From assembly GCF_008065095.1 (NCBI RefSeq), contig NZ_CP042911.1, forward strand, positions 3,630,001 through 3,662,000: 32,000 nucleotides of DNA. Direction: 5' to 3'. The notes under the pieces were generated by a model, which was not told the origin of the DNA, ran no database searches, and saw nothing but the letters and a program-made list of their open reading frames with translations. Position numbers and translations under genes: made by a program. Below are positions 1 through 32,000 of this stretch, in pieces (positions within the stretch are counted from its first letter, which is position 1; the number at the start of each line of letters is the position of its first letter). This DNA comes from Gemmata obscuriglobus. Lineage in GTDB: Bacteria > Planctomycetota > Planctomycetia > Gemmatales > Gemmataceae.

Positions 1-260
1 GGCTGCTGCCGCTGGTGGACCGGCGGGTGGTGGTGGTGCCGGACAACGACGAGGTCGGGCGGTCGCACGCGATGCGGTGCGTTGGGTGGCTGGTGTGCGG
101 GGGCGTCCGCTCGGTGCGGGTGCTGTGGCCGGGCGAGTGCGGCTACGACCCGGCCCCGGGCGGCGACATCTCCGACTGGCTGGCCGCTCAGGACCCGGAC
201 GGCGGCGGGGCGAAGGCGTCGCTGATCGAACTGTGCAAGCGGGCTCACGAGTACAAGTGA
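1..260 (+). CDS. Toprim-domain protein (primase-like), C-terminal fragment; 5' end outside window
   Basis: Frame is open from the window edge (phase of nt 3) to TGA 258-260. Translation ..RRVVVVPDNDEVGRSHA.. carries the acidic DxD Toprim signature. GC3-rich codons. Confidence 0.5.
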   Translation, partial: LLPLVDRRVVVVPDNDEVGRSHAMRCVGWLVCGGVRSVRVLWPGECGYDPAPGGDISDWLAAQDPDGGGAKASLIELCKRAHEYK

Positions 261-261
261 A

Positions 262-277
262 CTGGTCGCGCGACCAC
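262..277. repeat. GTGGTCGCGCGACCAC palindrome copy (15/16)
   Basis: ctggtcgcgcgaccac; intergenic, 25 nt before ATG 303. Confidence 0.9.
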
Positions 278-280
278 TTT

Positions 281-295
281 GGATACGGGGAGAAC
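281..295 (+). promoter_or_regulatory. shared 15-nt leader/SD block GGATACGGGGAGAAC
   Basis: Identical to 4166-4180; both lie between a palindrome and an ATG. Confidence 0.6.
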
Positions 296-302
296 GCCAC
301 CG

Positions 303-2561
303 ATGACGAGCGACTACGGCGAGTTTTTGCGGTCGAAGGTGCGGGCGGTCGAGCCGGCGGGGTTCGAGAACGGGCGGCTCCCGAAGGGCCTGTTCCCGCA
401 CCAGCGGGCGATCGTGAAGTGGGCGTGCCGGATGGGCCGCGGGGCGGTCTTCGCCGACACCGGGCTCGGCAAAACGCTGATGCTGCTCGCGTGGGCGGAT
501 CAGGTGTACCGCCGCACCGATCGGCCGGTGCTGGTGCTGACGCCGCTCGCAGTCGCTGAGCAGACGGCAGAAGAGGCGAAGAGATTTGGGATCGAAGGCG
601 TTTTCCGAACCGACTCGCCCGCCGGCTACGTCGATTACTCCCGGGTCGTGGTCACGAACTACCAGAAGCTGCACCGGTTCGACCCGTCCGCCTTCGGTGG
701 CGTTGTTCTGGATGAGAGTTCGATCCTCAAGAGCCACGACGGGGCGTACCGCAAGGCCCTGACGGAGGCGTTCGCGGCCACGCCGTACAAGCTGTGCTGC
801 ACCGCGACCCCGGCCCCGAACGACCACACCGAGATCGGCACCCACGCCGAGTTCTTGGGCGTGATGAGCCGGACGGAGATGCTCGCCACCTACTTCGTTC
901 ACGACTCGGGCGACACGTCGGAGTGGCGGCTGAAGGGGCACGCGGTCCGCGACTTCTGGCGGTGGGTCGCGTCGTGGGCGGTGCTGTGCCGGCGGCCGTC
1001 CGACCTGGGGTTCAGTGACGAGGGGTACGAACTGCCCCCGCTCCGCGTCCACGAGGTCGAGATCGAGACCGCCGCCCAGGCGGGCGTACTGTTCGCGACC
1101 GCGGAGACCACGCTCGCCGGCCAGCGGGCGGCCCGGAAGGAGTCGATGGATGGTCGCGCGACCACGTCCGCCCGGATCGCGAACGAGCCCGGCCCGTGCG
1201 TTGTGTGGGCGGAACTGAACGCCGAAGCCGACGCGGTTCAGGAACTGATTCCGGACGCGGTGCAGGTCGCGGGGGCGGACAAGGACGAGGACAAGCTGTC
1301 GCGGCTGAAGGGGTTCGCGGCTGGAACACACCGGGTGCTGGTCACCAAGACCACCGTGGCCGGGTTCGGGCTCAACTGGCAGCACTGCCGCCGCATGGTG
1401 TTCGTGGGGCTGTCGAACAGCTACGAGCAGTTCTATCAGGCGGTTCGGCGGTGCTGGCGGTTCGGCCAGACGGGGCCGGTGGACGTGTACCTGATCGGCA
1501 CGGCCCGCGACGCCGGGGTGTGGGCGAACATCGCCCGCAAGCAGCGGGACCACGAGGCGATGGTCGAGGGGATGCTACAGCACACCCGGGACGTGAACCG
1601 CGAACAACTGGGGGCGACCGTGAAGCAGACCGACGAGTACCGGACGGGCCGGACCGGGGGCAAGACCGACGCGTGGATGATCCACCTCGGGGACTGCGTG
1701 GAAACGCTCCGCGGGTTCGACCCGGAGTGCGTCGATTACAGCCTGTTCTCGCCCCCGTTCGCGTCGCTCTACACGTACAGCAACTCGCCGCGGGACATGG
1801 GCAACTGCGGCACCTACGCCGAGTTCGCGGCCCACTTCGGGTTCCTCGTGGCGGAACTGTACCGCGTGCTGAAGCCGGGGCGGCTGGTGTCCTTCCACTG
1901 CATGAACCTGCCGACCACGAAAGAGCACCACGGGTACATCGGGATCCAGGACTTCCGCGGCGACCTGATCCGGCAGTTCCAAGCCGCGGGGTTCATCTAC
2001 CACTCGGAGGTGTGCGTCTGGAAGGATCCGGTCACTGCGATGCAGCGGACGAAGGCCCTCGGGCTGCTCCACAAGCAGCTCAAAAAGGACTCGTGCATGT
2101 CGCGGCAGGGGATTCCGGACTTCGTCGTCACGGTGCGGAAGCCGGGCGTCAACCCGGCTCCGGTCAGCCACACGAACGACACGTTCCCGGTGGACCGGTG
2201 GCAACGGTACGCCTCCCCGGTGTGGATGGACATCGACCAGTCCGACACGCTGAACAACTACCGCGACGCCCGCCAGGAGCAGGACGAGCGGCACATCTGC
2301 CCGCTCCAGCTCGGCGTAATCGAGCGGTGCCTGGAGCTGTGGTCGCGCCCGGGCGACCTCGTTCTGTCCCCGTTCGCGGGCATCGGCAGCGAGGGGTACG
2401 TTGCTCTCAAGATGAAGCGGCGGTTCGTCGGGTGCGAGTTGAAGCCGTCGTACTTCGAGATCGCGACCGCGAACCTGCGGCGGGCCGAAGCAGAATCGTC
2501 ACAACCCACATTGTTCGACTGTCTGGGTGAGTCGGAAACTACCCCGGCCGATGCGGCGTAG
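303..2561 (+). CDS. SNF2-family helicase fused to an N6/N4 DNA methyltransferase
   Basis: ORF-track frame 279..2561. ATG 303 is preferred because the same GGATACGGGGAGAAC leader precedes ATG 4185. N-terminal half has helicase motifs ADTGLGKT (Walker A), VLDESS (motif II), CTATPAPN (motif III) and QAVRRCWRFGQ (motif VI). C-terminal half has FSPPF, a (D/S)PP(Y/F) catalytic motif, and SPFAGIGSEG, an FxGxG AdoMet motif. Confidence 0.85.
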   Translation: MTSDYGEFLRSKVRAVEPAGFENGRLPKGLFPHQRAIVKWACRMGRGAVFADTGLGKTLMLLAWADQVYRRTDRPVLVLTPLAVAEQTAEEAKRFGIEGVFRTDSPAGYVDYSRVVVTNYQKLHRFDPSAFGGVVLDESSILKSHDGAYRKALTEAFAATPYKLCCTATPAPNDHTEIGTHAEFLGVMSRTEMLATYFVHDSGDTSEWRLKGHAVRDFWRWVASWAVLCRRPSDLGFSDEGYELPPLRVHEVEIETAAQAGVLFATAETTLAGQRAARKESMDGRATTSARIANEPGPCVVWAELNAEADAVQELIPDAVQVAGADKDEDKLSRLKGFAAGTHRVLVTKTTVAGFGLNWQHCRRMVFVGLSNSYEQFYQAVRRCWRFGQTGPVDVYLIGTARDAGVWANIARKQRDHEAMVEGMLQHTRDVNREQLGATVKQTDEYRTGRTGGKTDAWMIHLGDCVETLRGFDPECVDYSLFSPPFASLYTYSNSPRDMGNCGTYAEFAAHFGFLVAELYRVLKPGRLVSFHCMNLPTTKEHHGYIGIQDFRGDLIRQFQAAGFIYHSEVCVWKDPVTAMQRTKALGLLHKQLKKDSCMSRQGIPDFVVTVRKPGVNPAPVSHTNDTFPVDRWQRYASPVWMDIDQSDTLNNYRDARQEQDERHICPLQLGVIERCLELWSRPGDLVLSPFAGIGSEGYVALKMKRRFVGCELKPSYFEIATANLRRAEAESSQPTLFDCLGESETTPADAA
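1150..1165. repeat. palindrome copy (15/16), in CDS
   Basis: atggtcgcgcgaccac; read as GRATT in the helicase-MTase. Confidence 0.9.
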
Positions 2562-2577
2562 TTGGTCGCGCGTCCAC
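2562..2577. repeat. palindrome copy (14/16)
   Basis: ttggtcgcgcgtccac; starts 1 nt after TAG 2559-2561, 15 nt before ATG 2593. Confidence 0.75.
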
Positions 2578-2592
2578 TAAGAGGATTTGCCC

Positions 2593-3042
2593 ATGCCCAT
2601 GTACCCGGTGCTGTTTGGAACGGTTGACGAGCGGGTCAAGCAGATCGAGTTGGAAGCCCAGATGGGGCGGATAACGGCCGCAGAGGCGGTCGAGTTGATG
2701 GCCCCGCTGGTTCGTGAGCGGGGCGTGGAGCTGATCGACCAAGTCGAGGATCTCGTTCAGAAGTACGCCGAAGACGGATGGGACGTTGAAGACCTGCTCG
2801 GCGTGATATTCCACATTGGGACCGTTCTGGAGTACACGGACGGTCCCGAAGCGGTAGCAGAGGTCACGCGGGAGATGGTCCGGGATTGCGGGTCGCACCC
2901 GGCCGACGAAGACGACCCGAAAACGACCGGCGACAAGAAAGACGCAGAGGAGACCCGCTACCGACGGCAGGTCGAATCGGAGTTGGCTCGAATCCGGAAG
3001 CAACCGCCCAAGAACGCCACATACAAGAAGAAACCCAAATGA
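2593..3042 (+). CDS. hypothetical acidic protein
   Basis: ORF-track frame 2587..3042. GAGGA at 2581-2585 lies 7 nt before ATG 2593. The stop overlaps the next start as ATGA. High GC3. Confidence 0.6.
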   Translation: MPMYPVLFGTVDERVKQIELEAQMGRITAAEAVELMAPLVRERGVELIDQVEDLVQKYAEDGWDVEDLLGVIFHIGTVLEYTDGPEAVAEVTREMVRDCGSHPADEDDPKTTGDKKDAEETRYRRQVESELARIRKQPPKNATYKKKPK

Positions 3043-4139
3043 ACCTGACCATCGACCGCGACACACTGGCCGGGCTGCTCCGCACGGCGGCCCCGGCCGT
3101 TCCTTCCCGCACCACCGCCCCCGTGTTGCGGTGCGTGAAGGTCACCACGTCGGACGGCTCCGTTTCAGTGTCCGCGACGAACACCGAACTGTTCGTGACC
3201 GGGCGCGCGACCGCCGAAACGGGCAAGCCCGGCTCGCTGTGCGTCCCGGCGGACGTGATCCAGTCGGCGGTGAAGCTGGCCCCGTCCGGGCCGGTCAGCA
3301 TCGTGTCCGGGGCACGGGCCGAGTTGAAGTACGCGGGCGGGAGCTACAAGCTCAACACCGAGGACGTGTCGAAGTTCCCGGAGTGGGTGCCGCCGGAATT
3401 GCAGGGCGTGTCGTTCGAGATCGACGCCCCGGCCCTCGTGCGGTGCCTCACTCGGGTGGCGTTCTGCTGCTCCGAGCGGGTCGAATCGTTCACCACGTCG
3501 GGTGTGTGGCTGGAGGTTGCGAACGGCGAGTTCAACGCGGTCGCGACGGACTCCATCCGGCTCGGGATCGCGACAGCCAAGGTGGCCGACGGGGTGCAGG
3601 CGTCGGCACTCGTCCCGGCCCCGACCGTCCAGGCGGTGAAAGCGGCGTTCTCCGGCCGGACCGGTCCCGTCACGGTGACCGTCTGGGGCTCGACGGTGCG
3701 GTTCGCGGACGACTCGCTCAGCATCGCGTCCCCGCTCCTCACCGGCAAGTTCGCCCCCTGGCGGATGCTGGAGCAGAAGGTGAAGCCGCACGGGACGACG
3801 TTCGTGGACGACCCATCAGCCCTGTTGCGGGCGGTCCGCCGCGCCACGGTGACGGCCGACGCTGCGGACACGGCGGTGGTGCTGACCGGCGAGGGGCCGA
3901 CGCTCACGCTGAAGGCCGCCGGGGCGGTCGGCGAGGGCGAGGTCGAGCACGTGTGCAAGTCGCAAAGCGGGGTCGCGTCGGCGGTGACGACCAAGATGGA
4001 CCCGAAGAACCTGACGGACGCACTGGCCCTTGCCGCAAGCGACGGCGTTGAATCGATCACGTTCGCGTTCGAGGCGAGGAAGGCGGCGTGGGTGGAGTGC
4101 GACGGCTGGAAGTACGCCTCCATGCCGATCGTAAAGTAA
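3039..4139 (+). CDS. dnaN: DNA polymerase III beta sliding clamp
   Basis: In-frame ATG 3039 within ORF 2886..4139 (ATGA overlap with the upstream stop). 366 aa. N-terminus MNLTIDRDTLAGLL..APVLRCVKV..VSATNTEL is typical of beta clamps. Confidence 0.8.
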   Translation: MNLTIDRDTLAGLLRTAAPAVPSRTTAPVLRCVKVTTSDGSVSVSATNTELFVTGRATAETGKPGSLCVPADVIQSAVKLAPSGPVSIVSGARAELKYAGGSYKLNTEDVSKFPEWVPPELQGVSFEIDAPALVRCLTRVAFCCSERVESFTTSGVWLEVANGEFNAVATDSIRLGIATAKVADGVQASALVPAPTVQAVKAAFSGRTGPVTVTVWGSTVRFADDSLSIASPLLTGKFAPWRMLEQKVKPHGTTFVDDPSALLRAVRRATVTADAADTAVVLTGEGPTLTLKAAGAVGEGEVEHVCKSQSGVASAVTTKMDPKNLTDALALAASDGVESITFAFEARKAAWVECDGWKYASMPIVK

Positions 4140-4143
4140 GCGA

Positions 4144-4159
4144 GTGGTCGCGCGACCAC
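4144..4159. repeat. palindrome copy (16/16)
   Basis: Intergenic, 25 nt before ATG 4185. Confidence 0.95.
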
Positions 4160-4165
4160 TTCGAA

Positions 4166-4180
4166 GGATACGGGGAGAAC
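4166..4180 (+). promoter_or_regulatory. shared 15-nt leader/SD block GGATACGGGGAGAAC
   Basis: Identical to 281-295. Confidence 0.6.
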
Positions 4181-4184
4181 ACCA

Positions 4185-5171
4185 ATGAAGACGGTGCTGT
4201 CACTCGGGGCGGGCGTTCAGTCCTCGACGCTCCTGCTGCTCGCGTGCCGGGGCGAACTCCCGAAGCCGGACCACGTCGTCTTCAGCGACACGCAGTTCGA
4301 GCCGCCGGAGGTGTACGCCCACCTTGAATGGCTGAAAGACGAAGCGGCCAAGGCGGGAATTACGATCGACACGGTTACAGTCGGCAGCATTAAGCGGGAC
4401 GCAATCGACTTCGCACGTCGCCGCGGACGCGGCGACGTGTCGAGGTACGCCTCGATCCCGTTCTACGTCGCGAATAACGACGGCACTCAGGGGATGATGC
4501 CGCGGCAATGCACCAAGGAGTACAAGCTCGAGGCGATCGACAAGTACCACCGCCGCACCGTCCTGGGGCTCAAACCCGGACAGCGGGCTCCTAAGGAGCC
4601 CGCTGTCCGGGTGCTGATCGGGATCAGCGACGACGAGCGGCACCGGGCCAAGCCCCCCGGCTGGTGGGCCAGTGAGCAGGAGGAAATCGGCGAGAACCTG
4701 TTCGGCGGCGCGATGGTGCGGAAGCGGAAGGTTTGGAAACCAGTTCACTGGCAGGTGAGGGCGTACCCGCTGCTGAATGTGGAGATGTGGCCGGACCAGT
4801 CGGTTACGGATTGGGACGTGATCGGCGGCATCTGGACGCGGGCCGACTGCGTGAAGTGGCTCGAGAAGAACTTTCCGGGTCGCAAGGTGCCGAAGTCGGC
4901 GTGCATCTGCTGCCCGTACCGGTCGGACGCCGAGTGGATTCACATGCGGGAAACGGACCCGGAAACGTTCGCCGAAGCGGTGTCATTCGATCACGAGATC
5001 CGCGAGGCGTACCGCGACGGGCAGGCCCGTCGCGGGTTCTTGGCTGGCGTTCCTTACACGCACCGCACGATGGTTCCGCTCGAGGTTGTGGAGTTCGACC
5101 CGAACCGCACGAAGCGTAAGGGGTGCGGGGCGTTGTGGGATGAGGAGCCGGACGGCATGTGCGGCTTATGA
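4185..5171 (+). CDS. PAPS-reductase / PP-loop ATPase family protein (DndC-like), possible DNA-modification enzyme
   Basis: N-terminus MKTVLSLGAGVQSST resembles the degenerate SGGxDS PP-loop of phage PAPS-reductase-like proteins. C-terminal Cys cluster SACICCPY. SD-like GGGGAG lies in the conserved leader. Confidence 0.55.
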   Translation: MKTVLSLGAGVQSSTLLLLACRGELPKPDHVVFSDTQFEPPEVYAHLEWLKDEAAKAGITIDTVTVGSIKRDAIDFARRRGRGDVSRYASIPFYVANNDGTQGMMPRQCTKEYKLEAIDKYHRRTVLGLKPGQRAPKEPAVRVLIGISDDERHRAKPPGWWASEQEEIGENLFGGAMVRKRKVWKPVHWQVRAYPLLNVEMWPDQSVTDWDVIGGIWTRADCVKWLEKNFPGRKVPKSACICCPYRSDAEWIHMRETDPETFAEAVSFDHEIREAYRDGQARRGFLAGVPYTHRTMVPLEVVEFDPNRTKRKGCGALWDEEPDGMCGL

Positions 5172-5187
5172 GTGGTCGCGCGACCAC
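5172..5187. repeat. palindrome copy (16/16; 20-bp palindrome 5170-5189)
   Basis: Immediately after TGA 5169-5171, 22 nt before GTG 5210. Confidence 0.95.
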
Positions 5188-5209
5188 TCACTTACGACGG
5201 GAGCAAGCT

Positions 5210-5557
5210 GTGGAAGTGTGGGCGGCGGTGCTGTCGGCCCTCGTGCAGTCGCGGGGGCACCCGAGGCCGGAACGCGAGTACCGGTTCCATTCGGACCGGA
5301 TGTGGCGGTTCGACCTCGCGTGGCCGGCGCTGAAGGTCGCGTTCGAGCGGGAAGGGCTCGCGACCAAGGGCGGGAAGTCGCGGCACACGACCAACGCCGG
5401 GTACGCGGGCGACATCGAGAAGTACAACGCGGCGGCACTCGCCGGGTGGGTCGTGATCCGCGGCACGACGCGGATGATCGAGAGCGGCGAGGCGGGGAAC
5501 GATCTGCTGACGGCACTCGAACTGGCGAGTGGTCGCGCGACCACTTTGGGGGAATGA
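5210..5557 (+). CDS. Vsr/DUF559-like PD-(D/E)xK endonuclease-fold protein
   Basis: Frame of ORF 5159..5557. GTG 5210 follows ACGGGAG by 7 nt; the alternative start is ATG 5168 (ATGA overlap). Motifs REYRFH..RFDLAWP..VAFEREG..GWVVIRG resemble DUF559/Vsr-type nucleases. Confidence 0.5.
   Translation: MEVWAAVLSALVQSRGHPRPEREYRFHSDRMWRFDLAWPALKVAFEREGLATKGGKSRHTTNAGYAGDIEKYNAAALAGWVVIRGTTRMIESGEAGNDLLTALELASGRATTLGE
5529..5544. repeat. palindrome copy (16/16)
   Basis: In the last codons of the nuclease gene (GRATT), 16 nt before ATG 5561. Confidence 0.95.
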
Positions 5558-5560
5558 CCG

Positions 5561-6124
5561 ATGGCGGCGGTAGCAGCGGAGAGCGACGCCGATCTGTGTG
5601 CGGCGGTGTCGGCGGGCCGGGCGGCGGCGGACGCCCTCCTCAAGCGGCACGAGAAGCTGATCTGGTCGTGCGTCCACCGGCTCCAGTTGCCGGACTGGGT
5701 GGACCGCGACGACATCTTCCAGGCCGGTCAGGTGGCCTTGGCCCACGCGGCGACGAAGTGGACCGAGGGGGCCGGGGCCAAGTTCACGACTTACGCCCGC
5801 ACCGCGATCTGGAACGCGGTGGTGAACGAGTCCCGGAAGCAGCAGAAGAAGGCCACGAGCTTCGACGACCGGCCCAACGACCCGGACGGCTCGGACCTGC
5901 TTAACACCCTTGCCGCACCCGAACCCACCGACCCGCCGGAGTGGCTGGTGAAGGGCATCGGGCGGTTGTCGCCCGTCCTGCGGCGGGTCGTCGTGCTGCA
6001 CTTCGGGCTGGAAGGGGAGCCGCGGACGTGGGGCGAGATCGCGTCGGCCACCGGCATGACGGTCGCAGTGGCGAAGCGAGCACTGGAACTGGCACTGGCT
6101 CAACTCACCCCGCAGACCGTGTGA
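5561..6124 (+). CDS. sigma-70 family (group 4/ECF-like) RNA polymerase sigma factor
   Basis: Region-2-like DDIFQAGQVALAHAATKW..FTTYARTAIWNAVVNESRK and region-4 HTH-like LSPVLRRVVVLHFGLEGEPRTWGEIASATGMTVAVAKRAL. Confidence 0.75.
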   Translation: MAAVAAESDADLCAAVSAGRAAADALLKRHEKLIWSCVHRLQLPDWVDRDDIFQAGQVALAHAATKWTEGAGAKFTTYARTAIWNAVVNESRKQQKKATSFDDRPNDPDGSDLLNTLAAPEPTDPPEWLVKGIGRLSPVLRRVVVLHFGLEGEPRTWGEIASATGMTVAVAKRALELALAQLTPQTV

Positions 6125-6127
6125 GAG

Positions 6128-6143
6128 GTGGTCGCGCGACCAC
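6128..6143. repeat. palindrome copy (16/16; 22-bp palindrome 6125-6146)
   Basis: Between the convergent stops of the sigma gene and the minus-strand minigene. Confidence 0.95.
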
Positions 6144-6144
6144 C

Positions 6145-6324
6145 TCACTTGATGTTGTCGATCGCCCCGAGAATCTTGTCGATCGCGACCGCCCATTTGT
6201 ACTGATCGATCATCGGGTCTTGGGCGGTTTTCATCTCCGTTGCCGTCAGGTCCATCCGCAGAACCAACTCCCGCAGCACCCGGTACGCCTCGTCCTTCGA
6301 CACCGCGGTCAGCTCGCACTTCAT
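6145..6324 (-). CDS. hypothetical 59-aa protein; reverse-oriented minigene between two palindrome copies
   Basis: Not in the ORF track (under 60 aa). Minus-strand ATG at 6324 is preceded by GGGAGG. Translation MKCELTAVSKDEAYRVLRELVLRMDLTATEMKTAQDPMIDQYKWAVAIDKILGAIDNIK, stop at 6145-6147. GC3-rich codons. Confidence 0.55.
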   Translation of the reverse strand: MKCELTAVSKDEAYRVLRELVLRMDLTATEMKTAQDPMIDQYKWAVAIDKILGAIDNIK

Positions 6325-6342
6325 CTCTCGGCCCTCCCGCGA

Positions 6343-6358
6343 GTGGTCGCGCGACCAC
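6343..6358. repeat. palindrome copy (16/16)
   Basis: 18 nt upstream of minus-strand ATG 6324; 12 nt before the TACCATAA box. Confidence 0.95.
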
Positions 6359-6370
6359 TTCTGATCGGCC

Positions 6371-6378
6371 TACCATAA
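6371..6378 (+). promoter_or_regulatory. CGGCC-TACCATAA box (putative -10-type promoter element)
   Basis: cggccTACCATAA, 12 nt after a palindrome, upstream of the terminase genes. Confidence 0.4.
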
Positions 6379-6422
6379 CAGAGGGAACCGGTCTCACAAT
6401 CAGCGTTGCGGAAATCCGAAAC

Positions 6423-6851
6423 ATGGGAGCGAACGCACCGCCGAACCCGGACGACGGCGGCAACATGCGGCGTACCAAGATCAGCGATCAGAAGATCGCT
6501 GCGGTGGCTGCGTTGATCGTTCAGGGGAACTTTCGGTATGTCGCGGGCAAGGCGGTCGGTGTGCCGCCCCGGACGTTCCGAGACTGGATGAAGCGGGGCA
6601 AAGAGTACCCGGACGGACTTTACGGTCAGTTCCGGATTGCTGTCATTGCCGCCGAAGCTGAGGCCGAGCGTAAGGCCGTAGCTGCCGTGATTGCCGCCGG
6701 CCAGGACGACGCCAAACACCTCGAATGGTGGCTCGAGCGGAAGTTCCCGGAACGCTGGGGGAAGTTTCGCGGGGAGTTGAACGACCTGAAGCGTGAGATT
6801 GCGGAACTGAAGAGGCAGATCGGTGAGACTCAACCTTCGGAAACTCCGTGA
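6423..6851 (+). CDS. terminase small subunit-like HTH protein
   Basis: In-frame ATG 6423 (alternative 6465) within ORF 6240..6851. HTH-like GKAVGVPPRTFRDWMKRG and WWLERKFPERWG, typical of small terminase families. Lies directly upstream of the large terminase and overlaps it. Confidence 0.55.
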   Translation: MGANAPPNPDDGGNMRRTKISDQKIAAVAALIVQGNFRYVAGKAVGVPPRTFRDWMKRGKEYPDGLYGQFRIAVIAAEAEAERKAVAAVIAAGQDDAKHLEWWLERKFPERWGKFRGELNDLKREIAELKRQIGETQPSETP

Positions 6852-8382
6852 GCAGGTCGAGTCGCTGAAGCGGCAGGTGGCCTCAAAGGGGTGGATTGAT
6901 TACGCCAAGTACCGAACCGACCCGGCCGGGTACGCCCGCGACATCTTGAAGGTAAAGTGGTGGGCGAAGCAGGTCGAGATCGCCGAAGCGCTGTGCAAGC
7001 CGCCGTACCGCGTTCTGGTCAAGGCGTCTCACTCCGTCGGAAAGTCACACCTCGCGGGCGGTCTGGTCAACTGGTGGTACGACACCCGGTTCCCGGGCGT
7101 GTGTCTTACGACCGCCCCGACCGATCGGCAGGTCAAGGACGTGCTGTGGAAAGAAGTGCGGCGGCAACGGCGGAAGCGGCCCGGGTTCGTGGGGCCGAAG
7201 ATGCCCCGGTTGGAATCCGACCCCACGCACTTCGCCCACGGGTTCACGGCACGGGATGCTACGAGCTTCCAGGGCCAGCACGAGGCGTCCATCCTGCTCA
7301 TTTTTGATGAAGCGGTCGGGATCGACGGCGATTTTTGGGAGGCCGCCGAGTCGATGTGCCAGGGTGCCGAGTACGGGTGGCTCGCGATCTTCAACCCGAC
7401 CGACACCACCTCGCGGGCGTACCTCGAAGAGCAGGCCGGTTCCCGGTGGACAGTGATCGACATTCCCGCGACCGAGCACCCGAACATCGCGGCCGAACTG
7501 GTCGCGCGACCACCCGAGTACCCGTCGGCGGTCCGACTCAACTGGCTCCGTGATCGGCTGGAGCAGTGGGCCGAGCGGATCGAACCGGGGGACGCGACCC
7601 CGACCGACATCCAATTCCCGAACCCCGACGGCTCGCCGCAGTGGTGGCGACCGGGGCCGTTGGCGGACGCCCGACTGCTCGCCCGGTGGCCGGCGAGCGG
7701 GTGCGGCGTGTGGTCCGATCCTGTGTGGCGTTCCGTCGAGCGTGCCGCCCCAGATCCGGTTCCCGAGCGGTGGTTACCACAAATCGGGTGCGATGTGGCC
7801 CGGTTCGGCGAGGACTGGACCGAATTGCACGTCCGGTGCGGCAACGTCAGTCTGCACCACGAGGCTCACAACGGCTGGGACACCAAGCGGACGACCGAGC
7901 GGCTGAAACAGATGTGCGGCGAGTGGGCACAGTGGGCGACGCAGCTTCGTGATCGCGGTGCAGATCCGATTGACCCGCGACGGATCCCGGTGAAGGTTGA
8001 CGACGACGGAGTAGGCGGCGGCGTCACGGACCAGCGAGGTGGGTTCAACTTTCAGGCCGTGTCGTCCGCCTCGAACGCCAACGACAAAGAGGCGTACCCG
8101 AACCGCCGGAGCGAGTTGTGGTTCACAGTCGCCGACCGGGCCAAACGGGGCGAACTGTTCTTGTCGAACCTACCCGCCCACGTCCGGCAGGAACTGAAGC
8201 GGCAGGCGATGGCCCCGACCTACAAACTGGACGCGGCCGGTCGTCGTGTGGTCGAGCCAAAAGAAGACACGAAAGAACGGATCGGTCGCTCGCCAGACGG
8301 AATGGACGCGGTGAACCTCGCGTACTACGAGCCGAGCGGCCGGGGCGGGGCGGTGGCGGTCGAAGGGTCACGCGGTCGGTGA
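6823..8382 (+). CDS. terL: terminase large subunit
   Basis: GTG 6823 lies 7 nt after AAGAGG. Walker A-like KASHSVGKSH, Walker B-like ILLIFDEA, and RNaseH-like nuclease motif IGCDVARFGEDWTEL. 519 aa. Confidence 0.8.
   Translation: MRLNLRKLREQVESLKRQVASKGWIDYAKYRTDPAGYARDILKVKWWAKQVEIAEALCKPPYRVLVKASHSVGKSHLAGGLVNWWYDTRFPGVCLTTAPTDRQVKDVLWKEVRRQRRKRPGFVGPKMPRLESDPTHFAHGFTARDATSFQGQHEASILLIFDEAVGIDGDFWEAAESMCQGAEYGWLAIFNPTDTTSRAYLEEQAGSRWTVIDIPATEHPNIAAELVARPPEYPSAVRLNWLRDRLEQWAERIEPGDATPTDIQFPNPDGSPQWWRPGPLADARLLARWPASGCGVWSDPVWRSVERAAPDPVPERWLPQIGCDVARFGEDWTELHVRCGNVSLHHEAHNGWDTKRTTERLKQMCGEWAQWATQLRDRGADPIDPRRIPVKVDDDGVGGGVTDQRGGFNFQAVSSASNANDKEAYPNRRSELWFTVADRAKRGELFLSNLPAHVRQELKRQAMAPTYKLDAAGRRVVEPKEDTKERIGRSPDGMDAVNLAYYEPSGRGGAVAVEGSRGR
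7498..7513. repeat. palindrome copy (15/16), in CDS
   Basis: ctggtcgcgcgaccac; read as LVARPP in terL. Confidence 0.9.
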
Positions 8383-8383
8383 A

Positions 8384-8399
8384 GTGGTCGCGCGACCAC
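8384..8399. repeat. palindrome copy (16/16)
   Basis: 1 nt after TGA 8380-8382, 15 nt before ATG 8415. Confidence 0.95.
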
Positions 8400-8414
8400 C
8401 ATTGAGGGCACACG

Positions 8415-11400
8415 ATGGCGATCGATAAGCCGGTTCTGTGGGGGGCGGACGGCAACCCTCTTTCCCAAGAGGGGGCGCTGCTCTCCCCGAACGCCCTGAA
8501 CGTCGCCCAGGTCATCCAGAACGCCGGGAAGATGTACTCGCACACGTGGGACGAGGCGATGCGGGACGCCCCGCAGAACGCCCTCGCCATGCGGCGCGAC
8601 CCGTTCTACCGGTCGATGCTGCAAGAGCGGACCTCGCCGACGCAGAACCTCGACTGGGAGGTGGCGGTTCCGAACGAGGACGATCCGGTCCACCGGTTGC
8701 AGCGGGACACGCTCCAACGCGCGTGGGAGGAGCTTCCGGACAAGCCGAACCTGATGTACTCGCTCCTCGACGGTGCCCTTTGGTGGGGGCGGTCCGGTCA
8801 GCAGGGCATGTGGGGCCAGAGCGACAGCGGGCTCACGAACTGGCTGTACCACGAGCCGGTCCACGGCGACTCGATTCAGCACCAGTGGGACCGCACGCCC
8901 GTCATTCTCGTGTCGTGGCAGGCGAAGCAGAAGTTGGAGCGGGACGACCCCGAGTGCATCATCAGCTCGTCCACCCGCGGGGCGTACGGGCTGCGGCTGT
9001 ACAAGCCCGAGTACCGCAAGCGGTTTATCCTCCACACCCACGTTCGTGAGGCGTCGGACTATTACGAAGGTGAGATGGCGGGCGGCGTCCACGGCGTCGG
9101 GCTCCGCTCGTGGGCGTACTGGGGCGATTACGTCCGCCGCGACATCCTCGCGGCGATGCTCGGGTTCATGAACTCGACCGGGATGATGGACCTCGTCATC
9201 ATCAACTACCCGGACGGCAACGTCGAGGCCGAAAAGCGGGCGATCGCGAACGCCAAGAAGATCAGCGGCAAGCTCGTGCTCATCTGCCCCCGCGACCCGT
9301 CGAAGGACTGGCCCGCGGTCGAACAGGTGCCGATGAACACCGCCGGCGTCGAGGTGGTGCAGAACCTGCTGGAGAACTACTTCGACCGTTACACGCGGGA
9401 GCTGTTCGTCGGGCAGAACATGAGCAACGGCGGCGGCGGGCCGGGCGGGCTGGAGGGCGATGGCCGCGCCGAACTGGCCGGCGATACCAAGTTCCAACTC
9501 TGCAAGACGGACGCCCGCCGCTTGGCCGAGACGCTCACGCGGGACTGGCTCGTCCCGTGCCGGGATTACAACTTCCCCGGCTCGAAGGTGCCGGTGACGA
9601 TGAAGCCCATCCTGGCCGATCCCAAGGCCAAGGAGAAGGCACAGAACATTAGCGTCTGCGTCGCCAACGGCATCGAGATCGAGGAAGACGAGGCACGCCG
9701 GGCGTTGGGCTTCTCGAAGCCGCGAGAGGGCAAGAAAACGATCGGGGCGAAGCCGGCGGCCGATCCGACGAACCCGACCGCACCACCGGGCGACGGCGGG
9801 GCGGTCGCGCGCCCACCCCAGCCCCCGAAGCCGGACGGCGGGCACGACCTCGCGACCGACTTCCTCCAGCGGATCGGGCGGCTGGAAGATCTGCTCATGT
9901 ACCGGCTGAACCAGCCGCCGTGGCCGGGTGCGGTGTTCGACGAACAGCGCCACCGCTGGGTGAACAAGGACGGCAGCGACGGGCCGCAAGGTGGTCGCGC
10001 GACCACAGCCGGGAACGGTAACGGCCAACCGGCCCCGCAGCTCGGCGACGCGGACCGGGACGACATCGCCAACGGCATCGACGCCGACGTGCGGGCCTGG
10101 AAGGGTGAGGAGATCCCGCCCGGACTCGTGCAGCGGGCGAAGGACGTGGCACTGACGATTGCGGCCAAAACCTACATCTGGGCGACGCAGGCCACGCACT
10201 CGAAGGCAATGGCGACGCTCGGCGAGGTGATGGGGGCCGTGTTCGACACGCCGGCCGACATGATGAAGTTGGGGTACAACCCGTCCACGTCGAGCGGCAC
10301 GTCCGGTGCGGGCGTGGCCGATCCGGTCAAGGCGAACCTGAACGACGCGTTCGGCGTCGGCGTGTCCGGTCACCTCGTCGCGTCCGTCGCGTCGAAGGTG
10401 CTGGTGAAGGCGGCATATTGGGTGCGGAACCGGACGCAGAAGGGCGAGCAGCCGACCGCCCTCTCTTTGGTGGCGTTGCTGTACGAAGGCGACCAAGAGC
10501 CGGACGGGTTCTTCGAGTGGGCCGAGTTCATCGCGACCGTGCTTCAGAGGACCGCAAAGGGGATCGGCAGCGACGCCCAGATGCCGGACGCGGCGACCGT
10601 CGAGCGGAACCTGCGGGCGCTGGTGGAAGAACGCCAGAAAGCCGAAGGGGACGACGACCTCACCGGGTACGCGTGGGACGAATCGCAGGTCAAGCGGGAC
10701 GGGGACGGTCAGTTCGCCCCGAAGAACGGTGGGGAGTACGGACCCGACCACCCCCGCACCCGCAAGGGGCGGCCGGTGCCGCGGTCCGCAATCCGTCTGG
10801 CCGCCACCTCCCCGGACGATGCCGACGAGATCCGCAAGCGGTTGAGCGTTCCGGCCGAACGCGAGAAGTTCGACGCGGCGGTCAAGGCCGAGAAGCGACG
10901 GATCGGTGACGCCCGCCGCAAGAAGCGGCTCGACCTCGCCGGCAAGGCCGCCGCCGCCGAAGGCGACCGGATCGGCAAGATGCCCGCCGCGGCCCGCCGG
11001 CTCAAACTCGACGGACTCGCGGCCGAACTCTCGCAGGCGGCGAACGCGATCCGATCGGCCCACACGGTCAAGCAGGCCAAGACCGAACTCAAAGCGGTCA
11101 AAAAGCGAATCGCGACGGCCGCCAAGGATGTTCGCAAGGCGTTCGGGGAAGAGGCAACTCGGTACGCCGGAACACTCGGCGTACCGGACCGGATTGCCAA
11201 GGAGATCGGTCGCGGCATCGCGTCGGCCGCCAAATACGACAACGTTCCGCCGCTACCAACGGACGCGATCGAAGACGCTCTGGGCGAAGTAAACTCGGCA
11301 TGGAGCAGCGGTCGCCGACGCGACGCCTTGAAGAACCTGACGGACGCGTTCGACGCGTCACTCGACACCTCTCGTGTTGCGGCGGCCGTTAAGGATTGGG

Positions 11401-12512
11401 CCGGGGATGGCGGGTACGCACGGGAAATCCTCGAACGGGCTCTCGAACTGCGGGTGGACGAGATCGACCCCAAGCGGGGCGAGTCGGCCGCCGCGTACAA
11501 ACAGCGGCTCGAGAACGACCACGGGTTCAAAAACCTGCCGCAACCCGAGGCGGGTGAGAGTGCGAAAGACTACTCCTACACGCCGGACATTGAGAACACG
11601 CGGTCCGATCGGAGCGACGCCGTCGCCGCGAATTGGCTCAGCGGGTTCGCCGACCACATCGCGAAAGCGTTCGGGAGTGGTCGCGCGACCACCTCATACG
11701 ACTGGGATGCGGGCGACCACCCACGCGGCCAGCCCGACAACGCCGGCCAGTTCGCACCGAAGGGCGGCGGCACAAAGGAGAGTGGCGACCGCCCAAAAGC
11801 TGACGCCGGTGGTCGCGCGACCACCGGCAACCTCCGGGACCGCCTGAACGATAAAGACGACCCGATCAACGCCGACGCGGGCCGTAGCGGTCGCGCGACC
11901 ACGCATGCGGATAAGGCGTCCAAACGGAATCGCCCGAAAGCCGTCGGGGTTGCGGGCGTGGTGGATGTGGCCCGGTCGCGGCGGATCAAGAAGGCTCACA
12001 AGGTCGAGCAGGAGGTCGCGGTCGCAGTTGAAGGGGCGAACCTGCCCGACAGCGAGCCGGCGGACGTGGTGTACATGCCAGACGCTCGGGGCAAGCCAAT
12101 CACGGACCCGGCCGAATCGAAGCGGTGGCTCGCCCAACGTGCCAAGGTACTTGCCGCTCACAACAAGCGGCAGGCGGGACAGGAACTCACCGCTGCCGAA
12201 CGGTCATTGGCCGAGGTGGCAGAAACGGTGCTGTCGAATCCGGCCCACTTCTTCGAGGTAAAAACCTTGCAGAAGGCACGACAGAACCGGGTGCGGATGA
12301 CTGCCGACGCCCTCGATAAGAAACGGGCATGGCAGGCGAAGTACAACGTGGTATTCTCCGTCGTCATCGTTGACGAGCGGAAGGGCTCGAAGCACTCGGG
12401 ACACCGAGTCTACGTCGCCCCCGCCACGCTCGAAAAGACGGTGTCGCTCGCCGATTGTGTAAAAGTCGGCAGCATCGCAGAGGTGCTCAAACACGCCCGG
12501 GGTGGCTCGTGA
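8415..12512 (+). CDS. portal-containing giant head protein (portal-like N-terminus plus long C-terminal extension)
   Basis: Uninterrupted 1365-codon frame with high GC3, directly downstream of terL. The portal call for the first ~460 aa rests on synteny only. Low-complexity linkers carry 5 copies of the 16-bp palindrome. Confidence 0.5.
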   Translation: MAIDKPVLWGADGNPLSQEGALLSPNALNVAQVIQNAGKMYSHTWDEAMRDAPQNALAMRRDPFYRSMLQERTSPTQNLDWEVAVPNEDDPVHRLQRDTLQRAWEELPDKPNLMYSLLDGALWWGRSGQQGMWGQSDSGLTNWLYHEPVHGDSIQHQWDRTPVILVSWQAKQKLERDDPECIISSSTRGAYGLRLYKPEYRKRFILHTHVREASDYYEGEMAGGVHGVGLRSWAYWGDYVRRDILAAMLGFMNSTGMMDLVIINYPDGNVEAEKRAIANAKKISGKLVLICPRDPSKDWPAVEQVPMNTAGVEVVQNLLENYFDRYTRELFVGQNMSNGGGGPGGLEGDGRAELAGDTKFQLCKTDARRLAETLTRDWLVPCRDYNFPGSKVPVTMKPILADPKAKEKAQNISVCVANGIEIEEDEARRALGFSKPREGKKTIGAKPAADPTNPTAPPGDGGAVARPPQPPKPDGGHDLATDFLQRIGRLEDLLMYRLNQPPWPGAVFDEQRHRWVNKDGSDGPQGGRATTAGNGNGQPAPQLGDADRDDIANGIDADVRAWKGEEIPPGLVQRAKDVALTIAAKTYIWATQATHSKAMATLGEVMGAVFDTPADMMKLGYNPSTSSGTSGAGVADPVKANLNDAFGVGVSGHLVASVASKVLVKAAYWVRNRTQKGEQPTALSLVALLYEGDQEPDGFFEWAEFIATVLQRTAKGIGSDAQMPDAATVERNLRALVEERQKAEGDDDLTGYAWDESQVKRDGDGQFAPKNGGEYGPDHPRTRKGRPVPRSAIRLAATSPDDADEIRKRLSVPAEREKFDAAVKAEKRRIGDARRKKRLDLAGKAAAAEGDRIGKMPAAARRLKLDGLAAELSQAANAIRSAHTVKQAKTELKAVKKRIATAAKDVRKAFGEEATRYAGTLGVPDRIAKEIGRGIASAAKYDNVPPLPTDAIEDALGEVNSAWSSGRRRDALKNLTDAFDASLDTSRVAAAVKDWAGDGGYAREILERALELRVDEIDPKRGESAAAYKQRLENDHGFKNLPQPEAGESAKDYSYTPDIENTRSDRSDAVAANWLSGFADHIAKAFGSGRATTSYDWDAGDHPRGQPDNAGQFAPKGGGTKESGDRPKADAGGRATTGNLRDRLNDKDDPINADAGRSGRATTHADKASKRNRPKAVGVAGVVDVARSRRIKKAHKVEQEVAVAVEGANLPDSEPADVVYMPDARGKPITDPAESKRWLAQRAKVLAAHNKRQAGQELTAAERSLAEVAETVLSNPAHFFEVKTLQKARQNRVRMTADALDKKRAWQAKYNVVFSVVIVDERKGSKHSGHRVYVAPATLEKTVSLADCVKVGSIAEVLKHARGGS
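9801..9816. repeat. palindrome copy (14/16), in CDS
   Basis: gcggtcgcgcgcccac; read as AVARPP in the 1365-aa ORF. Confidence 0.7.
9991..10006. repeat. palindrome copy (16/16), in CDS
   Basis: Read as GGRATT in the 1365-aa ORF. Confidence 0.95.
11677..11692. repeat. palindrome copy (16/16), in CDS
   Basis: Read as SGRATT in the 1365-aa ORF. Confidence 0.95.
11809..11824. repeat. palindrome copy (16/16; 22-bp palindrome 11806-11827), in CDS
   Basis: Read as GGRATT. Confidence 0.95.
11887..11902. repeat. palindrome copy (15/16), in CDS
   Basis: gcggtcgcgcgaccac; read as SGRATT. Confidence 0.9.
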
Positions 12513-12850
12513 GCTACAGCGTCTACTACGCCTTCGAGGACAAGGAAGCTCAGGACGGCCCGTTCGTCGCGTCCGGAACCGGATGGCTCGATTGGGGCGA
12601 ATGGGTTCTCGATATCGAAGGGTGCGAGGAGTGCCACACGCTGTACGAAGCCGGCTGGGCGATGGCCGAACCCATCCGAGACGAACTCGAACGGCTGCTC
12701 GACGCCGACGGGCACAATGAAGACCGCGACGACATCACACGTGCTGTTCTGAAGGCCGTGAACGCTTTACCCCCTGGGTGCGAGACTATCATCATTTCGG
12801 ACGGCACCGAACCGGGAGATGATGATGACGACAGCGGCGAAGACGAGTGA
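12509..12850 (+). CDS. hypothetical acidic protein
   Basis: Frame of ORF 12455..12850. GTG 12509 overlaps the upstream stop (GTGA). C-terminus is poly-Asp/Glu. Confidence 0.5.
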   Translation: MSYSVYYAFEDKEAQDGPFVASGTGWLDWGEWVLDIEGCEECHTLYEAGWAMAEPIRDELERLLDADGHNEDRDDITRAVLKAVNALPPGCETIIISDGTEPGDDDDDSGEDE

Positions 12851-13532
12851 CATCATCGGCGAATTGCCATGTTCAGATACGCGGTGCGCGAAGGGATGGA
12901 TCACGACCCGAACTCGCGTCGCGGAAATGGAGCGTGGCGAGTACAACCTGTCGAAGTGGCGATGCTCGAAATGCGATGGGAAAGGCATCAGGGTGGTCGC
13001 GCGACCACCCCAGATCGCGTGCGGTGATCTTCCCGACCCATCTGGGTTGCTCGCTTGGATCAGTGCGGATCCGGACGAGGACACACACCGGCTCGGCTAC
13101 GCCGACTGGCTTGACGAACACGAACAACACCAGAGAGCGGAATACATCCGACTGTGCTGTGCGCCGGCGGGATCTCTGCCGCACACTACCCGTGTGGGCG
13201 AGTTATTCGATGATCTGTTTCAGCGTCTGCCGCCGAGCTACTGCCTCAAGGACATGCACCGTGGGTTCATCAAGCGGATCGTTTGCCCGTGGGAGAGGTG
13301 GCGTGATCACGGTGATGATTTGCGATCCCGTGAATGGGTTCCGCTCGTCGAACTGACGACGCAAGTTGTTTTTGATGAGGCCGTAGAAGAGTTTTGGGAC
13401 ACCCACGTCCGCGTCGCTGGTCGTGACATGGCGACCATTATTTCACCTCATGACGGTAGCCGAATGGACGCTCAAATACTCGAACGTCGTTGGCTGGGCA
13501 CTCGGTTCATTCTTGGCCCCATTCCATTCTGA
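12819..13532 (+). CDS. zinc-ribbon plus TIGR02996-like (Gemmata repeat-companion) domain protein
   Basis: CxxC..CxxCxGxG cysteines, then DTHRLGYADWLDEHEQHQRAEYIRLC, which resembles the TIGR02996 signature. Start uncertain (ATG 12819/12822/12825). Confidence 0.55.
   Translation: MMMTTAAKTSDIIGELPCSDTRCAKGWITTRTRVAEMERGEYNLSKWRCSKCDGKGIRVVARPPQIACGDLPDPSGLLAWISADPDEDTHRLGYADWLDEHEQHQRAEYIRLCCAPAGSLPHTTRVGELFDDLFQRLPPSYCLKDMHRGFIKRIVCPWERWRDHGDDLRSREWVPLVELTTQVVFDEAVEEFWDTHVRVAGRDMATIISPHDGSRMDAQILERRWLGTRFILGPIPF
12993..13008. repeat. palindrome copy (16/16; 20-bp palindrome 12991-13010), in CDS
   Basis: Read as VVARPP between the zinc-ribbon and TIGR02996-like parts. Confidence 0.95.
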
Positions 13533-13548
13533 ATGGCCGCGCGACCAC
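13533..13548. repeat. palindrome copy (14/16)
   Basis: atggccgcgcgaccac; 1 nt after TGA 13530-13532, 2 nt before the TACCATAA box. Confidence 0.75.
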
Positions 13549-13550
13549 CC

Positions 13551-13558
13551 TACCATAA
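13551..13558 (+). promoter_or_regulatory. TACCATAA box in front of an apparently leaderless gene
   Basis: TACCATAAggcATG; no SD; the ATG lies 5 nt after the TACCAT hexamer. Confidence 0.45.
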
Positions 13559-13561
13559 GGC

Positions 13562-14731
13562 ATGGGGCCGAGTGATCCGACGCTGACGTTCTTGGACCGC
13601 CTCCGCGACGAGTCCCAATGGGTCATTCGTCGCGGGGTGCCGATCTTCGAGCCGCACGAGCGGGACGCCCGGGACAAGGACGGCAAGCCGATCACGATCC
13701 GGGTCACCGAACGCGACCTGCCGCGGATCGCCCGCGAGTCCAACCGTCTTGAGGCCGAGAACGGCGTCGTTGGCGTTCTGACCGACCGCCACACGATCCG
13801 CCCGCGGGCCGACGGGGCCGGGTTCGAGCCGGTCCCGGACGTGAAGGTGTACGGCGTCCAGCGGAACTACCGCGTCGGCACGTACGGCGTCCGCGACCCG
13901 AAAACCGGTCGCGTCACGGTGAAGCCTGCCGTCCTGGCCGACTGGTACTTCCTGCCGGACGTGTCCGCCGAAGCCGCCCGCCGCCCGCACCGGTCCGTCG
14001 AGTACCAGCACGGCACCGGCCAGATCCGCGGCACCGCCGTCATGGTGAACGCCCCGTTCCTCGACATGGGAATGGTGGCCCTGTCCAGCGACCAACCGAT
14101 TTACTGCTACCAGATGGGGGCTTCCGTGGACCAGCCGAACAAGCCGACCGGGGACCAGCCGCAGTTCACGGACGAAGAGAAGTCACTGTTCGAGAAATGC
14201 CGCACCTACATGCGGGCGACTTACGGGCTCGGCGAAGAGTGGCCGGGGGCGAAGAAGGAAGAGTCTGCGAACCCCGAGAAGAAGACGGGCGAAAGCGACG
14301 ACAAAAAGGCCCCCATCACCCCGATGCAGAAGAACGGGGGCGTTGAGGTCTACGCGGCCCTTCAGGCTCGCGTCGCCGGGCTCGAGCAGGAACGGGACAT
14401 CGAGCGGTGCCAGTTGCTCGTGGCCGAGGGGCTGGTCGGCTACTCGCTCAACGCGGACGAGAAGAAGAAGGCGATCAGCTCGCTCGCCAAACTCCCCGCC
14501 GCCGACCGCAGCGAACGGGTCGAGGAGCTGAAGGCGATCTACGCGGCCCGTAAGGTGCCGGCCGGGATGATCGAGATCTACGGCGGCAAGGTTGAGGGCG
14601 GCGACGACGCCACGCCCGGCCCGATGTCGGCACCCTGGTATCACGAGCCGGCGATGGCGTACATGCGGGAGGAGCCCGGAACCATGTACGAAAAGGCCGT
14701 CGCCCACATTCTGGCGACCCACAAGAAGTAA
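13562..14731 (+). CDS. putative prohead protease/scaffolding protein
   Basis: Position between the portal region and the decoration/capsid genes. C-terminal charged coiled-coil-like segment (LQARVAGLEQERDIERCQ..). No SD; the ATG lies 5 nt after the TACCATAA box. Confidence 0.35.
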   Translation: MGPSDPTLTFLDRLRDESQWVIRRGVPIFEPHERDARDKDGKPITIRVTERDLPRIARESNRLEAENGVVGVLTDRHTIRPRADGAGFEPVPDVKVYGVQRNYRVGTYGVRDPKTGRVTVKPAVLADWYFLPDVSAEAARRPHRSVEYQHGTGQIRGTAVMVNAPFLDMGMVALSSDQPIYCYQMGASVDQPNKPTGDQPQFTDEEKSLFEKCRTYMRATYGLGEEWPGAKKEESANPEKKTGESDDKKAPITPMQKNGGVEVYAALQARVAGLEQERDIERCQLLVAEGLVGYSLNADEKKKAISSLAKLPAADRSERVEELKAIYAARKVPAGMIEIYGGKVEGGDDATPGPMSAPWYHEPAMAYMREEPGTMYEKAVAHILATHKK

Positions 14732-14750
14732 CCGCTGTCAGCGGCCCGAA

Positions 14751-14766
14751 GTGGTCGCGCGACCAC
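14751..14766. repeat. palindrome copy (16/16)
   Basis: Intergenic, 29 nt before ATG 14796. Confidence 0.95.
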
Positions 14767-14795
14767 TTTCACCAACCGAGCACAAGGGGCGGATC

Positions 14796-15200
14796 ATGTT
14801 GGGAAGCTTCAGCGGTCGCGCCGGCGGCAACATCCTGCCGGCCCGGTTCGTCAAGCGAACCGGCGTGTCGGGCGAGGCGGTTGTGACCCAGTGCGGGGCG
14901 AACGAGTCCCCGTGGGGGATCGGGCCGAAGGGCACCCGCCGCATGGCGCTGACCGGCTGGGACGACGGGTTCGCTGCGGTCGCGGGGGATGACGTGAACG
15001 TGTTCGGGCCGGGCGACGACGTTGCGCCCCTCGAACTCGGCGGGACGGTGGCGGTCGGAGACTACATCAAAAGCGACTCGGTCGGTCGCGGGGTCTCGGC
15101 GAGCACCGACAAGGATCGTGTGGGGGCTCAGGCACTTGAGCCCGGCGTTGCGGGGCAGCTCATCCGGGTCAAGCCGATGCGGTTCGACCTCTCGGTCTGA
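14796..15200 (+). CDS. DUF2190-like head decoration protein
   Basis: In-frame ATG 14796 within ORF 14592..15200. 134 aa, Gly/Val-rich pattern (..VAVGDYIKSDSVGRGV..GVAGQLIRV..) typical of DUF2190. Sits immediately upstream of the capsid gene. Confidence 0.5.
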   Translation: MLGSFSGRAGGNILPARFVKRTGVSGEAVVTQCGANESPWGIGPKGTRRMALTGWDDGFAAVAGDDVNVFGPGDDVAPLELGGTVAVGDYIKSDSVGRGVSASTDKDRVGAQALEPGVAGQLIRVKPMRFDLSV

Positions 15201-15218
15201 TCGGGCCGGTCGCCGCGA

Positions 15219-15234
15219 CCGGTCGCGCGACCAC
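15219..15234. repeat. palindrome copy (14/16) overlapping a second palindrome 15206-15222
   Basis: ccggtcgcgcgaccac; 33 nt before ATG 15268. Confidence 0.8.
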
Positions 15235-15267
15235 TTACGGGTTCACGGGCGGTAACAGGGGCGACTC

Positions 15268-16371
15268 ATGCCGATGCGATCGATCGGGCCGTTCAACGGC
15301 CTGCTGCCGGAACCGACAGGCGTCCTAGTCGGATACCTTCGCGACCCGAGCACGTTTCCGTACCTGCGGTACGCGCAAATCATCCCCGCCCCCGAAGTCC
15401 AGTTCATGTACTGGCTCATGAACTTCGACGAGCCGGTGCGGGTGCCCCGCGAGAACGACTACGTCTGGGCATACGACGACTACCGCCCGACCGGTAAGGA
15501 CTTCTCCGTCCAGGGCGAGTGGATCGAGACCCGCACCAACCGCTGGGACTTCCCGTACACCATTGGCGAGACCACACTCCGGCTGTGGAAAAAGGCCGGG
15601 TTCAACGTCAAGCAGATGTACGACGACATCCGCGGTAACCAGTTCCAGGTGCACCGGGCGTGGCGGGCGGTTAAAACCTTGCTCGCGGCGACGTGGCCGA
15701 CGAACAACCGGGCGTCGAACCCGTCCGCTCTTCTGGGGCAGTCGGATCCGGTCTATTTCGACAACTCGCTCGGCAACCCGACCACCCCGGGCGGCACACT
15801 GGACCCGCGGTTCCTCGTCATCAAGCGGACCTTCAACGCCGTGAAGCGGCGGATCAACCTCGCGACGAACGGGGCCGTCCGCCGCGACCAGTTGTTCGCG
15901 GTGATTCCGCCGGTTGTGGCCGAAGCGATCTCGAACACGCACGAGATCCAGGAGGCACTGAAGCAGAGCCAGCACGCAAAGGAACTGACGGACGGGTTCT
16001 CGAACGCGAACGACTGGAACCTGCCGGAGACCTACGCCGGGTTCACGCTCGTGGTCGAGGACACGCCGCGGGTGAAGATCAACCAGAAGGCCGACGGCAC
16101 GATGGCAGACATCACCGTGCCGAGCGAGAAGGATTACATCCTCGACACCGACTCCGTCCTGTTCACATCCCGGCAGGGCAAGCTGGACGGGGTGTACGGC
16201 GGGAAAAACTTCTCCACGCTCCAGCTCTACACGCACAACGGCGAGGCCCGCGTCGAGGCGTTCAGTGAGCCCAAGCACGAACTCGTGGAAGGCCACATCG
16301 TCGCCGAGGACAAGTTCGTCACGCCGTCGATGGTGTCCGGGTTCCGCCTGGACGACGTGCTCCAGTCCTGA
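15268..16371 (+). CDS. major capsid protein (by synteny)
   Basis: 367 aa, directly after the decoration-like gene. Strong coding signal. No motif-level confirmation possible here. Confidence 0.5.
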   Translation: MPMRSIGPFNGLLPEPTGVLVGYLRDPSTFPYLRYAQIIPAPEVQFMYWLMNFDEPVRVPRENDYVWAYDDYRPTGKDFSVQGEWIETRTNRWDFPYTIGETTLRLWKKAGFNVKQMYDDIRGNQFQVHRAWRAVKTLLAATWPTNNRASNPSALLGQSDPVYFDNSLGNPTTPGGTLDPRFLVIKRTFNAVKRRINLATNGAVRRDQLFAVIPPVVAEAISNTHEIQEALKQSQHAKELTDGFSNANDWNLPETYAGFTLVVEDTPRVKINQKADGTMADITVPSEKDYILDTDSVLFTSRQGKLDGVYGGKNFSTLQLYTHNGEARVEAFSEPKHELVEGHIVAEDKFVTPSMVSGFRLDDVLQS

Positions 16372-16391
16372 TCCGCCGCGGCGGCCCGGAA

Positions 16392-16407
16392 GTGGCCGCG
16401 CGACCAC
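16392..16407. repeat. palindrome copy (15/16)
   Basis: gtggccgcgcgaccac; 25 nt before ATG 16433. Confidence 0.9.
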
Positions 16408-16432
16408 TCACCGACAGACCAGAGGGTAAGGC

Positions 16433-17026
16433 ATGAACGGCTTCGGCGGGAACGGGACCGGGAACCTGACGCAGTCCGCGGGCACACGCATCCGGTATCT
16501 GATTCAGCCCAACCGCAACGGGCGGGCTCGGGTCACCAAGTGCGTGTACACCGCCGGCGCGACCGCCCACCCGCTCACGTTCGCCCGGCCGCTCGGCCGG
16601 ACCACGGCGTCAGCGGCGGCCGCGGCTGGTCAGGCGGTGATTAACCTGACCAGTGATCCGGGACCGAGCGGTAACGGCATCGCGGCGAACGACCTGCTCG
16701 CGATCCGCGAGACCGACGGCGTGACGAGACTGTACACCGTCCAGTCGGTGTCTGCCCTTGCCATCACCCTCACGAGCAACTTGGTGGCCGGTGCCGCGGC
16801 CGGGGCGAAGGTTTGGAACTTCGGCCTCGTGACCGACGTGAACCCGGCAGACGGGGTTGCCCACCCGTCGATCTCCGGGATCGCCGGGCAGACCACGACC
16901 TATGAGGACCGCGAGGGCGGGCTGTTCGCCACGTTCGTCACCGACGACCCGATCCTATTCGACAGCGGGAACGCGACAAACGCCGGCACGCTCCAGCAAC
17001 TCAACTGGTCGTTCACCGTCGATTGA
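16433..17026 (+). CDS. hypothetical head-associated protein
   Basis: ATG 16433 preceded by AGAGGGTAAGG. 197 aa. Followed by a strong hairpin. Confidence 0.55.
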   Translation: MNGFGGNGTGNLTQSAGTRIRYLIQPNRNGRARVTKCVYTAGATAHPLTFARPLGRTTASAAAAAGQAVINLTSDPGPSGNGIAANDLLAIRETDGVTRLYTVQSVSALAITLTSNLVAGAAAGAKVWNFGLVTDVNPADGVAHPSISGIAGQTTTYEDREGGLFATFVTDDPILFDSGNATNAGTLQQLNWSFTVD

Positions 17027-17055
17027 TCCGGCCCTAACAACTCGTTACACACGCT

Positions 17056-17087
17056 CGGGGCTGCTGGTCGATCGTCCAGCAGCCCCG
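17056..17087 (+). terminator. 12-bp GC-rich hairpin after the head genes
   Basis: cggggctgctgg-tcgatcgt-ccagcagccccg followed by the T-rich ttctcgttcgtgt. Confidence 0.5.
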
Positions 17088-17098
17088 TTCTCGTTCGT

Positions 17099-17114
17099 GT
17101 GGTCGCGCGACCAC
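17099..17114. repeat. palindrome copy (16/16)
   Basis: 14 nt before ATG 17129. Confidence 0.95.
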
Positions 17115-17128
17115 AACCGGAGCCAGCG

Positions 17129-17698
17129 ATGCCGCAGACGCCGAACGGAGCCGCCGCCCCTTACTGCTCGGTGGCGTTGTTCCTCGAGTACCACGACTGG
17201 CAGCAGATCGCCGACCTGATCCGCGACGGCGAAGGACCGCGACCTACCCGTGCCCGGATTCTGGACGGCACCACACCCAGCGACGAGTACACCCGCATCA
17301 ACCGCGTGCTCCTGGCCGCTTCGGGGGAGCTGGAAGGGGCGTGTTTCGTCGGCAAACGGTACTCCACCGACGACCTCGCTGCACTCACCGGTAGCGGGGC
17401 CGAACGGCTCCGTAAGATCGTTGCCGACCTTGCCTTCTGGACGCTGTCCCAGCGGCGACAGCCCGGATCGGCCGATCCCGACACAGTGCCCGGAGCGAAG
17501 CAGGCACTGGCCGAACTCGACCGGCTCCGCGACGGCGATCGCATCTTCCCGCTTCAGGAATCGGCGAACGCGGGTCTGCCCAGCACAAGCGACCCGGACC
17601 CGTCACAGCAGGCGAACCCGCTCATCACTAACGCTGAGCGTTTCTTCGGCACGCACCGGCAAGGGTACAACCGCCCATACCGGCCCGGCGGGTACTGA
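17129..17698 (+). CDS. DUF1320 (Mu gp36-like) head-tail adaptor
   Basis: In-frame ATG 17129 after GGAG. N-terminus ..PYCSVALFLEYHDWQQIADL.. and overall pattern resemble DUF1320. Confidence 0.45.
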   Translation: MPQTPNGAAAPYCSVALFLEYHDWQQIADLIRDGEGPRPTRARILDGTTPSDEYTRINRVLLAASGELEGACFVGKRYSTDDLAALTGSGAERLRKIVADLAFWTLSQRRQPGSADPDTVPGAKQALAELDRLRDGDRIFPLQESANAGLPSTSDPDPSQQANPLITNAERFFGTHRQGYNRPYRPGGY

Positions 17699-17714
17699 CC
17701 GGTCGCGCGACCAC
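17699..17714. repeat. palindrome copy (14/16); left edge of low-GC island
   Basis: ccggtcgcgcgaccac; immediately after TGA 17696-17698. Confidence 0.8.
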
Positions 17715-17773
17715 ATTCGATCAGATTGTGGGTTGGAGTTCGGAAATGCCGAGAACATCCGCCACTTCCAGCC

Positions 17774-17816
17774 ACAGCCAGGGAAAATGTTCAACTTGAA
17801 CATTTTCCCTGGCTGT
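17774..17816. repeat. 43-nt near-perfect palindrome (21-nt arms, 1-nt centre)
   Basis: acagccagggaaaatgttcaa-c-ttgaacattttccctggctgt. Confidence 0.9.
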
Positions 17817-18006
17817 CATCGGGTTCACGTCTGGTTAAATGCTGTCGGGGAGTGTGGCTGGAACCGAACTCTAAGGCCAAAAGACACGTACCTAACGTAG
17901 AGTTCTCTGCCACACGCGAATAAAATTCAAGTGACATCACCGGCACGTTTTTTTCACTGACTTCCCGCCCTGGACGGCTCAAAACCGCCTAGCGGTTGGA
18001 CGTGTC

Positions 18007-18014
18007 CTATGGTA
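18007..18014 (-). promoter_or_regulatory. TACCATAG box (weak), minus strand, inside the low-GC island
   Basis: + strand ctatggta; no palindrome or CGGCC in front. Confidence 0.2.
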
Positions 18015-18132
18015 CACGGGTGAACCTTGCCGGGATGACACGGTCCTTTTACTCTGTCGAAAGACCGTGCCTTGAACCGGGGTATTCCTAATTAGCGATG
18101 ACATCGCCTTTAATTCTGTTTCGAGGTGCCAG

Positions 18133-18582
18133 ATGACGGAAACGACCAGCCAGTCAGTTTCCCCAATCCGCCTCAACTCACAAGCCAAGGACAAACGGAT
18201 TTGGGTCGAGTTGCGGGATGGGGAAGAAGAACTCCTGTGGACGGTGGATCAGATCCTGACCGCCTGCCGGGCGTACAACCAGACAGTTTCTCTGGCCGAC
18301 GTTGATCGGCCAGTTCGTGAACTGTGGAAGGTGCTGAACGCTTGGTGCGTATCACAGAGTGACGCCATCAAAACAGCGTACCTGCAACCGACCGGGAACG
18401 GTCGGTTGCTGTTCCTCGTTGTTCAACCAGCAACCGGATTTGATCAGGAATTGACCGATGCGCTGACCGAACTGGACATGGACATCGCCAACGATGACCG
18501 GTTCGAGTTGGTAAAAATGGATGTTCGGTTGGTAACGCCAATGTCTCAGGAACAAGTAGACGCGATGCTGCGTCCACACTAA
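18133..18582 (+). CDS. hypothetical protein (low-GC island gene 1)
   Basis: ATG 18133 follows GAGGTG. 149 aa. Codon usage is clearly less GC3-biased than in flanking genes. Confidence 0.6.
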   Translation: MTETTSQSVSPIRLNSQAKDKRIWVELRDGEEELLWTVDQILTACRAYNQTVSLADVDRPVRELWKVLNAWCVSQSDAIKTAYLQPTGNGRLLFLVVQPATGFDQELTDALTELDMDIANDDRFELVKMDVRLVTPMSQEQVDAMLRPH

Positions 18583-18583
18583 T

Positions 18584-19078
18584 TTGTTCGGGGGATCGCC
18601 CTTGCCGACTGATGTTGAACACTTCGCCGCCGCTGCTCGAAATCAAGAACTAATTACACATCTGCTTCCGCAGATTTCAGTATTTCCTGATTGGGTGGCG
18701 GTGGCGGCGTTCTACAAGGCCATGCACCTCGCAGAGGCGGTTCTGTTCAGAACCTATCACGCCAAGCACACATTCGGCCACGACGACCGTCATCGCGTTC
18801 TTAAGAGCAATCGCCGGTACGAGCATATTTACAAGCATTACCGACCACTCTGGGAGGCGTCACTCGTAGCTCGTTACCTGGAAGTCCACAACGACGGATA
18901 TCCGAAGTTCACGGATTACATGGCAACTCCTGTTATTCAAGCGAAGCTGATCAACCATTATCTGAATCAGGTAGAGCAGGGCGTGACCCGGTTGCTGGGA
19001 TCGTGGCCTGTCAACGTTCCCCGGTGCGTCGCACAGCCACCGAACTCGCCACCTGCCGCCGCCACCACTGGATCGTGA
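18584..19078 (+). CDS. hypothetical all-helical protein (low-GC island gene 2); HEPN-like is only a guess
   Basis: TTG 18584 lies 1 nt after the upstream TAA (start uncertain). RNQELITH fits Rx4-6H. Helical pattern ..DWVAVAAFYKAMHLAEAVL... Confidence 0.45.
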   Translation: MFGGSPLPTDVEHFAAAARNQELITHLLPQISVFPDWVAVAAFYKAMHLAEAVLFRTYHAKHTFGHDDRHRVLKSNRRYEHIYKHYRPLWEASLVARYLEVHNDGYPKFTDYMATPVIQAKLINHYLNQVEQGVTRLLGSWPVNVPRCVAQPPNSPPAAATTGS

Positions 19079-19094
19079 CTGACCGCGCGACCAC
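19079..19094. repeat. palindrome copy (13/16); right edge of low-GC island
   Basis: ctgaccgcgcgaccac; immediately after TGA 19076-19078. Confidence 0.6.
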
Positions 19095-19201
19095 TTCAAC
19101 CGAGGCGGAAGAATCATTAGGGGTGGTGAACTTTTGATCATCTAGCGGGCGAGTCTGCGAATGCCATACTGGATGACATCTCGTCCAGTGGTAATTTGCC
19201 C

Positions 19202-19897
19202 ATGATGACCACACGCTGCCCGGGGTGTTCGGTTCTCGTTCGCGTGTCTGCGGAAGCAGCGGCGGCGGACCCTGCGTGTCCCCGATGCAGCTCTCCGTTA
19301 ATCTTGACCGTTGACGAGCCGAAGCCGATCACACGACCCAAATCAGCTCCTGTAGTGAACGAGCCCCCGCAGGAACGAGATTGGGAACCCGAACCGGAGC
19401 CGGAACAACCGGAACGGGAAGAGCCTGATCCCTACTACCGTCCGATTCGCCGGCGAAAAAAGAAGGGGCCACCGGTACTCGCCATTGCGACTGTTGGCGT
19501 TCTGTTCTTGGTTGCGATCGTGTCCGTTGTGGCGCTGCTGAACCGGGCCAAAAACGTTCAGGATCAGGCACGGGCAGCATCACAGAAGGGAACTGTTAAG
19601 AGCAGCCCACCGGTTCATTCCGAACGACCGATCGAAACACCAGTGCGGGCGACCGATTACAAGGACGAACTCGACCGCGAGGATTCGGAGCGGTTCGTAA
19701 CCCGAATACTCGCCCTTGCAATCGGTCTGCCGATCTACCTGCTTCCGACGGGCGTGGCGGTGTTTCGCCGGCACAACAATCTGGCTCCGATCGTGATAGT
19801 CAACGTGTTCCTCGGGCTCATTTTCGTCGGCTGGGTCGTCGCTTTGGCATGGTCCGTTTCCGACATGCGGCCCATGCGGACCGAGCGACCGGTTTGA
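19202..19897 (+). CDS. zinc-ribbon / transmembrane protein with C-terminal superinfection-immunity (T4 Imm-like, PF14373-type) domain
   Basis: N-terminus CPGC..CPRC. C-terminus IYLLPTGVAVFRRHNNLAPIVIVNVFLGLIFVGWVVALAWSV closely follows the Imm_superinfect pattern. Confidence 0.6.
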   Translation: MMTTRCPGCSVLVRVSAEAAAADPACPRCSSPLILTVDEPKPITRPKSAPVVNEPPQERDWEPEPEPEQPEREEPDPYYRPIRRRKKKGPPVLAIATVGVLFLVAIVSVVALLNRAKNVQDQARAASQKGTVKSSPPVHSERPIETPVRATDYKDELDREDSERFVTRILALAIGLPIYLLPTGVAVFRRHNNLAPIVIVNVFLGLIFVGWVVALAWSVSDMRPMRTERPV

Positions 19898-19914
19898 CTC
19901 CCGGAGGACACCAC

Positions 19915-20397
19915 GTGGACGACGACACCGAACTCCTCATTCTGCGGCGACGGCGGCAACAGAAACAAGCCCGCCGACGCATGATCTTGCTGGCCTCACT
20001 CGCCGGCGTCGGGGCCGTACTCCTCCTCGCCATCGTCGTCGTCGCAGGACGAGCCGGAAGCGGGCGCGCGACCACAAACGTGTTGGGGGGGCCGTCCAAC
20101 CACGCCGAACTGGCCGATTTGCTGCGATCGAAGGGTCTCCAGGTCAGCTACGAATCTGCTGGCCCGTTGATTGATCGCCCGGAACGTCCGACGTCCATTT
20201 TCACGATCGATGTTGCAGGCAAGCGTGGTCTATTAATGGTGCATCTGAACAAGAGCGAATCGGCTGCACGCGAGCAAGTCGCCACGATGGGTGGCAACGG
20301 GTTCGCGTGCAGCCGATTCGCTCTTGAAGTGTGGATGGCAGATGAAGAGTCGAAGTCTGTATTCCTGCAAGTAAAACGAACACTGGGCGTCAACTGA
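19915..20397 (+). CDS. membrane-anchored hypothetical protein
   Basis: GTG 19915 lies 6 nt after GGAGGA, within ORF 19849..20397. One TM helix (ILLASLAGVGAVLLLAIVVVAG). Confidence 0.5.
   Translation: MDDDTELLILRRRRQQKQARRRMILLASLAGVGAVLLLAIVVVAGRAGSGRATTNVLGGPSNHAELADLLRSKGLQVSYESAGPLIDRPERPTSIFTIDVAGKRGLLMVHLNKSESAAREQVATMGGNGFACSRFALEVWMADEESKSVFLQVKRTLGVN
20060..20075. repeat. palindrome copy (14/16), in CDS
   Basis: gcgggcgcgcgaccac; read as SGRATT. Confidence 0.7.
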
Positions 20398-20407
20398 GAG
20401 GACGCCC
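20385..20407. terminator. hairpin spanning the convergent stops of genes 19915..20397 and 20390..21472
   Basis: gggcgtc-aactgagag-gacgccc; no U-tract. Confidence 0.25.
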
Positions 20408-21472
20408 GCCACTCGGGTACACGTGACCAGAGCGGCTGGCAGCGATCCGAGCTGTAGCGGCCATGCGGCCCAGCTCTGCGTCGATCCGAGCCGCCTCTCG
20501 CTCAATTCGCTCCGCATCAGCAGCAATCCCAGTAGACGCTGCCTTCTTGGATTCTTCTTCGCTCTTCTTTTTCTGCCTGTCGAGCAGCAGACCCATTACT
20601 CCGGCGGTCTTCAGTACGGGCGAGTTCGCAATTGCCTCTGTTGCGGCACTGATGATCCGCAGTGGGGGCACCAGGAGATCGTTCAGGAGAGCCAAAATCT
20701 CGTTCTTGGTGTTCGCCAAGACATTTTCTAAACCTTCGCTTGCGTCCTTGCGACGCTGTTCCGATTTTGCCAGTACGCCCGTCGAGCCCGCCTGAGCGTT
20801 GCCCTGCCGCCGGTCGCGCAACATCTCTTGGATGTCGCGCTGGGCAAGGACGGCCGCCATCGGTCCCGACACTTCCGCCAGCTTCCGGGCAGCGGCGATC
20901 TGCTCATCCGTAGCCTGGATGACAGCCTTTTTAAACTGGTTGAGGGCGTCCCCGACTGCGACAATGGCCCCGATCGGCCCGGCCAGACGGGCGAGACCCG
21001 CCGCCCCGCCAGTGAGTCCGCCCAGACCCGTCGGCCCCTTCCCACCCAGAAACTCGCCCACACCCTTAGTTGCGTTCGCGGACGCTTTACCGAACCGCGA
21101 GTTGTTCCAGAGCCTACGGAGGAACCCCGGCTCTTCTTCCTTTGGCGTTGTTGGCTTCGGCGGCCCTGGTAGTCCGCCCTGACCGGGCAGTCCGCCCACG
21201 ATCGACACCTGGAGCGGCTTTGGCCCCACGACGATCACCGATTGCGGGCGGTCGAACGCCGACACGACGCCGTTCTGCTCGCGGGCCGTGGTCGCGTGCT
21301 CGTGCTCCAGGGCGATCTCGCCCGGAAGAGCGATGATTGACTTGTGCAAGTCTTCGATCGCAAAAGACAGCGCCGCTTGGCTCGCGGCGGCCACCGTTTG
21401 CGACACCTTCGAGACATCCACCAAATCTCCCAGCGACTTGATGACATCATCGAGAGTCGAATCCCCGCCCAT
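20390..21472 (-). CDS. tape-measure-like protein (short, 360 aa)
   Basis: Minus-strand ATG 21472 preceded by AGGAGAAGG. Gly-rich hydrophobic segments (GLGGLTGGAAGLARLAGPIGAIVAVGD). Position after the chaperone. Confidence 0.5.
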   Translation of the reverse strand: MGGDSTLDDVIKSLGDLVDVSKVSQTVAAASQAALSFAIEDLHKSIIALPGEIALEHEHATTAREQNGVVSAFDRPQSVIVVGPKPLQVSIVGGLPGQGGLPGPPKPTTPKEEEPGFLRRLWNNSRFGKASANATKGVGEFLGGKGPTGLGGLTGGAAGLARLAGPIGAIVAVGDALNQFKKAVIQATDEQIAAARKLAEVSGPMAAVLAQRDIQEMLRDRRQGNAQAGSTGVLAKSEQRRKDASEGLENVLANTKNEILALLNDLLVPPLRIISAATEAIANSPVLKTAGVMGLLLDRQKKKSEEESKKAASTGIAADAERIEREAARIDAELGRMAATARIAASRSGHVYPSGGRPLS

Positions 21473-21483
21473 AACCTTCTCCT

Positions 21484-21499
21484 GTGGTCGCGCGACCAC
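21484..21499. repeat. palindrome copy (16/16)
   Basis: Between the GT-frame stop (21502-21504) and minus-strand ATG 21472. Confidence 0.95.
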
Positions 21500-21501
21500 C
21501 T

Positions 21502-22049
21502 TCAGCCCCGACCACTGATAGCCTCAACGACACATGCTGCGATGCTCTCGTAACGGGCCACCGCCGCTTCCTCTACTCGCTTGCGACCGGCCCAGACGCC
21601 GACGAAGGTGCGGTAGGGGAGTCGAGCGGGATCGAGGGCGAAGCCCGCGGCGGCGAGATCGAGAAAGGGCGGGCACTTGCGGCGAGTTGCTGCAAGAACG
21701 CCAGGAATCTGAACAGCACAAGCAGTCGCTCAGCTTCCGTCAGTCCGGCCGCCCCGTCCAGCGGTCGCAGCCCGAACATGGCGTCCGCGGCCTTGACGAG
21801 TGCCGTCACTGCGTCCGCTTTCTTCTGCTTCATGTCGGCGGCGACGGGCGTACCGGCCATTGCGGCGGCGAGGTCCGCCGGCACCTCGTGCGCGAGCACC
21901 CGGAGCCGATCCTCGTAGTCCGGGCACGATTCTTCGAGGACCCGGCCCGCAACCATCGGATCGGCCCGCCGTGTCGCGGTGCCGTCGAAGTACGCGAAGA
22001 TCTGCCGCTGGTGGTCACGCGACCACCAGCGGCGAAGGAAACCGAACAT
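21502..22049 (-). CDS. tail assembly chaperone, -1 frameshift fusion (GT-like), predicted
   Basis: The -1 frame is open from the slip site (21663-21669) to TGA (21504-21502). It has no start codon of its own. It encodes the protein-like sequence LDLAAAGFALDPARLPYRTFVGVWAGRKRVEEAAVARYESIAACVVEAISGRG. Confidence 0.5.
21573..22049 (-). CDS. tail assembly chaperone (G-like, 0-frame product)
   Basis: Lies between the tube-like and tape-measure-like genes. Contains an in-phase C_CCT_TTC slippery heptamer. Confidence 0.5.
   Translation of the reverse strand: MFGFLRRWWSRDHQRQIFAYFDGTATRRADPMVAGRVLEESCPDYEDRLRVLAHEVPADLAAAMAGTPVAADMKQKKADAVTALVKAADAMFGLRPLDGAAGLTEAERLLVLFRFLAFLQQLAASARPFSISPPRASPSIPLDSPTAPSSASGPVASE
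21663..21669 (-). other. -1 programmed frameshift slippery heptamer C_CCT_TTC
   Basis: + strand gaaaggg. The phase is exactly X_XXY_YYZ relative to the chaperone 0 frame (codons P128 F129). Confidence 0.55.
22011..22026. repeat. palindrome copy (15/16), in CDS
   Basis: gtggtcacgcgaccac; read as WWSRDH near the chaperone N-terminus. Confidence 0.85.
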
Positions 22050-22061
22050 GCTGCTACCTCG

Positions 22062-22568
22062 TTACAGGGCTCGGGTGTAGAGCGGGGTGTTGACCGCCGA
22101 AACGGTGGACGCGGGCGCGAACGGCCACGCGAAAAACGTGAGGTTCACCGGCTTGTTGCCCACGGACATCGGGATGCGGGCGTTCGGCCGGAGAACGCAG
22201 TGCAAGAACTTCCACGGGGTGTCATCGGACGCCGCAATGCCGATGGCGAAGTCGTCCCCGTTGGTTCCCACGAGTCGGCCGGGGGTGTTGAGCTGGCCTG
22301 CGGCCCCGCGGTTGCCCCGGTTGAGCACCTTGGTCAGGACGGCCGGGTCGATACTGATGAGCGGGCAGGTGATCGTCGCCACCTCCCCGAAGTCTTGAAG
22401 CTCGTGGGGCGTCATCTCACCGAACACGTCGGAGAAGATCTCCTTGTAGTTCTTGCTGATGTCGATATCGACCCCGCCTTGGGCGTACCCGAGCATTTCC
22501 TGCGCGGCGGCCGTGCCGGTGTAGGAATACACGATCGCCGGCCCCGTCCGCCAAAAACCGACCGCCAT
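22062..22568 (-). CDS. tail tube-like protein (by synteny)
   Basis: 168 aa, first gene of the minus-strand operon, upstream of the chaperone and tape-measure-like genes. Confidence 0.4.
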   Translation of the reverse strand: MAVGFWRTGPAIVYSYTGTAAAQEMLGYAQGGVDIDISKNYKEIFSDVFGEMTPHELQDFGEVATITCPLISIDPAVLTKVLNRGNRGAAGQLNTPGRLVGTNGDDFAIGIAASDDTPWKFLHCVLRPNARIPMSVGNKPVNLTFFAWPFAPASTVSAVNTPLYTRAL

Positions 22569-22598
22569 GGCAACGCCCCCAAAAATCTAACGGCTACT

Positions 22599-22606
22599 AT
22601 ATGGTA
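22599..22606 (-). promoter_or_regulatory. CGGCCA-TACCATAT box for the minus-strand tail operon
   Basis: The minus strand reads palindrome-cggcca-TACCATAT, about 30 nt before ATG 22568. Confidence 0.4.
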
Positions 22607-22612
22607 TGGCCG

Positions 22613-22628
22613 GTGGTCGCGCGACCAC
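22613..22628. repeat. palindrome copy (16/16) in divergent intergenic region
   Basis: 17 nt before ATG 22646; 6 nt from the minus-strand TACCATAT box. Confidence 0.95.
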
Positions 22629-22645
22629 TTCCGGAGGGGGCTCAA

Positions 22646-24532
22646 ATGTCGGTCATCGAATACAACTCGATCCGGTTCCACTTCGCCAAAACCGCGAGCG
22701 TCGAGTTCGATACGTCCCGCGACAAGAGTGGCGTGGACGTGATCGCCAACACGACCACGATCCGGGCTCGCGGCGTCGCCTCGCTCACCTCGCAGGTGCC
22801 GGGCGATTCAGCCGCCTTGCTGCCCACCATCCGACACATGCTGAACATGCCCCGGCGGCGACTCCTGTATCAAGTGGGGGGATACACCATCATCTCCCAA
22901 TCCGGGATGGACGCCCAGCTCGGGCCGACCCCGGTCAAGCCCGCCACCGTCGAGCCGGCGGGCAACGGCACCTTCTTCGTGGACGTGGCGTACAAGGTCA
23001 GCACCTACGACTGTGGCGAGGCGGCCTTGTCCGACCCCGTTACCTCCCTCCGCTGGACGCAGTCCGAGAGCTTCGACGACCGCTGGTTCTCCACCATCAC
23101 CACGTCCGGCACCCTGACCGTCCGGAGCGACCTGAACCAGTGCGCCGACAACTTCCGGCAGTTGGCGACGCCCCCGATCCTCGACGACTACCAACGCGTG
23201 TCCGCCAAGTACACCCTCGCACCCGACGGGCTCAGCCTGGACTTCGAGTTCACCGACCAAGAGAAATCGCTTCTCCCCCCGTACCCGGCCGTAGTTGCTG
23301 ATGGCGATTTTAACGTCATTTGCCCGCAGAACCATAAACGCACAGGAGTAGTCACAATCACGCTCGAAGGGGCAAAGGGGTGTAGTCGGAAAGACCTGAT
23401 GTTCGTTGGGCTGCGGATGGCAATCGCGAAACTCAAAGCCGAAGGATTCATCGACGGCTCCCCTCTCATGTGGGGCAATTTCTCGGAAAATCTGTTCCGG
23501 CCAGTAGTGAAGGTAAGTGTCCAGGCACTTCTCGCCACACTCGGTGGGACTGGTTTCGCTGGTGCGGCGGCGGCTAGTCTCGGCGCCGCCGCGGCCGGGA
23601 TGAATGGCCCGGCGGTGATGCGGAGCGTCGGCTACACGCCAGGAGTGCAGGAGGGCCGGTCGGGAATCGCCCCGCCGGTCCGTAAGCGGTTGCTCGGGCT
23701 CCTGGCCGCCGCGTTCCGAGACCCATGTGCGGCCAGCGAGGGCTTCACGGCCGAGCTGCGGAACGACCGTGGCGGATCGGGGTCCAACGCCGAACTCTCG
23801 ACCGGCGGTGCGTCACTCTCCACACCGCCCGCCGAACTCGTGACCGGAACGACCGGCGGGGCCGGCACATCCCCGATCAAGGACTACGCACCGTATGACC
23901 TGTACCGCATCCAGTTCGAGTACACGCAAGATACGGGGAAGCGGGTGATGCCGGGAACCGGCGTCGGTGACACGCCCCAGCGGGGCACGGCGGTGACCGT
24001 CCACGGGGGGCAAATGTTTCTGGAGGTAAGTTGGGCATGCCAGAGAACTGGCAGGCCGCCCCAGATCCCGTCGTTCTCCGTGAACGATCCGAACCTCGTT
24101 GCCATTGGCGGGACGTGCATCCCGGCCGAGATGCAGCTTTCCGCGGACGGGAGCGCCCCGACGTATCGCGTCGCCGGCCACTACATCTATGGCGTGTTGG
24201 ACCCGTCATTGGTGTCACTCACGGCCCCGGTGCCACCATATTTCAGCGATGGCGTGCTCACCACCGCACCGAACATCGCCAACTTTACGGCCCCCGTTGT
24301 CCGGACCGGGAGCAGCGGCTCCGGGTACAGCGGTGGGGGGGACTACGGAAGCAACATCTTCGTTCCTGAGCGCGAGCCCTCGCTTTCCGTCGAGCCCCCG
24401 TCGCAATTGGACCTGTTCGGCATCCCCGGCCCGATCGGCGGCGGGTTTCCGTTCGCCGGCCCTCCGGGTGGGTTGGGCTCTGGCGATACGGGGGGCGGCG
24501 GGCTCCTTCCCACAAACCCCGTGAACCCGTAG
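22646..24532 (+). CDS. large virion (tail/baseplate-like) protein, hypothetical
   Basis: ATG 22646 follows GGAGGGGG, within ORF 22601..24532. 628 aa with a Gly-rich C-terminus. Carries two sequences homologous to array spacers. Confidence 0.6.
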   Translation: MSVIEYNSIRFHFAKTASVEFDTSRDKSGVDVIANTTTIRARGVASLTSQVPGDSAALLPTIRHMLNMPRRRLLYQVGGYTIISQSGMDAQLGPTPVKPATVEPAGNGTFFVDVAYKVSTYDCGEAALSDPVTSLRWTQSESFDDRWFSTITTSGTLTVRSDLNQCADNFRQLATPPILDDYQRVSAKYTLAPDGLSLDFEFTDQEKSLLPPYPAVVADGDFNVICPQNHKRTGVVTITLEGAKGCSRKDLMFVGLRMAIAKLKAEGFIDGSPLMWGNFSENLFRPVVKVSVQALLATLGGTGFAGAAAASLGAAAAGMNGPAVMRSVGYTPGVQEGRSGIAPPVRKRLLGLLAAAFRDPCAASEGFTAELRNDRGGSGSNAELSTGGASLSTPPAELVTGTTGGAGTSPIKDYAPYDLYRIQFEYTQDTGKRVMPGTGVGDTPQRGTAVTVHGGQMFLEVSWACQRTGRPPQIPSFSVNDPNLVAIGGTCIPAEMQLSADGSAPTYRVAGHYIYGVLDPSLVSLTAPVPPYFSDGVLTTAPNIANFTAPVVRTGSSGSGYSGGGDYGSNIFVPEREPSLSVEPPSQLDLFGIPGPIGGGFPFAGPPGGLGSGDTGGGGLLPTNPVNP

Positions 24533-24541
24533 GATGGGTTT

Positions 24542-25081
24542 CCTTCAATTCGGCCACGGGCTTACACCCGTGGAGAGCGGCCCGGCTTCGGCACCAGACT
24601 CGCCAGTAAGGCGCTTCAATTCGGCCACGGCGTTCAACCCGTGGAGACTCGGTCAGCCCGGCCGTCCCGTCCAGCGGCTTCAACCCGCTTCAATTCGGCC
24701 ACGGGTGCAAACCCGTGGAGAGGGCTGGTGACGATCGAATCGCTTCCGAAACGTCGCTGCTTCAATTCGGCCACGGGGGTCAACCCGTGGAGAGGCGACG
24801 CCCCCGATCCTCGACGACTACCAGCGGACGCTTCAATTCGGCCACGGGTGCAAGCCCGTGGAGAGACCGCTCGCCGTTCGATCGTGGCATAATTCGAGCC
24901 TGCTTCAATTCGGCCACGGAGATCAGCCCGTGGAGACCTCCCCGATACGGGACTACGCACCGTATGACCTGTAGCTTCAATTCGGCCACGGGAATCAACC
25001 CGTGGAGGTGGCTTCTTCGCTACACGGTAACACTCCGCACACGCCACTTCAATTCGGCCACGGGTGCGAATCTGTGGGGAG
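24542..25081. CRISPR. orphan CRISPR-like array, 8 repeats / 7 spacers, no cas genes in window
   Basis: 36-nt repeats at 24542, 24613, 24687, 24759, 24830, 24902, 24974 and 25046. Consensus GCTTCAATTCGGCCACGG-N7-CCCGTGGAGAG. Spacers are 35, 38, 36, 35, 36, 36 and 36 nt. The last repeat is degenerate (TCTGTGGGGAG). Confidence 0.8.
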
Positions 25082-25125
25082 CTTACCCCCGCTTGCGATC
25101 CGCCGCAACATCCGATCCGCCCGGA

Positions 25126-25308
25126 TCACTCCCGTGCGAACACGCAGCACACGAGCGCGACGAGCGTCGTGAACGTGGCGATACACGCGGCCGAGAACAA
25201 CCCGTACAGACCGCTCAGGGCGACGATCGCCCCGTACATCGCACCGCCCAATCCCTGGCGGGCGACGCGGCGGGCACGGACCAGAAAACGCGGGATGCTG
25301 ATTCTCAC
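25126..25308 (-). CDS. small single-pass membrane protein (60 aa)
   Basis: Minus-strand GTG 25308 follows CGGAG and lies 24 nt downstream of a palindrome copy. TM segment GAIVALSGLYGLFSAACIATFTTLVALVCCVF. Confidence 0.45.
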   Translation of the reverse strand: MRISIPRFLVRARRVARQGLGGAMYGAIVALSGLYGLFSAACIATFTTLVALVCCVFARE

Positions 25309-25332
25309 AGTGGGCTCCGGGTTGGGGGCGAA

Positions 25333-25348
25333 GTGGTCGCGCGACCAC
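25333..25348. repeat. palindrome copy (16/16; 20-bp palindrome 25331-25350)
   Basis: Between minus-strand genes, 24 nt upstream of GTG 25308. Confidence 0.95.
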
Positions 25349-25349
25349 T

Positions 25350-25628
25350 TCAGTTGGTGGCGTTCTTCGCGGTGCAGATCGGGCACCCCGGATCGGGGCG
25401 GTGCGGGTGCCGCGGGCAACACGTCGTCACCCGCACCGCGAACGTGCGATACCGGCACTCCTCGCAGTCGCAGTCGCCCATCGGCACGTCCCCGCGGTGA
25501 CCGCACTCGTAACAGTACGTCGGCACGTTCGCGTACACGCGGTTCAGCGTCTTGCACCACGAACACGCGGTCCGGTGGATGGTGCCGCAGACCGGCTCGT
25601 CGGTCCGCAGGGCGTGACGGTTCGGCAT
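25350..25628 (-). CDS. Cys-rich zinc-binding small protein (92 aa)
   Basis: Minus-strand ATG 25628 lies 7 nt after AAGGAG. More than 12 Cys in CxxC-type pairs (CSWC, CYEC, CDCEEC, CPIC). Confidence 0.6.
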   Translation of the reverse strand: MPNRHALRTDEPVCGTIHRTACSWCKTLNRVYANVPTYCYECGHRGDVPMGDCDCEECRYRTFAVRVTTCCPRHPHRPDPGCPICTAKNATN

Positions 25629-25713
25629 GACGGGTCTCCTTGGTTCGGTCACGCGGATGGTATCGGTTGTTGCGGAATTCCGTAATGTCAGTGGCGAGTT
25701 GTTGAACTGAAGC

Positions 25714-25986
25714 TCAGACATTCAGTGGTCGCCAGTCGCCCCACTGGTTGTTGCGTTCCATCCAGGCCGATGCGACGAACCGGCCGTCTGTCGTCCGCAC
25801 CCACACCTCGGCCCGGGGCCGTTCCCACTCGTCGTTGGCCCCGATCCACACGATGCGCCAGCCGGGCGGCATGGGGCGGATGGGGGCCGGGAAACCGTCC
25901 GGAACCCAGAACGCGTCCGCGTAAACCGGTTGGTCGGCGGCGTCCAGTTCACGAATCCACTGAGGCACTTCGGAGCAGCGGGACAC
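25714..25986 (-). CDS. Trp-rich small hypothetical protein (90 aa)
   Basis: Minus-strand GTG 25986 lies 6 nt after GGAGG and 24 nt downstream of a palindrome. The upstream part of ORF 25714..26454 reads through the palindrome and is rejected. Confidence 0.5.
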   Translation of the reverse strand: MSRCSEVPQWIRELDAADQPVYADAFWVPDGFPAPIRPMPPGWRIVWIGANDEWERPRAEVWVRTTDGRFVASAWMERNNQWGDWRPLNV

Positions 25987-26010
25987 GGGCGTCCTCCGTT
26001 GGGGATGAAA

Positions 26011-26026
26011 GTGGTCGCGCGACCAC
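26011..26026. repeat. palindrome copy (16/16)
   Basis: Between minus-strand genes, 24 nt upstream of GTG 25986. Confidence 0.95.
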
Positions 26027-26027
26027 C

Positions 26028-26330
26028 TCAGAACGCCATCTCCACAACGTCCGCCCTCCGCTTCCGCCACTCGCCCCAACTCCGCGTCCGGTGCGACCAC
26101 GTGAGCGAGTACCGCCAGTCCCGGTCGTAATACACCACCCGCAGCGAGCCCGGCGGCGTCGCCATCACGCTCACGGGAACCAGACCCCGCGGCGGGCGGT
26201 TCCGGCCCCGCGGCAACCCGTCCACCCAACCGATACCCGTCAGGTGGATCTTCCCGTTCCGCATCTCGAACGGCACCGGAGACCACTTCAGCCGATTGAC
26301 CGATTTGCGAGAATTGAGTAACGTAGACAT
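26028..26330 (-). CDS. Trp-rich small hypothetical protein (100 aa), loosely similar to the preceding one
   Basis: ATG 26330 follows GAGGTG. The stop abuts palindrome 26011-26026. Confidence 0.55.
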   Translation of the reverse strand: MSTLLNSRKSVNRLKWSPVPFEMRNGKIHLTGIGWVDGLPRGRNRPPRGLVPVSVMATPPGSLRVVYYDRDWRYSLTWSHRTRSWGEWRKRRADVVEMAF

Positions 26331-26356
26331 CGAACACCTCTACACAGGGGTTCACC

Positions 26357-26389
26357 GGCCCCGGAGCGTGTATCAGACGCTCCGGGGCC
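26357..26389. promoter_or_regulatory. 13-bp-stem inverted repeat in the divergent regulatory gap
   Basis: ggccccggagcgt-gtatcag-acgctccggggcc. Confidence 0.4.
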
Positions 26390-26428
26390 AATTTCGTGTC
26401 GGGCAACCACCGCTCGACAGGGATACAA

Positions 26429-26469
26429 TAAGGCGACATGCCCTTGTTTGTCAAGGCGATGTCGCCTTA
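26429..26469. promoter_or_regulatory. operator-like inverted repeats upstream of the XRE gene
   Basis: TAAGGCGACAT (26429-26439) and ATGTCGCCTTA (26459-26469). Inner dyad AAGGCGA-TG-TCGCCTT at 26453-26468. TTGTCA at 26448-26453 is -35-like. Confidence 0.45.
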
Positions 26470-26487
26470 ATTCTTAGTAGGTGGGTT

Positions 26488-26757
26488 ATGGCCATCCCAG
26501 CCGTGGCGAAGAAAAACATCAGGACCGGCTTTGGGAAGCGACTCCGCGAGTTGCGGATCGACAAGAATTTGACTCAATCCCAGCTCGGTGAGCGTGCCGG
26601 GATGATGTACCAAGATGTAGCGAAACTCGAACGTGGCGAACGTGAGCCGATGTGGGCTACCGTCATTCGCTTGGCTGATGCTCTTGGCGTGCGGGCTGAT
26701 GACTTCCGCACGCTCGAAGATCCGTTGGCCGATCTCCCGGAGTTGCCGCTGGAGTGA
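26488..26757 (+). CDS. XRE/Cro-CI family HTH regulator
   Basis: In-frame ATG 26488. KRLRELRIDKNLTQSQLGERAGMMYQDVAKLERGEREP is a classic HTH_3 pattern. Confidence 0.8.
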   Translation: MAIPAVAKKNIRTGFGKRLRELRIDKNLTQSQLGERAGMMYQDVAKLERGEREPMWATVIRLADALGVRADDFRTLEDPLADLPELPLE

Positions 26758-26760
26758 GGA

Positions 26761-26776
26761 GCGGTCGCGCGACCAC
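26761..26776. repeat. palindrome copy (15/16)
   Basis: gcggtcgcgcgaccac; 3 nt after TGA 26755-26757. Confidence 0.9.
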
Positions 26777-26948
26777 TTCGCGTGGTGAACACATCGACAG
26801 CTTGCGTGGCGGGTTGCGGGTGCGATGATGTGGCGACCTCACGGGGTGCGTGGGGCGCGGCGTCTGCCCTCCGGTTGTCGTTTCTCGTACTAAGTGATAT
26901 CTAGACCGACTCCGGCCGACAGATTCCGGGGGCGATCCGAGTACCAGT

Positions 26949-27377
26949 ATGGCGATGCCTGCCGACCAACTGCCCGTTGGTGAGGGGCTGCTCCCGGACG
27001 GGTCGTGGGGGATGTTCTACGTCAGCCGGCCGGAGATGATCCGCCTGCGTGACAACGGCCCCCAGGAGAAGTACGAAGACGCACGCTTCCTCGAAGAGGC
27101 CGTTCGCGACCCGGATGCCATTTTCTTGGGGCTCCGGCGACCGAACCAGGACGACGCCTTGTGTTACTCTGTCTTCCTCACGTGTGACCCGGAGGAAGAT
27201 GACGAGGATTACAAGAAGCCCCCGCGGTACGGCCTCGCCTTCTTGGCGTTCGTGCGCGTCGCGAACATGGGTTGTGTAATATTCGATTGGGAGTGGCGGG
27301 AAGAAGACCCCGACCTCCCGGGCCACCCGAACAATTGGCGGAGAGACTTCGGAGAGCGTTTATGGTCCCGACCCTGA
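26949..27377 (+). CDS. hypothetical protein (cassette gene 1)
   Basis: 142-aa ORF with mixed codon bias. Overlaps the next gene by 16 nt. Confidence 0.5.
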   Translation: MAMPADQLPVGEGLLPDGSWGMFYVSRPEMIRLRDNGPQEKYEDARFLEEAVRDPDAIFLGLRRPNQDDALCYSVFLTCDPEEDDEDYKKPPRYGLAFLAFVRVANMGCVIFDWEWREEDPDLPGHPNNWRRDFGERLWSRP

Positions 27378-27748
27378 GAGAGTTCCTGAAGGCGAACCCC
27401 AGCCGGGGTTTCCGGTCGGCGCCCCAATATTTCTCTTCTGGCGACTACCTCACGTACTTCATTGAGGACGCCTCGCACTACGCGGAGCGGCTCGACGAGG
27501 TGCTGACCGTTTACCTTCACACCGAAACAAAGAACCTCGTCGGCGTGAAGGTGAAGGGCGTGCGGCACATCATGAAGACGGTCGATGAACTCGAACTCGT
27601 CGTGGACGGCGATTCGGTCAAGCTCGGTGTGTTCATCTTCGCAGGGGCCGCCGCCGACCGACCGGACCGGAAGGCCGACCGGTACGCCCAGCTCGTCAAG
27701 TTGAAGGACGTTCTGGTCAGCCGCAACGAACTGCCCGCAAAGGCTTGA
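27362..27748 (+). CDS. hypothetical protein (cassette gene 2)
   Basis: In-frame ATG 27362 within ORF 27272..27748. 128 aa. Confidence 0.5.
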   Translation: MVPTLREFLKANPSRGFRSAPQYFSSGDYLTYFIEDASHYAERLDEVLTVYLHTETKNLVGVKVKGVRHIMKTVDELELVVDGDSVKLGVFIFAGAAADRPDRKADRYAQLVKLKDVLVSRNELPAKA

Positions 27749-27799
27749 TCGGATCAAACAATTCTCGGATCGAACCCCGCGACCACTTCGGGGCCGGTC

Positions 27800-27991
27800 A
27801 TGCGTCGCTGGGTCGAACACCGCCTCTACGTTCTGGATCGCGTGACGGGCGACCCGTTCTGGGGCCGGGTGTTCGCGGGCGTGCTCGTTGCCGTCCTCGC
27901 GGCACTCCTGATTTACCGCGGGTACGTTCAACCCCGGGTGGGCGCGCGCCCACCCGATCGGGTTCCGGCGGCCGGGCCGGGCGTACAATAA
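27800..27991 (+). CDS. small membrane protein (63 aa)
   Basis: TM segment VFAGVLVAVLAALLIY. Contains the symmetric palindrome variant. Confidence 0.4.
   Translation: MRRWVEHRLYVLDRVTGDPFWGRVFAGVLVAVLAALLIYRGYVQPRVGARPPDRVPAAGPGVQ
27938..27953. repeat. symmetric palindrome variant GTGGGCGCGCGCCCAC, in CDS
   Basis: T5->G and A12->C together keep perfect dyad symmetry. Confidence 0.7.
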
Positions 27992-27995
27992 AAGC

Positions 27996-28226
27996 ATGGC
28001 GACGACGATCGAGGATGTGCTGGCGGTGCTGGCGAAGAACGCCAAGCGAATGAGGGGCGACCGGACGCAAGCCGACCTCGCGGAGGCGAGCGGTTTGACG
28101 GTCTCGCAGATCTCGCAGATCGAGAGCGGGAGGCCGGAGAACCCGCCGTCCGTGCGGACGCTCGTGGCCCTGGCGAACGGGCTCGGGGTGGACGTGTCGG
28201 AGCTGCTCAAGCGGGCGGCGGGGTAG
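27996..28226 (+). CDS. XRE family HTH regulator
   Basis: RMRGDRTQADLAEASGLTVSQISQIESGRPENP is a classic HTH_3 pattern. 76 aa. Confidence 0.8.
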   Translation: MATTIEDVLAVLAKNAKRMRGDRTQADLAEASGLTVSQISQIESGRPENPPSVRTLVALANGLGVDVSELLKRAAG

Positions 28227-28527
28227 CATCCCTCTTTTGGCGTTCGACCCATTTGTCGATCCGGACCGTGTTGCCGTCCGCGTCGTAAACGTACCCGCCG
28301 CGGGCAACGGCCCCCGGCTTGTAAACCGGATCGTGCCCGCCTTGGGTGCGTTCGGAGATCGGCTCGTGCAGCCCCGCCGCGATCATTTCCAGCCGCACCG
28401 ACTTCACCACCGGCCGCGAACACCCGCACTCCTTCGCCACGTCCCGGTCCGACAGCGACTGGTTCTTCTTCGACCGCAGGAACTTCCGCACCCGCAGTCT
28501 CAGCCCCAGATTCTTGTGACCCGCCAT
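28207..28527 (-). CDS. putative HTH DNA-binding protein (106 aa)
   Basis: Minus-strand ATG 28527 follows GAGGAG. SLSDRDVAKECGCSRPVVKSVR is HTH-like. Convergent with the XRE gene and overlaps it by 20 nt. Confidence 0.5.
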   Translation of the reverse strand: MAGHKNLGLRLRVRKFLRSKKNQSLSDRDVAKECGCSRPVVKSVRLEMIAAGLHEPISERTQGGHDPVYKPGAVARGGYVYDADGNTVRIDKWVERQKRDATPPPA

Positions 28528-28540
28528 CGGAACTCCTCGA

Positions 28541-28556
28541 CTGGTCGCGCGGCCAC
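28541..28556. repeat. palindrome copy (14/16)
   Basis: ctggtcgcgcggccac; 13 nt upstream of minus-strand ATG 28527. Confidence 0.75.
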
Positions 28557-28645
28557 CTCCAACCGTATTCGATGGCACGATGAGCACATTGAACCACATT
28601 GGGCACACTTCCAGTAAGTGAACGGGCGTGTAAGTCGGGCGGAAA

Positions 28646-28661
28646 GTGGTCGCGCGGCCAC
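28646..28661. repeat. palindrome copy (15/16)
   Basis: gtggtcgcgcggccac; in the long non-coding gap. Confidence 0.85.
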
Positions 28662-29164
28662 CGCTCGGGAGGAAAATTCGCGAGCGGTCGGGGCAGGGTG
28701 CCTACTGTAATTTGCCGGCCGCGTGTCGGCCGAACAGCCTCAGAGTGGCAAACCGTGTGCGTCCCGAACGGGCCAATAGTGGGCATCGGGGCGACCCGTT
28801 TCAGTGGTGGCTCGGACCGGCCAATCGACAGCTTAACGGCTGCACGACGCCGGGTTAACCGGCCGGGGCAACCCGGGGCGTCAACGGACCGCCCCCGCAA
28901 CCGAAAGGTTGGGCACTTCACCTGAGACGTGAGGGGCTTGCTGACGGAACCCGCGATGCGTCCGGACGGTCCGACGCGGCGGCCGACTTTCTCGTAACGC
29001 CGAGGCACCGGTCGCTGACCGGTGGCCGGGACGGACGGGCACGTCCATTCCGGACATTGCGGGGCGTTTAACAAATACTGCGGGGGATAAGAGGGGTCAT
29101 TGTGTGCCCGCTCACGTCGTCCGCAGGTGCCGCTGACTAACGCCAGAGGAAGGAAGGGTGCCGT

Positions 29165-29464
29165 ATGCCGCGTCCGGCCGACCGCAAACCGAAGGCGAAG
29201 AACGCGAAGCGGGTGGACCCGACGAAAACGGTCCTGACCGCGACGGACGGCGAAGCCCTGCCGGTCGCGAGCGGGCTGGGGCTGTACCTGCTGCTCGAGG
29301 GGCCGGTGGTGAACCGCCGGTGGCGGGTGTACGACCGGGCGACCGGGGCGTTCCTCGCACGAGCGGACCCGCAAGGTGGTCGCGCGACCGGCCCGCGGAT
29401 CGGCACCCTGACCGGCGGCTGGCGGGAGCTGCTCGCGGAGATCCGGAAGCGAACCGGAGCCTGA
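29165..29464 (+). CDS. hypothetical basic protein
   Basis: ATG 29165 follows GGAAGGAAGGG. 99 aa. Confidence 0.5.
   Translation: MPRPADRKPKAKNAKRVDPTKTVLTATDGEALPVASGLGLYLLLEGPVVNRRWRVYDRATGAFLARADPQGGRATGPRIGTLTGGWRELLAEIRKRTGA
29376..29391. repeat. palindrome copy (14/16), in CDS
   Basis: gtggtcgcgcgaccgg; read as GGRATG. Confidence 0.7.
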
Positions 29465-29488
29465 CTTCTCTGGCGTTCCTGACGTAAG

Positions 29489-29504
29489 GTGGTCGCGCGA
29501 CCAC
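29489..29504. repeat. palindrome copy (16/16)
   Basis: Intergenic; 6 nt before the TACCATAA box. Confidence 0.95.
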
Positions 29505-29510
29505 CGGCCC

Positions 29511-29518
29511 TACCATAA
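29511..29518 (+). promoter_or_regulatory. CGGCCC-TACCATAA box
   Basis: palindrome-cggccc-TACCATAA, 33 nt before ATG 29552. Confidence 0.4.
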
Positions 29519-29551
29519 ACGTGAGTCGTTTGAACCCGAGCGAGGACCGAC

Positions 29552-29755
29552 ATGGCGGTTACCTACACGGTCGAGCAGAAGAAGCTGGCGAAGATCGACG
29601 GGCAGAGCCTCGCGACGATCGCGGTGGCGGGCATCGAGTTCCAGGGGCCGGTTTCGGAGGACGAGCGGGACGCTCTGCTCCGGTGGCTCCTCGACTTCCA
29701 GCAGCGACGCCGGGCCAACGCAGCGAATCCGAAGGGCACCCCGCTGGCGGAATAA
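29552..29755 (+). CDS. hypothetical 67-aa protein
   Basis: ATG 29552 lies 5 nt after GAGGA. High GC3, in contrast to the overlapping ORF 29521..30156. Confidence 0.6.
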   Translation: MAVTYTVEQKKLAKIDGQSLATIAVAGIEFQGPVSEDERDALLRWLLDFQQRRRANAANPKGTPLAE

Positions 29756-29757
29756 AA

Positions 29758-29773
29758 GTGGTCGCGCGACCAC
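29758..29773. repeat. palindrome copy (16/16)
   Basis: 2 nt after TAA 29753-29755, 33 nt before GTG 29807. Confidence 0.95.
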
Positions 29774-29806
29774 CAGCAGCCTCCACCCACGAATCGGAGC
29801 GACACC

Positions 29807-30076
29807 GTGAGCGATTACCCGCCCGTCACAGAAGAAACGGTCGAGACCGAAGAAGCCGAATGCGGGTGCAACGAGAAGTTCGACAAGCTCGGCGAGATCA
29901 TCGAACTGGTAACGGCGACGTGGGCGTGCCCCGTGTGCGGGTCCGTGACGTTCGAGAAGGGGCCGGGCGACCACCCGCCGACGGTCCCGTACCCGTGGGC
30001 CGGGGCGATCATGCGGACGGTCGTGACCTTGGCCGTGATCGTGACGTTCGCCGCGATCTACCTGACCGCGAAGTGA
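29807..30076 (+). CDS. zinc-ribbon, C-terminally membrane-anchored small protein
   Basis: GTG 29807 lies 7 nt after GGAG. CGC..CPVC cysteines and TM segment TVVTLAVIVTFAAIYL. Confidence 0.55.
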   Translation: MSDYPPVTEETVETEEAECGCNEKFDKLGEIIELVTATWACPVCGSVTFEKGPGDHPPTVPYPWAGAIMRTVVTLAVIVTFAAIYLTAK

Positions 30077-30077
30077 G

Positions 30078-30093
30078 GTGGCCGCGCGACCAC
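30078..30093. repeat. palindrome copy (15/16)
   Basis: gtggccgcgcgaccac; 17 nt before ATG 30111. Confidence 0.9.
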
Positions 30094-30110
30094 TTTTCGG
30101 GAGGTCACGG

Positions 30111-30641
30111 ATGGCGGGCGGGCGGGAGTGGACGACGGGCGAGGAGGCCGAACTGAAACGGCTCCTCGCTGCCGGAACGAAGCTGGCGACCGTCGCCAAA
30201 CGGCTGAACCGGTCCTACTCGGCGGTGGCCCAGCGGGCGTTCCGGGTGTCGGGCCGGGAGCGGCTGCCCCGGCTCCACAAGGCCGGTGAGTTGGAGGAGC
30301 GGGTGCGGTCGCTTTCGGTTCCCGGCGTTCCTGACGCGGTGGTCGCGGGCATCCTGGGCGTGACCCGGCAGACCGTTCTGAAGACCCGCCAGCGGCTCGG
30401 TATCCCCCAGAGCGTACCGCCGAACGGGAAACTGCCCCGCGACCCGGCCAAGCGGTCGGACCTGTCGATCGCCGCGAAGGTGCTGTGGCTGTACTCGGGC
30501 GTCGGGCGGTCCGATGTGGTGATTGCGAAGCGGATCGGCGTGTCGAGAACGACCGTCCGCGATTACCGGCTCAAATTCAACCTGCCGGCGTTGGGCGAAC
30601 TGAAGTGTGGTCGCGCGACCACTACGGAGGTGCAGAAATGA
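30111..30641 (+). CDS. multi-HTH (Myb/SANT-like) DNA-binding protein
   Basis: ATG 30111 follows GGGAGG. WTTGEEAELKRLLAAGTKLATVAKRLNRSYSAVAQRA plus two further HTH-like segments. Confidence 0.5.
   Translation: MAGGREWTTGEEAELKRLLAAGTKLATVAKRLNRSYSAVAQRAFRVSGRERLPRLHKAGELEERVRSLSVPGVPDAVVAGILGVTRQTVLKTRQRLGIPQSVPPNGKLPRDPAKRSDLSIAAKVLWLYSGVGRSDVVIAKRIGVSRTTVRDYRLKFNLPALGELKCGRATTTEVQK
30607..30622. repeat. palindrome copy (16/16)
   Basis: In the last codons of the HTH gene (CGRATT), 15 nt before thyX ATG 30638. Confidence 0.95.
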
Positions 30642-31567
30642 AAGTCATCACCGAGCCTTCGGTTTACGTCTTGGGCCGACAAACGGTCGATCAGGCCGAA
30701 CTCGATCGATTTTTGGTCGACCACGGCGTGAGCTGGGAGAGTGACAGCGAGGTCGCTGGCGAAGTGCTCACGGAAACGGCGGGACGCGTCTGTTATATGT
30801 CGTTCGCGAAGCCGCGACCGGGCGGCAACAGCGCGTACCTGACCCACATCAAGGAAGTGGGGCACGGGAGCGTGCTGGAGCACGCGGTGTGGAACCTGCT
30901 CCTCACCGGGGTGTCGCGGTCGCTCACGCACGAGCTGGTGCGGCACCGCGCCGGGTTCGGGTTCAGCCAGCTCTCGCAGCGGTACGTGGACGAGTCGGTG
31001 GCCGAGTACGTGGAGCCCGACATCATCGCCCGCGACCCCGAGTTGCACGCGATCTGGCTCGAATCGGTGAAGCAGTCGCACGCGGCGTACATGAAGCTCG
31101 CCGACGCGCTCAGCGCGAAGCTAACGAACACGTTCGGTCCGTGCGACAACCCGAACTGTGAGCGTGGTTACCAAGCGGACCACCTGAAGGTTCGGACCTA
31201 TGTGGCTTGCCCCACATGCAAAGGGAGTCCCAGTAAGGCATGGTACGCTGCGCCGCTCGGTCGGTTTGTGCCGGGATGGGAGAACGGTCTGACCGCGACT
31301 GATCGCCGCAAGGCCGCGCGTCAGGCCGCGCGGAGCGTGCTGCCGAACGCCACCGAGACCAAGATCTTCATCACCGCGAACGCCCGTGCTCTGCGGCACT
31401 TCATGGAGCAGCGTGGATCGGTCCACGCCGAACCGGAGATTCGGAAGCTCTCGTGCGCGATCCTTGACGCGCTCCAGAAAGACGCCCCCAACCTCTTCAG
31501 TGACTACCAGAAGGTGCCCCTTCCCGACGGCACGTTTGAACTGGTGACGCAGTTCAAGAAGGTGTGA
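30638..31567 (+). CDS. thyX: flavin-dependent thymidylate synthase ThyX with an internal Cys4 insertion
   Basis: ATG 30638 (ATGA overlap, ACGGAGG SD). ThyX signature LTHELVRHRAGFGFSQLSQRY (RHRxxSxxxxSxR). 309 aa. Confidence 0.85.
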   Translation: MKVITEPSVYVLGRQTVDQAELDRFLVDHGVSWESDSEVAGEVLTETAGRVCYMSFAKPRPGGNSAYLTHIKEVGHGSVLEHAVWNLLLTGVSRSLTHELVRHRAGFGFSQLSQRYVDESVAEYVEPDIIARDPELHAIWLESVKQSHAAYMKLADALSAKLTNTFGPCDNPNCERGYQADHLKVRTYVACPTCKGSPSKAWYAAPLGRFVPGWENGLTATDRRKAARQAARSVLPNATETKIFITANARALRHFMEQRGSVHAEPEIRKLSCAILDALQKDAPNLFSDYQKVPLPDGTFELVTQFKKV

Positions 31568-31578
31568 GGAGCCGCAGC

Positions 31579-31884
31579 ATGAGCCAGAAGTCCAAGTCCC
31601 CACAAGAGGTGGCGAGAGAGCAAACGCTCGCGATCTCGGAACACCTGTACCTCGCCGGCCGCGACGGGCTGACCGCCGAGCAACTGGCCGGCGCGGCCAA
31701 GTTTCCGGTCGAGATCGTTCGAAAGCGGCTCCACGCCGGCGGCCCGAACTGTGCGAACCCCGAGTGGCGGCGGTTCACGTTCGACCGGCTGACGAACCGC
31801 TGGGCACTGACGCTCGGTGGGGAGCAAGTTTTGAAGAGAAGTGGTCGCGCGACCACCCGCCCGGGGCGGCGGCGGATCGCCTGA
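31579..31884 (+). CDS. hypothetical (winged-helix-like?) protein
   Basis: ATG 31579 lies 8 nt after GGAG. 101 aa. A palindrome copy lies in its last 15 codons. Confidence 0.5.
   Translation: MSQKSKSPQEVAREQTLAISEHLYLAGRDGLTAEQLAGAAKFPVEIVRKRLHAGGPNCANPEWRRFTFDRLTNRWALTLGGEQVLKRSGRATTRPGRRRIA
31841..31856. repeat. palindrome copy (16/16)
   Basis: In the last codons of gene 31579..31884 (SGRATT). Confidence 0.95.
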
Positions 31885-31890
31885 CCGGTC

Positions 31891-31898
31891 TACCATAA
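31891..31898 (+). promoter_or_regulatory. TACCATAA box in front of an apparently leaderless gene
   Basis: TACCATAAatcATG; same 5-nt spacing as at 13551; no SD. Confidence 0.45.
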
Positions 31899-31901
31899 AT
31901 C

Positions 31902-32000
31902 ATGAGCGTTGCACTGACCGGAACCGGTGGGTTCTTCACCCGCTTGGGGAAGCTGGGGAAGCTGCTCTACGCCGTCAACGGCGACCAGTCCGGGTACGCC
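31902..32000 (+). CDS. hypothetical protein, N-terminal fragment (runs off window)
   Basis: ATG 31902 lies 5 nt after the TACCATAA box with no SD. Open to the window end: MSVALTGTGGFFTRLGKLGKLLYAVNGDQSGYA. Confidence 0.45.
   Translation, partial: MSVALTGTGGFFTRLGKLGKLLYAVNGDQSGYA

What the first reader, a model, noticed from the sequence alone, without database searches (positions are those of the whole stretch)
24542..25081. Cas-less CRISPR-like array embedded in the tail module of a phage-like element
Eight 36-nt direct repeats are separated by seven unique 35-38-nt spacers. The array starts 9 nt after the TAG (24530-24532) of a 628-aa virion gene. Genes on both sides carry the element-specific 16-bp palindrome at their junctions, so the array lies inside the element rather than next to it. 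I recognise no cas-like ORF in the 32 kb, and there is no AT-rich leader on either flank. Three of the 7 spacers are diverged copies of this element's own tail genes (see the three findings below). That pattern is expected if the array is used against related competing phages, as described for virus-borne mini-arrays in archaeal viruses and for arrays on some large phages. It also fits a captured host array or a repeat-mimic RNA anti-CRISPR. I am not aware of such an array being described for Planctomycete-type phages.
Basis: partly seen in the sequence, partly recalled or inferred. Interest (0 to 1): 0.93.

Follow-up and report, generated by a model that had tools for sequence, protein, structure and literature searches.

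The report
Prophage-borne cas-less type I-G CRISPR array
A prophage of the planctomycete Gemmata obscuriglobus carries its own seven-spacer CRISPR array but no cas genes; it probably borrows the host's type I-G CRISPR machinery to shut out closely related phages, a strategy already described for other viruses.

Summary
In detail: eight 36-nt repeats and seven unique 35-38-nt spacers lie at 24542-25081. The window is part of a prophage of at least 48 kb in Gemmata obscuriglobus UQM 2246. No cas gene occurs from about 8 kb left to 10 kb right of the window. The repeat belongs to a family that sits beside type I-G cas genes in many Gemmataceae. It has a 7-bp hairpin, a 4-nt linker and an 8-nt AUUGAAGC handle, which places the sense strand on the window's minus strand. 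The host has a complete I-G locus elsewhere, with at least 111 identical repeats that share the same 14-nt 3' end. Four of the seven spacers (S1, S2, S4, S6) derive from homologues of the adjacent 168-, 158- and 628-aa genes, and most differences preserve the encoded peptide. Each resident copy is disabled by seed mismatches, by lack of a TTN PAM, or by a non-homologous patch. The best reading is a leaderless, phage-borne array that uses host Cascade-Cas3 to exclude kin phages. This kind of system is already known. Two things are unusual: there are seven spacers, and every repeat has a different hairpin loop while stem and handle stay invariant. No perfect target was found, and expression was not tested.

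The parts
24542..25081 (-). CRISPR array: 8 repeats and 7 spacers, type I-G repeat family, no adjacent cas genes. Sense strand is the minus strand, so it is transcribed from 25081 towards 24542.
   Evidence: Orientation comes from host arrays that lie co-directional with I-G cas genes and from the published I-G repeat architecture.
25046..25081 (-). Repeat R8, the first one transcribed: CTCCCCACAGATTCGCACCCGTGGCCGAATTGAAGT. The 5' half of the hairpin is degenerate. The 3' half and the handle that would cap spacer S7 are intact apart from the last base.
   Evidence: Weak fold of -3.8 kcal/mol.
24974..25009 (-). Repeat R7: ACCTCCACGGGTTGATTCCCGTGGCCGAATTGAAGC
   Evidence: 7-bp hairpin, -13.3 kcal/mol.
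24902..24937 (-). Repeat R6: GTCTCCACGGGCTGATCTCCGTGGCCGAATTGAAGC
24830..24865 (-). Repeat R5: CTCTCCACGGGCTTGCACCCGTGGCCGAATTGAAGC
24759..24794 (-). Repeat R4, identical to the consensus: CTCTCCACGGGTTGACCCCCGTGGCCGAATTGAAGC
24687..24722 (-). Repeat R3: CTCTCCACGGGTTTGCACCCGTGGCCGAATTGAAGC
24613..24648 (-). Repeat R2: GTCTCCACGGGTTGAACGCCGTGGCCGAATTGAAGC
24542..24577 (-). Repeat R1, the last one transcribed: CTCTCCACGGGTGTAAGCCCGTGGCCGAATTGAAGG. Only the final base, which no crRNA needs, differs from the consensus outside the loop.
24578..24612 (-). Spacer S1 (35 nt). On the window's + strand it encodes RPGFGTRLASK, matching the 168-aa-gene homologue of a related phage contig (L154: RPGFGTRLATK, 27/35 nt).
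   Evidence: Peptide score 54 against a null mean of 36.7 and maximum of 46.
24649..24686 (-). Spacer S2 (38 nt), 31/38 identical to the prophage's own 158-aa gene
24723..24758 (-). Spacer S3 (36 nt), no match found
24795..24829 (-). Spacer S4 (35 nt), 31/35 identical to the prophage's own 628-aa gene, with an identical encoded peptide ATPPILDDYQR
24866..24901 (-). Spacer S5 (36 nt), no match found
24938..24973 (-). Spacer S6 (36 nt), 32/36 identical to the prophage's own 628-aa gene (SPIRDYAPYDL against SPIKDYAPYDL)
25010..25045 (-). Spacer S7 (36 nt), the first one transcribed, no match found
22156..22190 (-). Resident patch orthologous to the source of S1, in the 168-aa gene. It is only 14/35 identical to S1 (RPNARIPMSVGN against RPGFGTRLASK), so the prophage's own copy is not targetable.
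21736..21773 (-). Resident near-copy of S2 in the 158-aa gene. The PAM-side flank is TTC, but there are mismatches at crRNA positions 4, 7, 8, 9, 22, 30 and 36.
23165..23199 (-). Resident near-copy of S4 in the 628-aa gene. Mismatches fall at crRNA positions 1, 2, 3 and 6 (the seed), and the flank is GAC, not TTN.
23869..23904 (-). Resident near-copy of S6 in the 628-aa gene. The seed is intact (positions 1-24 identical), but the flank is CGG, not TTN.
   Evidence: TTN PAM taken from PMC9638904.
22646..24532 (+). 628-aa gene of unknown function, the source gene family of S4 and S6. In relatives it lies in the virion/tail module. Its stop codon is 9 nt from the array, and it converges on the array.
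   Evidence: The structure model matches only uncharacterised phage proteins.
22062..22568 (-). 168-aa gene with a weak Ig-domain PHROG hit, the source gene family of S1
21573..22049 (-). 158-aa gene, the source gene family of S2
25126..25386 (-). Small ORF directly upstream of the array on the sense strand. The gene call gives 86 aa. An alternative 60-aa start at GTG 25308 follows the palindrome and a GGAG. The C-terminus is hydrophobic, and the stop is 44 nt before repeat R8.
25350..25628 (-). 92-aa ORF of the leftward unit, function unknown
   Evidence: Homologue in the array-less relative L143.
25714..25986 (-). 90-aa ORF of the leftward unit, function unknown
26028..26330 (-). 100-aa ORF, the first gene of the leftward unit
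26425..26454 (-). Sigma-70-like promoter match (TTGACA-18-TATTGT) facing left. It is a candidate promoter for the unit that ends in the array. This is a consensus match only.
26488..26757 (+). HTH_3 / cI-Cro-like regulator, divergent from the leftward unit

Best explanation
This is a leaderless, cas-less CRISPR array of the type I-G repeat family, carried as accessory cargo by a temperate phage integrated in Gemmata obscuriglobus.

Proposed mechanism:
- The array is transcribed leftward on the minus strand, as the 3' end of a unit of small ORFs that starts at the divergent regulatory region near 26.4 kb.
- The host's Csb2 (a Cas5-Cas6 fusion) binds each 7-bp hairpin and cuts 4 nt downstream.
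- This releases seven crRNAs, each with the 8-nt handle AUUGAAGC, a 35-38-nt spacer and a 3' hairpin.
- The crRNAs load into host Cas7g/Cas8g Cascade. When a closely related phage injects DNA carrying matching protospacers next to a PAM (TTN in studied I-G systems), Cas3g is recruited and the competitor is destroyed.
- The result would be heterotypic superinfection exclusion that protects the prophage and its lysogen.

At least four guides are aimed at allelic variants of the 168-, 158- and 628-aa genes that sit next to the array. The resident alleles escape through seed mismatches, loss of the PAM, or a non-homologous patch.

Shown: the anatomy, the repeat family and its link to I-G cas genes, the presence of a complete host I-G system, the origin of four spacers, and the disabling differences at the resident sites.

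Inferred: transcription, processing by the resident host's Csb2, the PAM in Gemmata, and the existence of the targeted phages.
For: Repeat family and subtype:
- The repeat motif occurs in at least 120 genome loci, overwhelmingly Gemmataceae and other Planctomycetota.
- About 30 of these loci encode type I-G Cas proteins next to the array.
- The repeat has the published I-G architecture: 36 nt, 7-bp stem, cleavage 4 nt beyond the stem, 8-nt handle (PMC9638904; folds).

Host system:
- G. obscuriglobus has cas4/1, cas2, cas3g, cas8g, cas7g and csb2 plus at least 111 identical repeats. These share TCTCC, the hairpin geometry and the last 14 nt with the prophage repeat.

Selection on the repeats:
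- In repeats R1-R7 only columns 1, 2, 12-18 and 36 vary; 18 of 23 differences fall in the 8 loop columns (binomial 2e-8).
- The damaged parts are the 5' half of the first-transcribed repeat and the last base of the last repeat. No crRNA needs either.

Spacers:
- Spacer lengths of 35-38 nt match host arrays (mode 36-37).
- S1, S2, S4 and S6 match homologues of the neighbouring genes, and most differences leave the encoded peptide unchanged or conservatively changed.
- Every resident site carries seed mismatches, a non-TTN flank, or a non-homologous patch.

Relatives:
- Related viral contigs carry I-G mini-arrays with the same near-self pattern: L148/L007 24/24 nt, L008 21/21 nt.
- A closer relative (L143) has the same gene order but no array, so the array is cargo.

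Literature:
- The same pattern is published for virus-borne mini-arrays (PMC6858448; PMC11656645).
Against: - No perfect protospacer was found for any spacer. The searches covered IMG/VR, metagenome relatives, all fetched loci and INPHARED phages.
- The prophage repeat is only 27/37 identical to the resident host's repeat, but 33/36 identical to an array in another Gemmata species. Processing by the resident Csb2 is therefore not assured.
- No leader and no convincing dedicated promoter were found. The only promoter-like match is 1.4 kb upstream.
- The first-transcribed repeat has a weakened hairpin, which could impair maturation of the S7 crRNA.
- The PAM for Gemmata I-G is not known. One host-spacer near-match gave no usable PAM.
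- The loop heterogeneity is not explained by the exclusion model.
Confidence: 0.6

Rival explanations
1. RNA anti-CRISPR or decoy. The array is expressed to flood host Csb2, Cas7g and Cas8g with phage-chosen or useless guides. This would dilute the host's 110 or more crRNAs and blunt I-G immunity against the phage itself, as repeat-mimic Racr RNAs do.
For: Stem and handle, the parts Csb2 and Cascade need, are conserved while the loops drift. No target was found for any spacer. Racr candidates are reported for almost all CRISPR types in viruses (PMC10651486).
Against: Racrs are solitary repeat units without full-length spacers. This locus has seven spacers of canonical length, and four were sampled from homologues of phage genes with mostly peptide-preserving differences. 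A decoy does not need that. Seven extra guides would barely dilute a host array of at least 111 units unless expression were very high. No host spacer targets this prophage, so there is no obvious immunity to suppress in this host.
Confidence: 0.12
2. Inert relic. The array is a fragment of a bacterial I-G array picked up by illegitimate recombination, or once functional in a former host, and is now decaying without function in G. obscuriglobus.
For: There is no leader. The repeats are heterogeneous, unlike host arrays, which average 0.98 pairwise identity. The first-transcribed repeat is degenerate. The repeat is closer to another Gemmata species' array (33/36) than to the resident host's (27/37). 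No targets were found.
Against: Decay should hit all 36 positions. Instead, 26 columns are invariant in seven repeats and the changes are confined to the loop and the extreme ends (2e-8). Spacers S4 and S6 keep perfect runs of 29 and 24 nt shared with a protein-coding gene, and S1 keeps an open frame encoding a homologous peptide. That is hard to reconcile with drift strong enough to randomise the loops. A random host-array fragment would not be enriched for spacers from the carrier phage's own neighbouring gene family (4 of 7).
Confidence: 0.15
3. Self-regulatory cr-like RNAs. Partially matching guides direct Cascade to bind, without cleavage, the prophage's own 158- and 628-aa genes and repress them during lysogeny.
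For: Partial spacer-target complementarity is the hallmark of repeat-like regulatory RNAs in cas loci (10.1101/2023.03.03.530964). S6 pairs over positions 1-24 with its resident site. Some heterogeneous mini-arrays of this family sit inside cas loci, for example L096 and L071.
Against: Type I binding needs a PAM and a seed. S4 and S2 are mismatched in the seed, and S6 lacks a TTN flank. S1 has no resident target at all (14/35). The targets lie inside coding regions, not at promoters.
Confidence: 0.04
4. Not CRISPR at all. The hairpin repeats serve as a transcription-terminator or RNA-stability element between two convergent transcription units.
For: The array sits exactly between convergent units: the 628-aa gene on the + strand and the small ORFs on the - strand. 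Its hairpins fold on either strand.
Against: The repeat is 33/36 identical to bona fide I-G array repeats and shares their invariant 14-nt 3' end. The spacing and spacer lengths are CRISPR-like. The spacers are phage-gene fragments. No U-tract follows the hairpins, and the terminator scan reports none in the array.
Confidence: 0.02

Closest known systems
Virus-borne mini-CRISPR arrays (Sulfolobales portogloboviruses SPV1/SPV2, Medvedeva et al. 2019, PMC6858448; phage and prophage mini-arrays surveyed by Faure et al. 2019, as summarised in PMC11656645)
   Same: The array lies inside a viral genome and the element has no cas genes. The repeats belong to the host's CRISPR family. The spacers derive from genes of closely related viruses, notably genes adjacent to the array. 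The carrier's orthologous sites are mutated, so it does not target itself. The phage examples are also leaderless.
   Different: There are seven spacers instead of the defining one or two. The repeats are not identical to the resident host's repeat (27/37). Every repeat has a different hairpin loop. The subtype is I-G and the host phylum is Planctomycetota. Reciprocal targets have not been found.
Chromosomal type I-G (formerly I-U) CRISPR-Cas arrays of Gemmataceae, for example G. obscuriglobus ABGO01000047.1 (L145)
   Same: The repeat is 36 nt with a 7-bp hairpin, a 4-nt linker and an 8-nt handle. The last 14 nt (GGCCGAATTGAAGC) are identical. Spacers are 34-40 nt.
   Different: Host arrays are long (up to 111 or more units), their repeats are identical, and they are preceded by a lower-GC leader and the cas operon. 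The prophage array has none of these.
RNA anti-CRISPRs (Racr; solitary repeat units in phages, PMC10651486)
   Same: These are repeat mimics encoded by phages and prophages without cas genes, and they rely on binding by the host Cas6-type enzyme.
   Different: Racrs are single repeats without canonical spacers. This locus is a regular array with full-length, phage-derived spacers.
Prophage-located CRISPR arrays of Clostridioides difficile and the array of cyanophage N-1
   Same: These are multi-spacer arrays carried by temperate or lytic phages. They use host-type repeats and have spacers against other phages.
   Different: They involve different subtypes and hosts. As far as I recall, those arrays have homogeneous repeats.

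Membership tests
Type I-G CRISPR repeat family | 36-37-nt repeat with an internal hairpin of about 7 bp, followed by a 4-nt linker and an 8-nt 5'-handle sequence (AUUGAAGC here) | tested here: met
   Seven of eight repeats fold into a 6-8-bp hairpin at positions 5-24 with a 12-nt single-stranded tail, CCGA + AUUGAAGC. The architecture is as described for I-G in PMC9638904.
Type I-G CRISPR repeat family | The same repeat motif is found next to type I-G cas genes (csb1/cas7g, csb2, cas3g) in genomes | tested here: met
   NCBIfam equivalog hits to Csb1, Csb2 and Cas3g beside arrays L069, L072 and L083. tblastn shows about 30 loci with I-G Cas proteins beside such arrays. The G. obscuriglobus locus is L145.
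Type I-G CRISPR repeat family | Spacers are unique and fall within the family's length range | tested here: met
   Spacers here are 35-38 nt, against host modes of 36-37 nt.
Complete CRISPR-Cas locus | cas genes adjacent to the array | tested here: not met
   There are no Cas hits in the window or in the prophage flanks, from about 8 kb left to 10 kb right.
Complete CRISPR-Cas locus | AT-rich leader with a promoter upstream of the first repeat | tested here: not met
   The flanks are 67-69% GC, against 49% for the host leader. A small ORF ends 44 nt before the first-transcribed repeat.
Virus-borne mini-CRISPR array | Located within a viral or proviral genome | tested here: met
   Integrase, Mu-type portal, other phage genes and the lineage-specific palindrome lie on both sides. 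Synteny with viral contig L148 supports this.
Virus-borne mini-CRISPR array | Only one or two spacers | tested here: not met
   There are seven spacers. In size this is an ordinary small array, not a mini-array.
Virus-borne mini-CRISPR array | Repeats identical or nearly identical to those of the host's CRISPR system | tested here: inconclusive
   It is the same family with an identical 14-nt 3' end, but only 27/37 columns are identical to the resident host's repeat. It is 33/36 identical to another Gemmata species' array.
Virus-borne mini-CRISPR array | Spacers target related viruses but not the carrier | tested here: inconclusive
   Four of seven spacers are diverged homologues of the carrier's own neighbouring genes, and the resident sites are disabled. 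No perfectly matching phage was found.
Virus-borne mini-CRISPR array | Transcribed, processed by host Cas proteins, and conferring exclusion of the targeted virus | not testable with these tools
   This needs small-RNA sequencing and interference assays.
RNA anti-CRISPR (Racr / solitary repeat unit) | A solitary repeat unit without a canonical spacer array | tested here: not met
   There are eight regularly spaced repeats with full-length spacers. No solitary copy occurs elsewhere in the window.

The most novel reading that the evidence does not exclude
Phages of this Gemmataceae lineage may carry a distinct class of 'hard-wired' guide cassettes. These would be leaderless, multi-spacer I-G arrays in which every repeat has been individually diversified. 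In the window the diversification is in the hairpin loop. In relatives such as L008 and L117 it extends to the stem, through compensatory changes. The handle and the hairpin geometry are kept throughout. Such diversification could reflect selection for recombination-resistant arrays in a recombinogenic phage genome. It could also be the footprint of a non-canonical route of array assembly, unit by unit, by recombination rather than Cas1-Cas2 and leader-driven integration. In this reading, spacers are retained only where they straddle the boundaries that distinguish self from kin.
Probability: 0.3. Interest if true: 0.65.

Novelty: new member of a known kind. Interest (0 to 1): 0.5.

Why it matters
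It extends virus-borne, cas-less CRISPR arrays used in virus-versus-virus conflict to Planctomycetota and to subtype I-G, the least studied type I system. G. obscuriglobus is culturable, has published genetic tools (PMC4910669, seen), and carries both the prophage array and a complete cognate cas locus. Phage hijacking of host Cascade for kin exclusion can therefore be tested directly. The loop-diversified repeats give a natural map of which repeat positions Csb2 and Cascade tolerate. They may also inform the design of recombination-stable multiplex arrays. The near-self spacers show how a prophage avoids targeting itself, through seed mismatches, PAM loss or a divergent patch. They also suggest which genes diversify under CRISPR-mediated competition between phages.

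Tried and rejected
- Rfam at gathering thresholds found nothing in the window.
- Tandem Repeats Finder does not report the array because the spacers are unique.
- INPHARED phages, blastn with 8 kb around the array: no match.
- IMG/VR relatives of the 628-aa protein: none.
- A metagenome scan with a 17-sequence profile of that protein returned only distant relatives (38-44% identity), none matching a spacer.
- Exact 24-nt cores of S1, S3, S5 and S7 in IMG/VR: no hits.
- About 1,770 spacers from host I-G arrays, including 110 from G. obscuriglobus, were compared with the prophage and its relatives to derive a PAM. There were no usable hits.
- Function of the 628-aa protein: no Pfam, PHROG or PDB-sequence hit. 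The AF2 model has mean pLDDT 62. There is no PDB fold match, and only uncharacterised phage proteins match in BFVD.
- The idea that cas genes sit just outside the window was rejected from the flank gene calls and tblastn.
- The idea that the palindrome is genome-wide was rejected for the host DNA sampled, about 20 kb. The whole genome could not be scanned.
- The plus-strand reading of the repeat was rejected, because all cas-linked arrays read ...ATTGAAGC in the cas direction.
- I considered whether each loop was inherited from a different host array. None of the host repeat variants collected has these loops, but the sampling is limited.
Full report
OBSERVATION

The array is real and sits where stated. 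Eight 36-nt repeats start at 24542, 24613, 24687, 24759, 24830, 24902, 24974 and 25046, with a period of 71-74 nt. Seven unique spacers of 35-38 nt separate them. The 18-nt repeat core occurs eight times in the window, all in the array, against 0.05 expected by chance. The array begins 9 nt after the TAG of a 628-aa gene (22646-24532) that independent gene calls confirm. Rfam's curated models do not recognise the repeat.

WHERE THE WINDOW COMES FROM

Exact protein look-ups place the window in Gemmata obscuriglobus UQM 2246 (GCA_000171775.1, contigs ABGO01000025.1 and ABGO01000282.1). Several independent read-set assemblies carry the identical array.

The window is part of a prophage:
- A tyrosine integrase lies about 8 kb left of the window start (L133).
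- It is followed by helicases, an SNF2-methylase fusion, a DnaN-like clamp, a sigma factor, a Mu-type portal and a Mu gp36-like protein.
- Beyond the right edge, at least 8-10 kb of further phage genes follow.

The palindrome GTGGTCGCGCGACCAC occurs 38 times in the window with up to 2 mismatches. It usually sits between a stop codon and the next ribosome-binding site. It runs through the whole prophage and through related elements in other Gemmata species. It is absent from about 20 kb of G. obscuriglobus chromosome examined and from 128 other loci. The array is therefore inside the element. No Cas protein is encoded anywhere in the roughly 50 kb inspected.

WHAT KIND OF REPEAT

Read on the minus strand, the consensus is CTCTCCACGGG-TTGACC-CCCGTGG-CCGA-ATTGAAGC.

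A two-copy search for the motif CCGAATTGAAG at CRISPR spacing gave 8 viral contigs and at least 120 genome loci. The genome loci are overwhelmingly Gemmataceae and other Planctomycetota. Arrays of this family sit directly downstream of, and co-directional with, type I-G genes:
- Csb1/Cas7g, Csb2 and Cas3g are identified by NCBIfam equivalog models.
- About 30 loci show this linkage by tblastn.

The architecture matches the biochemically characterised I-G repeat: 36 nt, a 7-bp hairpin, and Csb2 cleavage 4 nt 3' of the stem to leave an 8-nt 5' handle (PMC9638904). Seven of the eight repeats fold this way at -10 to -15 kcal/mol. The functional strand is therefore the window's minus strand, and the array converges on the 628-aa gene.

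THE HOST HAS THE MACHINERY

G. obscuriglobus encodes a complete I-G locus on another contig (L145):
- It contains a cas4/cas1 fusion, cas2, cas3g, a cas8g-like gene, cas7g/csb1 and csb2.
- A leader of about 800 nt follows, with 49% GC in its last 100 nt.
- At least 111 perfectly identical repeats come next: GTTCTCCGCGGCTCATAGCCGCGGCCGAATTGAAGC.

The prophage repeat shares TCTCC, the hairpin geometry and the last 14 nt with the host repeat. It differs in stem pairs that stay complementary (for example G:C to A:U at the third pair) and in the loop. Overall, 27 of 37 aligned columns are identical. The prophage repeat is closer (33/36) to an array in a Gemmata sp. MAG (L021). None of the host's 110 spacers matches the prophage.

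SELECTION ON THE REPEATS

Host arrays of this family are homogeneous: 44 arrays of 10 or more repeats have mean pairwise identity 0.98, and many have more than 50 identical copies. In the prophage array, no two repeats have the same loop, and mean pairwise identity is 0.84.

The variation is sharply confined:
- In R1-R7 only columns 1, 2, 12-18 and 36 vary.
- 18 of 23 differences fall in the 8 loop columns (binomial 2e-8).
- Columns 3-11 and 19-35, which hold the stem and the handle, are invariant.

The only damaged elements are the 5' half of the first-transcribed repeat (25081-25046) and the last base of the last-transcribed repeat. No crRNA needs either. This is the signature of purifying selection for production of crRNAs on the minus strand. 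It argues against an inert relic.

SPACERS

S2, S4 and S6 resemble the prophage's own genes: 31/38, 31/35 and 32/36 nt. Shuffled spacers reach 60% identity on average and 66% at most.

S1 is a fourth case. It encodes RPGFGTRLASK, against RPGFGTRLATK in the 168-aa-gene homologue on a related metagenomic contig (L154). The nucleotide match is 27/35, and most differences are synonymous. The resident gene has a different patch at that position, only 14/35 identical.

At peptide level S1, S2, S4 and S6 score 54-60, against a null mean of 36.7 and maximum of 46. S3, S5 and S7 score at background.

Four of seven spacers therefore come from homologues of the three genes immediately left of the array (158, 168 and 628 aa). 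Their substitutions are those expected between functional alleles: synonymous changes and conservative replacements such as K/R.

In crRNA orientation, the resident sites are all disabled:

| Spacer | Resident site | Why the resident copy is not targetable |
|---|---|---|
| S1 | 22156-22190 | Non-homologous patch, 14/35 identical |
| S2 | 21736-21773 | TTC flank is present, but mismatches at positions 4, 7, 8 and 9 |
| S4 | 23165-23199 | Mismatches at seed positions 1-3 and 6, and a GAC flank |
| S6 | 23869-23904 | Seed intact, but a CGG flank |

TTN is the I-G PAM reported in the literature. It has not been verified for Gemmata.

RELATIVES

The 628-aa protein has 21 homologues, all from Gemmata genomes or metagenomes.

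In distant relatives (L148, L149, L150, L153), one co-directional module runs in this order: portal, capsid-region genes, gp36-like, 168 aa, 158 aa, 360 aa, 628 aa, 462 aa, and on to 672 aa. The 628-aa gene therefore belongs to the virion, probably tail, module. Its function remains unknown, because only uncharacterised phage proteins match its structure model.

In the window, two things are inserted between the 628-aa and 462-aa genes: the array, and a block of about 7 kb holding small ORFs, three HTH genes and ThyX.

A closer relative (L143, 59% identity) has the same architecture, including homologues of the small leftward ORFs, but no array. The array is accessory cargo.

Other viral contigs carry mini-arrays of the same repeat family:
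- L148/L007 encodes homologues of many genes of this prophage. It has a 3-repeat array 2 nt after its portal gene, and one spacer copies 24/24 nt of that portal gene.
- L008 has 7 repeats whose stems differ by compensatory changes, and one spacer copies 21/21 nt of its own contig.
- In both contigs the seed end is the mismatched part.

The near-self pattern recurs in these two viral contigs, and repeat heterogeneity recurs in several more. Some heterogeneous mini-arrays of the family lie inside cas loci (L096, L071). Those may be the regulatory repeat-like elements described elsewhere, so not every small array is phage-borne.

MECHANISM

On the sense strand the array follows four small ORFs (26330 to 25126). 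The last ORF ends 44 nt before the first repeat. A sigma-70-like promoter match at 26454-26425 faces left and is divergent from a cI/Cro-like HTH gene. There is no leader.

The most economical model has these steps:
1. The array is co-transcribed with the leftward unit.
2. Host Csb2 processes the transcript into crRNAs.
3. The crRNAs load into host Cascade.
4. Cas3g destroys incoming kin phages that carry the matching alleles.

This is the mechanism proposed and tested for virus-borne mini-arrays (PMC6858448; PMC11656645). Those papers report the same details seen here: targets adjacent to the array, resident sites mutated, and phage examples without a leader.

Transcription, processing, the PAM and the target phages are inferred, not shown. 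No perfect target was found in any collection searched.

RIVALS

- A decoy or Racr role is possible. It does not explain canonical-length spacers derived from phage genes, and it does not fit the definition of a Racr as a solitary repeat.
- An inert relic is disfavoured by the selection pattern on the repeats and by the intact coding-like spacers.
- Self-regulation is disfavoured because the resident sites lack a seed or a PAM.
- A non-CRISPR hairpin element is disfavoured by the 33/36 identity to bona fide I-G repeats.

UNEXPLAINED

The reason every loop differs is unknown. Simple neutral drift strong enough to randomise the loops sits uneasily with spacers that keep perfect runs of 24-29 nt, unless the spacers are themselves under selection. 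Two alternatives remain: selection against repeat-repeat recombination, or unit-by-unit assembly by recombination. The second has been suggested for leaderless phage mini-arrays. This is the most novel open aspect.

VERDICT

The finding is a new member of a known kind: a virus-borne, cas-less CRISPR array used in inter-viral conflict. Its notable particulars are subtype I-G, a planctomycete host, seven spacers, and loop-diversified repeats. Interest is moderate at 0.5.

Noticed in passing
window 262-31856 (38 sites, e.g. 4144-4159, 22613-22628, 25333-25348); also L133, L138, L140-L143: A perfect 16-bp palindrome, GTGGTCGCGCGACCAC, recurs about once per gene. It usually sits just after a stop codon and 10-30 nt before the next RBS and start codon. 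It is specific to this phage lineage. It is absent from about 20 kb of host chromosome and from 128 other loci. Its function is unknown; it could be an operator, an RNA-processing site or a terminator-like signal.
   Followed up: partly
window 6370-6378, 13550-13558, 29510-29518, 31890-31898: The motif CTACCATAA follows several of the palindromes. There are 6 matches with up to 1 mismatch against 0.7 expected. It may be a promoter element for the phage-encoded sigma factor at 5561-6124.
   Followed up: no
window 17700-21500: A low-GC island (53-61% against 65%) interrupts the structural module and carries a superinfection-immunity (Imm_superinfect) gene at 19202-19897. The next three genes (20390-22568) are inverted relative to relatives L148 and L153.
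   Followed up: partly
window 8415-12512: The portal ORF is 1365 aa. The Mu-portal domain covers only about the first 430 residues, so a large C-terminal extension has unknown function.
   Followed up: no
L008 1819-2288 (IMGVR_UViG_2671180531_000010); L117 5124-5306 (Zavarzinella formosa scaffold 6): Other small I-G-type arrays show within-array compensatory changes in the hairpin stem, for example CCGTGG.../...CACGG, CGGGGT/ACCCCG and CCGCGG/CCGCGG within one array. The handle is kept.
   Followed up: partly
L148 2761-2936 and 1809-1843; L008 615-649: Related viral contigs carry mini-arrays in which a spacer is a partial copy (24/24 and 21/21 nt) of the carrier's own sequence about 1 kb away. 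The PAM-proximal end is mismatched. In L148 the array sits 2 nt after the portal gene, and that spacer copies the portal gene.
   Followed up: yes
L095 (Z. formosa chromosomal I-G array) against L117 1515-1551: A spacer in the host's chromosomal array matches 31/37 nt of a site 3.6 kb from the mini-array-bearing locus in the same genome. This may be a host spacer against a resident element that has since escaped.
   Followed up: no
L013 365-434 and 562-1212: A two-repeat heterogeneous array in a Planctomycetia MAG lies next to a ThyX gene that is 68% identical to the window's phage ThyX (30638-31567). This suggests another prophage-borne array in the same lineage.
   Followed up: no
L141 and L142 (Gemmata sp. 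G18, two loci): The four-gene cassette (about 333, 156, 169 and 631 aa) occurs twice in one genome. It sits near integrase-like genes and, in L141, next to an McrBC system, without an obvious full phage structural module in the 22 kb shown. The cassette may move between elements.
   Followed up: no

What the first reader, a model, noticed from the sequence alone, without database searches (positions are those of the whole stretch)
24542..25081. Repeats keep stem and flanks but differ in the 7-nt loop; orientation clue ATTGAAGC
The 18-nt 5' part (GCTTCAATTCGGCCACGG) and the 11-nt 3' part (CCCGTGGAGAG) are almost invariant. The central 7 nt differ in nearly every repeat: GCTTACA, CGTTCAA, GTGCAAA, GGGTCAA, GTGCAAG, AGATCAG, GAATCAA, GTGCGAA. 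The CCACGG(G)/(C)CCGTGG stem is preserved, and R3 forms an 8-bp stem with a GCAA loop. Normal arrays are homogenised, so loop-only variation suggests selection on hairpin structure with relaxed homogenisation, as expected for an orphan or old array or for repeat mimics. Read on the minus strand, the repeat ends ..CCGAATTGAAGC, which resembles the ATTGAAA(C/G) 8-nt handle of many Cas6-processed repeats. In that orientation the self-mismatches of spacer 4 fall at crRNA positions 1, 2, 3 and 6. Four of the seven self-mismatches of spacer 2 fall at positions 4, 7, 8 and 9. Both clusters would be in the seed, which would spare the element itself. The spacer 6 mismatches are distal. However, the degenerate terminal repeat at 25046 argues for + orientation, so the orientation is unresolved.
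Basis: partly seen in the sequence, partly recalled or inferred. Interest (0 to 1): 0.7.

Follow-up and report, generated by a model that had tools for sequence, protein, structure and literature searches.

The report
Prophage CRISPR array with variable hairpin loops
A phage-like element in the Gemmata obscuriglobus chromosome carries a cas-less, leaderless type I-G CRISPR array of eight repeats that keep every position the Cas machinery should need but each have a different hairpin loop, whereas host arrays of the same repeat family have uniform loops.

Summary
There are eight 36-nt repeats and seven 35-38-nt spacers at 24542-25081. All eight 7-nt loops differ, while the other 29 positions are almost invariant (loop 21/56 mismatches to consensus, rest 9/232; p = 1e-10).

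The repeat belongs to a large family found next to type I-G cas genes (Cas3g, Csb1, Csb2, Cas4g/Cas1g) in Planctomycetota metagenome contigs. In 53 such arrays with at least 5 repeats, 1204 of 1209 repeats carry their array's modal loop.

The orientation is resolved. The host leader, the cas operon direction and the published I-G repeat geometry all make the window's minus strand the crRNA sense: 5'-CUCU-stem-loop-stem-CCGA|AUUGAAGC-3'.

The window is Gemmata obscuriglobus DNA. The array has no cas genes and no host-type leader. It is packed between convergent genes of a phage-like element. Three spacers are near-copies of the element's own adjacent genes.

Best reading: an old, static, phage-borne I-G array, kept under selection as a crRNA source against related phages, whose unconstrained loops have drifted. 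This is a new member of a known kind with one unusual property.

The parts
24542..24577 (-). Repeat R1. + strand: CCTTCAATTCGGCCACGG GCTTACA CCCGTGGAGAG. It is the trailer-end repeat in crRNA sense. Its loop is the reverse complement of the R5 loop plus 1 change.
24578..24612 (-). Spacer S1 (35 nt). It has a weak 25/35 match to the same site of the 169-aa gene homologues in L003/L004 and L008/L009, with a TTG or TTA flank on the PAM side. It has no match in the window.
24613..24648 (-). Repeat R2, loop CGTTCAA, 6-bp stem.
24649..24686 (-). Spacer S2 (38 nt). It is 31/38 identical to the window's own 21736-21773 and to L006:1030-1067.
24687..24722 (-). Repeat R3, loop GTGCAAA, 8-bp stem.
24723..24758 (-). 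Spacer S3 (36 nt). No match found.
24759..24794 (-). Repeat R4, loop GGGTCAA. This is the loop closest to the array consensus.
24795..24829 (-). Spacer S4 (35 nt). It is 31/35 identical to the window's own 23165-23199. All 4 mismatches fall at crRNA positions 1, 2, 3 and 6.
24830..24865 (-). Repeat R5, loop GTGCAAG.
24866..24901 (-). Spacer S5 (36 nt). No match found.
24902..24937 (-). Repeat R6, loop AGATCAG.
24938..24973 (-). Spacer S6 (36 nt). It is 32/36 identical to the window's own 23869-23904. The mismatches are PAM-distal.
24974..25009 (-). Repeat R7, loop GAATCAA. The 3' end on the + strand is GGT instead of GAG.
25010..25045 (-). Spacer S7 (36 nt). No match found.
25046..25081 (-). 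Repeat R8, degenerate (ACTTCAATTCGGCCACGG GTGCGAA TCTGTGGGGAG). It is the first repeat in crRNA sense. Its hairpin folds only as + strand RNA, through G.U pairs (-11.7 versus -3.8 kcal/mol).
21736..21773 (+). Self site resembling S2, inside the minus-strand 158-aa gene (21573-22049). The flank on the PAM side reads TTC in crRNA sense. Seed mismatches fall at positions 4, 7, 8 and 9.
23165..23199 (+). Self site resembling S4, inside the 628-aa gene. The PAM-side flank reads ACA, which is not TTN.
23869..23904 (+). Self site resembling S6, inside the 628-aa gene. The PAM-side flank reads CGG, which is not TTN.
22646..24532 (+). 628-aa gene of unknown function (GobsT_31070 / WP_010036750). It ends 10 nt before R1, holds the S4-like and S6-like sites, and has homologues in Gemmata prophage-like regions.
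25126..26330 (-). Four called small genes (86, 92, 90 and 100 aa) on the array's crRNA-sense strand. The last one ends 44 nt upstream of R8. Read-through from this operon is the likely source of array transcription (inferred).
   Evidence: gene calls mapped to the window; (no family hits)
26488..26757 (+). XRE-family HTH regulator, divergent from the small-gene operon (an immunity or early-region-like arrangement).
8637..8671 (+). Site in the Mu-type portal gene matched 30/35 by a spacer of a 23-repeat metagenome array of the same repeat family (L017 spacer 7). The PAM-side flank reads TTC.

Best explanation
This is a genuine CRISPR array of a type I-G repeat family. It is carried without cas genes and without a leader by a phage-like element integrated in Gemmata obscuriglobus.

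The functional strand is the window's minus strand. Each repeat reads 5'-CUCU / CCACGG(G) / loop / (C)CCGUGG / CCGA | AUUGAAGC-3'. By analogy with the characterised I-G system, Csb2 of a resident I-G system would bind the hairpin and cut 4 nt 3' of the stem. This would give crRNAs with an AUUGAAGC 5' handle and the hairpin at the 3' end (inferred, not shown here).

The array is probably transcribed by read-through from the small-gene operon upstream on that strand (inferred).

At least three of the seven spacers derive from relatives of the element's own neighbouring genes. The element's own copies differ in the seed or lack a TTN flank. The likely role is therefore to turn the host's I-G interference against related, competing phages while sparing the carrier (inferred; known for virus-borne mini-arrays).

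The loop heterogeneity follows from two things that are shown here:
- In this family the loop is the part that varies freely between arrays.
- Host arrays stay uniform, most simply because they keep renewing from the leader-proximal repeat, whereas this array has no leader and is static.

Its repeats are therefore old copies. Substitutions, and probably hairpin flips, have accumulated in the loop, while changes in the handle, linker, stem and 5' tail were removed by selection.
For: Array anatomy and statistics.

Next to such arrays lie:
- Cas4g/Cas1g (NF049935, 664 bits).
- Cas3g (TIGR02621, 721 bits) with its I-G extension.
- Csb2 (TIGR02165).
- Csb1/Cas7g (TIGR02570).
Planctomycete-specific domains are present on array contigs.

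Orientation:
- The leader motif CGCTCGCnTCnTAA...CGAGCGG flanks the GCTTCAAT-3' side in most host arrays examined, about 15 of 20 aligned.
- Degenerate or partial repeats lie at the other end (L037, L052, L082).
- L065 shows cas genes, leader and array co-oriented.
- The published I-G repeat is 36 nt with a 7-bp stem, is cut 4 nt 3' of the stem to give an 8-nt handle, and Csb2 binds the hairpin (PMC9638904).

Homogeneity of host arrays: 1204 of 1209 repeats are modal. Host spacer lengths (mode 37, 96% within 34-40) match the window's 35-38.

No leader and no cas genes.

Phage context: Mu-type portal, superinfection-immunity domain, XRE regulators, and homologous gene modules next to integrases in Gemmata sp. 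G18.

Spacer origin and mismatch placement. The same pattern, identity followed by divergence at the crRNA 5' end, appears in an independent viral array (L013 spacer 2).

A host array spacer matches this element's portal gene 30/35 with a TTC flank.

Hairpin flips occur within otherwise uniform arrays (L012, L013, L027).

Seven of the eight repeats fold into the hairpin.

A preprint on a Bifidobacterium-type I-G system reports that altering the stem-loop does not abolish Csb2 cleavage (bioRxiv 10.1101/2022.08.19.504415). This fits a loop that is not read.
Against: - No expression or processing data are available.
- Whether G. obscuriglobus itself has I-G cas genes was not determined. It is not among the best 120 Cas4g/Cas1g relatives.
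- No perfect target for any spacer was found. S3, S5 and S7 have no match at all.
- The nearest homologue of the target gene from any other element is only 63% identical at the protein level.
- PAM evidence is mixed: TTC at the S2 site and at the portal site, but CTG and GGG for two other host spacer-target pairs.
- R8, which would be the first repeat transcribed, has a broken stem on the minus strand and folds only as + strand RNA.
- No promoter-like site was found.
- Loop similarity does not decay with distance along the array. Two loop classes are interleaved, and adjacent repeats are no more alike than distant ones (permutation p = 0.59). A simple history of sequential duplication followed by drift does not predict this.
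- Partial self-matches could trigger primed adaptation against the carrier, which would be a cost.
- The invariance of CAATTCGGCCACGG and CCGTGG across the metagenome arrays was imposed by the search pattern. It is not independent evidence of constraint.
Confidence: 0.6

Rival explanations
1. Loop diversity is selected rather than merely tolerated. One version: non-identical repeats shorten the longest shared stretch between repeats (24 nt between R3 and R5, typically 18-20 nt, instead of 36). This would protect a static array in a recombination-prone phage genome from deletion. Another version: the variety lets the array be read by the diverged Csb2 proteins of several hosts.
For: All 8 loops are distinct, whereas host arrays are 99.6% modal. 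Adjacent repeats are never of the same sequence and the two loop classes interleave. Ten of 27 arrays with 2-4 repeats are also heterogeneous, including all three multi-repeat IMG/VR arrays. The 4-nt tail, which varies between host arrays, has stayed nearly uniform here while the loops diverged. The loop therefore changes faster than another position class that is variable between arrays.
Against: There is no direct test. The loops are still related to each other (mean pairwise distance 3.86/7 against 5.18 for shuffled loops), as expected from drift away from one ancestor. Small arrays at contig ends are partly truncated host arrays, so the 10/27 figure is not a clean virus-versus-host comparison.
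Confidence: 0.15
2. It is an RNA anti-CRISPR (Racr-like) decoy. The transcript presents eight Csb2-binding hairpins that soak up host I-G proteins, and the spacers are irrelevant filler inherited from a captured host array.
For: Phage repeat mimics keep the Cas6-binding hairpin (PMC10651486). Solitary units of this same repeat family occur on viral or MGE-like contigs: L010, L061 (which is itself targeted by two host arrays), and the tRNA clusters in L080 and L045. The conserved positions are the same ones a decoy would need.
Against: There are seven spacers of canonical I-G length. At least three derive from the element's own gene family. The S4 mismatches cluster in the seed (4 of 35 positions all within the first 6; chance about 3e-4 for that end). 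That clustering is expected for guides that must spare the carrier, not for filler. The 8-nt handle, which was dispensable for RacrIF1 activity, is also invariant here.
Confidence: 0.12
3. It is a chimaera. Repeat-spacer units were imported by recombination from several host or phage arrays that share flanks but differ in loop, so the loops mark separate origins rather than in-place divergence.
For: Among host arrays with the same flanks and tail, loops differ from array to array; six loop types share the tail AAAC. The two loop classes are interleaved with no distance decay.
Against: None of the window's eight loops was seen in any of the 124 other loci. Eight separate donors would be needed. 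The tails are nearly uniform and the loops are mutually related.
Confidence: 0.08
4. It is a dead fossil: an array captured long ago that no longer does anything in G. obscuriglobus.
For: There are no cas genes, no leader and no promoter-like site. R8 is decaying. No perfect targets are known. An I-G system in this host has not been shown.
Against: A fossil should decay evenly. Here the loop carries 18/49 changes and the other 29 positions carry 5/203 in R1-R7 (p = 1.4e-10), and seven of the eight hairpins are intact.
Confidence: 0.05

Closest known systems
Virus-borne mini-CRISPR arrays used in interviral conflicts (Saccharolobus portogloboviruses SPV1/SPV2; Medvedeva et al. 2019, PMC6858448; reviewed in PMC11656645)
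   Same: The array is cas-less and sits on a viral element. It depends on the host's Cas proteins. Its spacers come from relatives of the carrier virus, and the carrier's own copies are mismatched.
   Different: There are seven spacers instead of one or two. The host is bacterial (Planctomycetota) and the system is type I-G. The repeats are not identical to each other, and no identical host repeat was found, whereas mini-arrays are described as carrying repeats identical to the host's. No perfect target is known.
Chromosomal type I-G CRISPR arrays (Thioalkalivibrio sulfidiphilus and Geobacter sulfurreducens systems; PMC9638904)
   Same: The repeat is 36 nt with a roughly 7-bp stem, a 4-nt linker and an 8-nt ATTGAAxC-type handle. 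Spacers are 35-38 nt. The same repeat family lies next to Cas3g, Csb1, Csb2 and Cas4g/Cas1g in metagenomes.
   Different: There are no adjacent cas genes, no conserved leader and no repeat homogeneity. The array is embedded between convergent genes of a phage-like element.
RNA anti-CRISPRs / solitary repeat units (Racr; Camara-Wilpert et al. 2023, PMC10651486)
   Same: These are repeat copies on a phage that keep the Cas6-type hairpin. Solitary units of this very family exist on other MGE-like contigs.
   Different: Here there is a regular eight-repeat array with canonical spacers of recognisable origin. The handle is conserved as well as the hairpin.
Degenerate terminal repeats and orphan arrays of host genomes
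   Same: Repeats that are no longer renewed accumulate substitutions. R8 looks like an ordinary decaying terminal repeat.
   Different: The decay is not spread over the repeat. It is confined to the loop in all eight repeats.

Membership tests
CRISPR array | Direct repeats of constant length, regularly interspaced by unique spacers of similar length | tested here: met
   Eight repeats of 36 nt and seven spacers of 35-38 nt. No spacer resembles another spacer.
CRISPR array | Spacers match mobile genetic elements | tested here: met
   S2, S4 and S6 are 82-89% identical to genes of the carrying phage-like element, against a null maximum of 69%. S2 also matches a relative, L006. No perfect match was found.
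CRISPR array | Adjacent cas genes | tested here: not met
   None of the roughly 45 ORFs scanned in the window, nor the called genes on L002 and L140, has a Cas domain. The rest of the G. obscuriglobus genome could not be searched.
CRISPR array | Leader next to the first repeat | tested here: not met
   A profile built from 14 host leaders gives no hit next to the array. Only 44 nt separate R8 from the upstream called gene.
Type I-G repeat family | The same repeat occurs in arrays adjacent to type I-G cas genes | tested here: met
   L059 has Cas4g/Cas1g. L065 has Cas3g with its extension, Csb2 and Csb1 next to a 51-repeat array.
Type I-G repeat family | 36-nt repeat with a roughly 7-bp hairpin, followed by 4 nt and an 8-nt handle (Csb2 cuts 4 nt 3' of the stem) | tested here: met
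   The minus-strand reading fits in seven of the eight repeats. The geometry comes from PMC9638904. Cleavage itself was not tested.
Type I-G repeat family | TTN PAM on the 5' side of protospacers | tested here: inconclusive
   TTC at the S2 sites and at the portal site, and TTG/TTA at the weak S1 sites. CTG and GGG for two host spacer-target pairs, and ACA and CGG at the S4 and S6 self sites.
Type I-G repeat family | Processing into crRNAs by Csb2 and loading into Cascade | not testable with these tools
   This needs small-RNA-seq or biochemistry.
Virus-borne mini-CRISPR array (interviral conflict) | Carried by a virus or provirus that lacks cas genes | tested here: met
   Mu-type portal, superinfection-immunity domain and XRE regulators. 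The homologous module lies next to integrases in Gemmata sp. G18. The window is G. obscuriglobus chromosome.
Virus-borne mini-CRISPR array (interviral conflict) | Repeats identical to those of the host's own arrays | tested here: not met
   The repeats differ from each other, and none of their loops was found in 124 other loci. The host genome's own arrays could not be read.
Virus-borne mini-CRISPR array (interviral conflict) | Spacers target closely related viruses | tested here: inconclusive
   The spacers are near-copies of the carrier's own genes and of homologues in relatives. No relative with a perfect protospacer is in the collections searched.
RNA anti-CRISPR (Racr / solitary repeat unit) | Solitary or few repeat units without functional spacers | tested here: not met
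   The array is regular, with seven spacers of canonical length and recognisable origin.
RNA anti-CRISPR (Racr / solitary repeat unit) | Inhibits the cognate CRISPR-Cas system | not testable with these tools
   This needs an interference assay.

The most novel reading that the evidence does not exclude
The loop diversity is an adaptation. Making every repeat different in the one segment Csb2 does not read is what allows a leaderless array to persist in a phage genome, either by resisting repeat-repeat recombination or by working across hosts with diverged Csb2.

The same I-G repeat unit is also used outside arrays. This includes a copy conserved in the apical loop of the host 6S RNA in a Fimbriiglobus lineage, which would point to cross-talk between the I-G RNA-binding subunit and non-CRISPR RNAs.
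Probability: 0.15. Interest if true: 0.7.

Novelty: new member of a known kind. Interest (0 to 1): 0.45.

Why it matters
The eight repeats act as a natural mutational scan of a type I-G repeat. The handle, the 4-nt linker, the 6-7-bp stem and the 4-nt 5' tail are held, and the loop is free. This gives a concrete prediction for how Csb2 and Cascade recognise the repeat.

The case also shows what happens to a CRISPR array once leader-driven turnover stops. That bears on how repeat uniformity is maintained in ordinary arrays.

It extends virus-borne arrays aimed at related viruses to Planctomycetota and to type I-G. The organism, Gemmata obscuriglobus, can be grown, and work on genetic tools for Planctomycetes has been published (PMC4910669). 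Expression, processing and interference are therefore directly testable.

Tried and rejected
- **Rfam.** There is no family hit in the window at gathering thresholds, and no CRISPR-DR or other credible hit in 24000-25700 at E up to 10.
- **Host-type leader right of R8.** MAFFT suggested a faint resemblance, but a leader profile gives no hit there. The idea was dropped.
- **Relatives of the element.** There are none in IMG/VR by protein and none among GenBank phages by protein or DNA. Homologous modules in Gemmata sp. G18 and in Logan contigs (L003-L009) carry no such repeats.
- **6S RNA as the origin of the repeat.** The one genome hit lies in a 6S RNA gene. However, 20 other solitary-unit loci have no 6S match, and BLAST with the 6S flanks finds nothing else. 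The 6S case is a separate side observation.
- **Diversity-generating retroelement.** Spacer-to-self differences are not adenine-specific. Rejected.
- **Tandem duplication of repeat-spacer blocks.** The spacers are unrelated to each other. Rejected for the window, although it does occur in L088, L126 and L054.
- **Protein-coding repeat.** The periods of 71-74 nt are not multiples of 3, so the repeats fall in different frames. Rejected.
- **Assembly artefact.** The array is identical in five records from different projects. Rejected. One caveat remains: short-k assemblies can only cross arrays whose repeats are non-identical, so such arrays are over-represented inside long contigs.
- **PAM as an orientation test.** The results were inconsistent.
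- **R1 as a flipped R5.** The match is 7/8, but the chance of such a match among the pairs is about 0.1 by my estimate. It is only suggestive.
- **Limitation of my own making.** It therefore missed host-type arrays (GCCGTGG) in reference genomes.
Full report
**What is there.** Between 24542 and 25081 lie eight 36-nt direct repeats separated by seven unique spacers of 35-38 nt. The repeat has three parts:
- an 18-nt 5' part, GCTTCAATTCGGCCACGG;
- a 7-nt central segment;
- an 11-nt 3' part, CCCGTGGAGAG.

The other 29 positions are nearly fixed. Mismatches to the consensus are 21/56 in the loop against 9/232 elsewhere (Fisher p = 1.4e-10). Leaving out the degenerate last repeat, the figures are 18/49 against 5/203. 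The 17-mer core occurs eight times in the window, against 0.17 expected, and nowhere else in it.

**Where the window comes from.** The window's ThyX, XRE regulator, portal and 628-aa proteins are exact matches to proteins of Gemmata obscuriglobus. The NCBI contig ABGO01000025.1 is 100% identical to window 20319-32000. The surrounding genes are phage-like:
- a Mu-type portal (8415-12512);
- a superinfection-immunity domain protein (19196-19897);
- an SNF2 helicase fused to a methylase, a DnaN clamp and a sigma factor;
- two XRE regulators and ThyX.

Homologues of the four-gene block next to the array lie beside integrases in two places of the Gemmata sp. G18 genome. The array region is identical in five independent records, so the loop differences are not an assembly artefact.

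**What kind of repeat it is.** No Rfam family matches. Many of these are long arrays of up to 78 repeats. Next to such arrays lie type I-G cas genes:
- Cas4g/Cas1g (NF049935, 664 bits) on L059;
- Cas3g (TIGR02621, 721 bits) with its I-G-specific extension, Csb2 (TIGR02165) and Csb1/Cas7g (TIGR02570) on L065.

Other array contigs carry planctomycete-specific domains. The closest Cas4g/Cas1g relatives that carry a name are from Gemmataceae MAGs. Host spacers are mostly 36-39 nt, like those in the window. The array therefore belongs to a type I-G repeat family of Planctomycetota.

**Orientation.** Most host arrays examined share a conserved flank (CGCTCGCnTCnTAA, about 40 nt, then CGAGCGG) on the side that follows the ...GGAGA end of the GCTTCAAT reading, about 15 of the 20 aligned. 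Partial or mutated repeats sit at the opposite end. That flank is therefore the leader, and transcription runs from it.

In L065 the cas genes, the leader and the array are co-oriented, and on that strand the repeat reads ...CCGTGGCCGAATTGAAGC. The characterised I-G system has a 36-nt repeat with a 7-bp stem. Csb2 cuts it 4 nt 3' of the stem to leave an 8-nt handle, and Csb2 stays bound to the hairpin (PMC9638904).

Read on the window's minus strand, the repeat has exactly this layout: CUCU, stem CCACGG(G), loop, stem (C)CCGUGG, CCGA, then AUUGAAGC.

The degenerate R8 is then the first repeat, not the last. On the minus strand its stem is broken (-3.8 kcal/mol). As + strand RNA it still folds through G.U pairs (-11.7 kcal/mol). 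I read this as ordinary C-to-T decay. It remains a point against the minus-strand reading.

**Is the loop heterogeneity unusual?** Yes. In 53 arrays with at least five repeats, 1204 of 1209 repeats carry their array's modal loop. Forty-nine arrays are completely uniform and none has more than two loop types.

Between arrays the loop differs freely: 31 distinct consensus repeats were seen, and six loop types share one and the same flank and tail.

Arrays of two to four repeats are more often heterogeneous (10 of 27), including all three multi-repeat IMG/VR arrays. In three arrays (L012, L013, L027) one repeat carries the exact reverse complement of the loop of its neighbours. Flipping of the palindrome is therefore a recurrent mutation in this family.

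One caveat applies. The invariance of the 14-nt and 6-nt blocks across metagenome arrays was imposed by the search pattern. Only the within-window conservation is independent evidence of constraint.

**Context of the array in the element.**
- R1 starts 10 nt after the stop codon of the 628-aa gene on the + strand.
- R8 ends 44 nt from a called 86-aa gene, the last of four small minus-strand genes. This operon diverges from an XRE regulator at 26488.
- There is no room for a leader, and a profile of host leaders finds none.
- No promoter-like or terminator-like site was found.
- No Cas domain was found in the window or in the extra 2.5 kb available to the right.

The array is thus cas-less and leaderless. 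If transcribed in the crRNA sense, it would most simply be transcribed by read-through from the small-gene operon. This step is inferred.

**The spacers.** S2, S4 and S6 are 82-89% identical to sites 0.6-2.9 kb to the left in the same element. Shuffled spacers reach at most 69%. S2 matches the minus-strand 158-aa gene. S4 and S6 match the 628-aa gene.

S2 also matches the homologous gene of a relative (L006). S1 weakly matches one and the same site of the 169-aa gene in two relatives. S3, S5 and S7 have no match.

In crRNA sense the mismatches are distributed as follows:
- S4: all at positions 1, 2, 3 and 6, and the flank is ACA.
- S2: seed mismatches at positions 4, 7, 8 and 9, with a TTC flank.
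- S6: distal mismatches, but the flank is CGG.

With the TTN PAM reported for type I-G (cited in PMC9638904), each self site would be spared for one reason or the other.

An independent viral array (L013) shows the same pattern. Its spacer matches the carrier for 25 nt and then diverges at the crRNA 5' end. One host-array spacer (L017) matches this element's portal gene 30/35 with a TTC flank, so I-G hosts do target this phage group. PAM evidence is nevertheless mixed: two other host spacer-target pairs have CTG and GGG.

**Most likely mechanism.** The array is a static, phage-borne I-G array. Its transcripts would be processed by the Csb2 of a resident I-G system and used against related phages, as described for virus-borne mini-arrays (PMC6858448, PMC11656645).

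Host arrays stay uniform because each acquisition copies the leader-proximal repeat and old units are lost. Without a leader this array does not renew, so its repeats are old. Changes survive only where the Cas proteins do not read the RNA. Comparison between arrays, and one preprint on Csb2 substrate requirements, point to the loop as that place.

What is shown:
- the family assignment;
- the orientation in host arrays;
- the uniformity of host arrays;
- the absence of leader and cas genes;
- the skew of substitutions toward the loop;
- the origin of three spacers.

What is inferred: transcription, processing, interference and the competitive role.

**What does not fit neatly.**
- The loops fall into two related groups, GTGCRAx (R3, R5, R8, and perhaps R1 as a flipped copy) and xxxTCAR (R2, R4, R6, R7). 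These groups are interleaved along the array.
- Adjacent repeats are no more alike than distant ones (permutation p = 0.59). Sequential duplication followed by drift would predict the opposite.
- The 4-nt tail varies between host arrays but has stayed nearly uniform here while the loops diverged.

These points leave room for three alternatives: loop-specific hypermutation, selection for non-identical repeats, or some import of units by recombination. The Racr-type decoy reading is less likely because of the regular, canonical spacers of recognisable origin and the conserved handle. A pure fossil is unlikely given the skewed substitution pattern.

**Not determined.** I could not establish whether G. 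obscuriglobus has an I-G system. It is not among the best 120 Cas4g/Cas1g relatives. My one genome scan used a pattern too specific to pick up host-type arrays.

**Verdict.** It is now sharpened in three ways: the type is I-G, the crRNA sense is the minus strand, and the carrier is a prophage-like element of G. obscuriglobus. It is a new member of a known kind, a virus-borne cas-less CRISPR array. Its loop-only divergence in every repeat is an unusual and informative property that I did not find described in the paper library searched.

Noticed in passing
L001:5078-5308 (-), L134:1550-1780 (+), L135:1541-1749 (+): A full type I-G repeat unit sits, in crRNA sense, in the apical loop of the 6S RNA gene of a Fimbriiglobus MAG (Rfam 6S, 53.5 bits) and of a related genome (55.7 bits; MetH 90% identical). 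In both, the 6S apex is expanded by 41-45 nt and reads UUUUCCACGG-loop-CCGUGGCCGAAUUGAAGUUAG. The stem and flanks are identical in the two genomes and the loops differ. A third relative (MetH 87% identical) has a short apex without the unit. All three share the synteny TPP enzyme / 6S / metH. No paper linking 6S RNA and CRISPR repeats was found.
   Followed up: partly
L080:850-876, L045:2336-2363: Solitary units of the same repeat family lie inside dense tRNA gene clusters (17 and 8 tRNA-type hits on 3.5 kb and 7.9 kb). In L080 the GCTTCAAT reading is on the same strand as the tRNAs, and in L045 it is on the opposite strand.
   Followed up: no
L012:1193-1300, L013:1313-1479, L027: Within otherwise uniform arrays, one repeat carries the exact reverse complement of its neighbours' loop: CTGTGCAG/CTGCACAG, CGGTCTG/CAGACCG, and TGAGACA x19 with TGTCTCA x1. 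The palindromic hairpin has been flipped.
   Followed up: partly
L013:355-390 and the L013 array at 1313-1479: An IMG/VR viral mini-array has a spacer identical to its own contig for 25 nt. It then diverges over the 11 nt at the crRNA 5' end. This is the same self-sparing pattern as spacer S4 of the window.
   Followed up: partly
window 8637-8671: A spacer of a 23-repeat metagenome array (L017, Ga0163155_10102071) matches the Mu-type portal gene of this element at 30/35, with a TTC flank on the PAM side.
   Followed up: yes
L061:154-188, L061:2841-2876, L061:3221-3248: A metagenome contig that carries a solitary repeat unit is itself matched by spacers of two host arrays of the family (L092 32/35, L019 34/36). 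The flanks are GGG and CTG, not TTN.
   Followed up: partly
L088:506-680, L126:2654-2758, L054:23-276: Small arrays in which repeat plus 'spacer' has been tandemly duplicated, so the spacers are near-identical to each other. These are not products of ordinary spacer acquisition.
   Followed up: no
window 30709 (end of Logan contigs L002 and L139): Two independent Logan assemblies give contigs of 38,620 and 38,621 bp. Both stop at the same base, 71 nt into the thyX gene, while the chromosome sequence continues. This may mark an end of the element or a repeat boundary.
   Followed up: no
window 279-2561 and 2886-4139: The element encodes an SNF2-type helicase fused to an N6/N4 DNA methylase, followed by a DnaN sliding-clamp homologue and a sigma-70-type factor (5561-6124). 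This is an unusual replication and modification set for an element with a Mu-type portal.
   Followed up: no
L059:855-1465: A small gene pair, not family-scanned, lies between cas2 and a two-repeat leaderless remnant array on a type I-G locus. By position it recalls the toxin-antitoxin pairs noted inside the T. sulfidiphilus I-G locus (PMC9638904).
   Followed up: no
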